A stretch of 64,000 bases of DNA from Stegostoma tigrinum (taxonomy: Eukaryota), in the NCBI RefSeq assembly GCF_030684315.1, contig NC_081397.1, positions 11,804,421 to 11,868,420 on the forward strand, in the 5' to 3' direction. A model generated the notes under the pieces. It did no database searches. It was not told where the DNA came from and saw nothing but the letters and a program-made list of their open reading frames with translations. The position numbers and the translations under genes are program-made. The number at the start of each line of letters is the position of its first letter. The first letter of the stretch is position 1. This document shows positions 1-64,000 of the stretch, one piece after another.

Positions 1-13
1 CCCTTCATTTTAC

Positions 14-440
14 TATCCTTCAAGTGCCTATCCAAGAGTTGCTTAAGAGTCTCTAAATGTATCTGACTCCACTCCCACTGCCAGCAGTGCATTCCACACA
101 CCCACCACTCTCTGTGTAAAGAACCTACCTCTGACATCTCCCTTATTCCTTCCTCCAGTCACCTTAAAATTTCTCCCCCTCGTAATAGTCATTTCTGCTC
201 TGGGAAAAAATCTCTGACTATCCACTCCAGCTATGCCTCTCATCATCTTGCATACCTCTACCAAGTCACCTATCATTCTTCTTTGCTCCAATGAAAAAAG
301 TCCTCGCCCCCTCAACCCTACCTCGTAAGACGTGCCGTCCATTCCATGCAGCATCCTGCTAAATCTCCGCTACACCCCCTCTAAAGCTTCCACATCCTCC
401 CTATAATGAAGCGACCAAAACTGAAGGCAATATTCGAAGC
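14..440 (-). mobile_element. CR1 LINE 3' fragment (end of RT ORF)
   Basis: Minus-strand translation GLFSLEQRR..GDLVEV.K.MRG..FFTQRVV..WNAL is the typical CR1 ORF2 C-terminus. Confidence 0.85.
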
Positions 441-554
441 ACTGCTCCATTCCCACGAACTAATGCTCTATTCCAAATCCCTTTCCTCTTGATGCTTTAA
501 ATTCCTTGCTGTCTTTCGTATAATTTCATATTTGAATTCACCTGAACAAATTTC

Positions 555-812
555 ACCTGCAGCCCTGACCCACTAACAGCGACTTGCCCTGCAGCCATGA
601 CCCGCTTGCAGCGACTTGCCCCCTCTGTCCTGACCCGCTTGCAGCGACTTGCCCCCTCTGTCCTGACCCGCTCCCAGCGACATGCCCCTGCAGTCCTGAC
701 CCGCTCCCAGCGACATGCCCCTGCAGTCCTGACCCGCTCACAGCGACCTGCCCCTCCAGCCCTGACCCGCTCACAGCAGCATGACTCTGCAGCCCTGACC
801 TGCTCCCAAGTC
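555..812 (+). repeat. 33-bp GC-rich minisatellite, about 8 diverged copies
   Basis: Unit such as acccgcttgcagcgacttgccccctctgtcctg repeats in tandem; explains the repetitive ORFs at 497-968. Confidence 0.9.
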
Positions 813-2652
813 AGCGACTTCGATGTTGTGGCCATTTCAGAGACATGGATGGAGCAGGGTCAGGAATGGATGTTGCAGGTTCCAGGGTTGAGATCTTTCA
901 TTAAGGTAAGGGAAGGTGGTAAAAGAGGGGGAGGTGTGGCTTTGTTGGTGAAAAACAGATCAGAGTAAACCGGTTGATGTCGTGTATATGGATTTCAGCA
1001 AGGCGTTTGATAAGGTTCCCCACAGTAGGCTATTTTACAAAATGCAGAGGAATGGGATTTTGGGAGATATAGCAGTTTGGATCGGAAATTGGCTTGCTGA
1101 AAGAAGACAGAGGGCTGCAGTTGGTGGGAAATGTTCATCCTGGAGACCAGTTACTAGTGGTGTACCGCAAGGGGCGGTGTTGGGTCCACCGCTGTTTGTC
1201 ATTTTTTTAAATGACCTGGATGAGGGCACAGAAGGATGGGTTAGTAAATTTGCAGACGACATTGAGGTCGGTGGAGTTGTGGATAGTGACGAAGGATGCT
1301 GTAGGTTGCAGAGAGACATAGATAAGCTGCAGAGCTGGGCTGAGAGGTGGCAAATGGTGTTTGATGCAGACAAGTGTGAGGTGGTGCACTTTGGTAGGAG
1401 TAACCGAAAGGCAAAGTTCTGGGCTAATGGTAAGATTCTTTGTATTGTAGATGAGCAGAGAGATCTTGGTGTCCGTGTACACAGATCCTTGAAAGTTGCC
1501 ACCCAGGTTGACAGGGCTGTTAAGAAGGAATACAGTGTTTTACCTTTTATTGACAGAGGGATCGAGTTCCGGAACCAAGAGCTTATGGTGAAGCTGTACA
1601 AAACTCTGGTGCGGCCGCACTTGGAGTATTGTGTACAGTTCTGGTCGCTGCATTATAAGAAGGATGTGGAAGCTTTGGAAAGGGTGCAGATGAGATTTAC
1701 TAGGATGTTGCCTGGTATGGAGGAAAGGCTGAGGGACCTGAGGATGTTTTCGTTAGAGAGAAGAAGGTTGAGAGGTGACAATTGAAACATATAAAATAAT
1801 CAGAGGGTTAGATAGGGTGGATATGAGAGTGTTTTTCCTAGGATGGTGACGGCGAGCACGAGGGGACACAGCTTTAAATTGAGGGGTGAAAGATATAGGA
1901 CAGATGTCAGAGGTAGTTTCTTTACTCAGAGAGTAGAACATAGAACATAGAACATAGAACAGTACAGCACAGAACAGGCCCTTCAGCCCACAATGTTGTG
2001 CCGACCATTGATCCTCATGTATGCACCCTCAAATTTCTGTGACCATATGCATGTCCAGCAGTCTCTTAAATGACCCCAATGACCTTGCTTCCACAACTGC
2101 TGCTGGCAACGCATTCCATGCTCTCTCAACTCTCTGCGTAAAGAACCTGCCTCTGACATCCCCTCTATACTTTCCACCAACCAGCTTAAAACTATGACCC
2201 CTCGTGCTAGCCATTTCTGCTCTGGGAAATAGTCTCTGGCTATCAACTCTATCTATGCCTCTCATTATCTTGTATACCTCAATTAGGTCCCCTCTCCTCC
2301 TCCTTTTCTCCAATGAAAAGAGACCGAGCTCAGTCAACCTCTCTTCATAAGATAAGCCCTCCAGTCCAGGCAGCATCCTGGTAAACCTCCTCTGAACCCT
2401 CTCCAAAGCATCCACATCTTTTCTATAATAGGGCGCCTAATAGGATATACTATAATAGTAGTAAGGGAATGGAATGCTTTGCATGCAACGGTAATAGATT
2501 TGCCAACTTCAGGTGCATTTAAGTCATCATTGGATAAGCATATGGACGTACATGGAATAGTGTAGGTTAGATGGGTTTCAGATCGGTATGACAGGTCGTC
2601 ACAACATCGAGGGCCAAAGGACCTGTGCTGTGCTGTAATGATCTATGTTCTA
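812..2652 (+). mobile_element. CR1 LINE: short APE-endonuclease piece joined to RT region and 3' UTR, interrupted by a nested CR1
   Basis: DVVAISETW (EN) at ~820; YMDFSKAFDKVPH, GVPQG, KFADD (RT) in ORF 982-1785; ends in ctatgttctatg tail at ~2652. Confidence 0.9.
1936..2437 (-). mobile_element. 5'-truncated CR1 nested in the preceding CR1
   Basis: (catagaa)n tail at 1936-1960; ORF 2029-2415 DALERVQRRFTRMLPG...; host sequence agtag is duplicated on either side. Confidence 0.9.
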
Positions 2653-5347
2653 TGACAGTATAACGGTGGCTGAAAGAACTTTTGAGGAGGACTCGTCTAT
2701 TGAGGTGGTATGGACTGAGGTTGCCGAGGAAGGGTTATCGACTGAGTCAGTATGGATGGAAGTTAGGAACAGCAAGGGAGCAGCCACCTCACTGGGGGTG
2801 TTCTACAGACCCCCAAATAGCAGTTGGGAGATCGAAGACCTCACTGGCCGGCCTATTGTTGAAAAGTGCAAACGTATCAGGGTTGTTGTTATGGGTGACT
2901 TCAACTTTCCCAATATAGATTGGAACCTCCTTAGTGCAGATGGTTTGGATGGAGCCGTTATTGTCAGGTGTGTTCCGGAGGGTTTCCTGACTCAGTATGT
3001 GGACAGGCCGACGAGGGGGGAGGCCATTTTGGATTTGGTGCTCGGCAATGAGCCAGGACAGGTGTCAGATCTCGTGGTGGGAGAACACTTTGGCGACAGT
3101 GACCGCAAGAGCCTCCCATTTACCATAGCCATGGAAAGGGAAAGGAGCAGTTACCAGGGGAAGATATTTCACTGGGGTCAAGGAAACTATGACGCTATCA
3201 GACAGGAGTTGGGATGTAGAGATTGGGACCAATTGTTACACAGAAAGGGCGCAGCAGACATGTGGAGGCGGTTTAAGGAGCAGTTGTTGCGAGTGATGTA
3301 TAAATTTGTTCCTCTGAGACAGGTAAGAAGGGCTAAGATTAAAGAACCTTGGATGACGGGTACAGAGGTGCTTCTTGTCAAAAAGCAAAAGGCAGCGTTC
3401 GTAAGGTGGAGGAAGCAAGGGTCCAGCACAGCTTTAGAGGATTACAGGCTTGCTCGGAAGGAGCTCCAAACTGGCTGAGGAGGGCCAGAAGGGGGCAGGA
3501 AAAAGGCTTGGCAGGAAGGATTAGGGAGAACCCGAAGGCATTTTACCTCATAGGTGAGGAATAAGAGAATGATCAGGGAGAAGGTAGGGCCGATCAGGGA
3601 TAGCGTAGGGAACTTGTGCGTGGAGTCTGAGCAGATAGTGGAAGCCCTAAATGAGTTTTTTGCTTTGGTTTTCACTAAGGAAAGGGACGTTGTTGTGAAT
3701 GAGAACTTTGAGGAGCAGGAAAACAGGCTTGAACAGATCAAGATTGAGGAAGTTGATGTGCTGGAATTTTGGCAAACATTAAGATTGATAAGTCCCCAGG
3801 ACCAGATCAGATTTATCCTAGGTTGCTCCGGGAAGCGAGAAAGGAGGTTGCTAAGCCGCTGGCGAAGATCTTTGCTTGCTCATTCTCCATGGGAGTCGTA
3901 TCGGAAGATTGGAAGGAGGCAAATGTTGTTCCTTTTTGCAAGAAAGGGAATAGGGAAATCCCTGAAAATTACAGACCAGTCAGTCGTCAGTCTGAGGTCT
4001 GTGGTCAACAAGATTTTGGAGAGATTTCTGAGGGATAGGATTGATGACTATTTGGAAAAGCATAGCATGATTAAAGGGAGTCAGCATGGCTTTGTGAGGG
4101 GCAGGTCATGCCTTACAAATCTTATTGCATTCTTTGAGGAAGTACGAGACAGGTTGACGAGGGTCGAGCAGTGGATGTGGTGTACATGGACTTCAGCGAG
4201 GTATTTGATCAGGTTCCCCATGGCAGGCTCATTAATAAAGCCAGGAGGTATGGGATACAGGGTGATTTGGCTGTCTGGATTCAGAATTGGTTGGCTGACA
4301 GGAGGCAGAGAGTGGTTGTAGATGGTAAGTATTCTGCCTGGAGGTCAGTGCTGAGTGGTGTCCCGCAAGGCTCTGTTCTTGAGCCTCTGCTGATTGTAGT
4401 TTTTATGAATGACTTGGACGAGGAGGTTGAGGGGTGGGTTAGTATGTTTGCTGATGACACAAAGGTTGGAGGTGCCGTTGATAGTATTGAGGGCGATTGC
4501 AGGCTTCAGCGAGACATTGACAGTATGCAGAGCAGGGCTGACAAATGGCAGATGGAGTTCAACCTGGATAAATGCGAAGTGATGCATTTTGGAAGGTTGA
4601 ACTTAAATGCTGAATATAGGATTAAAGGCAGGATTCTCGGCACTGTGGAGAAACAGTGGGATCTTGGTGTTCAAGTGCGTAGCTCGCTCAAAGTTGCCAC
4701 ACAAGTGGGTAAGGTTGTTAAGAAGGCATATAGTGTTTTGGCTTTCATTAACAGGGGGATCGAGTTTAAGAGCCGCGAGGTTATGCTGCAGCTGTACAAA
4801 ACCCTGGTGAGACCTCACTTGGATTATTGTGTCCAGTTCTGGTCGTCCTGTTATAGGAAAGATGTGGAGGCTTTGGAGAGGATGCAAAGGAGGTTTACCA
4901 GGAGCTGCCTGGACTGGAGGGCTTGTCTTACGAGGAGAGGTTGACTGAGCTTGGACTTTTCTCTCTGGAGAGAAGGAGGAAGAGAGGTGACCTGATCACA
5001 AGATAATGAGAGGCATGGATAGAGTCGATAGGCAGAGACTTTTCCCCAGGCCAGGTTTGCCTGCCTCGAGGGGTCATAGTTTGAAGGTGGTCGGACGAAG
5101 GTATAGAGGAGACGTCAGAGGGAGGTTCTTCACCCAGAGAGTTGTGAGCGCATGGAATAGTTTACCAGTGGTAGTCGTGGAAGCGGAGTCGGTAGTGACA
5201 TTTAAGCAACTCCTGGACATGCACGTGGACAGCAGTGAATTGAGGGGAATGTAGGTTAGGTTATTTTATTTTTGGATTAGGAATATTCCACGGCACAACA
5301 TCGTGGGCTGAAGGGCCTGCACTATGCTGTGCTTTTCTATGTTCTAT
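2653..5347 (+). mobile_element. CR1 LINE, most of ORF2 (EN+RT), frameshifted
   Basis: YRPP, MGDFNFPNIDW, LDLVL (EN); KSPGPD, QHGF, GRSCLTNL, FADD (RT) in successive frames; ttctatgttctatg tail. Confidence 0.92.
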
Positions 5348-5349
5348 GT

Positions 5350-6410
5350 AGTTATAATCAGAGGCAGTGTAGTTAGGGGAATGAACACTGTTCGTTGTGA
5401 CTAGGATCGAGAGTCTCGAAAGTAGTGTTGCCTGCCTGGTGCCTAGGTTCAGGGTATTCCATCTCAGCAACAAAGGAACTTGAAGTGGGAGGAGTAGAAA
5501 TCCAGCTATCATGGTACACACATGTACCATTGATATGGAAGAAAGAGGAAAGAGGTTCTGCTGAGGGATTATGAGCACTGAGGTGAGAAAGCAGAACCCG
5601 AAAGGTTATAATCTCTGGATTCTTATCTGAGCAATTTGGCACGGTGTGAACAAAATTAAAGATGTAAATGCATTGTTCAAATGGTGGCATGGCAGAAATG
5701 TGTTTGAATTCATGGGACATTGGCATCGCTTTGGGGAAGGAGGAAGTTGTTCCGGTGGTACAGACTCGACCAGAATCATTTTGGGACAAGTGTCCTGGCA
5801 AAAGACATAGCTAGGTCTCGGGGTAGGGCATTAAAGTAAAAAGTGTGGAGTGGGTGAGTTCAGTTGCATGGAAAATTATGGAAAAAGTTAGAAGCTGGTA
5901 AGTGCTCAGCAAAGTTTCCAGAGCAAGTAATAGGATAAAAAGTATGGAAATGGTCAGGAGTCTCCTTTCAGGTGCAGCAAACAAGAAGAGTGGCCACCCT
6001 GGAAATGCCAGACTGAAGGTCTTGTATTTAATTGCAGGGAGTGTATGAAACAAAGTGAATGAGTTTGTGGTGCCGATTGAAATTGACAGATACATTGTTC
6101 TGGGTGTCACAGAGAGGTGGTTGTTAGGGGATACGTTTTGGCAACTAAATATCCAATGATACATGCCCTCTAGAAAGAACAGGCGAATGGACAGAGATGT
6201 CAGGGTTGGCTTGTCAGTCAGAAATGAGGTAGCACTGAAGGAACCACAGCTCTTGAGCTTGTTTATTCATGACTTGGAGGAAAGAGGTGAATGTGCTGTG
6301 GCTAAATTAGGTAGATGACTCAAAAATATTAGAAAGACAAGGCATGACAGAGAAACAGAGATTTACCAGGATGTTGCTTGGATTGGAATGTATGAGGTAT
6401 AAGGAGGCTT
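5350..6410 (+). mobile_element. Old, degraded CR1 fragments (ORF1/EN/RT remnants)
   Basis: Decayed CR1-like segments such as tgcctggtgcctaggttc and agatttaccaggatgttgcttggattgga. Confidence 0.55.
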
Positions 6411-7214
6411 TGGTGGAAATGTTGTATAATAATAAATGCAATGAGACCAACCATGATTTCACCGAATGGTGGAGGAAATTCAATGTGCCAAATGACATTT
6501 TTAGTGAGTCTTATTGTTTGACAATGCATTGGTGAAGGTGTTTTTTTTTTCTCTCTTGGATGAGATGTAAAAATGAAATGTGCACCCTTCCTTTGATCTG
6601 GAAATAAATAATTGTTCTGAACGATTTCCATTGACTAGTAGCAATCTACAAGCATGACGATGTAAAGAGATTCTTCGCTTCTTTTTAATTGTGAAGTTAT
6701 ACTTTGGAATTAAGTAAGCATATATTATATTCATCACTGCATCTCCAAAAGTGCTCTTGTATGATAACAACATTTGAAAGAACACTCTTCAATGGTGGTG
6801 ATTTTCAGTTGCCATAACACACATGAAATTACATTGTTGGCCAATCTGTCCATGATTATTTCATTATCTTAAGTTTCAAACAGACAAGGAAATATTGGTG
6901 ATGCAATGAAGAACTTGATGATAAAATATAATTGCTGTTATAGTTTCCTTTTGCAAGAAATATTCGCAACAAATTGACTGGTCAAGGAAATGGGACACTG
7001 ACTGAGTACTTTGAATGTTGAAGTGATTCCTAAATGAAAATTATGACCTTGATGATTTCTCTTGCATGCAGATTTGAAGAGACTATTTTAAAAATCCTCT
7101 CGGTTCGTGGTTCAGGCGTAAAAGTGTCACATGTATATTTATGTATATACATGTACATGTGTAATCTGAAAAGAAAATGGATATAAATCACTTGTTACAA
7201 GGTGAGAATGAGCT

Positions 7215-7435
7215 ATTCAGATAGTCAGAACTGCCAATGTTGGTGTCTGAGATAACACATTGTAGAGCTGGAGGAACACAACAGGCAGGCAGCATCAGAG
7301 GCTCAAGAAAGTTGAGATTTTGGGTTAGGACCCTTCCTCCAAAATGGAGGGTGGAAGGGAGCTCAGAAACAAATAGCATGGAGAGGGTGGAGGTGCTGGG
7401 GAAGGTAGGTGGGATGGTGATAAGTGAGTACGATC
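7215..7435 (-). mobile_element. Penelope-like element terminal fragment
   Basis: Similar to the PLE terminal repeat at 25950-26085. Confidence 0.6.
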
Positions 7436-7849
7436 CAGATTGGAACAGATTTCTCCCAGCAGGTATTGAATACAAATTCCAAATCACTGTCAAAATCTTG
7501 GTGACTGTGAACATTCATGTTTTTTGTCTGTGTGTTTCAGTAATTGCATGACAGTTTGAATGGTTCGGTGAGCGTGAGGAACCGATGGACTCTCACACAC
7601 CAAGATGGAATTTAGTTCGAAGAGTGACTCCTCTTCAAAGTACTTACTTGCTTTTAAAATATTGACCATTTCTGCTGTCTAGTTGAACAAATTTAGCTTA
7701 ATACTGCTTCAATAGGAATGAGTGTTTAATAGGAACATATTTGTGAAACTTACAGTTCCTCAAGTTTAGCATAAACTGGTGGAGACTTTCCGTGCTTGCA
7801 AAAAGGCTCACCTCTCCAATAATACCGAAGGAAAATTGGAGTTTAAAAG

Positions 7850-9625
7850 TACACCCCCCCCCCACCCTCCTCCTCCTCCTCCCACCTCCCCACCTCCCTC
7901 CTCCTCCTTCCCCCCCCCCACCCCCCTCCTTCCCCCCCCACCCTCCTCCTCCTCCTCCTCCCACCTCCCACCTCCCTCCTCCTCCTTCCCCCCCCCACCC
8001 CCCTCCTTCCCCCCCACCCCCCTCCTTCCCCACCACCCCCTCCATCCCCCCCCACCCCCCTCCTTCCCCCCCCCTTCCTTCCCCCCCCCTCCCCCCCTCC
8101 TCCCCCCTCCTCCCCCCCTCCTCCCCCCCTCCTCCCCCCCTCCTCCCCCCCCTCCTCCCCCCCCTCCTCCCCCCCCTCATCTCCCCCCCTCATCTCCCCC
8201 CCTCATCTCCCCCCCTCCTCTCCCCCCCCTCCTCTCCCCCCCCTCCTCTCCCCCCCCTCCTCTCCCCCCCCTCCTCTCCCCCCCTCCTCCCCCCCTCCTC
8301 TCCCCCCCCTCCTCTCCCCCCCCTCCTCTCCCCCCCCTCCTCTCCCCCCCCCCTCTCCCCCCCTCCTCTCCCCCCCTCCTCCCCCCCCCTCCTCCCCCCC
8401 CCTCCTCCCCCCCCCTCCTCCCCCCCCTCCTCCCCCCCCCCTCCTCCCCCCCCCTCCTCCCCCCCCCTCCTCCCCCCCCTCCTCCCCCCCCTCCTCCCCC
8501 CCCTCCTCCCCCCCCTCCTCCCCCCCCCTCCTCCCCCCCCTCCTCCCCCCCCCTCCCCCCCCCCCTCCCCCCCCCCCTCCCCCCCTCCCTCCCCCCCCTC
8601 CTCCCCCTCCTTCCCCCCCCTCCTTCCCCCCCTCCTTCCCCCCCCTCCTTCCCCCCCCTCCTTCCCCCCCCCTCCTTCCCCCCCCCTCCTTCCCCCCCCT
8701 CCTTCCCCCCCCCTCCTTCCCCCCCCTCCTTCCCCCCCCTCCTTCCCCCCCTCATTCCCCCCCTCATTCCCCCCCTCATTCCCCCCCCTCATTCCCCCCC
8801 CTCATTCCCCCCCCCTCATTCCCCCCCCCTCATTCCCCCCCCCTCCTTCCCCCCCCCCTCCTTCCCCCCCTCCTTCCCACCCTCCCCTTCCCACCCTCCC
8901 CTTCTCCCCCCCTTCTTCCCCCCCTCTCCCCCCCCTCTTCCCCCCCTCCTTCCCCCCCCTCCTTCCCCCCCCTCCTTCCCCCCCTCCTTCCCCCCCCTCC
9001 TTCCCTCCCTCCTTCCCCCCCCTCCTTCCCCCCCTCCTTCCCCCCCCTCCTCCTTCCCCCCCCTCCTTCCCTCCTCCCCCCTCCTTCCCCCCCTCCTTCC
9101 CCCCCTCCTTCCCCCCCCTCCTTCCCCCCCTCCTTCCCCCCCCCCCTCCTTCCCCCCCCCTCGTTCTCCCCCCCTCGTTCTCCCCCCCTCGTTCTCCCCC
9201 CCTCGTTCTCCCCCCCTCGTTCTCCCCCCTCGTTCTCCCCCCCTCGTTCTCCCCCCCTCGTTCTCCCCCCCTCGTTCTCCCCCCCCTCGTTCTCCCCCCC
9301 TCGTTCTCCCCCCCCTCGTTCTCCCCCCCTCGTTCTCCCCCCCTCGTTCTCCCCCCCCTCGTTCTCCCCCCCCTCGTTCTCCCCCCCTCGTTCTCCCCCC
9401 CCCTCGTTCTCCCCCCCCCTCGTTCCCCCCTCCTCCTTCCCCCCCTCCTCCTTCCCCCCCTCCTCCTTCCCCCCCTCCTCCTTCCCCCCCTCCTCCTTCC
9501 CCGTCCTCCTTTCCCCCCCGAGCCCCGTCCTCCTTCCCCCCCCGCCGCCTCCTCCTTCCCCCCCCCACCGCCTCATCCTTTCCCCCACCCTCCTCCTCCT
9601 CTTCCCCCACCCTCCACCTCCTCCT
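7850..9625 (+). repeat. ~1.8-kb C/T polypyrimidine low-complexity tract
   Basis: Almost exclusively C and T, with drifting short units. Confidence 0.97.
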
Positions 9626-9825
9626 NNNNNNNNNNNNNNNNNNNNNNNNNNNNNNNNNNNNNNNNNNNNNNNNNNNNNNNNNNNNNNNNNNNNNNNNNNN
9701 NNNNNNNNNNNNNNNNNNNNNNNNNNNNNNNNNNNNNNNNNNNNNNNNNNNNNNNNNNNNNNNNNNNNNNNNNNNNNNNNNNNNNNNNNNNNNNNNNNNN
9801 NNNNNNNNNNNNNNNNNNNNNNNNN
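9626..9825. other. Assembly gap (200 N)
   Basis: Run of N. Confidence 1.
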
Positions 9826-9829
9826 TCCA

Positions 9830-10198
9830 CTAAACTATCTGTACCATTTTGCATCTTACAATTATCCTCTACACTACCCATTACATGGTCAAGTTTGTGT
9901 TGTCTGCAAACTTCTCAAATAAGCCCACCACATTCAAGTCCAAATCATCAATGTAGAAAACGGACAGCAGGGGTCCCAACACTGTGCCATGCTGAGCACC
10001 ACTTGAAACAGCTTTCTATTCACAAAGGCAGCAATCAACCACTACATTTTGTTTCCTGTCACTGAGCCATCTTTGGACCCAATTCAACATATTGCCCTGT
10101 ATTCCAGAGGCTTTTACTTTCTGGACCAGTCTACCATGTGGCACTTTGTCAAATACCTTACTAAAATCCAAACAGATGGCATCCGATGCACTTCCCTC
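9830..10198 (-). mobile_element. Old CR1 RT fragment
   Basis: DAICLDFSKVFDKVPHGRLVQK on the minus strand. Confidence 0.8.
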
Positions 10199-10199
10199 A

Positions 10200-11900
10200 C
10201 ACATTCACATCACAGAAACTGACAAGGACAGACTGATAACTAAACTGATATATCCACATTGTAGAAACTGACAGAGACTGACTGATGAATATGTTTACAT
10301 ATTCACACAAAAGTAATTAGTCACTGCCTATTTCTGCGATATAAATGAGCTTATCAATCTGTTTACATTAGTTTCTGCCATGTGAATGTTTGAGTGCAGT
10401 TATCAGTTATCTGTCAGTTTGTGTACTGTGCATACGAGAGTGCAGTAATTAATCTCTAGCTGTAAGCATCTGCTACTTCAAAACATGAGTATAATTATCA
10501 ATCTTTACCTGTTAGGTCCTGCTATGTGAATGCATGAGTACTGTGATCAATCTATTCTTGTACTTGTGCTCTGTGAAATGTAGTTTTAAATTTGTCCCTG
10601 TCAGTCTGATATGTGAATGCATGAGTGTATTTACCATTCTGTCCCTGCCAGTTTCAGGTCTGGGAATATATAAATATAGTTCTCAATTTTTATCTGTCAG
10701 TTACTTCTTTGTCAATATGTGAATGTTGTTAGCTGGAGCAGATAGCAATTGATATGTTAATATGTGAGTGCAGTTATGGATCTGTGCCTGTCAGATTCTG
10801 CTCTTTGAATATGAGTTCAATTGTCAGTCTATGCCTATCAGTTTCTGCTCTGTCAATCTGGGAGTATAGTTATCAATATTTAATTGGCAAACTCTGTTCT
10901 GTGAAAATGAATTTAGTTGTTCAAATGTCATGTTCAGATTATGCCAAATGAGCCTGAGCGTGACATCTTTATTCTGTCCATATCAGTTTCTGCTATGTAC
11001 ATATGTCAATGTCATTACTATTCTGCCCCTGTCAGTTTCTGGTTTGTGAATGTGAGAATTTAGTTATTAATCTCTACTTGTCAGTTTCAGCTAAAAGAAT
11101 GAGAGTTTCACTGCCGATTTCTGCCTGTCAGTTTATGCTCTGTCAACATGTGAGTTTAATAATCAGCCTATCCCTCTCAGTCTGCTGTGTGAATACAGTT
11201 GTGTAGATATCAATCTGTACACTTTCAGCCTCTGCTTGGTGAATATGTTTGTGTAATTCTCAGTCTATCACTTGCAGTTTCTGTTATGTCAATATATGAG
11301 TTTAGTTATCAGTGAATACCTGTCAGTTTCTTCTGTGTGAATATGTACATGTCATTGTCAATCAGTACCTACGGCAGTAGATGAGTGTAGTTATTGGTCT
11401 ATGCCTGTCAGTTTCTGCTCTGTGCATCGGTGAGTGAAGTTACCAATCTGTCCCCCATCAGTTATTTGAAACCAAGACTGTTATAAACAATCATTCTGCT
11501 TTGGGAATGTGTGATTTTACCCATCAATTTCCACCTATGAGTTTCTGGCTTTGAATCGGCAAATGCATTTATCAATGTGTAACAGTCAGTTTTTATTCCG
11601 TGAATTTGCATGCAACAACATTATTCTTCCTGTCAGTATCTGCAACATAAATGTGAGGGTGGATTTCCCCATCTCTCCCAGTCAGTTTCTGCTGTGTAAA
11701 TGGCCAAGTCAAATTATCAGCCCATGCCTGTCAGTTCCTGTTATTTGAATGTGAGAGCGTCATGATAAATCTGTACCTATCAGTTTCCACCATGTGAATA
11801 TGTGTTTCATCATCAATTTTCTCGTGTGTTTCTGGAATGTGAATGAGTCAGTGTAGGTATCAATCCGTATCTGTCAGTTTCTACTGTTGTGTATCAATGT
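10200..11900 (+). repeat. Degenerate ~49-bp satellite array (first ~120 bp inverted)
   Basis: Recurring gtgtagttatcaatctgtacctgtcagtttctgctgtgtgaat-like unit. Confidence 0.85.
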
Positions 11901-13378
11901 GCCTTGATTCTCTTGCAACCAGTAATATTGTCTGTGAACATGCAACATATTCTTATATAGCTAATATGGTGTTGAGACTGGGTATTAATCTCTTCGCCAT
12001 TTTGAGACTTCTGAGTTCATTGTCAGTTGGCAGGATCGAGGAGGGGTCATGGAAGTGGGACTGATTTCCTATGAGAACCATTCTGAATCAACAACACAAT
12101 TTACAGTTTATGTGCTGAGTGTGGGTTTTATATACCGATCGTATCAGATGCTGATTCTCTGTCTCAGTACGGGATTTGTTTTTTCAGGCTTCAGTAGTAT
12201 CAATGAGACATTTAGATTTTTTTTGTATTGGACATTGTTAGTGCTCTTTCTTAAAGATTTTGCTTTGCACCTGTCTGTCTATTTCTATGTTATATTTTTA
12301 TAATAACACTCTATACAACAGAATATCATTTACTTCATCACCAGGATCAGAATCAAGGTGAGGTGCAGCGTGGAAGCAGACCATTCAGCCCACTGTGCTT
12401 GCACTGGGACATTACATTCTGCATACTAGTTTCCAGTAATTGTTGGAATTGTGAACTTCCTCCACTCACTGCCAGTGTCTGTTAGTGCCAATTTGACATT
12501 ATTTCTCCAGTTATCAGCCTGCGAATAGCTGCAGTGCTAGCTTCGTGATGTCGGCAACCATCTCAGATACAGTAGATATTCACTGACTCTGTATGATTGA
12601 GGGATTAATATTACATTGACATTTGTCCCTACCACAAGGACTAACATGATTGTGCTGTAGGGAAGGTTGACATGAACATCAAGCCCTTTGTAGAAAATTG
12701 AAAAAAAAATTGAAAGAGATACGCAATGTTTCTTGCCAGACTGAAGAAGAAAAAAAGAATATTAACTCCTGTAACGTGAAGAAATGATAAGGGTGAGGAT
12801 AGCAGTTCCTCTTCAGCCTCAATACATTCATGGAAGTAGAATGCTGGCTGATTGGGATTAAAAAAATAGTTGTTCACTTTTTAAAAACAAAAAAAAAGGT
12901 GCAGACCCAATGGGCTGATGGGCCTTTCTCTTGTGCCGTAGATTTCTCTAACTTGAGGGTGTTAGTGGAAATCATTTTGAGTCTATCATTGTCTATGATT
13001 TGCAGTGAACACAGAACGATTTGGTTCTTCCACATTGTAACATACACCTTCAGTCAGTCAGAGTGTGTGTGTGTGAGAGTGAGAGGAGGAGAGAATTATT
13101 CATCAAAGGATTAATTCTGTCCTTCTCAGTCACTGATAAAACTTCCTATAAACATGTTTCATCCACTTTAGTAACTCTTGGTGCACAGGTTCTTCCCATT
13201 TCTGTACTTAACATCTCACTGAGGTATGACTTTGAAACTATGATTTTTTTTTCTTGATTGTAACTTTGTAAAGGCCCTGATTCAATGCAGATTTAATGCT
13301 GTTCCTGAGTGGTCATCCGAAATAGAAAATCAGTCTATCCATCTTCAAAACTGGTGTCAGTGTCAATGGGCTACATAC

Positions 13379-13605
13379 CTGCTGATTGTTAGAAGCAACT
13401 GGTCAGACTTGGCTTTGTACCGAGGAAATACAACATCCTCTTTGATGAAGGGTCTACGCTCGAAACGTCAGCTTTTGTGCTCCTGAGATGCTGCTTGGCC
13501 TGCTGTGTTCATCCAGCCTCACATTTTATTATCTTGGAATTCTCCAGCATCTGCAGTTCCCATTATCTCAAATACAACATCATCCTGGTCCTTCAAGTAT
13601 TTGCC
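13379..13605 (-). other. Decayed copy of putative exon 2 of the multi-copy unit, interrupted by a PLE-derived insertion
   Basis: Homologous to 48998-49079; GTATGT donor at 13373-13378; acceptor mutated to CGG. Confidence 0.55.
13438..13569 (+). mobile_element. Short PLE-terminus-derived insertion with 12-bp target-site duplication
   Basis: aaatacaacatc at 13426-13437 and 13570-13581; body matches the PLE terminus at 25992-26085. Confidence 0.85.
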
Positions 13606-14045
13606 CGGAGGAAGGCAGAAGCCACATCTCCTGTAAATTACCATACAGAAAGTCTGGCCATATTGAACTAATCAACATAACGTTAAGTTCATAATCATTG
13701 AGACGTGTGTTTGTTTTTAAGAGAAAACTAGCAATTTGAACAGAACCAGAGTCTTATTCCCTGTCCTCCAGAACTGCTCCTTGTCTGGGGATTCTCATTG
13801 TACTTTTTTCCCAAAATAATTCGAAATCAACCGAGTGAGAATCAGAAACTGAGCAACAACTGTACTTTCATAAATGGGGCTATCCGAAGGTGCAGGCATG
13901 CATACACAGTTCACAACACGCTACCTGTGCAGAGGAAGAACAAAGGGCGCTATTTTAAATGTTTCAGGTGAGAAATTTAACCTGGGGACTCAATTACCTG
14001 TCCTTTTCAGGGTTATAACATGCCTCTAGTCTGTGTTTCCACTGT

Positions 14046-14490
14046 TCACGGCACTATGTCCAAAAACAGCGCGAAACTGAAGCCGAACAACGAATTCCCA
14101 TCACAGTTCAGAGGATGAAAACCACAAGACTGACCCCCAGCAGCAGCTTCTTGCCGCTGTGTCTCCCTCAGCAGGACCACACACAGCCCGAGAAAGGCCT
14201 CTCTCTCCCCGCCCCCAGGCCGCTCACTCCAAGTTCCGGGACCAGTTCCTGCTCCCCTCCGCCTCTTACCAACAGCCCCCGGTTCTCCCTGAACTGAGCC
14301 CGAATCAATGCCGGTCTCGGAGCCCCCTCTGTGTCCCAGACTCACATCTCGATGCGCTGCTGGAAGGAGCCTGCTGTTCCCTCGCTTCCCTGGGCGCTGG
14401 TCTCTCCATTGCGGCCTGTTTCAAACAAATCTCTTCCACTCAATGACGGCCCTCAATGGCAGCGCTGGGGGATGGCATCACGCATGCGCT
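14046..14490 (-). other. Copy A of GC-rich promoter/first-exon module (ATG 14409 to donor 14346)
   Basis: Near-identical to 38211-38640 and, inverted, 42765-43190; GCGCATGCGT site at 14480-14489; AT|GTGAGT donor. Confidence 0.6.
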
Positions 14491-14499
14491 CCTCTCGGT

Positions 14500-14915
14500 T
14501 GTGTGGAAATGCAGGGTTACAGGAAGTGGGTGGGGTTATGGGTCTGGGAGGGGCTGCTGTTCAGAGGGTCGGTGTGGAATTTTATTTGGGCCGAAGTATC
14601 TGTTTCCACACTGTAGGGATTTATGATGATTCTATGAAGTGTGCTACAGATTAGGCGCTGAAATGTGAACTATATGCCAATGTTTTGTTCTGCTCATGTC
14701 ACCTCCCTTACTGTTTTCATACAGAATAAAAGTTAGAGCATAACTTTGAACGCTCCGGTTTCCTCCCCCAATCCAAAGGTGTCCAGGGATGTTTAGGATA
14801 GGTCAGTTAGACATGGGAAATCAAGAATAGGGGTTGGCTCATCTTCAATGGGGTTGTGTGGTTTTGTTGGGCCGAAGGGCCTGTTTCCACACTGTAGGGA
14901 ATCTAGTCTTATCTA
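14500..14915 (+). mobile_element. Two V-SINE/HE1-like 3' fragments
   Basis: tgggccgaagggcctgtttccacactgtaggga, shared with the SINE at 18617. Confidence 0.65.
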
Positions 14916-14934
14916 AAGAGCATTTGGACAGACA

Positions 14935-15300
14935 AAGAGTTGATAATGATCGGGCTGGGAGTTTCACTAGTAGTTAATGGGGACTATTAGTGAGTGACAG
15001 TAGGTGGTGGATAATAGCAGGACATGTGGTAACAAGGCCCTGTGTTGCTTAGAGTTTAGGTCCAAAATTACTGAACTCATTATAGAGTCGAGAGGGCTGC
15101 AGGGTCCCCCACGCGGAAGATGAGGTGTTGTTCTTCTAGCTTGTGGAACAAGCTGGAGCACTGGAACAGTGCAGCAAGCCTGAGGCAGAGATGTTGGCGA
15201 GGGAACAGGGTGGTGCGTTAAAGTGACAGGCAACAGGTAGTTTGGGGTCTTTTGTGCAAGCAGAACATAGATGTTCTGTGAAGTGATCACCCAGTCTATG
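14935..15300 (-). mobile_element. Penelope-like GIY-YIG endonuclease fragment
   Basis: KHRLGDHFTEHLCS...LPVACHFN on the minus strand. Confidence 0.75.
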
Positions 15301-15379
15301 TTTCATTTCAAAATTGGGTGTTTTAACAGGATTTGGGCAGCCTTTGTTTTTGGACAAGAATCATCCAGGCTTCCAAAGA

Positions 15380-16020
15380 AAAAAAATGCTGGATGTGGGC
15401 ATCACTGGCTCATCTGACCATTGATTGGCTATCCTGAAATGCCCGTGAGAAGGTGATAGTGAACTGCCTTCTTGAACCGTTGCAGTCTCTGAGCTGTAGG
15501 TAGGCCCACATTGCCATGAGGAAAGGAATTGCAGGATTTTCACAGATTGACACCGCACGAACGACCGGTATATTTCCAAGTCAAGGGTGGTGAGTGGCTT
15601 GGAGAAGATCTTGTAGATGGTGCAGTTCCCATGAACCTGCTGCCCTTGTCTTTCATGATAGAAGTGGTCGTGGGTTTGGAAGGTGCTGTCCAATTCAATA
15701 TTTGAGGATGTTTGTGAATGTGGTGCCAATTAAACAGCAGCAGCCTTTTCATGGACAGTATTTTGCTTGCTGTGTGTTGTTGGAGCTGCACGAACACAGG
15801 TGATGGGGGCCATAGAGGGGAAACATTTACACTCCGACCTTGAATGTTGGAGATTTTGCACTGGTTTGAGAAATCAGGAGGTAAGTTACTTGCTGCAATA
15901 TCCGTAGCCTTGGGCCTGCTCTTGTAGCCAATGTATTTATAGGATGAGTCCATTTCAGCTTATGCTTCATGGTAGCTCCCAGGATGTTGATAGTGGAGGA
16001 TACAATGATGCTGAGGCCCA
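15380..16020 (-). mobile_element. Old L2-like LINE 3' fragment
   Basis: Minus-strand gttcaagaaggcagttcac-type 3' sequence; related pieces at ~41850-42090 and ~46170-46460. Confidence 0.5.
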
Positions 16021-16424
16021 GGTCAAAGGATGTCTTACTGCACAACTCTGTGACACATTTTTACACTCACACACTGATCAGACCTGGTATAGCCTCCATC
16101 CACCCGAACAGCAAGCTCTATCACAACAACCCCCAGTCCCAAATCTCTCTGGTATTGTATAGGTTACTGTGAGTGACGGTGAACAGAATTGGACATGTAG
16201 CACTGACCCTGAGAACAATCCTCCTGTATTACAGCGGGGCACTCACTGTTCCTTCCCCTCTCGGAAAGTCTGACCGGGCACACACTCACCTTGGCCGGTG
16301 GTTAGCTCCATCCCTCGTGCTGAGAAACTCCACGATCTGAGTGTCAGTGTTTACTGTTGAACTCCTGAACTTTGTTTGAGATTGAGATTTACTGTTCGCT
16401 TTCAGGGCAGGAAGAGCAAGTACT

Positions 16425-17110
16425 TTGAAATCACCAGCCGTGCTCCCTAAACTGAAGGGCAAACCCAAAGTGAAAGCAGGCAAGAAAACAGCAAAGAAAT
16501 CCACTAGAGATAGTAGGAACTGCCTATGCTGGAGTCTGAGGGAACAATGTGTTGTGCTGGAGAAACACAGACAGGCAGCAGTAGAGGAGCAGGAAAGCTG
16601 ACGTTTCGGGCCTGGGCCCTTCTTTCGAAATTTGGTAGGGGAAGGGGTCTCTGAAATAAATAGAGAGAGCAGGGTGATAGAAGGTGGCTAGTAGAGAGGA
16701 TTGGTGGGAGAGAAGACGGATAGGTCACGGATGCGGGGATGGAGGGGCGTGGGGCTGGTCTTAGGATGAGGCGGGGCTGGGGAGATTTTCAAGCTAATAA
16801 AGCCCACATTGAGAACACTGGGTTGCAGGTTTCCAAGGCAGAATATGAGGTGCGGTTCCTGTAGTTTCTGGGTGGCATCGCTGTGACACTGGAGGAGGCC
16901 CAAGATGGATATGCCCTCTCTGGAGTGGGAGGGGGAGCTGAAGCGGTTCGCCACTGGGAGAAGTTGTCGTTTATCGCGATCCGAGCGGAGGTACTCCACA
17001 ATGCGGTCTCCAAGCCTCCAGTCGGTACACCATGTAACTGTATGAAGCCAAAGGTTGTTCTCAGGGCCACCGACATCTCTCGGGGAAGAGCTGAGTCCGG
17101 ATGAAATGAC
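16425..17110 (+). pseudogene. H1: Histone H1 relic: C-terminal tail fragment plus decayed 3' stem-loop and downstream element, split by a PLE insertion
   Basis: 16440-16500 encodes KGKPKVKAGKKTAKK (intact H1: KAKPKAKVTKKAAKK); 17020-17180 aligns with the H1 3' flank (reverse complement of 39200-39560); decayed stem-loop ggttgttctcagggcc at 17053-17068. Confidence 0.75.
16505..17020 (-). mobile_element. Penelope-like 3' fragment (GIY-YIG end plus terminal repeat)
   Basis: RLGDRIVEYLRS...LPVANRF...HLIFCLGNLQP on the minus strand, followed by the PLE terminus. Confidence 0.85.
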
Positions 17111-17679
17111 CACTGTCCCGTCTAAGAATGCAGATATACTTTAGATATTAATTGATTTGAATAACTCAAATATACACATCCGGGCCGTGATTTACACACA
17201 GCCCCTCTCCCTCATTCTACACTAAAACAGTGTAAGTTCCCACTCTCACTGTCACTGAGCATCAGATCGGGTGCAAATTCAGTTCATCTCCGTTTCCTTT
17301 TCACATATTCGGGGAGAGAGATTAGTAGCGCAGAAACCACGCTTCACAACAGAATTCACAAGAAATGCCATTCTCTGATTTATTGGAAGAGCAGAAACTG
17401 ACATTGCATTGGAAGCGGCCGTGTTTTCTTGTTGAAGAAAGGCCGGGATGTGGGCGTTTAATTGTAACACAATTGCTTTTAAAAACTCCAGTTTTAACTG
17501 TCTTTGAACATGAAACTTGAGTCTGCAGGTTTTCTGCCGGGCCTTGGGTTCACTGCCCTTGTGGATAAAAGGTTTCGTTCCAGATCCAGTTGGGGGCGGG
17601 AGTTAGCTGGAGGCGGAGCTGGACATTTCTCTGCCTGTCACTCAGTTTCCTGCCCGGGCCGTCTCTCACTTTCTGTCAG

Positions 17680-17717
17680 CTCTTTCTCAGTCAGGTCGGG
17701 GCGGGCTATATAAAAAA
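17680..17717 (+). promoter_or_regulatory. H4 proximal promoter: site II-like element, GC box, TATA
   Basis: tttctcagtcaggtc, ggggcggg, and tatataaaaaa at 17707-17717. Confidence 0.65.
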
Positions 17718-17762
17718 GGAAGGTGAGGCAGCTCGGGTCTTATTCGGCATCGATTACAGTGA

Positions 17763-18083
<321 letters not shown>

Positions 18084-18113
18084 GCAAATCGTCCCTTTTC
18101 CAGCGAACCCAAA

Positions 18114-18129
18114 GGCTCTTTTCAGAGCC
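18114..18129 (+). terminator. Histone 3' stem-loop (H4)
   Basis: ggctcttttcagagcc followed by accca. Confidence 0.97.
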
Positions 18130-18616
18130 ACCCAAACTCTCCGATTGAGGGCGGATACCTGAGGATGGGGAAGGCAGTACATATGGAGGGGACAGTGTAC
18201 TGCAGCTGGTTATTTCACATTTTTCGCGACTTTTAATTTGGCTCATTCCATTACACAAATGCAGTAATTTCGTGTCCAGTGTCAAAAGAGAGAGATCAAG
18301 CAGTGAGAACGGAGACCTGAGCACAGGAAAGGCAACACATAGAGAGTGTGTACTGTGCCGCAGCTGGTTACTTCATATCTAGATTTGTAATTCCGCCCTG
18401 ATGTTAAATGTTACATAGTGCAGTTTTTTTTTCTGTTTCATTCCTTCCAGGAATGATATTCAGTTCAGTTTTCTTTCAGGGAAGCCTCCAAAGGTTTTAA
18501 TAACCTGTTGTTACACTCTGCCTGTTGCAGTTTCCGACTGATTATAACTGGGTGAAATAAAAATGAGCCGATTAATTGAGATTGTGTAACTTTAGTAACC
18601 TATTAGCTTTGAATAT

Positions 18617-18945
18617 GCGGCACGGTAGCTCAGTGGTTAGCACTGCAGCCTCACAGCGCCAGGGACCCGGGTTCAATTCCAGCCTCGGGCGACTGTCTGT
18701 GTGGAGTTTGCACATTCTCCCCGTGTCTGCGTGGGTTTCCTCCGGGTGCTCCAGCTTCCTCCCACGGTCCAAAGATGTGCAGGCTAGGTGGATTGGCCAT
18801 GCTAAATTGCCCATAGTGTTCAGGAGTGTGTGGGTGTAGGGGGAAGGGTCTGGGTGGGATGCTTCATGGGGCGGTGTGGACTTGTTGGGCCGAAGGGCCT
18901 GTTTCCACACTGTAGGTAATCTAATCTAATCTAATCTAATCTAAA
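18617..18945 (+). mobile_element. Full-length tRNA-derived V-SINE (HE1-like)
   Basis: A box tagctcagtgg, B box ggttcaattcc, V-domain tgtgtggagtttgcacattctccccgtgtctgcgtgggtttcctcc, (taatc)n tail. Confidence 0.9.
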
Positions 18946-19371
18946 TCGGCGGTGTTTCTTAGATTCATTAACGAGGTGACTCGGCCGCTTGATCAGTGTG
19001 TCTGGGCTGTGTTAAAACGCCGCGCATTCCTCCTGCCTGTTCGGGACAGATCAGGCAATGAACCCGCGTCTTTTCCGCGTTAACTGTAAGTTTGGTTAAA
19101 AAAATCCCACAAAGTTCAGACTTTATCGTCGTCGGACATTATGATTGCGAGTAAATAGGCGGGCTTTTTGAAAGTGACCAACTCATTTCAAGTTAGCCAT
19201 TCAGACTTCAACAATTATTTTACTGCCTTTCCTGTACCTTCCGGAGCAGTTTCTCAGGGGGTTGAGGGACGGGACTGTATCCATTCCAAGCTCTAGGGCG
19301 GGCTCTCCATTCCCTTAAATAGACAGCGCCGCAGCATTGAGAGCAGCAGCCTGTGTGTGTTGCAGAGTTGA

Positions 19372-19781
<410 letters not shown>

Positions 19782-20577
19782 ACTCAACCGTCCAGAAGGA
19801 GTTAGGAACTATGGGCTTTCATAAATGTAAACCCACAGCATGCTATTCAAGTGTTTCAATGCCACAGCTGTACAGGAACGTAGATAACAAAACGTGTGTA
19901 GTTGGAGGAAGACAGCAGGCCAAGTAACATCTGCAGTTCCCATAATGTCGGTTATAAAAACTTGTTGGGTCTGAGATACACTAATTCACATTAAAGACAA
20001 ATGGCAACTCGGGGCAATCAGGTTTATAAGTGCTCAGTAATCATAACACAATTCAAGTACTGCACCCTACATTTTATAAATTTCCGATGGAAACGCCTTT
20101 GTGGGCCAATTGCTTCCCTGGGCGTTTCCCCAGCAGTAACTGAGCTTGACGGAGGAGGATGGTGGGAAACGGTCGCCAAAGCGGAAAGTCCACCAAAACA
20201 TACAAACGATTTTTGTACTTTGGGCAAAATTTCAATTGCACGACCAAATCTCCCACTCCCGTATTCATTCGATCCTCTGAGGCGGGTCGGTTTCGTATCG
20301 AATGGCCTCTTTGTTGCGCGGACTTCTTGCACGTCCTTTGTTCCCTGTCAGCGTATTGATGGGGATACCGCTTTGAGTTATTATTTAAAGTCGCTGTCCC
20401 GACAGTAAAACCTCAAACTTTATTCGTCCTGTCCCGTAGCTGCTCCAGTTTTAACTCGCTTAAAGCAAAAACAAAAAGGAATTAAGTTTGCGCATTTAGA
20501 ATCCCATGTCAGCACACAAAATGAAAATTGATCAACCAGCAGTGACAGTCTAGCTGCTTTTCACTGATGTTGGGAGT

Positions 20578-20593
20578 GGCTCTGAAAAGAGCC
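20578..20593 (-). terminator. Histone 3' stem-loop (H2A)
   Basis: Reverse complement ggctcttttcagagcc. Confidence 0.97.
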
Positions 20594-20623
20594 TTTGGGT
20601 TGTCAGGTTAAAGAACGGTCTCT

Positions 20624-21076
<453 letters not shown>

Positions 21077-21271
21077 TTATACCTTCGGGAGGAATGGGGG
21101 TGCGGCCATTGCTGATTGGTCACATTGTTCAGTATCTCCTAATGTCGTTTCAATGCCCACTCAGATATCTGCTTCCCTCACCAATCCGGAGAGGGCCCGG
21201 GGAGGGGGCCGGAAAATCCCGGCACCAAATCATCAACTGCTTTTTGTTCAAACGCCAAAAGCCCGCCAATA

Positions 21272-21765
21272 TTGTATCAGTGAGAATGGGAACTGCAGAT
21301 GCTGGAGAATCCAAGATAATAAAGTGTGGATCTGGATGAACACAGCAGGCCCAGCAGCATCTCAGGAGCACAAAAGCTGACGTTTCGGGCCGAGACCCTT
21401 CATCAGAGAGGGCGATGGGGTGGTTCTGGGATAAATAGGGAGAGCGCGGGAGGCGGACCGACGACGGAGACTATAGTTGGGGAGGAGGGAAGGGGAGGGG
21501 ATAGGTCAGTTTAGGGAAGACGGACAGGTCAAGGAGATGGGATGAGGTTAGTAGGTAGGAGATGGAGGTGCAGCTTGGGGTGGGAGGAAGGGATGGGTGA
21601 GAGGAAGAACCAGTTAGGGAGGCAGAGACAGGCTGGACTGGTTTTGGGAGGCAGGTGCTGAGGAAGGTGATGTGGCTGTGGTACCTGGTTTGCTTCAGGA
21701 CATGGTCGAGTAGTTTCAAGGCTGAAGAGATTACAAGAGAGTTGCAGTGGGAGAGCGATTCCACA
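21272..21765 (-). mobile_element. Penelope-like element, internally deleted (ORF start fused to terminal repeat); left arm of composite insertion
   Basis: Inverted match to 24364-24425 and 25730-26085. Confidence 0.85.
21379..21406 (-). ncRNA. Minimal hammerhead ribozyme core in PLE terminus
   Basis: CUGAUGA-A-GGGU(CUCG)GCCC-GAAA-CGUC, identical to 25992-26019. Confidence 0.6.
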
Positions 21766-22045
21766 ACCTAATGACTTATCACAGCTCGTGGTTGTGGATG
21801 AGGCTGCAGAGGGGGTTGTTTATCCGGGACGCTCCCCAGCTGGACTGCGCAGGTAACACTGGAAAAATCGTACTGGTTTTTTGAGGATTGGTCTGTATAG
21901 ACCATGGCCGTCTCGTACTTTTTCTGGTCGTTTGGTCACCCAGCAGCCAGGACTGCTGGGCTTACCGGCGGGGCCAACGGGGAGGCACGACCCACACTAT
22001 GCGCCAAAACGTCATAGTGGGTGACTATGCGATCTCATTAGAGAT
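21766..22045 (-). mobile_element. R2 retrotransposon 5' UTR fragment (inverted)
   Basis: Contains an HDV-like ribozyme fold and abuts R2 coding fragments. Confidence 0.6.
21926..21991 (-). ncRNA. HDV-like self-cleaving ribozyme core (R2 type)
   Basis: GGUCGU/ACGACC (P2); GCC-UCCCCGU(U)-GGC (P3/L3); CCGCC-GG (P1 3' strand, P1.1); CCCAGCAG/CUGCUGGG (P4); CCAA (J4/2). Confidence 0.65.
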
Positions 22046-22778
22046 TCATTATGCCGAAGGTGTGAGATGGCAAACGAAACCATATCACACATCTCAGGAT
22101 GCTGCCCATTCATAAAAAAATGCTCGGATAAAACGCCATAACAAGATTGCTGACCAGCTGCAGAAACATGTCAGTAAGTAAGTACGGCTGGACATCGTAC
22201 GTGGAGCCCAGACTGTTTGACAAAAACGGCTCCCTATGGAAACCCGATCTCATATTTAGAAAAGACCAGAGGATCGCGGTGGTAGATGTCACAGTGCGGT
22301 ACGAGAATGACAGTAAAGCACTGGAAACAGCATGGCGAGAAAAACAGGAGAAGTATAAACACCTGAATGCCGAGGTCACGGAATTGACAGGAGGCGTGGT
22401 GCCCAGATACTTTGGCTTCGTGATGGGCGCATGAGGCAAGTGGCTGGATATGAATAACCGCCTCATGAAATTCCTCGGCATCGAGAGATACGATACGTTC
22501 ACCCAAAAGACATCAAGACTCACTCTGTCACTGACACTCGAACTCTTACAAATCTTCAGTGACAAGTGAGCAAAAGCCGCATACGGTGAGGTAAGATCCT
22601 CCACTGAGACAGAAGCAGGCCCACATAATCCTTACAAATTTGCCAGTAACATCAGTAGGGCCCCGCTGATAATGACGATAACAACCAGCCTCATATAACA
22701 CCAGTATCACCTGGTCCTTGGTCTGTGGTGATGCTAGAGAGTACACAAACTTCGACGAGCGATGTAAAGACTCGGAAA
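22046..22778 (+). mobile_element. R2 C-terminal fragment: CCHC knuckle, restriction-like endonuclease and probable 3' UTR
   Basis: LCRRCEMANETISHISGCC, RHNKI, KPDLIF, VVDVTVRYE, KQEKY; frameshift and stop present. Confidence 0.85.
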
Positions 22779-24363
22779 AGGCCCGCAACAAGGGCCATCT
22801 AGGTCCAGACCGAGACAGCGACCTTGAGATGTTACCTCCTGCCTTACATGGAGCTGAGATCGGTGACCCCTCCCAGGGGGCTGGCTGACCCTGTAACGGA
22901 TGACAGATAACGGGCAGCCCACCCTACGGTTGAGATAAGCATAAACACCCAAACCTTCTACAACAAAATTTATCGAGACACGAAGCAGGGCACAGACGAA
23001 AAAATGATAAGTGAGACTGGCGATGAAACAGCTGATGCAACTGCCTTCATGGAAGGAGTTGTTATCGAGCCAGTATGTGACAGACCGCCCGTCTCGGAAA
23101 TCATCCACTATCCCGTCGATGGGCTGTTCTGCAAGGACTGCGACACCCTCTTCCCCACGGTGAGCCTGTTCAAGATCCATATGACTGAAGTGCACGGAAT
23201 AAAGAACATCCGAACAAAATGTTCACGCTGTGATAAGGCAGGAGAATACCATTCAATAGCCTGCCATTATCCCAAATGCAAAGGAACGAAGCAACCCCCA
23301 ACCGGGGACTTTGCATGCAGTGTGTGTGATCAACAGTTTTCAACACAATCAGGCCTTGGTCAACACGAGAGGCACAGGCACCTGGTTCTACGGAATGAGA
23401 AATGCCTCAAACTGGCACCCAAAGTCAAGGGCAAACCTGGGAGAAGCGACCGCGTATGGTCACAGGAGGTGGTGGCACTCCTGAGGGAATTGGAGGCGAG
23501 ATTTGCAGGATGCAAATTTATAAAGAAATCCATTGCAAGCATCCTGAAAACCAAAACACCAAAGCAAATCTCAGACAAGTGCAGGCTCCTGGCAAACACC
23601 CCGACAGAGGTCCAGACCATCTGCGAGCCAACAATAGACTTGCACGATTCTGAGGCAGGGAGTGACCAGGAGAATTCCGATGATCAAGCCCAATGCCAAA
23701 GAGCCAGCCGAAAAACACCGGCTTCGGTCCCTAAACATCGGGACGTAGATGACCAGCTTACACAAGCTGAAGAGCTCTTGAGCGCAAGGAAGGATCCGGG
23801 CACGTTTGCCCTCGGAATCGGACTAGCGGAAAGCATTCCCGACCTGCTAATGAATAGTAGGAGAAGACAGGACAAAAACAAGAGGCCTCAAAAAGATCGG
23901 GCCAAGAAAGACATAAAGCCCGGTAGCAATACCGGAGCCAAAAAATGGTGGGCAGCACGTAAAGCGCTGTTTAGAGCAACACAGCGGCCTTACAAAACCA
24001 ACCGGCATCAACTAGCTCGCGAGATCATGGGGGCGCCGACCTCATCCGCTTGTCCTCTCTCAAAAGAGGAATTGGAGACATGTTTCTGTGAGAAACTGTC
24101 TGCACCAAACAAGAAATCAAACATAAATAAGTATGCCCCATACACTGGCAAAGTCGATGACGGGTCCTTGATGAAACCCATAGAGGTAGAGGAGGTTGAA
24201 GCGGCCATCAAGGGGATAGGCGCGAACTGTGCCGCTGTACCAGACGGCCTGAAACTGCAGGACATAAGAACACTCCATGAGCAGAGGAAACTCATCTACC
24301 CCGCCTCTTTTCCTTATGGCTAACGTCAATCACGATCCCCGATTCACTAAAAAAGAGTCGAAC
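22779..24363 (+). mobile_element. R2 N-terminal fragment: three zinc fingers, Myb domain and start of RT
   Basis: ORF 23004-24323: CKDC..H..H, CSRC..H...C, CSVC..HERHRH, WSQEVVALL...KTPKQISDK; then PDGL and, in another frame, LFSLWL...IPDSLKKSRT where it is truncated. Confidence 0.85.
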
Positions 24364-26085
24364 TTGTAATCTCTTCAGCCTTGAAACTACTTGATCATGT
24401 TCTGAAGCAAAACAGGTACCACAGACACTTCTCTTTTGACTCCTCCCACTTCCTACAGACTAAGGGGGTGGCCATGGGCACCCGCATGCGCCCCAGCAAT
24501 GCCTGCCTCTTTGGAGGTTACGTAGAACAGTCCCTCTTCCGCACCTACACAGGCCCCAAACCCCACCTCTTCCTCCACTACATTGATGACTGTATCGGCA
24601 CCGCCTCTTGCTCCCCAGAGGAGCTCGAACAGTTCATCCACTTCAACACCTTCCACCCCAACTTTCAGTTCACCTGGGCCATCTCCAGCACATCCCTCAC
24701 CTTCCTGGACCGCTCAGTCTCCATCTCAGGCAACCAGCTTGTAACTGATGTCCATTTCAAGCCCACCGACTCCCACAGCTACCTAGAATACACCTCCTCC
24801 CACCCACCCTCCTGCAAAAATTCCATTCCCTATTCCCAATTCCTCCGCCACTGCCGCATCTGCTCCCACGATAAGACATTCCACTCCCGCACATCCCAGA
24901 TGTCCAAGTTCTTCAAGGACCGCAACTTTCCCCCCACAGCGATCGAGAAGGCCCTTGACCGCGTCTCCCGTATTTCCCGCAACACATCCCTCACACCCCG
25001 CCCCCGCCACAACCGCCCAAAGAGGATCCCCCTCGTTCTCACACACCACCCTACCAACCTCCGGATACAACGCATCATCCTCCGACAATTTCGCCATTTA
25101 CAATCCAACCCCACCACCCAAGACATTTTTCCATCCCCACCCCTGTCTGCTTTCCGGAGAGACCACTCTCTCCATGACTCCCTTGTTCGCTCCACACTGC
25201 CCTCCAACCCCACCACACCCGGCACCTTCCCCTGCAACCGCAGGAAATGCTACACTTGACCCACACCTCCTCCCTCACCCCAATCCCAGGCCCCAAGATG
25301 ACATTCCACATTAAGCAGAGGTTCACCTGCACATCTGCCAATGTGGTATACTGCATCCACTGTACCCGGTGTGGCTTCCTCTACATTGGGGAAACCAAGC
25401 GGAGGCTTGGAGACCGCTTTGCAGAACACCTCTGCTCAGTTCGCAACAAACAACTGCACCTCCCAGTCGCAAACCATTTCCACTCCCCCTCCCATTCTCT
25501 AGATGACATGTCCATCATGGGCCTCCTGCACTGCCACAATGATGCCACCCGAAGGTTGCAGGAACAGCAACTCATATTCCGCCTGGGAACCCTGCAGCCT
25601 AATGGTATCAATGTGGACTTCACCAGTTTCAAAATCTCCCCTTCCCCTACTGCATCCCTAAACCAGCCCAGTTCGTCCCCTCCCCCTACTGCACCACACA
25701 ACCAGCCCAGCTCTTCCCGCCCACACTGCATCCCAAAACCAGTCCAACCTGTCTCTGCCTCCCTAACCGGCTCTTCCTCTCACCCATCCCTTCCTCCCAC
25801 CCCAAGCCGCACCCCCAGCTACCTCCAACCTCATCCCAACTCCTTGACCTGTCCGTCTTCCCTGGACGGACCTATCCCCTCCCTACCTCCCCACCTACAC
25901 TCTCTCCACCTATCTTCTTTTCTCTCCATCTTCGGTCCGCCTCCCCCTCTCTCCCTATTTATTCCAGGTCCCCCTCACCCCATCCCCCTCTCTGATGAAG
26001 GGTCTCGGCCCGAAACGTCAGCTTTTGTGCTCCTGAGATGCTGCTTGGCCTGCTGTGTTCATCCAGCCTCACATTTTACTATCTT
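24364..26085 (+). mobile_element. Penelope-like element (RT + GIY-YIG + terminal repeat), internally deleted and frameshifted
   Basis: QTKGVAMGTRM and YIDD (PLE RT); VVYCIHCTRCGFLYIGETKRRLGDRFAEH (GIY-YIG). Confidence 0.93.
25992..26019 (+). ncRNA. Minimal hammerhead ribozyme core in PLE terminus
   Basis: ctgatgaagggtctcggcccgaaacgtc. Confidence 0.6.
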
Positions 26086-27648
26086 AAACAAGGAAAAATG
26101 CGTTCATACTTCAGATAATATACTTTTAGAATACACTTGTACACTTCACACCATCTCTGTCTGATTCCCCGGCCTTGTTAAATCCGTCTGTTTTCAATCT
26201 TGAAGTTACCCCGCCCCCCAAAAAACAAGATTAAGCGGAAGGGGGAAAGAAAAGCCCGCCGAAAGTTATTCTCTGCACAGCTTTAATTTAATTTAATTCA
26301 CATCAGCACCCGGATATAATGATAAAAGTATCACACAACTTTTTCTTTCTCGTTGAACTCAATACTGCTTTAAACAATATTTTACAATCGCGCTCCCTGT
26401 TGCACAAGATCAACAATATTTCTACTTTTGCGATGCCAGTCCGGCAGCTGTTCTGCTTTTATCTCGGTTCACTTGGAAATTTTCCCGCCGACAGCAGAAA
26501 GCCTCATTTATAGCTTTCTGCAAAACTGGATAGAACCCGCGGGGAGATTTTAAAAATAAAACAAAATTCCTCTGCGTGGAAACCGTAGAAAAATACCGGC
26601 GCCAATATTCAACCGTTTTCTTTGCGATTTAAAAAGCCCGCCAACATGGGCAATACGAGGAAGAGGTTTTACAAGTATTTTTGCATTAATGGCCACGATT
26701 TAATTTCCTTTCAGTTAAAAATGTTCACTTCACATTATCTCTCTCTGCCACTCCCTAAGCAACACCGTTTTCCGAAAACATTGTAAAATAGCCCTCACTT
26801 ATTGGGCTGGATCAGTCTTTCCGGACGGTCTCGGTTCATTTTGAAAGCCTCTCACCGACAGCAGAAAGCCCCACACACTGCAAACTGAAAAAAAATCGGA
26901 TAAATTCCCTGACAGATTTGGAAATTGAAAAAGGAATCGCACGACATTTCTACTAATGGGACTCAAATAAGAGATCATAATTTTTCGCGGGTGAAATCCA
27001 GCGTTCATACCCTATTGGGACAAATTTGAAAAAAAAACCAACATGTAGGATATGTGGTGGGGTGGGGGGAGTTTCACAAAGAGGAATGAACAGTTTAATT
27101 TTTCTTTGAATTTAATTCACTTTAACATTGATGTATTTATAAAAACGTACACAACGTTTTTCTTCCGGGTGAGCGGGTTAAAACTTGAAACAATAGTTTG
27201 AAGTTGCCCTCCCATATTGTCCTTGAACACAGTTTCACACTTGCGACTGCAATCCTGGCTCGGGCTTTATCTCAGTTCATTTTGAAAGCCTCTCACCCAC
27301 AGCTGAAATCCTCAATGACAAGTATTCTGCAAAATATGTTCGTGGGACTCGAGCAGTTAGTTTTCTTTCCAGGGGGTGAAATTCCTGATCATGGGGTAAA
27401 TAATAACTGGAACATAAAGTAGGTGCTGGAAAAAATGACTGAGTGACGATAAATATGCATCTGTGCAGGGAGGGAGGAGAGACTGGGTAGGAAGGCAACC
27501 GAAAGTAACGGAGAAAGGGACAGGGACCAGCACATTAATTTTTAGAACGTTTGTGTAAACAAAGATAAAGATTAGGGACATTAATTATAGATACCGAGAA
27601 TCATTTACAAACGAAAAATGGTTCAACTGCTTCATTGAAATTGTGGGT

Positions 27649-27664
27649 GGCTCTGAAAAGAGCC
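27649..27664 (-). terminator. Histone 3' stem-loop (H2B)
   Basis: Reverse complement ggctcttttcagagcc + accca. Confidence 0.97.
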
Positions 27665-27705
27665 GTTGGGTTTTGGATGTGTTTTTCTCTGCACAATGTG
27701 GGGTC

Positions 27706-28083
27706 TCACTTGGAGCTGGTGTACTTGGTCACCGCCTTTGTACCCTCCGACACGGCGTGCTTGGCCAGCTCCCCGGGCAGCAGCAGCCGCACCGCGGTCT
27801 GGATCTCCCGGGAACTGATGGTGCTGCGCTTGTTGTAATGGGCCAGGCGGGAAGCCTCCCCCGCGATACGCTCGAAAATATCGTTGACGAACGAGTTCAT
27901 GATGCTCATCGCCTTGGAAGAGATGCCGGTGTCGGGGTGAACCTGCTTCATCACTTTGTAGATGTAGATGCAGTAACTTTCTTTCCTACATCTTCTCCGT
28001 TTCTTACCGCCTTTCGCTGGCGCCCTCTTCACCACTTTCTTCGCGCCCTTCTTGGCAACTTGTCCTTTCTTCTCCTCCACCAT
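27706..28083 (-). CDS. H2B: Histone H2B (125 aa, Cys-containing variant)
   Basis: [12 protein letters not shown]...[28 protein letters not shown]...[10 protein letters not shown]. Confidence 0.96.
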
Positions 28084-28136
28084 CGCTGCGCTCACTGTCA
28101 GACACAGAATAAGGGAAAGCGGGCTCGGGGCTCGCC

Positions 28137-28242
28137 TTTTGTAGCCTGATTGCGTCAGCAATGCTAATGAGGGATGGGGGAAAGCCTTGTTACTGATTGG
28201 TTCGATTAAGAGTTTCAGACAAATCTACTTCTCTGTGATTGG
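28137..28242 (-). promoter_or_regulatory. H2B promoter: octamer-like ATTAGCAT, two CCAAT boxes, variant TATA (TACAAAA)
   Basis: Aligns with the paralogous promoter at 59288-59400. Confidence 0.7.
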
Positions 28243-28272
28243 TTAGTGCGGGACACAACGTGGATCTGCCAG

Positions 28273-28466
28273 AGATAGTGGGAACTGCAGATGCTGGAGA
28301 ATCCGAGACAACAAAGTGTGGAGCCGGATGAACACAGCTCGCCAAGCAGCATCTCAGGAGCGCAAAAGCCGATGTTTCGGATCTAGACCTAAGGGTCTAG
28401 GTCAGCTTTTGCGCTCCTGAGATGCTGCTTGGCCTGTTGCGTTCATCCAGCTCCACACTTTGTTAT
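28273..28466. mobile_element. Fold-back PLE-terminus-derived element with 14-bp TSD
   Basis: cgtggatctgccag at 28259-28272 and 28467-28480; the two halves are reverse complements; absent from the paralogous promoter. Confidence 0.85.
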
Positions 28467-28999
28467 CGTGGATCTGCCAGGAACTGCAGTGAAATTTCAA
28501 ACGCAAACAGAAATTTTGTACACGGATCAAACTCCGAACTTTCTCTAAATAGTGAGATCCTAATCGCGATTTTTTCTGCATCTTTGATAATGTTTTTCTT
28601 TTCTCCTCTGTTTAAAAATGTCATCACGTTAATTGCCAGTGACAAAATGCACTGAAATCAGACAGTGGTGTGTTTCACTCCTGGAAATGACGTAACTTGA
28701 TGGGCATGGGAGTTCGGGAATGTTCTCTCTTGCTTGTGTTTCTTGTTAAGGACTTTATACCAGCATCTGTTCTGTCAAGACCCTTTACTTGTTGTTTCCT
28801 CGAAAGGTTTGACGTCCTTCTTCAAATCTCCAATATGTCTAGACCCAAACTATTCATACATTCCTCAGACACCTGCCAGCGTGTCTCGGTATCAGTTTTA
28901 CTCGGATTACCTCGGTCACAGACGAGCACTGATGTACTTTGACCAGTGCCTTTTGCTTTCTATTGATTAGACACATTTTACTCTCTCTCCCACTGAGGC

Positions 29000-29700
29000 T
29001 CTTCAATCAGTGTCACTGTCAGTTTCTGCTGCAAGATATGAGTGTAGTTATCCATCTAGCCTGTCAATTTCTGCAATGTCAACTTGTCTGTTTAGTCATC
29101 CATTTATATTTCTCATTTTCTGCTCAGTGAGTGTGTGTGAGAGAGTGTGTATGTGTGCAGTGACCAATACATAGGTGTCAGATACTGCACTGTTGATATG
29201 CATGTACTTATCAAAGTGTACCTGTCAGTTCAAGCTGGATGACATTGGGAGCGTTATTACCAAGCTGTTCCTGTCAGTTTCTGCTTCATGGATACTTGAA
29301 GTTAGTAATCAATATGTCCCTGTGAGAATCTGCTTGTGAAAACTGGAGTGTAGTTATCACACTGCACCTAACAGTTTTTTTTTAAGTCTGTGGATATTTA
29401 AATGCATTTATAAAATTGGACCTGTGAAGTTATGCTGTGAAACTGGAGTGTTATCAACAATCTGTTCTTCCCTGTTGCTACGATGTGGATATGTAAGTGT
29501 AGTTATCATTTGGGTACGTGTAGTTTGATACATGAGCATAGATATTAATTTGTACATAGGTTTTTATAATGTTAAGTTAAGAATGGTTTTTGCAAAACGT
29601 ATGTCAATATGTGAATGTCATCAATCTGTTTTTGCCTGTTTCTACAGGGTGAATGATTAAGCAGACATATCAACGCATGCTTGTCAGTTTCTATCTGTCA
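29000..29700 (+). repeat. Degenerate ~49-bp satellite array
   Basis: Same unit as 10200-11900. Confidence 0.75.
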
Positions 29701-29879
29701 ACGTGGCTGAACTTTGGCAGCCAGTAATATTCTCTGTGAGGATGCAATTTATTATGTGGTAGCTGTTATTAGAGTGATCTAATGCAGATTAGATTCAGTT
29801 TAAGTGTATATTTTGGACGAGTATTCAGTCTATCCATCTTCAAAAATGGTGTAAATGTCAAAGGGCTATGAATGCAGAA

Positions 29880-30740
29880 ATGTGACGTTATTGACGAGCT
29901 GGCTTGTTTTTGTTCAGACGTTTTGCCAGCATGCGAGGTGTCATCATCAGTAGAGCCTCTGATGATGCAACATTATTCTCCTCTGCTTGGAATTTACACT
30001 GTCAGGCCTGTTATGCTGAATACTGTCATGAAAGATTTGATCTATACAGGTTTATACATGTGGTCCAATTCTATGTTTGTGTGGAGAACAATGTCTCTAG
30101 GAATTCCTGTACATGTTTGGCTTAGGCTGCTATGGTTACTTTATCCAACAAAAACAAAAAGGTGCTGGAAAAGCTCAGCAGGTCAGGCAGCATCGGTGAA
30201 GGGAAAAACAGAGACTTAGCCTTTCGGGTCCAGTAACCTTTCCTCAGAACCAGTTACTGCTGAGCTGCAGAGCTTTTCCAGCAAGGTTGTCTTTTGTTCC
30301 TGATTTACAGCATCCACAGTTCTTTGTTTTTAATACGGTTACTTTGTCCTATTTTAACTGATGGCCTTGGTTGTCTGAATGTATCACATATTCAGACAAT
30401 AAAGGCCATCAGGTTAACATGTGACAAAGTAACCATGGTAGCCCAAGCCAAACACAGACGCAGGAATTCCGAGAGGCATGGTTTTCCATGCATACTTCAA
30501 TCAACAAGATTATAGAATCGGATCCCATATATGAAAACTCAGACAGATCAAAACCAGAAGTGACAGTACTCACCATAATGGACCATACAGTATAAATTCC
30601 ATGGGGAGTGGAATAACATTGAGTCATTGGAGGCTCCACTGATGATGCCACCAAGCATGGCAATGACTTGTATGAAGAAAAGCAAGCCAGCTCAACAAGC
30701 AAGTTAACATTATCAACTATCTGAGCTGCAGATCTTGCAA
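29880..30740. mobile_element. Second PLE family: inverted terminal fragments with a nested fold-back element (30150-30330)
   Basis: 29880-30140 is the inverse of ~30430-30720; HAREF-type GIY-YIG tail; ctgatgatg cores. Confidence 0.6.
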
Positions 30741-30934
30741 AACACTTTAAATGCTGAAATCTGTTCCAACTGGGCAGGTGTGCATTGTGAATGGTGGAAA
30801 AAAAAACAATAAACTTGTATTTCCTTTGTGCTGTTTGAACAAATCTCACTGGAAATTGTCCTCAATGTGTGTCTGACTCAATCTACTCTGTGACTGTGGA
30901 GAAGATGCTCTCTGCTCTAACAGCGGTAACATAC

Positions 30935-31016
30935 CTTCTGTTTGTTAGAAGCAGCTGGTCACACTTGGCTTTGTACCGAGGGAATATTACTTTCTCTTAG
31001 TCCCTCAAGTATTTGC
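30935..31016 (-). other. Copy of putative exon 2 (82 nt), with an in-frame TAA
   Basis: cttctgtcttcctccAG acceptor and GTATGT donor; homologous to 48998-49079. Confidence 0.55.
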
Positions 31017-31369
31017 CTGGAGGAAGACAGAAGAGAACTCTCCTGTAAATCATCATCAGCCAAGTTTAATAATATTTCATTGATCAATGCAATATTCAGT
31101 TAATAATCATTACAATATTTAATTTCAAGCCAGGAATCTGGACAGAATTTAGGTGTTTGATTCCACTCTTGCTCTGAGCTGCTTCTTTGTCTTGTGATTT
31201 TTCTTTTTGTTAATTCCATACCAATTGAGTGAAGTCCAGAAACAAACTAAGTGTCCAGATCCATGAATGGACTACACAATGTGAGTGGGTCTGTAGATAT
31301 GAGTTTATTTGTTGATCTATTCATGTCTCACACATTAGTGAGCCTTTGTTAGATTACTTATGTATTCAC

Positions 31370-34320
31370 ACAGCAGAGACTGACGGGGACCTGTGAGATT
31401 CTGCCCTGTGTTTATTTGAGAAGTTATCAAATTGGACTTGACTGTGATTTTTTTTCCCCCTTTGTAAATATGAGAATGCCATTGTAAGTCTTTACCTGAT
31501 TGTTTGTGTTGTGGGAATGTTCGTGTCAGTGTCTGCAATGTGAGTATACTTATCCATCTGTGCCAGTCGTTTTCTGCTATCTGAATGGAAGACAGTAGGA
31601 TTCAGACTGTGCTTCTCAGTTTCTGCTATGTCAACACGAGCTTGGTTTTTCATGTTTACCTGTCAGTTCCGAGCTTTGAATGTGTGGGTGCAGTTGTTAA
31701 CGTAACCCTCAATGTTTCTGCTTGTAAAAATGCAACCATATTCATTGAATCGTAACAGTCATTTTCAGACATGTGCATATGAAAATGTAGTTATCCATCT
31801 GTGATTGTCAGTTTCTGTTCTGTAATTATGTGAGTGTGCTTTTCAGTGCACACCAATCAATTTCTGTTGTGTGAATATGATTGTCATTATCAATCTGAAC
31901 CTTGTCAGTGTCTCCCCAGTGAATATTCTTGTGTAATTATCAGGATTATACCGGTAAGTTTCTGCTGTGAATTATTAATTAATTTGTTATTACCTTCCGT
32001 CCATCAGTTTCCGGTTTCTAATGTGGGAGTGCATCTATCAATTTGTCTGTGCCAAATTTTGCAATGTGTATTTGTGCATACAGTTATCAATCCGCTCCTG
32101 TCAGCATCCTCTGTTTATGAGGGTGCGGTCACCAATCTATTCTGTCACGTTTAGCTCAGTGAATTTGAGAGTGTAGTTACCAATCCATAACTGTCAGGTT
32201 CAACTCTGTGAATGTGAGGAGAAAAGGTAATAGTCTACTAGCATTGTCGTTGGACTATTATTCCAGAGCTAGATATTATTCTGCGGCCGCAGTTCAAGTC
32301 CCATCATAGCAGATTATTGAATTAAAATTCAACAATAAACTAAGAAAAAAGTTGAGTGACAATTCTCCACAAAAATAAATCTGGTCCTCTCACAGCCTTT
32401 TGGGAACCAAGTCTCCCATCCTTCCCTCGTCTGGCCTACATGTGATCCCAGACCCACAGCAATGTGGTTGGCACTGAACTGCCTTCTGTGCACAATTAAG
32501 GATAGTCCATAACACACACATCCCATCAATATATTTTCAAAACAAAAAAAATGTCAGAATGCAGTTATCAATCTGTCTCTTCCAGTCACTGTTTTGTTAA
32601 CGTGTTAAAAGTTATCATCCTGTATCTGTCAATTTCTGCAATGCCGTATATAATGGCAGTTACCAATTTTTCTTGCTTTACAATGTCACCATGAGACAAC
32701 TGATCTGTCAGTTTCTGCTAAGAGTGTATTTATCAAATTGTTCCTGTCAGTTTTTGCTTTGTCAATCTGAGTGCAGTTAATCAATACCTGTCAGTTTCTG
32801 CAAGGTGAAAGTAAGAGTTCTGTTATGAACATACACTGTCACATTCTGCTCTCAAAGTATCGAGAGCAGATATCGTGCTGACACCATCAACGTCTGCTCT
32901 GCAAATCTGAGCGCAGTTATTCATCTGCACTTGTCAGTTTCAACTTTGTGAATGTGAGTAATTAGCATTCTCTCCCCATGTTTCTTTTACGTGAACATGA
33001 GTTTAGTTATCATTCTGTCCTTGTGGAGGCTCGGGAACTTGGGGAAATAAATATGGATGTCTTGAAAACAGTCCACATGACCTAACAGGTGGTGTTAGAG
33101 TCAGGGACAAAAAAACCCAAAAGGTGGCTAAATTGGCAGGACCTAATCAGATTATTGTAGATTTTCAGGATATCGGGATTTTGCGGGAAGCTATGTTGAT
33201 CATTTGAACAAATGACATTGTTCTCTTGCTTTCTTGTAACATTTTGCAGGAAGGATTATCCCATCCCTGTCACATATTGCAATACAAATGTGTGGCTATG
33301 GTTATCAAATCTGTACACTCAGTTTTTGCCATGTGAATGAGAGGGTGCAGTTATAAATCTCAGTTTCTGCAATGATAATGGAAGTGCAATTATCAGTCTC
33401 CATCAGTTTCTGCTGTATCCATAGATGGGTTTAGTTATTATCAGTACATGTCAGTTTCCGTCACATCAATGTGTGAGTGTTATCAACCTGCCCCTGACAG
33501 TTACTGTAATGCAGGTGGGTGACTGTAGTTATTAAGCTGTAGCTCTCTGTTACTGCCATGTGAATGAGTGTAGTTGTGCACCTACACATCAGTTGCTGGT
33601 GGTCAATGCATGAGTGTAGTTGTCACTTCTATACCTGTTTGTATTTGCTTGTCAGTCTGAGTTTAGTAATCGATCAGTTATTGTCAGATTCTGCTGTGAA
33701 ATTATCTGATTGTTTAAACTGACAGGTACAGTTTGATAACTAATGCAAAACTGGGAGTTTTATTATTAATCTGTTTCTGTCAGTTTTTGCTGTGTGGATA
33801 TGATAGATTTGTTATCAAAAGTTCTGTCAGTAAATGCCATGTGAATGTCTGAGTCCATTTACCAGTCAGTCCCTGTCAGTTTCCGCTCTGTGTGTCTGAG
33901 TGTGCAGTTATAAATCTGTAACTGGTAGTCTCTGTTACATGACTATTTCCGGGAAAGATTGATAAATGCCCTATCAGCCAGTGAGTGTTCTGTGAATGTG
34001 CTTAACAATTGGGATTTGCCAGTCCTGGTATAGAAATATAAATAATTTATCCTTGTCAGTTTCTACTGTATGTATCAATGAGTGGAGCTAGAAATCTGTA
34101 CATATAATTTTTCCACCACATGAATAAGAGTACAGATGTCAATCTTTCGCTGTCTGTTTCTGCTCTGTGAATATCAAAGTACAGTTATCAATCTGTACAT
34201 GCCAGCTGCTGCTTTGTGAATCTCTGAGTTTAGTTATCAACCCAAGCCTGTCAGTTTCTGCTTTAAGAACGTAGGAGTGCAGTTATCAGCCTGTACCTGT
34301 CAGTTATTGCTCCATGCATT
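31370..34320 (+). repeat. Long degenerate 49-bp satellite array with insertions
   Basis: gttatca recurs at 34184, 34233 and 34282 (period 49). Confidence 0.85.
32225..32530 (+). mobile_element. Old SINE, probably DeuSINE/SacSINE-like
   Basis: B-box-like gttcaagtcc, then gtctggcctacatgtgatcccagacccacagcaatgtggttg core. Confidence 0.55.
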
Positions 34321-35439
34321 TGTTTTGTGCAATGGGTTGTGTAATGTAAAAGCAAAAGGTATTGTAACTCCAAAAGTGCAGAGTCTAACCGACAGAAATT
34401 ATATCAAGGGCTGTTCTTCAAGATGGCATCAGCTTTTCTGAGTGCACAGTAACATAATTTTGTGAATAATGCTGAAGGAATAGATTGATGTGGCATTCCT
34501 TTCTTTGAGTCTAAAGGAAAAAGGCAATGAACAAATCAACTGTATTCAGCTGAATGACCACGAGGTTCCTTCTACAGGGAAGGGGATCGGCTAATTCACT
34601 TAATTATACTACCACGGATATTACAGAACCCTGCTCTGTTGTGTGATGGCACATGGCATTAGCAATACTCTTACAATGCACTGTGGTGGGGATGAAGAAA
34701 GAAAAAGGACTTGTATTTTCTGTCTTACAGTGGAGAAGATTTAAACTTATTGAACATGGTCGAACTCTTTGTGAAAAAAGTAAAAATTTGACAATTACAA
34801 GATTCAGTTAAATGGATCATTCTTCATTGCTTTAAATGGTGATTACATCATTCATGTGTAGAAACAGCATTCTGTTTTCCTGCTCACTTCTGCGATATTT
34901 CATTCGGAGGAGTAAGTGACACTGTAAACAACTGTTTAACTTAGTTGCCAAATTCACTTCAATGCTTCCTCCCGCCCAAAAAAAAAGAAGCTTTGCAAGA
35001 CAGATGGAAAATATAGTTTCTATTCCTGAAGGTGAACACGTTGAGAATCACATTGTGATAAGGTTGGGGTTGGCAAATCGTATACTGCCATGACACACTT
35101 ATTGAAATGGAATGCTGGCTGAATGGGATCAGAATTGTCAGGTGCTTGTTTTTGTCTACTATTGCCCCGATGGGCTGAAAGGTATTTTTTTCTGTCTGGT
35201 AGACTCTCTTGCTTTTCTTAAAAAAAGAGCTCTAAACATTTCTTATGTATTTGCTTCTGTTACCTGCAGTGTGTATGACAACAATGTATACCCAGTCTTT
35301 GTATGTGTTGATACAATGAGCATATCTGGGACTCAGTCAGCAGCTTTGTCTATGTGTCTGCACGTGCTCAGTAGTGATTTGCTACTTGTCAGACATGGTT
35401 GTTCAAACTATGTAACATGATGTTTTTCTTTGAGGGGGT

Positions 35440-37350
35440 AACATGGTGTAGAGCTGGATGAACACAGCAGGTCAGGCAGCAGAGGAGCAGGAGAGCTGAC
35501 ATTTCTGGACTGGACCCTTTTGTCAGAAATGGGGGAAGAGAAAGGGACTCTGCAATGAATAGAGAGAAGTGAGGAGATGATGACAAAAGGTGGATAAAGG
35601 ACCAGATAGGTGGAGAGAAGATGGCCAGTCAAGGAGGCAGGGCTGGAGCCAGTAACGGTAAGTGTAGGGAGGGAGTTCGGATATGGGTTGAGGGAAGGCT
35701 GACAGGTCAAGGAGGCAGGGATAAGTTTAGGAGGATGAAGTGCCGGTGGGGGTTGATCAGTGAGGTGGGAGAAGCAGATTGGTCGGAGAAAAGATGGACA
35801 GGTCAAGGAGGCAGGGATGTGCTGGATGAGTTTGGTGTGGAGAGATTTTGAAGCCCACGTTGAGAACATTGTGCTGCAGGGCTCCCAAGTGAAATATGAG
35901 CTGCAGATCGTGCAGCCTTCCGGAGGCAACGTTGTGGCACTGGAGGCGGCCTAGGATGGATATGTTGTCCAAGGGGTGGGAGGGGGTGTTGAAGTGGGTC
36001 ATGACTGGGGAGGTGCAGTCGTTTGTCACGATGTGAGCGTAGGTGTTCAACAAAGTGGTTTCCAAGCCTCCGCTTGGTTTCCCCAATGTAGAGGGGGCCA
36101 CATCAGGAACAGTGGACACAACAAAATGTATTAGCGGACATACAGATGAACATCTGTTTAACATGGAAGGTTTTCTTGGGACAAGGGGAGAGATGTCGGG
36201 GCAGGTGTAGCACTTCCTGTGGTTCCAGTGAAATGTGACAGGGGCGGTGGGGCTAGTGTGGAGCGTGGAGCGGACGAGGGAGTCAGAGAGAGCAGTCCCT
36301 CTGGAAGGCATATAAGGGTGGGGTTGGGAAAATGTCCTTGGGATTGGGGTGAGATTGAAGGTGGCAGAGGAAGGTGCATTGAACCCAGAGTTTGATGGAG
36401 TGATACGTGATGACAAAGGAGATTCTGACTTTGTTGTTATTGTGGAGAGGGGGTGCAAGGGACAAGTTGCAGAAATGAGAGCGATGAGGTCAAGGGCATA
36501 TTCAGCCACTGAGGAGGGGAATTTGGCAGTCCTTGAAAAACAAGGACATCTGCAATGGCCTGGAGTGGAATGCCTCATCTCAGGAGCAGATGACACAGAG
36601 GAAGGAATTGGGAATGGGGGATGGCATTTTTGCAGCCAGGTAGGGGAGGGGAGGGGAAGTGTATTCTAGGTAGCTGTGGGAATCGGTCGGATTGAATTAG
36701 TTACCAGTTTCCAGGTGGTTGCCAGAAATTCAAACGGAGTGGTCCAGGAAGGAGAGAGATATATTTAAGATGGTTCAGGTGAAGTTAAACTTGGGGTGGA
36801 AGGTGTCAGTAAAGTGGATGAACTGTGAGTTCCTTGTGGGAGCACGAGGTGGCACCGATACAGTCATCAAAATAACGGAGGAAGAGGTGGGGATGGGGCC
36901 AGTACAGCTGCAGAAGAGGGGCTGGTCCATGAATCCTACAAGAGGCAGGAATAGCTTGGGCCCACGCGGGTACCCATGGCCACCCACTTTGACTGCAGAA
37001 AGTGGGAGGATTTGAAGGAGATGATGTTGGTGGTGTCACAGATTTAGGTGGGGAGTTCCTGGTCCAGGGGCAGGGGCACGGAGAGCGAGAGAAAATGGAG
37101 TTGAGATAATTGGAGATGAGTTCGGTGGGACAGGGTCACAGAGGAAACGGGTCAACAGGGGCAGTTGGGTTTGTGGATTTTGAGATTGATGCAGAAACAG
37201 TTAATATGGCGTTGGGGAAAGATGAGGTCAGAGGCTGTTGGCGGGAGAGTGCCTGAGGTGCTGAGGTTGTGGATGGTCTGTGAGATGATGATGTTTTGGC
37301 GATTGGGGCAGGGTCATGATCAAAGGGGTGGTAGGAGGACACTCTCTCTA
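35440..37350 (-). mobile_element. Degraded Penelope-like element (RT + GIY-YIG + terminus)
   Basis: YFDDCIGA, QFIHFTDTFHPKFNFT, DSLVRSTL, GALQHNVLNV on the minus strand. Confidence 0.85.
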
Positions 37351-37639
37351 TCCGGTTTGAGATATTATAAAATACCTTTTCTAAATGCAAACTTGATCCA
37401 GTTCCTGTTTTCAGTACTTTCAACAAGGAGTCAGATGTTAACCTTTCAAACATGATTTAAATGTTAATGGGCTACAAATGATATTAATTCACATCATGCT
37501 AGTTCCAATTGACAATGAAAAACAAAAAAAAACTTGCCTTTCCTCAGACAAGTCTCTGGAAATTGAGCTCAATACAAGTCTGATCCAATCCACTCTGACT
37601 ATGGAAAAGATGTTCTCCATTCTGATTGCAGGAACATGC

Positions 37640-37711
37640 CTGGTGTTAGTTAGAAGCAACTGCTCACACTTGGCTTTCTAACAAGGAAATGTTGTTTCTT
37701 TGAGAATTTGC
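37640..37711 (-). other. Decayed copy of putative exon 2 (72 nt, GC donor)
   Basis: ttcctccAG acceptor; GCATGT donor; homologous to 48998-49079. Confidence 0.5.
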
Positions 37712-38210
37712 CTGGAGGAAGACAGAAGAGTTATCTCCTGTAAATCAACATCAGCCAAATTTGACAATATCAATCAGATTAACATATATTCAGTGAACAG
37801 TCATTAGGGCGTTTCATTTCTTGAACTTGACCTCCCAAAGCAACAGAACTCCAAAAGCTTAATGATTTTAAGTAGTCCTGATGGACCACAACATAGAATT
37901 CTCTTGACACAGTCTTTTCTTTAAAGGAATCAATTCAAACACAAGTCTGATTCCATTCTTACATCGAGCTGCTCCTTGTCTGAGGAATTTTAAAATATGT
38001 AATTCAATACCAACGGAGTGAGATACAGAAACTGAGCAATAATTGCACAGCTCCATCTAAGGTGCGACCTGAAGATGCTACACTGTTGACACAGCTCGTG
38101 TTACCAGATCCCAACACACTGACTGTTGAAAAGAACAGGAGCCGCGATTTCAAGTGTGTTTTCCCACCTCCCCCCGAGACGTATAATCTGTTAACTCCAA
38201 TCTACGTCCT

Positions 38211-38695
38211 TCACAGGAACCCCCCACAACTGGCAGCTAACAGCGTGAAACACCAAACAATGCATTTCCATCCCAGTTTAGAGGATGAAAGCCACAAGAC
38301 TAACCCCCCAGCAACTTCTTGCCGTTGTGTCTCCCTCCGCAGGCCCACACACTGCCCGAGAAAGGCCTCTCTCTCCCCACCCACAGGCCGCTCACTCCAA
38401 GTTCCGGGATCAGTTCCTGCTCCGCTCCGCATCGTAACAACAGCCCCCGGTTCTCCCTGAACGGAGCCCCCTCTGTGTCCCAGACTCACATCTCGATGCG
38501 CTGCTGGAAGGAGCCTGCTGTTCCCTCGCTTCCCTGGGCGCTGGTCTCTCCATTGCGGCCTGTTTCAAACAAACCTCTTCCACTCACTGAGTCAATGCTC
38601 CTCAATGGCAGCGCTGCGGGTGGGCCTCACGCATGCGCTTCTCTCGTCGGTTGCCGGCGTCATTGGTTTGGGAGGCAGGAACGCGCATGCGCTGC
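38211..38695 (-). other. Copy C of promoter/first-exon module (ATG 38553 to donor 38490)
   Basis: Two GCGCATGCGY sites (38629-38638, 38683-38692); 64-nt ATG-to-GTGAGT segment. Confidence 0.6.
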
Positions 38696-39280
38696 TAACA
38701 TCAATTTGTTTCAAACCGATTTTGCCCAGAGCGCGGACAGAACACGGGATCATTGCCTGATCTGTCTGGAACAGGCAGGAGGGAAGCGCGGAGTTTGAGA
38801 CAGTCCAGGCAAACTGATCAACCGGCCGTGGAACCGTGGTTCATCAATCTTATCAAACACGCCGAATTAAACTTCTTCAAAGCGATTAATTGCAAAATCC
38901 CCTTTTTTCGGGACATGTTTATTTCGCCCAGATTGTAAGCATTCCGAACACAATTTGTAATTACTGCCTGAAATGTCTTTCGCAGGTAAATGGGAGGAAT
39001 ACACCATTAAAACATCGCCAGTGGTCCTGTCATCAAAATTAAACAAGTTAACATTCCTGGAAGGGTTAATGAGATGCATATACTGCATTATGTAAGATTT
39101 GTGTCTGGGCAGAATTACAAGTCGCGGTATGAAATAGCCAGATGCAGTTCCAGTGACCCTCCCCATGTGATACTTTCCCCATTCTCAGTCTCTGCTCTCG
39201 GAAATGTGATATTTAAGTTACTCGAATCAATTCAAGTTTATGCTGTGTCTGCACTCGGAACCGGGACAGGCATCATTCGA

Positions 39281-39462
39281 GACACAGACGGAATTACAGA
39301 TGCTGGACAATCTGAAATAACAAGGGGTAGAGTCGGATGGACAGAGCAAGCCGAGCAGCACCAGAGAAGCAGGAAGAAGGATCTGGGCCCGAAACGTCAG
39401 CTTTCCTGCTCCTCTGATGCTGCTTGGCCTGTTATGGTCATCCAGCTCTACACCATGTTATC
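39281..39462. mobile_element. Fold-back PLE-terminus-derived element
   Basis: Flanked by acagg(c/g)atcattcga duplications; halves are reverse complements. Confidence 0.7.
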
Positions 39463-39510
39463 ACAGGGATCATTCGATCCAGGCTCAGCTCCTTCCTGAG
39501 AGATGTGGGC

Positions 39511-39526
39511 GGCTCTGAGAAGAGCC
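39511..39526 (-). terminator. Histone 3' stem-loop (H1)
   Basis: Reverse complement ggctcttctcagagcc. Confidence 0.93.
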
Positions 39527-39562
39527 TTTGGATTCAGGTTGTTACATGTTACACCGAATGCT

Positions 39563-40201
39563 TCATTTCTTTGCTGCTTTCTTGGTCACTTTCGCTTTGG
39601 GCTTGGCCTTCGGTTTCCTCGATTTCGGGGCCGGCTTTGCGGCCTTGGGGCTCTTGGTCTTTATCACCTTCTTCACGGGAGTCTTTTTCTTCGGCGCTGC
39701 TTTCTTCGCCGCTTTCTTTGGCGTTGCTGCCTTCTTGCCGCCCGCTTTCTTGCCTGTTGCTTTCTTGGCTGGGGACTTCTTCGCTGCCACCTTCTTGGCC
39801 GTTGTTTTCTTCACGGCTGCTTTCTTGGCGGCTGCTGCTGGTCTCGCCTTCTTTCCCACTTTTGCCTTGACTGGATTCTTTGCGAGTTTGAAGGAGCCGG
39901 AGACGCCCTGGCCCTTCACCAGAACCAGGGAGCCTTTCGCCAGGCACCTCTTGGCAGCCATCCTGATCTGTGCATTTTGCTTCTCCACATTGACCCCGCT
40001 TCTCTGCAGCGCCTTCTTTATAGCGACCAGAGACGTCCCCTTCCGATCGCTGTTCTGCCCGACAATCTTCACAATCCGCTCGCCCAACCCGGGACCGGCT
40101 GGTTTCTTCCTGGGAGCCGCCGCCGCCTTCTTCTTGGGAGACTTGGGTTTGGTGCTGGCGGAGGCTGGAGGAGCCGTTTCGGCGGCTGCACTGTCGCTCA
40201 T
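39563..40201 (-). CDS. H1: Linker histone H1 (212 aa)
   Basis: Globular domain (RKGTSLVAIKKAL...LVLVKGQGVSGSFKL) with K/A/P-rich tails and S/TPKK motifs; stem-loop downstream. Confidence 0.96.
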   Translation of the reverse strand: MSDSAAAETAPPASASTKPKSPKKKAAAAPRKKPAGPGLGERIVKIVGQNSDRKGTSLVAIKKALQRSGVNVEKQNAQIRMAAKRCLAKGSLVLVKGQGVSGSFKLAKNPVKAKVGKKARPAAAAKKAAVKKTTAKKVAAKKSPAKKATGKKAGGKKAATPKKAAKKAAPKKKTPVKKVIKTKSPKAAKPAPKSRKPKAKPKAKVTKKAAKK

Positions 40202-40347
40202 GTCGGGAACTCGGCGCTGAATCTCTCTCTGTCAAACTGAACTGGGTCAGCAATGAAGCTGCTGGTGGCGGCACTGAGCAACTAAAAGGCAGCGAGCGGA
40301 CGGCGCGGAGACAACCTGCCCTCAGCTCCCTGCTCCTGCTGCCTGTC

Positions 40348-40354
40348 TGTGTTT
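40348..40354 (-). promoter_or_regulatory. H1 AC box (AAACACA)
   Basis: tgtgttt about 150 bp upstream of the H1 ATG. Confidence 0.55.
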
Positions 40355-41169
40355 CTCTCTCGGCAGAAACTCTCCAATTCCTCTGCAATTCCGCATCTCC
40401 AGAGAGCCAGGCTCGATCGTTCCTGACCCTGACACAGGAAGGTTTGCGGCTGAAAGGTTTTCACTCGAATTGACGGCTCCGTAGTCGATTTTACCGCATT
40501 TTGCTGCTGCACTGATCGCGCTCTCTGAGCTGAGCGCTGGCATTGTCATCATTTTTAGACTGAAATCTTGAAATCAACAAATATATTGCCTTGAAGTCTA
40601 TCTTTAAGGTTTAGTGGAGGAGCAGGGGGATGATTTGAAATGAAAATCTTTTTGATTTGCACAAGAGCGACGCGGAAATATCATGATATGAGCGGACACA
40701 CAAGCACATTTACGTGTGAATAACCCGCCCGCCCTTTTCCTACAGTCTCTCTGACTCAATATTCACATCCATACAGTCACAGGCCAGAAATATCTCTAAA
40801 TGTACCTGCGGGAGGATGTACTTTCTCCCCCTTTTAGCCTTTGCTCCGGTACCCAGGGAACTTTTTGTAGTTTTTTTCTCCTCAGTCATTGTGAAACTCT
40901 CCGAGGTCTGTGCGCCGGAGATTCGCTCTCCTGCATATTCAGCTGCAAGAACCACTCATCTGGTTTGAAGTTACATTGATCACTGAGATCAGTTTTTTTT
41001 TCAATTGCAGTGACAATACTCAACATCGTTTCTGGGAATCACACTCATAGAAACGTAAAGAATAGCAACTGGGCAAATAACACCCATCAGCCCTTCAAAC
41101 CTCTCCTCCCACTCACCATGAAAATGGCAGATCATCCAACGCAATGGTCTGTCTCTGTTTTTTTCTCTC

Positions 41170-41760
41170 ATACAGAGTCATACAGTGAGGATACAGACCC
41201 TTCAGTCCAATCAGTAGATGCCGAGTATAATACCAAATTGAATTAGTTCCATCTACCTGTCCCTGACCTATTTCTTTTCAAAATTGTCGTGTTTATGCAC
41301 TTCTCCAAATGTCGTTTTAATGTAATTATAGCCACGTAGGCCATTTCGACAGCTCGTTTATTCCACATTCTTCCGTGTTCTATGTTTAAAAAACGCCCCT
41401 CGTGTCTTTTCATTTAAATCTCTCGCCTGTAACATTTAAGTGTCCGCCCTGGTTTTCTATTCCCTCCATCCCAAGCAAAGTTCAACGACCATTAACTCTG
41501 TCTCACTCCATCAGTATTTTACAAACTTTGAGAAGGTGACTTCTCAACATCCTACTCTCCAGTGAAAAAAAGTCCCAGCCTATCCATGAAAACACGGTGT
41601 GGAAATGAATGAACACAGCAGGTCAAGCAGCATCTTAGGCACAGGAAAGCTGACGTTTTGGATCTTGACACCTATCCATCCTTTCTATATGACTCGAGCC
41701 TTACATACTCTGCAAATACTAGTGAATCTCTTCTCAAATTTCAAAAACGGTGTTAAATAG
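41170..41760 (-). mobile_element. Old CR1 3' fragment with a PLE-terminus insertion
   Basis: catacagagtcatacag tail; ctccagtgaaaaaaagtcccagccta. Confidence 0.55.
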
Positions 41761-42524
41761 CCATCTAAAATGACAGTTTTGTAGAAAGACCACCATCCAT
41801 CCTGACGAATATATCCATTTAAAAGGGCTTGGGCAGCTGATGTGGAGGAACACCACCTTGATACGTTCCCCTCCAATCACCCACAATCCTAACTTGGAAA
41901 TACGTCCCCTTGCCTTCACTGTCTCTGAATCAAGACCCTGGAACTACCTGCGAACTGCAATGTGGGCAGCACATGGACCAGAACTATTTTAGAAGGTGGC
42001 TCAGCACCAACTTCAAATTGGGGGCAACTAGGGGCCCGCAATAAATGCTGGACAAAGGCAGAGACGTCCTCTTCCCAGGAATGCGCAAACAAGAAAAAAC
42101 AGCTGGGTCATTCGTTGCGGGAACCCATTCATCACAAGTTTTCTGCCTGCAGCATACTGAGAATAAAATCAGTCATCAATTCCAAACTGGTATTTGCATC
42201 GGGCCCAGGGATATTATTACTCACCCCTGGTCCGGGTGTGGCTTTAGCACGGCCCACCTGACCCAGAAATAGGGAAACTACCTCTGCGCTGCAAGACACC
42301 CCACAGCAGTTCCATTCTGCCTTCGTCATAATGTCGCATTTATTCCATCGCTCTGTGTTACCTTGACAGAGTCAATATGGGACGAAGGCCAGCAGAATTA
42401 AATATCACAGTTAACATGAGATCAGGCGTGATTTTATTGAATAGTAGAGAATATTAAATGGGCCGAACGGCTGCCAGCTTCTCCGCTTCCCCACCAGATT
42501 GTGAGAAAGCCGGGGGGAGGCAGA

Positions 42525-43190
42525 TATTAACATGACCCGGGAAAGAGCTCCATTGGAGCTTCACAAAGGGCCAATGCCCCAGTTTGAAACATTTTATGCC
42601 ATTCCCCCCACAGCCTCCATTCGCTTTGCTTAAACTGGGAGGAAAGGGAATTGGGGAAGTAACCAATTGATGTTTGTTTCTGGGACTCAGCGGGGAAAGC
42701 AGCGCATGCGTGATCCTTGCCATCCCCAAACCCCAAAAAGCTGCTTGTTGCTGACCAGAGGAGCGCATGCGTGAAGTTCTCCGTTGACCTGCCTTTGAGT
42801 GGCATTGACTCATTGAGTGGAAGAGGTTTGTTTGAAACAGGCCGCAATGGAGAGACCAGCGCCCAGGGAAGCGAGGGAACAGCAGGCTCCTTCCAGCAGC
42901 TCATCGAGATGTGAGTCTGGGACACAGAGGGGGCTCCGAGACTGGCATTGATTCGGGCTCAGTTCAGGGAGAACCGTGGGCTGTTGGTAAGAGGCGGAGC
43001 AGGAACTGGTCCCGGAACTTGGAGTGAGCGGCCTGGGGGCGGGGAGAGAGAGGCCTTTCTCGGGCTGTGTGTGGGCCTGCTGAGGGAGACGCAGCGGCAA
43101 GAAGCTGCTGCTGGGGGTCAGGCTTGTAGCTTTTAGTCTTCTAAACACTGATGGAAATTCATTGTTTGGCTGCTGTTTCACGCTGTTAGT
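42525..43190 (+). other. Copy D of promoter/first-exon module (ATG 42847 to donor 42910)
   Basis: GCGCATGCGT at 42702 and 42763; gccgcaATGGAG...GAGAT|GTGAGT. Confidence 0.6.
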
Positions 43191-43607
43191 TGCGAGTTTG
43201 CATTGAACCGTGAATAAAACAAAGCAGTGTGTGCAAACGGGCTCATCCCGCGAAGGAGAAACATAGCAGTCACCGGATTAAGAGTTTCCAGCAAAATATT
43301 TGAAATCGTGCCTGTTGTGCTTCCCTTCAATAGTTCGTGTATTGGGAGCTGGATATTGAACCGTGTAAGCATTCCATTCGTGGATCTGGTTAGTTTTTGT
43401 ATCTTAGTAAATTGTTTTAGAATTTCGCTAAAAGAAAGAGGAGGAACCCGGGTTAGTTGTGTAACCCGACCCTTTTCTGTTCGACTCGTTGGCTTTAAAA
43501 CAAGGAATTATCATGAGTATTCACGAAATTTTCTATTGATGAGCTTTGATATTTTGAAACTCGGTGGATGTCGATTTACGGGAGAATTCTCTTTTGCCTT
43601 TCTCCAG

Positions 43608-43688
43608 GCAATTATCTGATGTGCCAAGACAATGTCACGTTTCCGTGGTGCAACACCAAGTGTGACTAGCTGCTCCTACTAACAGCAG
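43608..43688 (+). other. Copy of putative exon 2 (81 nt), with an in-frame TAG
   Basis: cttttgcctttctccAG acceptor; CAG|GTATGT donor. Confidence 0.55.
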
Positions 43689-44009
43689 GTATGTTCCCAC
43701 TGTCAGAGCGGAGACTGTCCTTTCCACAGTCGCGGTTTAAGTAAGACTCGCATTGAACGCAATTTCCAGAAAGCAACAATCAAACCAGCAATCAAATGCC
43801 ACCAAATAAATACAAATGTAACCTTTTTTTCTCTTCTCAATATAAACTAGCCCAGTTCCAGTCAAGTTTATCTTTGACAGCCCATTGTCATTCACAGCAT
43901 TTGAAGAGAATAGATTGAATTTATGTCACAAATATACTCTCAATAACTACATTGAATTCACATTAAGCGAGGGTATTTTTATAGTTATAATCCAGGTATA
44001 CAACCTGAT

Positions 44010-44530
44010 CACAAGGTTTAGAGCTGGATGAACACAACAGGCCAAGCAGCATCATAGGAGCAGGAAAGCTGATGTTTCTGATGAAAAGTTTAGGCCCAAA
44101 ATGTCAGCTTTCCTGCCCCTGAGATGCTGCTTGGCCTGCTGTCTTCATCCAGCTCCACACCTTGTTATCTCGGATTCTCCAGCATCTGCAGTTCCATTTA
44201 AGTCTGATACAAACAGATCAAGTTGTTACAATGACCATTATATGGAGTAGGTATTGAGTACAAATATGGAAGGAAACTTTTGATGTTGATCAGTGACTGA
44301 GGACAGAAATAGTAAACAAAAACAGAATTTTCTGGAAAAGCTCAGCAGGCCTGGCAGCATGCGTGAAGAGAAATCAGAATTAATGTTTCGGATCCAGTGA
44401 CCTTTGCGCAGAACTGAGGAAGTGTTTGAAAAGTTAACCATGATTTCTCTTCACGTGCTGCCAGACCTGCTTTGCGTTTCCTGCAAATTCCATGTTTGTT
44501 TCTGACTTGCAGCACCTGAAGTTTTTTGAG
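44010..44530. mobile_element. Two fold-back PLE-derived elements (44010-44206, 44310-44530)
   Basis: Each consists of inverted halves of a PLE terminal repeat. Confidence 0.7.
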
Positions 44531-45344
44531 TTTTTATTTAGGACTAAAATTATCTTTTGATGAATAATGTCCCATACAAAGACACAGAAATTAAATAATG
44601 TGAATTGCAAATGCACTTTCTCTGCCAAAGCCTGACAAGTAGAGAATGCAGCATGGTCTGTCAGATACAGAATAAAATTCTCCAAATAAATAAATGAAAA
44701 AAAAATTCAATATCCCAGTACAAAGTGAAACTAAGTATCTCAGTAAAACTGGAAACAACCTACACTGACTTACAAGGCCAGCTTTTTTAAAAGAAAAATA
44801 AGCTTGTCTGTCCATTTCTACATGATATCTTTACACTGACGCACTATCCAACACTTGGATTCATGAAAATGCCTCAGAAATACAGATCAAGTACATGTCA
44901 GAAGCAGGCCGTTCAGCCCATTGTACTTGCTCTAGAACATTTGTACTCTTCAACTGTTTCCACAGATTGTTGGGAATATGATCTGCTCTCCACCTCCTTA
45001 CCCCCTCAGACTGACAGAAAGCTCATAAACCGCAAATGGAAATGGGATTAAGGCTCTCTCTCTACACCCTCATAACTATTCTGTCAGATTGAAGCACAGT
45101 CACAGAATATCACTGGTGGCCAGAGAATAAAACTATTTTGATGCACAAGAGTAGAAATTGATTATTTTGGATTGAGAACTTCACTCTCTCAGTCACACAG
45201 CAAAAACTGGTATGTTTGCAACAATTACTCAACTCACAAATAGACATAACAGAAACAGAAAGGCATACGTTAATAGTTGCTCTTGTTCATGTTGCAGAAA
45301 CTGACAAGAAGAGAATGATAATAACACACACATTCTCATTGTTC

Positions 45345-46070
45345 AAAACAGGAGAGGGGTTCGACAGTGAATGGGAGGGCCATGGGAAGTGTTCCCCAAC
45401 AAAGACACCAAGGTGTTTGTGTGCGTAGTTCACTGAAAGTGGAGTCGCAAGTAGATAAGGTGGTGAAGCAAGTGTTTTCCTTCTTTGGTCAGTGTATTGA
45501 GAATAGGAGTTGAGATGTCATGTTGTGGCTGTACAGGAAATGTGCTTTTTTACTGCTTAAAGTTCTGGCCAACCTGCTGTCGGAAGGAAGTTGTTGAACT
45601 GGAGAGGGCGCAGTAAATATTTAGAGATGTTAGCTGGACTAGATGGTGTGAACTGTTTGGAGAGGGTGAACAGGTTCGGGCTTTCTACCCTGCAGCATCA
45701 GAGACTGAGGAGTGACCTTGTAGAGGTTTATAAAGTCATGAGGAGCATGGATAGGGTGAATAGCCATGGTCTCTTTTTCTCGGGTGGAGGAGCCCAAACC
45801 TTAAGGGCATAGGTTTACAGTGAGAGGGTCAATGTTAAAAGAGACCTGAGGGAGATTTCTTTAGTGCAGAGTGTGGGGCATGTCTGGAACAAGCTGACAG
45901 AGTACGCCTAGTGGAGGGTACAATGATAAGTTTTAAACACCATTGGATGGGTAGATGAACAGGTCGACATGAGAGGGATATGTGCAAAATGCAGGCAAAT
46001 GGGACGAGGTCAGATTGGGATGTTAATCTATTGCAGACCAGTTGGATGAAAGGGTCTGTTTCCATTCTGT
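45345..46070 (+). mobile_element. Old CR1 3' fragment
   Basis: RLRSDLVEVYKVMRSMDRVNS. Confidence 0.75.
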
Positions 46071-48269
46071 TTCACTCATGGACGCTGTGATGCTCGAGCT
46101 GATTCTGTACATAAATACAGATACTGCAAGGACAGTTCAGAGTCTGGGTATCCTGCAGTGAGTGTCTGGTCTCCTGCTTCCACAAATCCTGTCCAACATC
46201 TAATGTGATCAAGTCAGGAATGTGATGGTTTAGCCCCACTTACACGGATGAGTGCAGCTCCACAAACACACCAGAAGCAAGATACCATCCAGGAGAGAAA
46301 CACTTGATTGGCTCCACATCCGCAAACGTCCATTCCCTCAAATACCAATGCTCAAGCAGCAATGTGTACCTTCCAGAAGATGCACAGCTGGAATTCACCA
46401 ATGCTCCATAGACAGTGCCTTCCAAGCCCACGACCACTTCCATCTAGATACCACTGTGACACAGGGTGCCATCCAATACTTACGTGTTGCTTCAGTGAGA
46501 ATGTCCCATTTCTTTCATTTCTCTGTATGTTCTTTCAACATTGAATTAATATTTATGGGATAACGGTCAAGGTGAATGAATACGATAGTTAACAGCTCAC
46601 TTGGATCAGATATTGTCCTTGTACAGTGGAGCAAATTGAATGGGCCAAATTTTCAATCCACTTCTTTGATTCCCTGCAGGACTGAAACTCCAGACCTAGG
46701 ACAAAGACTCGGGGCAGGCAGAATTCAGGCCCATCGCAGTATTTCGTCAACCATTCACCGGATCATGCGGGGAGAGGGCCACAGCCACCCCTCTTGAAGA
46801 TGCAGTTACATCATTAATCTTTATCTCAGATTGGAAAGAGAGATTGATGACACTCTGATTCTCACAGTGGAATACACTATTATACGTTTTGTTACAGTGA
46901 TCCAATGCAACTGGATCACTGTGCCTTTCCCCTTATCCTATACAACCAATCCTTTGAAACTCCTAACTGAAGCTGGACCCTCTATTAGCCAGGCCAAGGT
47001 TCACCACAATGTCTGTTAAACATTATCAGACAGTGTAATCACCAGGCCATGGGATCTTTCCATACATCTATCAATTCGCTTTAAAAAGTTACTGGCCGTA
47101 CACCTTCAGTCATGCCCCAGAATCGCTTACCTATCAGGCTAGCTTGAATTCTGCTGTCAATTGTATTAATTTTGTGTCTCTATTAAATTCTGTTACTCCT
47201 CTTATTTTCCCACTGTCTGAATTATAATAAAACAGACAGTTGACTCCTACTAGGAGGCCAGGCCGCATCAGAGTAGCAAGAAAGTTGATGCTTCTGAAGA
47301 AGAATCCTGACCCACAACTTAAACTTTCCTGCACCTCTGATGCTGCCTGGCCTGCTGTGTTCCTCCAGCTCCACATTGTGTTATCTCTAACTGCAGCATT
47401 GGCAGGGCTTACTATTGCTGAGTTTATTCTTACAAGTTGCTATAAGATTCATGATATTAATTGTATTATAAAGTGAGTTATATGTAACGCTTTATGCATA
47501 CCCATACTCTTAGCTCTGTTATAGCTAATGAATTGTGAGCCATTTGCTTCTTACAGGATGCACCAGGCATTCCTTTAGTGACATAGGAAACCTTCTGGAG
47601 ACGAATTTAACTTTCATACCCATGTTTGAATCTTCTCCCCTGATGCTTTTAGTGATATTTGTATTTTATTTTATATATATAGATTTAGAATTACATTGAA
47701 ATCTATCTGAAGGATCTTTAACTGGAACCAATTTCTTAATATTGTGAATATTGCTGCAAGATGGAGTTATCTGCTGTTTTCATGATGAGCTAGGCCAGCT
47801 GTCTTTGGGATGATTGACACCCCTTGTCCTAACTAACTATATTCATCTAATGGGACAACATCCTTTCATTAAAGGGACTGAAATCAATTGCTTATCAATT
47901 TTAATGAACTTGTTTGATTCTGTAGATTTTTTTTATGAGCCATAATCCCATGAGTTCAACTGTTTGTTTATTGCAGAACTTACTGTCCCCTTCAATCTTT
48001 GTTGCAAACCTTCAAACTGTCTCCAACAAATCTTGCAGCTGTTGTTTGTGCAATGCTCCCTTTTGCCTCGGAATAACCTCTTCTCAAAAGTACCATTGTG
48101 TCTTTGTTAAATGCTGGAGCAGGCTTTTTTCATTCGTTCTGTTTAACCACGTGTCAGTCATATGCAGCAGGGCTAGAGGAACAGCTTAGCTGCCAGCCAT
48201 TCGGTGTCTCTTAGACTTGGGCAGCCCGAACATTGCTCATTCAATTCTGAGAGAGCTGGAGACAGGGAG

Positions 48270-48490
48270 TTATTAACATGACCTGGGAAAGAGCTCTATT
48301 ATCGCTCCACAAAGGGCCGATGCCTCAGCTTGAAGCATTATCTGCCCTTTTCCCCACAGCCGCAGTTGCTTTCTTCACAGTGGGAGAGAAGGGAATTAGG
48401 GAATGACCCATTGATGTTTGTTGTTGGGAATTATTGGGAAAAGCAGTCCATGCCATTGGTGGCCCTGCCCCAAATGCTGCTTGTTTGGCT
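48270..48490 (+). repeat. Decayed duplicate of the 42525-42760 promoter region (exon 1 missing)
   Basis: tattaacatgacc(t/c)gggaaagagctc...cacaaagggcc aligns between the two sites. Confidence 0.75.
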
Positions 48491-48997
48491 ACTGTTTCAC
48501 ACTGTTTATCGTCATTGTGCAAAGAATAGTGGAAACACAGGCAAGATGGTGGAAATATAAGAATCCTGTAAAGGACGCAGATTGGAGTCAACAGATTATA
48601 TGTCTCGAGCAAAAACATTCGAAATAGTGTCTGTTGTTCTTCTTTACAACAGTTAGTGTGTTGGGATCTGGTGACACAAACTGTGTCAATATTACAGCAT
48701 CCTCAGGTAGCACCTTTAGATGCAGCTGTGCAATTGTTCAGTTTCTGGACCTCGCTGAGTTAGACCTGTGTTTGAATTGATGGCTTCAAAGAAAAGGCAG
48801 AAGTCTCATGATTTGTGTTATAGTCCAATAGGTTTATTTTAAAATCTCAAGCTTTTGGAGCTCTGCTACATTGTCAGGTGAAGTTGAAGAAAAGAAACAT
48901 CCTAATAATTATCAACTGAATGTACGTTAATCTGTTTGAGATTGTCAAACTTGGCTGATGCTGATTTACAGAATGTTTCTCTTCTGTTTTCATCCAG

Positions 48998-49079
48998 GCA
49001 AATACATGAAGGACCAAGACAGTGTATCATTTCTTTGGTGCAAAGCCAAGTGTGAGCAGCTGCTTCTCACAAACAGCAG
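48998..49079 (+). other. Best-preserved copy of putative exon 2 (82 nt, open in the phase set by exon 1)
   Basis: ctcttctgttttcatccAG acceptor; CAG|GTATGT donor; reads (C)KYMKDQDSVSFLWCKAKCEQLLLTNS. Confidence 0.55.
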
Positions 49080-50471
49080 GTATGTTACCGCTGTCAGAAT
49101 GCATCATTTCGACAGGCAAAGAGCAGTTTGATTCAGAGACACGTTGAACTTAATTTCCAGAAAAATGCATTCAAGCCAACAGTCAAATACAAGCAACAAA
49201 ATACAAGTGGTTTGTTTTCTCTCTTTCCAATGCACACCTCCACAGTTGCTATAATTTTCTTCATTCATAGCCTCCTGACATTTATGACATTTTTGTGAAG
49301 TCACAGACTGAATCTTCATCTGAGACGGACACCGAGGAACTGCAGTAAATCTGCATTTAGTAAGCATGTTTTTCAAGTTACTGTCAAGGTGAAGAAATAG
49401 TTCATGCAGTTACACAGTTACTTCGCACAGTGTGAGTACAGATATGGAAGAAAACATTCACATTATCAGTAACTGATCAGGGCTGTGTCTATGTTTTGAC
49501 AAATTGATGTCCCAGGCATAGAGAGAAGAATGAAATAATGTGACTTCCAAATGTGTGACATAAAATGGTTACTGAGAGCACATAACATAAACTGCACAAG
49601 TGCGCACACACGCACACATACACACCCCCTACTGAGTGATTTACAATGTATTCCAAATACATACATGCACCGTTCCAACACACATTCCTCAACATCTAAT
49701 AGCCATGAAGACCATGTACACTTCAAGCCTCAGCACATGTAACACTAAAAATGATTTCTACTCTCAGATTTCAGGTCAGAGAGCTAGCCTTCTATGAAAG
49801 AGACAAACAGAACAAAAAGTGAGCTCAGTTCTCCAATCTCCATGCACTCCCTGTAGGATTTAACTACATGGTAATGGCCATGGTCATAAATTAAGTATCA
49901 ATTGTTTGCGACATCATCAAAAAAATTGTATGAATTTTTTGACATAATTACTTCCCATGAAGTAGTAGATTGAACAAGACATTCAATGTACCTCCAAATA
50001 TCTCACCGTGTCTTAGACTGAGAGAGGTAACTGAAGTTTTTTTTTCCTTTTGTACAAACTGGAGGAATTGCACATCAGGACAAGTGTCAGATTGAAACCT
50101 ATATTGCCATTGACTTTGTTTGTCCCACAAACAGGATAGCAGAACCCACTGCCGAATATAAAGTTTTAAATCTACCTGAAGGAAATTAAATATTGACCTG
50201 AAAACAGACAGAAAACAACATATATTCAAGCAGATACCAAGTTTTTTGACTTTCAATTAAGAATGATTCGTACAGCGAACTTGCAACAAAAATGTGCACA
50301 TTAAACTCAACACATTCAAACCAGAGACTGACCAATATTGGAATAAAACTTAAACTGTACCATAGAATGAATATTGTGGAACATACTCAAACTTTACAGG
50401 GCAGGATCTGACTGGCAGAAATGAGAAAATACACTCACAGCCATAGAGAAGAAAGTGACAATCACATATCA

Positions 50472-51530
50472 TTGAAGCAGAGAGTAGTAGTAGAAGGGAG
50501 TTTCTCAAATTGGAGACCTGTGACCGGTCGTGTTCCACAGGGATCTGTGCTGGGACCACTGTTGTTCGTGATATACGTAAATGATCTGGAGGAAGGTGTA
50601 GGTGGTCTGATCAGCAAGTTTGCAGATGACACTAAGATTGGTGGAGTAGCAGATAGTGAAGGAGACTGTCAGAGATGACAGCAGAATATAAATAGACTGG
50701 AGAGTTGGGCAGATGGAGTTCAATCCGTGCAAATGTGAGGTGATGCATTTTGGAAGATCTAATTCAAGGGCGTACTATACAGTAAATGGAAGAGTCCTAG
50801 GGAAAATTGATGAACAGAGAGATCTGGGTGTTCAGGTCCTTTGTTCCCTGAAGGTGGCAACGTAGGTCAATAGCGTGGTCAAGAAGGCATATAGCATGCT
50901 TTCCTTCATCGGACGGGGTATTGAGTACAAGAGTTGGCAGGTCATGTTACAGTTGTATAAGACTTTAGTTCGGCCACATTTAGAATACTGTGTACAGTTC
51001 TGGTCGCCACATTACCAAAAGGATGTGGACGGTTTGGAGAGGGTGCAGGAGAGGTTTACCAGGATGTTGCCTGGTATGGAGGGTGCTGGCTATGAAGAGA
51101 GGTTGAGTAGATTAGGATTATTTTCATTAGAAAGATGGAGAGTGTGGTTCGGGATCTGATTGAGGTCTTCAAAATCATGAGGGATATCGACAGGGTGGAT
51201 AGCAAGAAGCTTTTTCCCAGAGTCGGGGACTCAATTACTATGGGTCCTGAGTTCAAAGTGAGAGGATGAAAGGTTAAGGGAGATATGCGTGGAAAGTTCT
51301 TTACATAGAGGGTGGTGGGTGCCTCGAATGCGTTGCCAGTGGAGGTAGTAGATGCAGACACATTAGCATCTTTTAAGATATATTTGGACAGGTACATGGA
51401 TGGGCAGGGAGCAAAGAGACACAGACCCTTAGAAAATAGATGACAGGTTAGACAGAGGATCTCGATCGGCACAGGCTTGGAGGGCGGAAGGGCATTTTCC
51501 TCTGCTGTAATTTTCTTTGTTCTCTTTATT
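50472..51530 (+). mobile_element. 5'-truncated CR1 (RT and 3' UTR)
   Basis: VPQGSVLGPLLF, KFADDTK, LVRPHLEYCVQFWSP; ttctttg tail. Confidence 0.92.
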
Positions 51531-53400
51531 CTTTGTATATCGATAACTACACTCTTGTCTTCACGTATCAGAAAACGGCAAGGACAATGACAGTTCTGCA
51601 CACGTTCCGAATGCCAAACAACTGACAGGTACGGATTGATAAACGTATGCACACATTATAAAAATGTAGAGATTGTGATCTGCATTTGCACATTCACAGA
51701 AATTTGATTTTTTTTTGCAATGCACTCCCACATTCATGAAGCAGGAATGGATGGGTATTGATTGACAACTAAACTCACATATGACACAGCAGAAACTGAG
51801 AGGGACAGATTGATAATTACACTCACATCTTCACGTGCCAGCTCCTGACAAATGCAGATCAATAACTACACCCAGTTCTTCACAAAACCATAGATAACAG
51901 GTACAGATTAATAACTAAATTCCTGTCTTGATGACACAGAATCTGATAGGTACAGGTTTATAAAAATGCTCACACATTCCCCAAGCAGAAACTGACAGGA
52001 ATATATTAAAAACAAAACCTCACGTTCATGGAGCAAAAACTATCAGGGATAGACTGACAATTACACAAACATGCTTGAATATTCTGATTTCAGATACTGA
52101 CAGGGACAGATTGACAACTACATTCATTCATTCGTACAGCTGAAACTGATGGGGAGAGTATGATAAATGTATTCACACACTCTCAATTTTCTGAAGAAGG
52201 GCCCAGGCACAAAACATCAGCTTTCATGTTCCCCTGATGCTCCTTAGCGTGCTGTGTTCATCCAGCTCTGTGCCTTGTTATAACAGATTTATAACTACAC
52301 TGTCAGATACACACAGGAGAAACTGAAAGTTACAGATTGGTAAATATGCTCATGCTAGCATGTAGCAGAAACTGACACAAAAAAAACAGCTCCTGTAAAC
52401 TGTCATCAGATGGGTGTGAAACCATTTAACTGATCAATTCAACATCTAGCTAATAAACATTCAGATACTTAAATTATCACCAGGAATTCAAACAGAACTG
52501 TGGGTCTGATTGCACTCTAGCCCTGAGCTGCACTACATTTGATCAATTTTAAAAACTCCAACTCCAACTGATTGATGCACAGAAAGTAACCGATACCCAT
52601 ACAGCTCCATGACTGGAACTACCTAATGCAAGCTTGTCTGTGCATATGAGTTTAGTTTCTGATCCATTTATGTCATTTCATTCATCTCAATCTCGACATG
52701 TTTATAATGTGTGCATACATTTATCAATCTGTACCTGTCAGTTTTTTTGCATTCTGAATGTGTGCCTAATTGTCATTATCCGTGTCATTTTCTGATACGT
52801 GAATACAAGAGTGTAGTTATTGATATACAAAGAACAAAGAGATAACTATACTTAGTTATTTACAAAGCAGAATTTGACAGAGAAAATTGATAACTACACT
52901 CATTGAAGAGCAGAAACTGACATAGATTGACAACTGGATTCACACATTCAATTTGCAGAAACTGAAAGGTAAAATCTAACATAAAAAGACAAAAGAATTG
53001 TTGATGCTGTAAATCAGGAGCAAAAAGAGAACATGCAGGAAAAGCTCAGCAGGTCTGGTAGCATCTACGAAGAGAAAATCAGTTAATGTTTCAGGTCTGG
53101 TGATGCTTCCTCAGAACTGTGTAAAATGTGATAATTACTGTCATTTGCAGAGCAGAATCTGACAAGGACAGAATGATAGCTATGCTCACAAATTGACAAA
53201 AGCTGAAATTGACAGGTAAGGATTGATGATTACATTCGCATAGAAGAAACTGACAGGGGCAGAATGATAACTGTATTTAAATATTCATGCCACAGAAACT
53301 GTCAGATATAAATTGGTTATTACATTCATATATTCACATCATAGAAACCAGCAAGTATAAATTGATAACTGCATGTACAGATGCCTCCAGGGCTGCTGAA
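51531..53400 (-). repeat. ~49-bp satellite array, minus orientation, with an inverted block at 52388-52842
   Basis: gcagaaactgacaggtacagattgataactacac units. Confidence 0.85.
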
Positions 53401-54964
53401 CTTTTCCAACAACTTTGGTTTTGTGTTGAGAGTGACGCTTCATTTTAGTTTACCAGTAACTGATTTGGACAGAATTGTTCCTTTTGATAAATATTTATCC
53501 CATATATAAACATAACAAATAAATCATGAGAACTTCAAACACATTTTCCTGACAAATAGAAAAACCAAGGAACTGCAGATGCTGGAAATCAGAAACAAAA
53601 GTAGAAATTGCTGCAAAATCTCAGCAAGTCTATCAGCATATGAGTATGGAAATGAGTGTTCTGAAGTTGAACCTCTGTTCTGAGGTAGTGCGACGCGACC
53701 TGTAATAATACTCAGCTTTGTTTCCATGTGGATGGACTGACAGATACAGGTACTGACTGACTCAGAACTAGTTCAAAATACAATCATCATAACTAAAGAT
53801 GTGATCCAAGGACTAACAGTCCGTTTAAACTCCAGCTAACAGAAACATGATCTATACAAAATGATTATCACTCACACATATCTAGTCATAGACAACGACA
53901 GCACAGCAAACAGTCCTGTCTCTCCAAGCCTGCAATGATTAGAAACAACAAGCCAATAATTACATCCATTCAGCCAGCATTCAATTTCCATAAATGTTTC
54001 ACGGTGGCAGGGGAACTACCATCTCCACCTTTATCGCAGGATTGTTCTCAAATTCTTCATCTTGTGGAGCTAGATTTTTTTTGTTCTGTTGTAAGCCAGA
54101 AGATTTTATAATCATGGACATTTATTTTTTAAAAAATAATAATTTAAATGGTAACTGGCTCTCCACTTTACATGAAACATTTAAAATGCTCAGTTTTCGA
54201 ATGCAGGAAGATTGAAGGATCAATGGAGTGTGGCTGTCCATCTTGTTCCATAACAACGGTTCTTTTCAAAAAAATCTCATTATCTAAAACCTGGGTACTT
54301 ACCCAATGGTCCTCAGTATTAAATTTTAGTTTCCAAATTCTTCACAAAATAATCTGGCTCTCCTCTTTTGATGGTCTGTCACATATGGACCAAGTTCTGA
54401 AGGATAATCGAATGAAACCTGCAGGGCTATGGGATGTGTGCAGGAAGGTGTGATTGTGATGGCCATCTGGGGGTGTTTGGGTCAGCATGGACATGATGCA
54501 CCAAATGACCTCCTTCTGTTCTGTACCATTTTTACAATGATTGGTCTGGACCAATGTTTCCCTGTCAGTCTCTGCTGTGTAATACAGAAGTAATTTGCCA
54601 AAGATTTAGAGGGACACATTGATAACTACACTCACACATTCAACAGGTAGCAACTGACATGAATGGATCAGTAACTAAACTCATACGCACAGACAAGCTT
54701 GCATTAGGTAGTTCCAGTCATGGAGCTGTACGGGAGTTGGTTACTTTCTGTGCATCACTCAAATAGAGTTGAAGTTTTAAAAATTGATCAAATGTAGTGC
54801 AGCTCAGGGCAAGAGTGCAATCAGACCCACAGTTCTGTTAGAATTCCTAGTGATAATTTAAATATCTGAATGTTTATTAGCAAAATGTTGAATTGATCAG
54901 TTAAATGTTTTCACACCCATCTGATGACGGTTTACAGGAGCTATCTGTGTTTTCCTTCCTGCAG

Positions 54965-55032
54965 ACAAACACTTGAAGGAACAAGACAATGTATCATTTC
55001 TTCAGTACAAAGCTCCTCCTAACAAACAGCAG
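54965..55032 (+). other. Decayed copy of putative exon 2 (donor mutated to ATATGT)
   Basis: ttccttcctgcAG acceptor; homologous to 48998-49079. Confidence 0.45.
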
Positions 55033-55479
55033 ATATGTTCCCACTATCACAGCATGAGAACATCCTTTCCCCAGTCACGGAGCAGATTGAATCAGACACA
55101 CGTTGAGCTTTAATTTCCAGTCAGACACGTCAAAGCCGACAATAAAACAAGACAGAGGAATGCCACTTTATTTTGCTTCTCTCTCCATTCAAAATACCCA
55201 GTTTGAACAGGTTTCACCTAAAATAACCCATTGACATTTACACCAGTTTTGAAGATTGGTAGACTGAATCCTTGTCCAAAGTATACCATCAGGAATTGAA
55301 GGAAATCTGCATAGAATTACTCAAATATCAACTTCACATAATGAATCACACGTCCACCGATAATATTATTGGCTGCCTGACAACTGATCCACTTTTAGGA
55401 GTAGTACTACCTAAACTCAAGCATTCATATTGCAGGGTCAGACAGGAAAAAAATGGTATTTGACCATATTAATACTTCA

Positions 55480-56080
55480 GAAACTGCAAGTAAAAGGTTG
55501 ATGAAAAATGTTCACATAGTCACATAATAGAAACTATTATGCACATATTCATTGCTGTACTCGCATTCACAGAGACTGAAACTGGCAGGAATATATTGAT
55601 GATAACACTCCCAATTTCACAGAGCAAAGTGACAGCTACAAACTTAGAACTGCAATCACAAATCGACAGACAGACAGGCACGGATTGCTGACTGTACTCA
55701 AATATTCAGAGTAGGTTCTCACAGGTACATCTTGGTAACAGGACTTGCAAATTGACAGAGAAGCAAATGATAGGTGCACATTGCTTTCACGCACATATCC
55801 AATGGACGAACTTGACAGGAACAGATTGATAACAACCTTGGACATAGCAAGAACTGCAAATTCTGGAATCAGCCTTCCCAGTTATACGCAGCATAAACTA
55901 ACTGACATGTACAGTTTGATAATTACTCTCATTCACAGAGCGGAATCTGAAACGTCCTTATTGATAACTGCACTCACATGGCCACCAAGCAGAAACTGAC
56001 AGAGTTTGATCACAGTGACAGTCAAATTGTGGAAATTGACAGATACATGTTGATAATCGCTTTCACTGAAATGTCAGGGT
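55480..56080 (-). repeat. ~49-bp satellite array, minus orientation
   Basis: Same unit as above. Confidence 0.75.
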
Positions 56081-56094
56081 CAGTTCATTAAATA

Positions 56095-56760
56095 TGCTGC
56101 TGTTGACTTGCTCACTGAGCTTGTAAGTTTGTTCACAGACATTTCATCACCATACTACACAACATCATCAGTGCACCGTGAATGAAACGTTGGTATTCTG
56201 TCCTTCTTGCTATTTATGTGCCTCAGTTTGCTGGGGTGGTGAGCAACACTTCCAGATTGGTTTCTTAGTGGTTGGTGTGTGGTGTCCAGCTGGACATGTT
56301 TGTTAATGGAGTTCTAGTTTGAATTCTTGTGCATGTCTTTGTTTGGGATGTCCTCTGATGGCTACCTTGTCCCAGTCAAACAGGTGTCCCTCTTTATCCA
56401 CGTGCATTAAGGTGAGTGGTAGTTGGCCATGACTTTTGGCAGCGAGTTGATGTCCATGAATCCTGATGGCGGGTTTCCTACCGGTTTGCCTTGGGTAAGG
56501 TTTGTGGCAGTATTTGCATGGTATCTTGTAAATCGCATTGGTTCTGCTAATTGTGAATGTTGGATCCTTCATTCTCAACAGCGGCTGTCAGTTCGTGGGC
56601 TATCATGATTCTTACGGGGTAGAGTAACCTGGTGGTTATTTCACACCCTCAGTGCATAGTCTGGTGACTACTATCACTGGATGTGTTGTGTCTTCCTGTT
56701 GTCATCAGTTGTGTGGCATCTGCGAACAATGCATTTTGAGTAACTGTCATTTCTAAAGAC
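56095..56760 (-). mobile_element. PLE fragment (GIY-YIG plus terminus, second family)
   Basis: NAIYKIPCKYCHKPYPRQTGRK...KQRHAQEF; CTGATGA...GAAATGTC at ~56136-56171. Confidence 0.8.
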
Positions 56761-56825
56761 ACTATCTGTGTTCTTCCTTGGCTTTATGAAACTCCGGGAT
56801 GCTGCAGTGTGTTGTGGCTCACTTG

Positions 56826-57872
56826 AACAGGGAAAGCTAGCTCATTGGATTCAAAATTGGCTTGATGGTACAAAGCAGAGGGTGACAGTTGAAGATTGTT
56901 TCTCGGACTGGAGGCCTGTGACTTGTGGTGTGCCACAGGGATTGGTGCTGGGACCTTTGTTATTTGTTATTAACATAAATGATCTGGATGTGAATGTGCA
57001 AAGCATGATTAGTAAGTTTACAGATGATGCAATGTTAGGCGGTATCGTTCATAGTGGGGAAGGTTATCGAAAATTACAGAGGGATCTTAATCAGATGGGG
57101 AAGTGGGCCAAGGATTGGAAAATGCAATTCAATGCAGATAGGTGTGAGGTGTTGCACTTTGGAATGTCAAACTATAGTAAGCCTTGTATAGTAAATGGTA
57201 AGGTCCCTGATTAGTGATGTGGTACAGAGGGACCAAGGAGTACAGATAAGTCGTTTGGTTAAAGCAGTGTCGCAGGTGGGTAGGGTGCTGAAGAAGGAAT
57301 TCAGCATGCTGGCCTTCATTGATCGAGGCATTTAGAATAGACTCAGACTATTGTGTAGAGTTTTGGTCACCCTGTTGTAAAAAAGACCTAGTTCAACTAG
57401 AAAGTGTTCAAAGAAGATTTATGCAGGACTAGTGGGCCTGAGTTATAGCGAGATGTTGGCCAGGGTAGGACTTTATTTCTTGGACCGTAGGAGAATGAAG
57501 TGTGACCTTATTCAGATGTATAAAATCATGAGGCCCATAGGTCAGATAAATGCAAATCATGTTTGTTTTTTTTCCCCACAGATGAGGAATTGAAAACTGG
57601 AGGGCATAGGTTTCGGGTGAGAGGGCAAGAATTTAAGAAGGACCTGAGGGGTGCCAACTTCACAGAGAGAGTGGAGCACGTGTGGAATCAGCTGCCAGAG
57701 AAAGTTGTTGAGGCAGGCACAATATCAACACTTAAAAAAAAAACATTTGAACAGGTACATGGAAGGGAAGGATTTCGAGGGATATAATGTGGGCAATTGG
57801 ATCCAGCTGAGTGGGCACCATGGTCATCATGAACCAGTTTGAGCGGAAGGGCCCATGTCCATACTGTGTTAC
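56826..57872 (+). mobile_element. Degraded CR1 RT/3' fragment
   Basis: WIQNWL, GVPQGLVLGPLLF, KFTDD. Confidence 0.85.
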
Positions 57873-58790
57873 TATAAGACCATAAGACATAGGAGCAGAA
57901 ATCAGGCTATTTGGCCCATCAAGTCTGCTCCACCATTAAATCATGGCTGAGAAGTTCCTTCAGCCAATTCTCCTTCCTTCTCCCCATAACCTTGATCCCC
58001 TTGACAATCAAAAACCTATCTATCTCACCCTTAAATGCACTCAATAACCTGGCCTCCACAGCCTTCTGTGGCAGTGAATTCCATAGATTCACCGCTCTCT
58101 GGCTGAAGAAGTTTCTCCTTATCTCTGTTCTAAAAGGCCTGCCCTTTACTTGAAGGCTGTGCCCTTGGGTCCTAGTCTCTCCTACCAATGGAAGCATCTT
58201 CCCTACATCCACTCTGTCCAGGCATTCAGTAGTCTAAGTTTTGATTATCATCCTTCTAAACTCCAAAGAGTACAGTCCCAGAATCCTCAAACATTGCTCA
58301 TATGTTCAGCTTTTCATTCCTGGGACCATTCTCGTGAACCTCCTCTGAACCTGCTCCAGGGGCAGTACATCCTTCCTGAGATATGGGGCCCAAAACTGCA
58401 CATGCTACTTCAAACGTGGCCTGACTCGAGTCTTCTAAAGCCTCATAAGTACATCCTTTTTTTACATATTCAAGTCCGTAAGACCATAAGACATGGGAGT
58501 GGAAGTGAGGCCATTCGGCCCATCAAGTCCACTCCACTATTTAAGTCACGGCTGGGCATTTCAACTCCACTTCCCTGCACTCTCCCCGTAGCCCTTGATT
58601 CCTTGTGAGATCAAGAATTTGTCAATCTCTGCCTTGAAGTCCTGGCAAAATAAATGCCAGTATTGTAGTTGCCTTCCTGACTACTGACTCAACCTGCGAG
58701 TTTACCGTGAGACATTCCTGGAGTAGAACTCCCAAGTCTCTTTGCATGCAAGACTTCTGAATTTTCTGCCCATTTAGTAAAGAGTCTGCT
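57873..58790 (-). mobile_element. CR1 3' fragments with (ccataaga) tails
   Basis: FFSQRAVNLWNSLP; tails at ~57873 and ~58478. Confidence 0.8.
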
Positions 58791-59287
58791 TTTATTCTGG
58801 AGGGAGGATGGTAACTTCTTCAAGTCAGGCATCCCTGGAAGAAGCTTTGCAGTGAAGTTAAAATTGTATCAGAGATAATGGTGACTGCAGATGCTGGAGA
58901 ATCCAGACAAACCTCAGGCGATCTCTACCCCACTGCAACTCTAGGGACAGATCGAGAACCGCACTCCCATTTCCACAATGCAGAGAATGACAGATATTCG
59001 GCAAATTGTCGCTCAAGAAACCCGAAAGTCTTCACAAAACAATACTCCCCACAGCTTAATAAGGAAATCTCAGCTGGTGATGAAACAAGGTAACATTTTA
59101 CTCACAAAAGATCACTGAGCGGAATAAAACACCTTGTCACAATTAAAATCTCGCAGGACTGTGTTCAAAATATTGACAACCAGTTCAACTGCAAGGGAGA
59201 TAGGAATTTGATCCGTGTACAAAATTTCGGTTTGTGTTTCACATTTCGTTGCAGAACCGAAGAGATCCACTTTGTGTTTGACACTAA

Positions 59288-59400
59288 CCAATCACAGAAA
59301 GGCTAATCTCATGGTGTGACATTCTTGTAAAGTACCCAATCAGGAACAAGGATTTCCCTCATCCCTCATTAGCATTGCTGACGCGATCAGGCTATAAAAA
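59288..59400 (+). promoter_or_regulatory. H2B promoter: CCAAT x2, octamer-like ATTAGCAT, TATA
   Basis: ccaat at 59288 and 59336; attagcat at 59368-59375; tataaaaa at 59393-59400. Confidence 0.8.
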
Positions 59401-59452
59401 GCGAGCTCCGAGACGGCTTTCGCTTATTTTGTGTCTGAAAGTGACTGACGCT

Positions 59453-59833
59453 ATGCCAGATGAGAAGAAAGCGCAGCAAGCCTCCAAGAAGGGCGCCAAG
59501 AAAATCATCAAGAAGGCGCCGGGCAAAGCCGGCAAGAAAAGGAAACGATCCAGGAAAGAAAGTTACTCTATCTACATCTACAAAGTGATGAAGCAGGTTC
59601 ACCCCGACACCGGCATCTCCTCCAAGGCGATGAGCATCATGAACTCGTTCGTCAAGGATATTTTCGAGCGTATCGCAGGGGAGGCTTCCCGCCTGGCCCA
59701 TTACAACAAGCGCAGGACCATCAGCTCCCGGGAGATCCAGACCGCGGTGCGGCTGCTGCTGCCCGGGGAGCTGGCCAAACACGCCGTGTCGGAGGGTACA
59801 AAGGCGGTGACCAAGTACACCAGCTCCAAGTGA
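59453..59833 (+). CDS. H2B: Histone H2B (126 aa)
   Basis: [13 protein letters not shown]...[25 protein letters not shown]...TKYTSSK. Confidence 0.97.
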
Positions 59834-59873
59834 GACCCCACATTGTGTTGAAAAAACACATCCAAAACCCAAA

Positions 59874-59889
59874 GGCTCTTTTAAGAGCC
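59874..59889 (+). terminator. Histone 3' stem-loop (H2B)
   Basis: ggctcttttaagagcc + accca. Confidence 0.96.
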
Positions 59890-60641
59890 ACCCACTACCT
59901 CACTGAAACAGCTGAACCGTATTAACTTGGATAGCCGATGCTGGAGAATCTGAGACGACAAGATGTGGAGCTGGATGACCACAGCAAACCAAACAGCATC
60001 AGAGAAGCAGGTAAATTGACGTTTCGGGGCGAGACCCTTCTTTTCAAATGAAGTTTTAGCTTTACAATTGATTCTGGGTCTGGATAATGAATGTCGCTAA
60101 GCTTTGTTTTTAATTATAAAAATAATTTCGTTTGATCCCAGACCCTCTGCCCTTTATTGTCGGTTGCGTATTTCCCAGTCTCTTTTCCCGGCCTGTATAG
60201 AGAGCATATTTATCGACACCGAGTCACTTTTCAGCAAATTCTATATTTTCCAGTTATTCTTTAACCCTTGATCAGGGCAGAAGGTACAGTGCCCCGTGGG
60301 GTATGAAACACGAGTTTCACTCCCGGAAAGAAAAGTAACTGTTGTCGTCCCACGAATAGATTTTGAAATTTATTTGTTCTTTTTTTAAATTAAATTTTCA
60401 AAACGCCACTGACGTCGTCTGATTTTTGCAGAACACTGTAAATGAGGCTCTCAGCTGTCGATAAGAGGCTTTCAAAATGAACTGAGATAAAGCTAGTATA
60501 GCTGCTGGATTGCCATATCAGGTGTGAAGTCTGATCAACGACAAGAGGGACGGCAACTTTAAACTGAAGTTTCACCGTTCTCACCCGCAGGAGCGTTGAG
60601 TTTTTGATAAATATTTCAGGGTGCACTTGCAATATGAAAAT

Positions 60642-61381
60642 GAACCGGAAGGCAAAGTACTGGGCTTATGGTAAGATTCATGGCAGTGTAGATGAGCAGA
60701 GAGATCTCGGTGTCCATGTATACAGATCCTTGAAAGTTGCCACCCAGGTTGACAGGGCTGTTAAGAAGGCATACAGTGTTTTAGCTTTTATTAATAGAGG
60801 GATCGAGTTCTGGAACCAAGAGGTTATGGTGAAGCTGGACACAACTCTGGTGCGGTCGCACTTGGAGTATTGTGCACAGTTCTGGTCACCGCATTATAAG
60901 AAGGATGTGGAAGCTGAGGAAAGGGTGCAGAGATTTACTGGGATGTTGCCTGGTATGGAGGGAACGTTTTACGAGGAAAGGCTGAGGGACTTGAGGCTGT
61001 TTTCATTACAGAGAAGGTGGTTGAGAGGTGACTGAATTGAAACATATAAAATAATCAGAGGATTAGATAGGGTGGATAGGGAGAGCCTTTTTCATAGGAT
61101 GGTGACAGCGAGCACGAGGGGGCATAGCTTTAAATTGAGGGGTGAAAGATACAGGACAGATGTCAGAGGTAGTTTCTTTACTCAGAGTAGTAAGGGAATG
61201 GAACGCTTTGCCTGCAACGGTAGTAGATTCTCCAGCTTTAGGTATCTTTTAAATCGTCTTTGGATAAGCATATGGACGTACATGGAATAGTGTAGGTTAG
61301 ATGGGCTTGAAATCGGTATGACAGGTCGGCACAACATCGAGGGCCGAAGGGTCTGTACTGTGCTGTTATGTTCTATGTTCT
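60642..61381 (+). mobile_element. 5'-truncated CR1 inserted in the H2B-H2A spacer
   Basis: Closely similar to the CR1 at 1400-2652; absent from the paralogous spacer at ~27110. Confidence 0.92.
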
Positions 61382-62460
61382 AACTAAGTTCGGCGAAAAA
61401 TTAAATTATTCATTCCTCTTAGGAAAAAAAAAACTAAGTTTTACAATTTCGTACACGTTGTAGGATTTTGTCCCTGTGGGTAACGACCCCAACTCTCTCT
61501 CGTGGTAACCAAAACCAATAAGCCCGTATTTGAGACATACGAACAGAAGTATCGTGCGATTTGTGTTTTTCAATTTCCAAATCTCTACGTGAATTTATTT
61601 TCAGAATGCAGTCTGTGGGGTTCCCCGTTGTCGGGTAGAGTCTTTCAAAATGAACCGAGATTAACAGGGAAGTCTGATCTCACACAATAATCACAAAATT
61701 TTCGGAAGACGCTGATGTTTTGAATGAGAACGAGAGAGGTTATGTCAAGGATCAATTTGTAATCTAAAAGGAAATTAAATCATACGCATTCATGTAAAAC
61801 GTCTTCCTCGTATTGCCCATATTGGCGGGCTTTTCAAATCGGTAAGAAAACGGTTGATGATTTGGCGCCGGTATTTTCCTACGTTTGCCGCGCCGAGGAA
61901 TTTTGTTTTATTTTCAAATCTCCCCGGGTTTTGCAGAAAGCTATAAATGAGGCTTTCTGCTGTCGGTGGGAAAATTTCAAAGTGAACCGAGATGAAAGCA
62001 GAACAGCTGCCGGACTGGCATCGCAAAAGTAGAAATATTGTTGATCTTGTGCAATAGGGAGCGCGATTGTAAAATATTGTTTAAAGCAGTATTGAGTTCA
62101 ACGGCAAAGAAACAGCTGTGTGATACTTTTATCAATGTATCCGGGTGCTGATGTGAAATAAAATGCATCTGTTCAGAGCAACTTACGCCGGGCTCTTTTT
62201 CTGCCATCTGTTTATTCTTAAGGATCAGGGTAAAAAGCAAAATCATAATCACATCGATTCACTTAGGCCTGGGAATCAGAGAGAGATTGTGTGAAGTATA
62301 CAGGCGTATTCTAAAAGTAAATTATCTCAAGAATGAACGCATTCTTCTTTGTAAAACTTCTACCCGTTTTGAAACTATTGGCGGGCTTTTCGAGTTTGAA
62401 AGAAAGCGGTTGATGATTTGGCGCCGGGATTTTCCGGCCTCCTCCCCGGGCCCTCTCCGG

Positions 62461-63022
<562 letters not shown>

Positions 63023-63052
63023 AGAGACCGTTCTGTAACCTGACAACCCAAA

Positions 63053-63068
63053 GGCTCTTTTCAGAGCC
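63053..63068 (+). terminator. Histone 3' stem-loop (H2A)
   Basis: ggctcttttcagagcc + accca. Confidence 0.97.
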
Positions 63069-63776
63069 ACCCACAAAGTCAGTGAAAAGCAGCTAGACTG
63101 TCACTGCTGGTTGGTTTACTTTAATTTTATGTGCAAACACGGGACTAAATGCGCAAAAATATCCGTTTCCTTTTTGCCTTAACCTAAAGAAAACTAGAAC
63201 AGCTGTCGGAGGGGAGTAATAAAGTTTTACTGCAGGGACAGCGACTTTAAATAGTAACTCACAGCGGTTTCCCTATCACTATGCCGACAGGGAACAAAAG
63301 ACATGCGCTAACTCCCCGCAAGAAAGGGGCCGTTCGAGACTAAACCGAGCCTCCTCAGAGGATCGAATGAATACACTCGTGTGAGATGAGGCAAAATTTC
63401 AATTGCACGATCAGAAATATAAAAATCGTTTGTATATTTTGGTGGGCTTTTCGAATTGGCCACTGTTTCCCAACATCCTCATTCGTCAACTTCAGTTGCA
63501 GCTGGGGAAACGCCAAGGGAAGCAATTGGCAAGCAAAGGCGTTTGAATCGGAAATTTATAAAATGTTAGGTACAGTACTTGAACTGTGTTGTGATTACTG
63601 AGCACTTATAAACCTGTTTCACAACTCGGGGGAATTATTGGGCCTGAGAGATGCACTAAGTTTCTGTAACAGCGGTGACATTGAGACATAACATCAATAG
63701 TATGCTGTGGGTTTATATTAACTACAGTCCATCGTGTCTAATGATTGCTGTTCTCTCTCTCTCTGGATAGTGTCGT

Positions 63777-63792
63777 GGCTCTGAAAAGAGCC
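63777..63792 (-). terminator. Histone 3' stem-loop (H3)
   Basis: Reverse complement ggctcttttcagagcc. Confidence 0.95.
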
Positions 63793-63836
63793 GTTGTGTT
63801 TCTCGGGGTGAATGTGCAGGGCCGGGCACGCTCCGT

Positions 63837-64000
<164 letters not shown>

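What the first reader, a model, noticed from the sequence alone, without database searches (positions are those of the whole stretch)
21272..26085. Composite insertion: inverted Penelope ends enclosing scrambled R2 cargo, in an H2A upstream region
Seen: the whole ~4.8 kb is absent from the paralogous arm (62320-62390 is continuous, with ~20 bp lost on the left), so it behaves as one insertion ~255 bp upstream of the H2A ATG. Both ends are the same PLE family pointing outward, each with an identical hammerhead core, and both inner ends lie at the PLE ORF start (LVISSALKLLDHVLKQ). Between them lie three pieces of an unrelated R2 element. Known: PLEs form inverted termini. Inference: PLE reverse transcriptase template-switched onto R2 RNA, or a PLE-bounded unit mobilised R2 sequence in trans, giving a chimera with two ribozyme classes.
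Basis: partly seen in the sequence, partly recalled or inferred. Interest (0 to 1): 0.75.

Follow-up and report, generated by a model that had tools for sequence, protein, structure and literature searches.

The report
Penelope ends enclosing scrambled R2 pieces
Upstream of a shark histone H2A gene lies a decayed 4.8-kb insertion made of two outward-facing Penelope retrotransposon ends around three rearranged pieces of an unrelated R2 retrotransposon, likely built in one event by a Penelope reverse transcriptase copying from both sides of the cut and jumping between RNAs.

Summary
The composite is in the assembly as described. Two internally deleted Penelope-like (PLE) copies face outward, each with a minimal hammerhead and each capped at its inner end by a short piece of the PLE ORF start. 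Between them are three non-overlapping pieces of one lineage-A R2: the 5' end inverted (21763-22049), the near-3' end (22050-22781) and the N-terminal coding part (22782-24363); the R2 RT is missing. The first and third pieces lie about 12 nt apart in native R2, the twin-priming signature. No target-site duplication flanks the insert or the R2 block; about 20 bp of target is missing. The arms differ by 9.5% and look like two source copies. Best reading (0.5): one twin-primed PLE insertion with serial template jumps onto an R2 RNA. Rival (0.25): a head-to-head PLE pair later broken at its centre and patched with R2 cDNA. A mobile chimeric family is unlikely (0.1). The R2 HDV-like ribozyme lacks its P1 5' strand, so 'two ribozyme classes' holds only as remnants. 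One of four inner junctions has contig support, just short of the tool's bridging rule. PLE capture and twin-primed chimeras are known; I found no PLE-R2 case in print.

The parts
20624..21016 (-). Histone H2A coding sequence (host gene, intact; context)
   Evidence: ORF; 0-3 differences per 100 nt against the paralog over 20600-20999; stem-loop at 20554-20598
21272..21312 (-). PLE 'tail' (41 nt), present on the left arm only
   Evidence: The left arm runs 41 nt past the point where the right arm ends. Modal PLE ends in organism A contigs lie at 21314 and 21285 (table 7). A tail on one end is described in PMC3846280 and PMC8557442.
21313..21654 (-). Left arm: PLE 3' end (pLTR region)
   Evidence: 306 matches, 32 mismatches and 6 gaps against 25726-26085
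21379..21406 (-). Minimal type-I hammerhead core (left)
   Evidence: CUGAUGA, one unpaired A, 4-bp helix II, GAAAC, palindromic ACGU read from the sequence; matches the min-HHR features of PMC4209133; no Rfam hit
21655..21762 (-). Left arm: PLE ORF N-terminal piece, fused to the 3' end over an imperfect 8-10 nt microhomology (internal deletion)
   Evidence: HMM E=5e-7; junction printed
21763..22049 (-). R2 piece A: 5' end, inverted (about 10 nt of 28S-like leader, ribozyme region, start of ORF)
   Evidence: Colinear by eye with the 5' end of R2-1_STig. Native joint 21763-22782 on opposite strands in X1 (depth 235) and X6 (35.5). 22049-22040 matches the 28S upstream target at 9 of 10 letters.
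21926..21992 (-). HDV-like ribozyme core (P2, P3, L3, P1 3' strand, P1.1, P4, J4/2 with the putative catalytic C), lacking the P1 5' strand
   Evidence: The stretch folds with z=-3.3. P2 and P4 show compensatory or alternative pairs against two published shark R2s by eye. The nearest GGYGGR partner upstream on this strand is at 22923. No Rfam hit.
22050..22781 (+). R2 piece B: CCHC knuckle, restriction-like endonuclease, stop at 22567-22569, 3' UTR ending about 21 nt short of the R2 3' end
   Evidence: tblastn to P0002 residues 1074-1219, E=2.6e-28; contigs align from 22050; the 3' UTR of R2-1_STig continues past this point
22782..24363 (+). R2 piece C: N-terminal coding region (three zinc fingers, Myb) up to the start of the RT
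   Evidence: 49% identity to P0001 over 464 aa; tblastn ends at 24364; zf-C2H2 E=1e-4, below cut-off
24364..24428 (+). Right arm: PLE ORF N-terminal piece
   Evidence: 63 of 69 identical to the left-arm piece; relatives have other residues before the RT motif here
24429..26085 (+). Right arm: second half of PLE RT, GIY-YIG endonuclease, pLTR 3' end without tail
   Evidence: 75 PLE relatives, best 65% identity; GIY-YIG E=2.4e-4, 21.8 bits against a cut-off of 22.6; one frameshift near 25257
25992..26019 (+). Minimal type-I hammerhead core (right)
   Evidence: Identical to the left core; helix II seen in the fold, which is not more stable than shuffles (z=0.86)

Best explanation
This is a decayed composite insertion of two PLE ends and three pieces of one R2 element, likely single-locus and likely made in one twin-primed event by a PLE reverse transcriptase that jumped between RNA templates. 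Shown: the order, orientation and boundaries of the seven segments, the empty paralogous site, the lack of a TSD and the decay. Inferred: (1) the PLE protein cut both strands at an AT-rich site and primed two cDNAs on two different PLE RNAs, one at the tail site and one at the no-tail site. (2) Each cDNA reached the ORF-start piece, by a jump within the PLE RNA or because the templates were already deleted. (3) Both then jumped onto one R2 RNA: the right cDNA copied piece C back to 22782, close to where the left cDNA had entered (12 nt upstream), and jumped again to near the R2 3' end to copy B, while the left cDNA copied A almost to the ribozyme-cut 5' end. (4) The two cDNAs were joined at A|B with 0-2 nt of microhomology, and about 20 bp of target was lost. 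The product encodes no working protein and is most likely inert.
For: Both outer ends are PLE 3' ends, one tailed and one not, the usual PLE layout. The anole PLE protein cuts and extends both strands, starts at two sites that define the tail, prefers AT-rich DNA and is predicted to be a dimer (PMC11167929). Two other head-to-head PLE pairs in this window carry 14-bp and 9-bp TSDs (the longest chance repeat in 295 random pairs was 7), so two-sided PLE insertion happens in this genome. There is a single polarity switch across seven segments. A and C are joined in native R2, with 12 nt between them in R2-1_STig; two independent breaks would fall that close in a 4.2-kb element about 0.6% of the time per pair, about 3% over six ordered pairs (my arithmetic). 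No TSD surrounds the R2 block, A+B or B+C, and only chance-level 5-mers surround A and C. Piece B stops about 21 nt before the R2 3' end and no downstream 28S follows, which argues against R2's own site-specific start. Decay at conserved residues is similar: PLE 6 of 75, R2 7 of 57, p=0.56.
Against: Template jumping has not been shown for a PLE RT in the papers I read; it was proposed in PMC3846280 and reported for R2 in PMC3414825 (abstract). No R2 piece ends at a natural RNA end, so the jumps were not simple end-to-end jumps. The model needs three to five jumps and at least three RNAs. The single polarity switch is weak evidence: 4 of 8 orientation patterns of three pieces fit it. The age test has low power and different column rules on the two sides. 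The whole insert has no TSD, unlike the two smaller pairs. Only A|B has a listed contig, with 28-30 letters on its short side (the tool asks for 31), in 1 of 4 runs, and that run may be the assembly's own source.
Confidence: 0.5

Rival explanations
1. Two steps: a head-to-head PLE pair inserted first. Its central near-palindrome (two 69-bp ORF-start pieces, 25-nt spacer) later broke and was patched with R2 cDNA primed from both broken ends, by R2's own RT or another RT.
For: It explains the lack of a TSD around the R2 block and the twin-priming layout of R2 without needing PLE RT jumps. The inner pieces are 89-91% inverted repeats. Central palindromes are common in PLE pairs. R2 RT jumps templates in vivo (abstract).
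Against: Decay is similar in the two parts. It needs R2 RNA and an RT at a break outside rDNA with no R2 3' end used. Both ORF-start pieces survive unresected.
Confidence: 0.25
2. A pre-formed PLE-bounded chimera was mobilised in trans as a unit and is one member of a small family.
For: The X1 contig across A|B (116 nt, 0 differences) has depth 46.3, against 12.3-13.2 for three diverged, likely single-copy pieces in the same run, about 3.7 times higher. PLE repeats have moved a host gene in trans.
Against: Contig depth is no copy number and can be inflated. Extra copies could be passive duplicates of the histone unit (the flank contig has depth 508). The cargo lies between inverted arms from two source copies, there is no TSD, and at 21 of 40 listed variant positions X1 shows none of the window's letter (contigs drop rare variants, so this is weak).
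Confidence: 0.1
3. Stepwise DNA-level history: a more complete R2 copy and separate PLE insertions were later cut, inverted and deleted at this site.
For: Junctions of 0-2 nt microhomology also fit end-joining. The arms come from two source copies. Dispersed diverged R2 fragments exist in organism A (records 5 and 12).
Against: No single inversion or deletion of a linear R2 gives the order A(inverted)-B-C. No target DNA lies between PLE and R2. Two independent PLE insertions would both have to end in the ORF-start piece exactly at the R2 ends.
Confidence: 0.12
4. Assembly artefact joining reads from separate repeats.
For: Three of four inner junctions and both outer junctions have no listed bridging contig (table cut; the right outer junction was not in the stretch laid). 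The window has a 200-N gap at 9626-9825.
Against: The flanks match an empty paralog on both sides. Every piece carries private decay (stops, frameshifts, CpG-type changes). A contig matches across A|B without a difference.
Confidence: 0.03

Closest known systems
Head-to-head insertions of C-terminal-EN Penelope-like elements (PMC3846280, PMC8557442, PMC11167929; passages read)
   Same: Inverted ends pointing outward, tail on one end only, hammerhead in the pLTR region, AT-rich site, microhomology-type internal deletions
   Different: 2.6 kb of another retrotransposon class sits between the inner ends; both inner ends carry an ORF-start piece fused to distant sequence; no TSD
PLE capture in trans in Adineta vaga (NRPS gene and spacers between pLTRs; PMC3846280, passages read)
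   Same: Foreign sequence bounded by PLE ends
   Different: There the gene is intact, lies between direct pLTRs and has an 8-bp TSD; here the cargo is broken, reordered, between inverted arms, with no TSD
L1 twin priming and L1 chimeric insertions with other RNAs (PMC2912911, PMC13174262; passages read)
   Same: Two cDNAs from the two target ends, an inverted 5' segment entering near where the other stops, short microhomologies, foreign RNA joined in one event
   Different: The primers here are PLE ends, there is no poly(A) tail or TSD, and a third piece is patched into the inversion junction
Lineage-A R2 of sharks, nearest R2-1_STig of Stegostoma tigrinum (PMC13188248, Table S2 rows 165-177 and one Table S7 row seen, cells cut at 400 characters)
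   Same: 5' end, N-terminus (a 28-residue identical run by eye) and 3' UTR are colinear
   Different: This copy is outside rDNA, lacks about 520 aa of RT, the last 21 or so nt and the P1 5' strand, and is reordered
R2 SIDEs, R2/R1 hybrid SIDEs and R2 template jumps (PMC3414825, abstract only)
   Same: R2 sequence fused to another element's end; jumps between RNAs
   Different: SIDEs keep a working 5' ribozyme and a 3' end in order and stay in rDNA; this has neither

Membership tests
Penelope-like element, C-terminal EN type (arms) | PLE-type RT | tested here: met
   75 relatives with E<=1e-3 among 1105 candidates, best 65% identity; second half of the RT only
Penelope-like element, C-terminal EN type (arms) | GIY-YIG endonuclease after the RT | tested here: met
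   Pfam GIY-YIG E=2.4e-4, 0.8 bit under the curated cut-off; motif visible
Penelope-like element, C-terminal EN type (arms) | Minimal hammerhead in the terminal repeat | tested here: met
   Core motif read from the sequence and compared with PMC4209133; Rfam gave no hit; cleavage untested
Penelope-like element, C-terminal EN type (arms) | 30-40 bp tail on one end of an inverted unit | tested here: met
   41-nt extension on the left arm only
Penelope-like element, C-terminal EN type (arms) | Complete ORF (autonomous copy) | tested here: not met
   Both arms internally deleted; frameshift near 25257
Penelope/Poseidon clade | RT tree placement | not tested
   No tree was built
R2 lineage A (source of the middle pieces) | Three N-terminal zinc fingers plus Myb | tested here: met
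   CCHH, CCHC and CCHH motifs and a Myb-like stretch by eye; R2 relatives; Pfam scored only one finger, under cut-off; nearest published element is labelled clade A
R2 lineage A (source of the middle pieces) | CCHC knuckle and restriction-like endonuclease | tested here: met
   tblastn E=2.6e-28 to P0002
R2 lineage A (source of the middle pieces) | RT domain | tested here: not met
   P0002 residues 555-1073 have no match in the window
R2 lineage A (source of the middle pieces) | Insertion at the 28S target by its own 3' end | tested here: not met
   Histone-cluster site; the 3' end is cut about 21 nt short and no downstream 28S follows
HDV-like ribozyme | P2, P3, L3, P1.1, P4 and catalytic C | tested here: met
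   Read from the sequence and compared by eye with two shark R2s; one L3 and one J4/2 change; no covariance model was built
HDV-like ribozyme | P1 helix with its 5' strand and cleavage site | tested here: not met
   The P1 3' strand complements the 28S -28 stretch used by many R2s, which is absent here
PLE trans-mobilised cargo unit | Cargo between direct pLTRs, with a TSD | tested here: not met
   Arms are inverted; no TSD
PLE trans-mobilised cargo unit | Same junctions at several unrelated loci | tested here: inconclusive
   No genome held; one contig depth of about 3.7 times the single-copy level
Twin-primed chimeric insertion | Opposite-strand segments from one RNA with near-adjacent breakpoints | tested here: met
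   Joint 21763-22782, 12 nt apart in R2-1_STig
Twin-primed chimeric insertion | One TSD around the whole insert | tested here: not met
   None of 5 nt or more within 12 nt of the ends; about 20-bp loss instead
Twin-primed chimeric insertion | All parts arrived at once (outgroup or allele evidence) | not testable with these tools
   No eukaryotic genomes are held; only similar decay was shown

The most novel reading that the evidence does not exclude
A Penelope-bounded, non-autonomous composite family that carries scrambled R2 cargo and has been copied as a unit to several unrelated loci, built by a PLE RT that routinely jumps to its own ORF-start segment and from there onto other elements' RNAs.
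Probability: 0.1. Interest if true: 0.7.

Novelty: new variant of a known kind. Interest (0 to 1): 0.38.

Why it matters
How PLEs make inverted ends and capture foreign sequence is still unresolved, and their RT is the nearest mobile relative of telomerase (PMC8557442 abstract). If the best reading holds, this locus is an in vivo footprint of two-sided priming plus serial template jumps across retrotransposon classes. It makes a testable prediction for the purified anole PLE system: cDNA should jump to the ORF-start segment and to added foreign RNA. As a dead copy it probably has no function, and the H2A gene beside it is intact.

Tried and rejected
No genome is held, so the genome-wide junction search could not be run. 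Rfam found only histone stem-loops in the window and no ribozyme at E<=10 in 21000-26400. No RNA holder was listed among 24 runs; this says nothing about expression. Metagenome scans found no R2 relative DNA (0 of 207 pattern matches confirmed; 0 matches). Three look-ups of earlier findings returned nothing. A remote search with the ORF-start peptide was still queued and was never collected. Rejected: my early idea that A and C abut bluntly, that B ends at the natural R2 3' end, and that the GG at 22780-22781 came from the PLE (which would have supported a later inversion of A+B); the GG belongs to the R2 3' UTR. Rejected: an HDV-like ribozyme at the start of piece C (z=-0.29; the region is coding). 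Rejected: a later R2 insertion with a TSD. CpG ratios could not be calibrated and were not used. A lack of cover or of listed bridging contigs is not taken as absence, because 184,005 pieces and 177 joints were not shown.
Full report
Setting. The window is a histone gene cluster (stem-loops; ORFs) with a large inverted duplication. Best protein hits are from Chiloscyllium punctatum and the nearest published R2 is from Stegostoma tigrinum, so the host is likely a carpet-shark relative. No genome is held.

Observation. The flanks 20016-21271 and 26088-26969 match the paralogous arm, which is continuous across the site. About 19-22 nt of the paralog has no counterpart; the right flank is about 25% diverged, so the size of that loss is approximate. 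No direct repeat of 5 nt or more flanks the insert. The H2A ATG is about 256 bp away, and its coding sequence differs from the paralog by 0-3 per 100 nt.

PLE arms. The right arm (24364-26085, +) encodes the second half of a PLE RT (75 relatives) and a GIY-YIG domain (just under the Pfam cut-off). The left arm (21272-21762, -) holds only the 3' end. Both have a minimal hammerhead core, identical over about 60 nt, with the features listed in PMC4209133 (passages); Rfam does not score it. The left arm has a 41-nt tail that the right lacks. In organism A contigs many PLE copies end at 21314 and 21285, which fits the two RT start sites reported for the anole PLE (PMC11167929, parts 1-2 of 4 read). 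Each arm is capped inside by a piece of the ORF N-terminus (HMM from 24 long relatives, E=5e-7, best of 2012 segments; the right piece is 63 of 69 identical to the left). Both arms are therefore internally deleted. The 3' parts differ at 32 of 338 aligned sites plus 6 gaps. Near the end, the right arm shares a haplotype with the copy at 13437 and the left with copies at 28401 and 44077. I infer two source copies.

R2 pieces. Piece C (22782-24363) is the N-terminal coding region (49% to P0001). Piece B (22050-22781) is the knuckle, endonuclease and 3' UTR. About 520 aa of RT between them is missing. Piece A (21763-22049, -) is the 5' end. Contigs of X1 (depth 235) and X6 (35.5) join 21763 to 22782 on opposite strands, 2 of 4 runs laid. 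The published R2-1_STig reads through A, 12 nt, then C, and its 3' UTR continues about 21 nt beyond 22782 (compared by eye). The pieces do not overlap, and no piece ends at a natural RNA end.

Ribozymes. Piece A holds an HDV-like core at 21992-21926 with P2, P3, P4, P1.1 and the putative catalytic C. The stretch 22060-21925 folds better than all 200 shuffles, and P2 and P4 vary with pairing kept against two shark R2s (by eye). Its P1 3' strand complements the 28S sequence at -28 that many R2 ribozymes use (PMC3774820 passages). Only about 10 nt of 28S-like leader remain, and the nearest alternative partner is about 930 nt upstream, so this copy is predicted not to cleave.

Read support. The best of 24 listed runs holds 38% of the sampled words. 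I laid 4 runs on 21120-24620. One X1 contig (21962-22077, no differences) crosses A|B with 28-30 letters on the short side, just under the tool's 31-letter rule; X1 may be the assembly's source. Its depth, 46.3, is about 3.7 times that of three likely single-copy pieces, which could mean several copies, histone-unit duplicates or inflation. Against a family: at 21 of 40 listed variant positions X1 shows none of the window's letter, although contigs drop rare variants. No listed piece bridges the other junctions; the tables were cut.

Mechanism. Everything left of A|B is minus-sense and everything right of it is plus-sense, as expected for two cDNAs growing inward from sense RNAs; this alone is weak (4 of 8 patterns fit). 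The near-adjacency of A and C is the stronger sign of one R2 template entered from both sides, as in L1 twin priming (PMC2912911 and PMC13174262, passages), with B patched in between. Both outer ends are PLE 3' ends, and two other head-to-head pairs in the window have 14-bp and 9-bp TSDs (2 of 3 pairs tested; the third had a chance-level 6-mer), so I assign priming to the PLE protein. Decay at conserved residues is similar (6 of 75 against 7 of 57, p=0.56; I used the 25 best of 75 PLE relatives and 4-5 R2 relatives). I put one event with serial jumps at 0.5, break-and-patch of a PLE palindrome at 0.25, stepwise DNA rearrangement at 0.12, a mobile family at 0.1 and an artefact at 0.03.

Known and new. 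Inverted PLE ends, one-sided tails and capture of unrelated sequence are described (PMC3846280, PMC8557442, PMC6431247; passages). R2 hybrids and template jumps are described (PMC3414825, abstract), as are shark R2s (PMC13188248; passages and supplement rows). An opposite-orientation insertion by telomerase RNA is a looser parallel (PMC2246262, passages). Searches listed no PLE-R2 chimera; I saw only listings for most hits, and the library lacks most subscription papers. The retrozyme preprint (10.64898/2026.07.22.740005) was read in part 1 of 5 only, and its supplements are closed. Verdict: a real, unusually readable but probably inert composite; a new variant of a known kind; interest 0.38.

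Noticed in passing
joint 23076 to 22509 (runs X1, X2): Contigs join the R2 5' coding part directly to the last ~60 nt of the ORF and the 3' UTR (depth 75.7 and 150.7, 51 letters on the short side): a likely SIDE-like internally deleted R2 derivative in organism A.
   Followed up: no
joints 21469-21739, 21546-21680, 21555-21732, 21607-21683: 4 of 15 listed joints link the PLE ORF-start piece to other points of the 3' end, hinting that such fusions recur genome-wide. The short sides are only 20-28 letters, so this is weak.
   Followed up: partly
window 28270-28467, 39290-39466, 44007-44212: Short head-to-head PLE end pairs; the first has a 14-bp TSD and is absent from the paralog, the second has a 9-bp TSD.
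   Followed up: partly
window 21407 (table 7): Over 500 contigs per organism-A run break just at the 5' side of the hammerhead: many very short PLE copies begin there.
   Followed up: no
joints 21302-24450 and 21649-24462: Other loci appear to join an inverted PLE 3' end directly to the RT region near 24450, the same head-to-head layout without R2 (short sides 27-28 letters).
   Followed up: no
window 19500-19790: Fragment of a histone H3 coding sequence that appears to carry internal deletions, ending in a decayed stem-loop; likely a pseudogene.
   Followed up: no
window 20016-28535 against 59203-63619: Inverted duplication of an H2B-H2A unit; coding sequence is nearly identical while flanks differ by 13-25%, consistent with selection or gene conversion.
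   Followed up: partly
window 35439-37034 (-) and 16516-17019 (-): Older PLE copies, 71-76% identical to the right arm.
   Followed up: no
window 7854-9625: Long C-rich low-complexity tract running into a 200-N gap (9626-9825).
   Followed up: no
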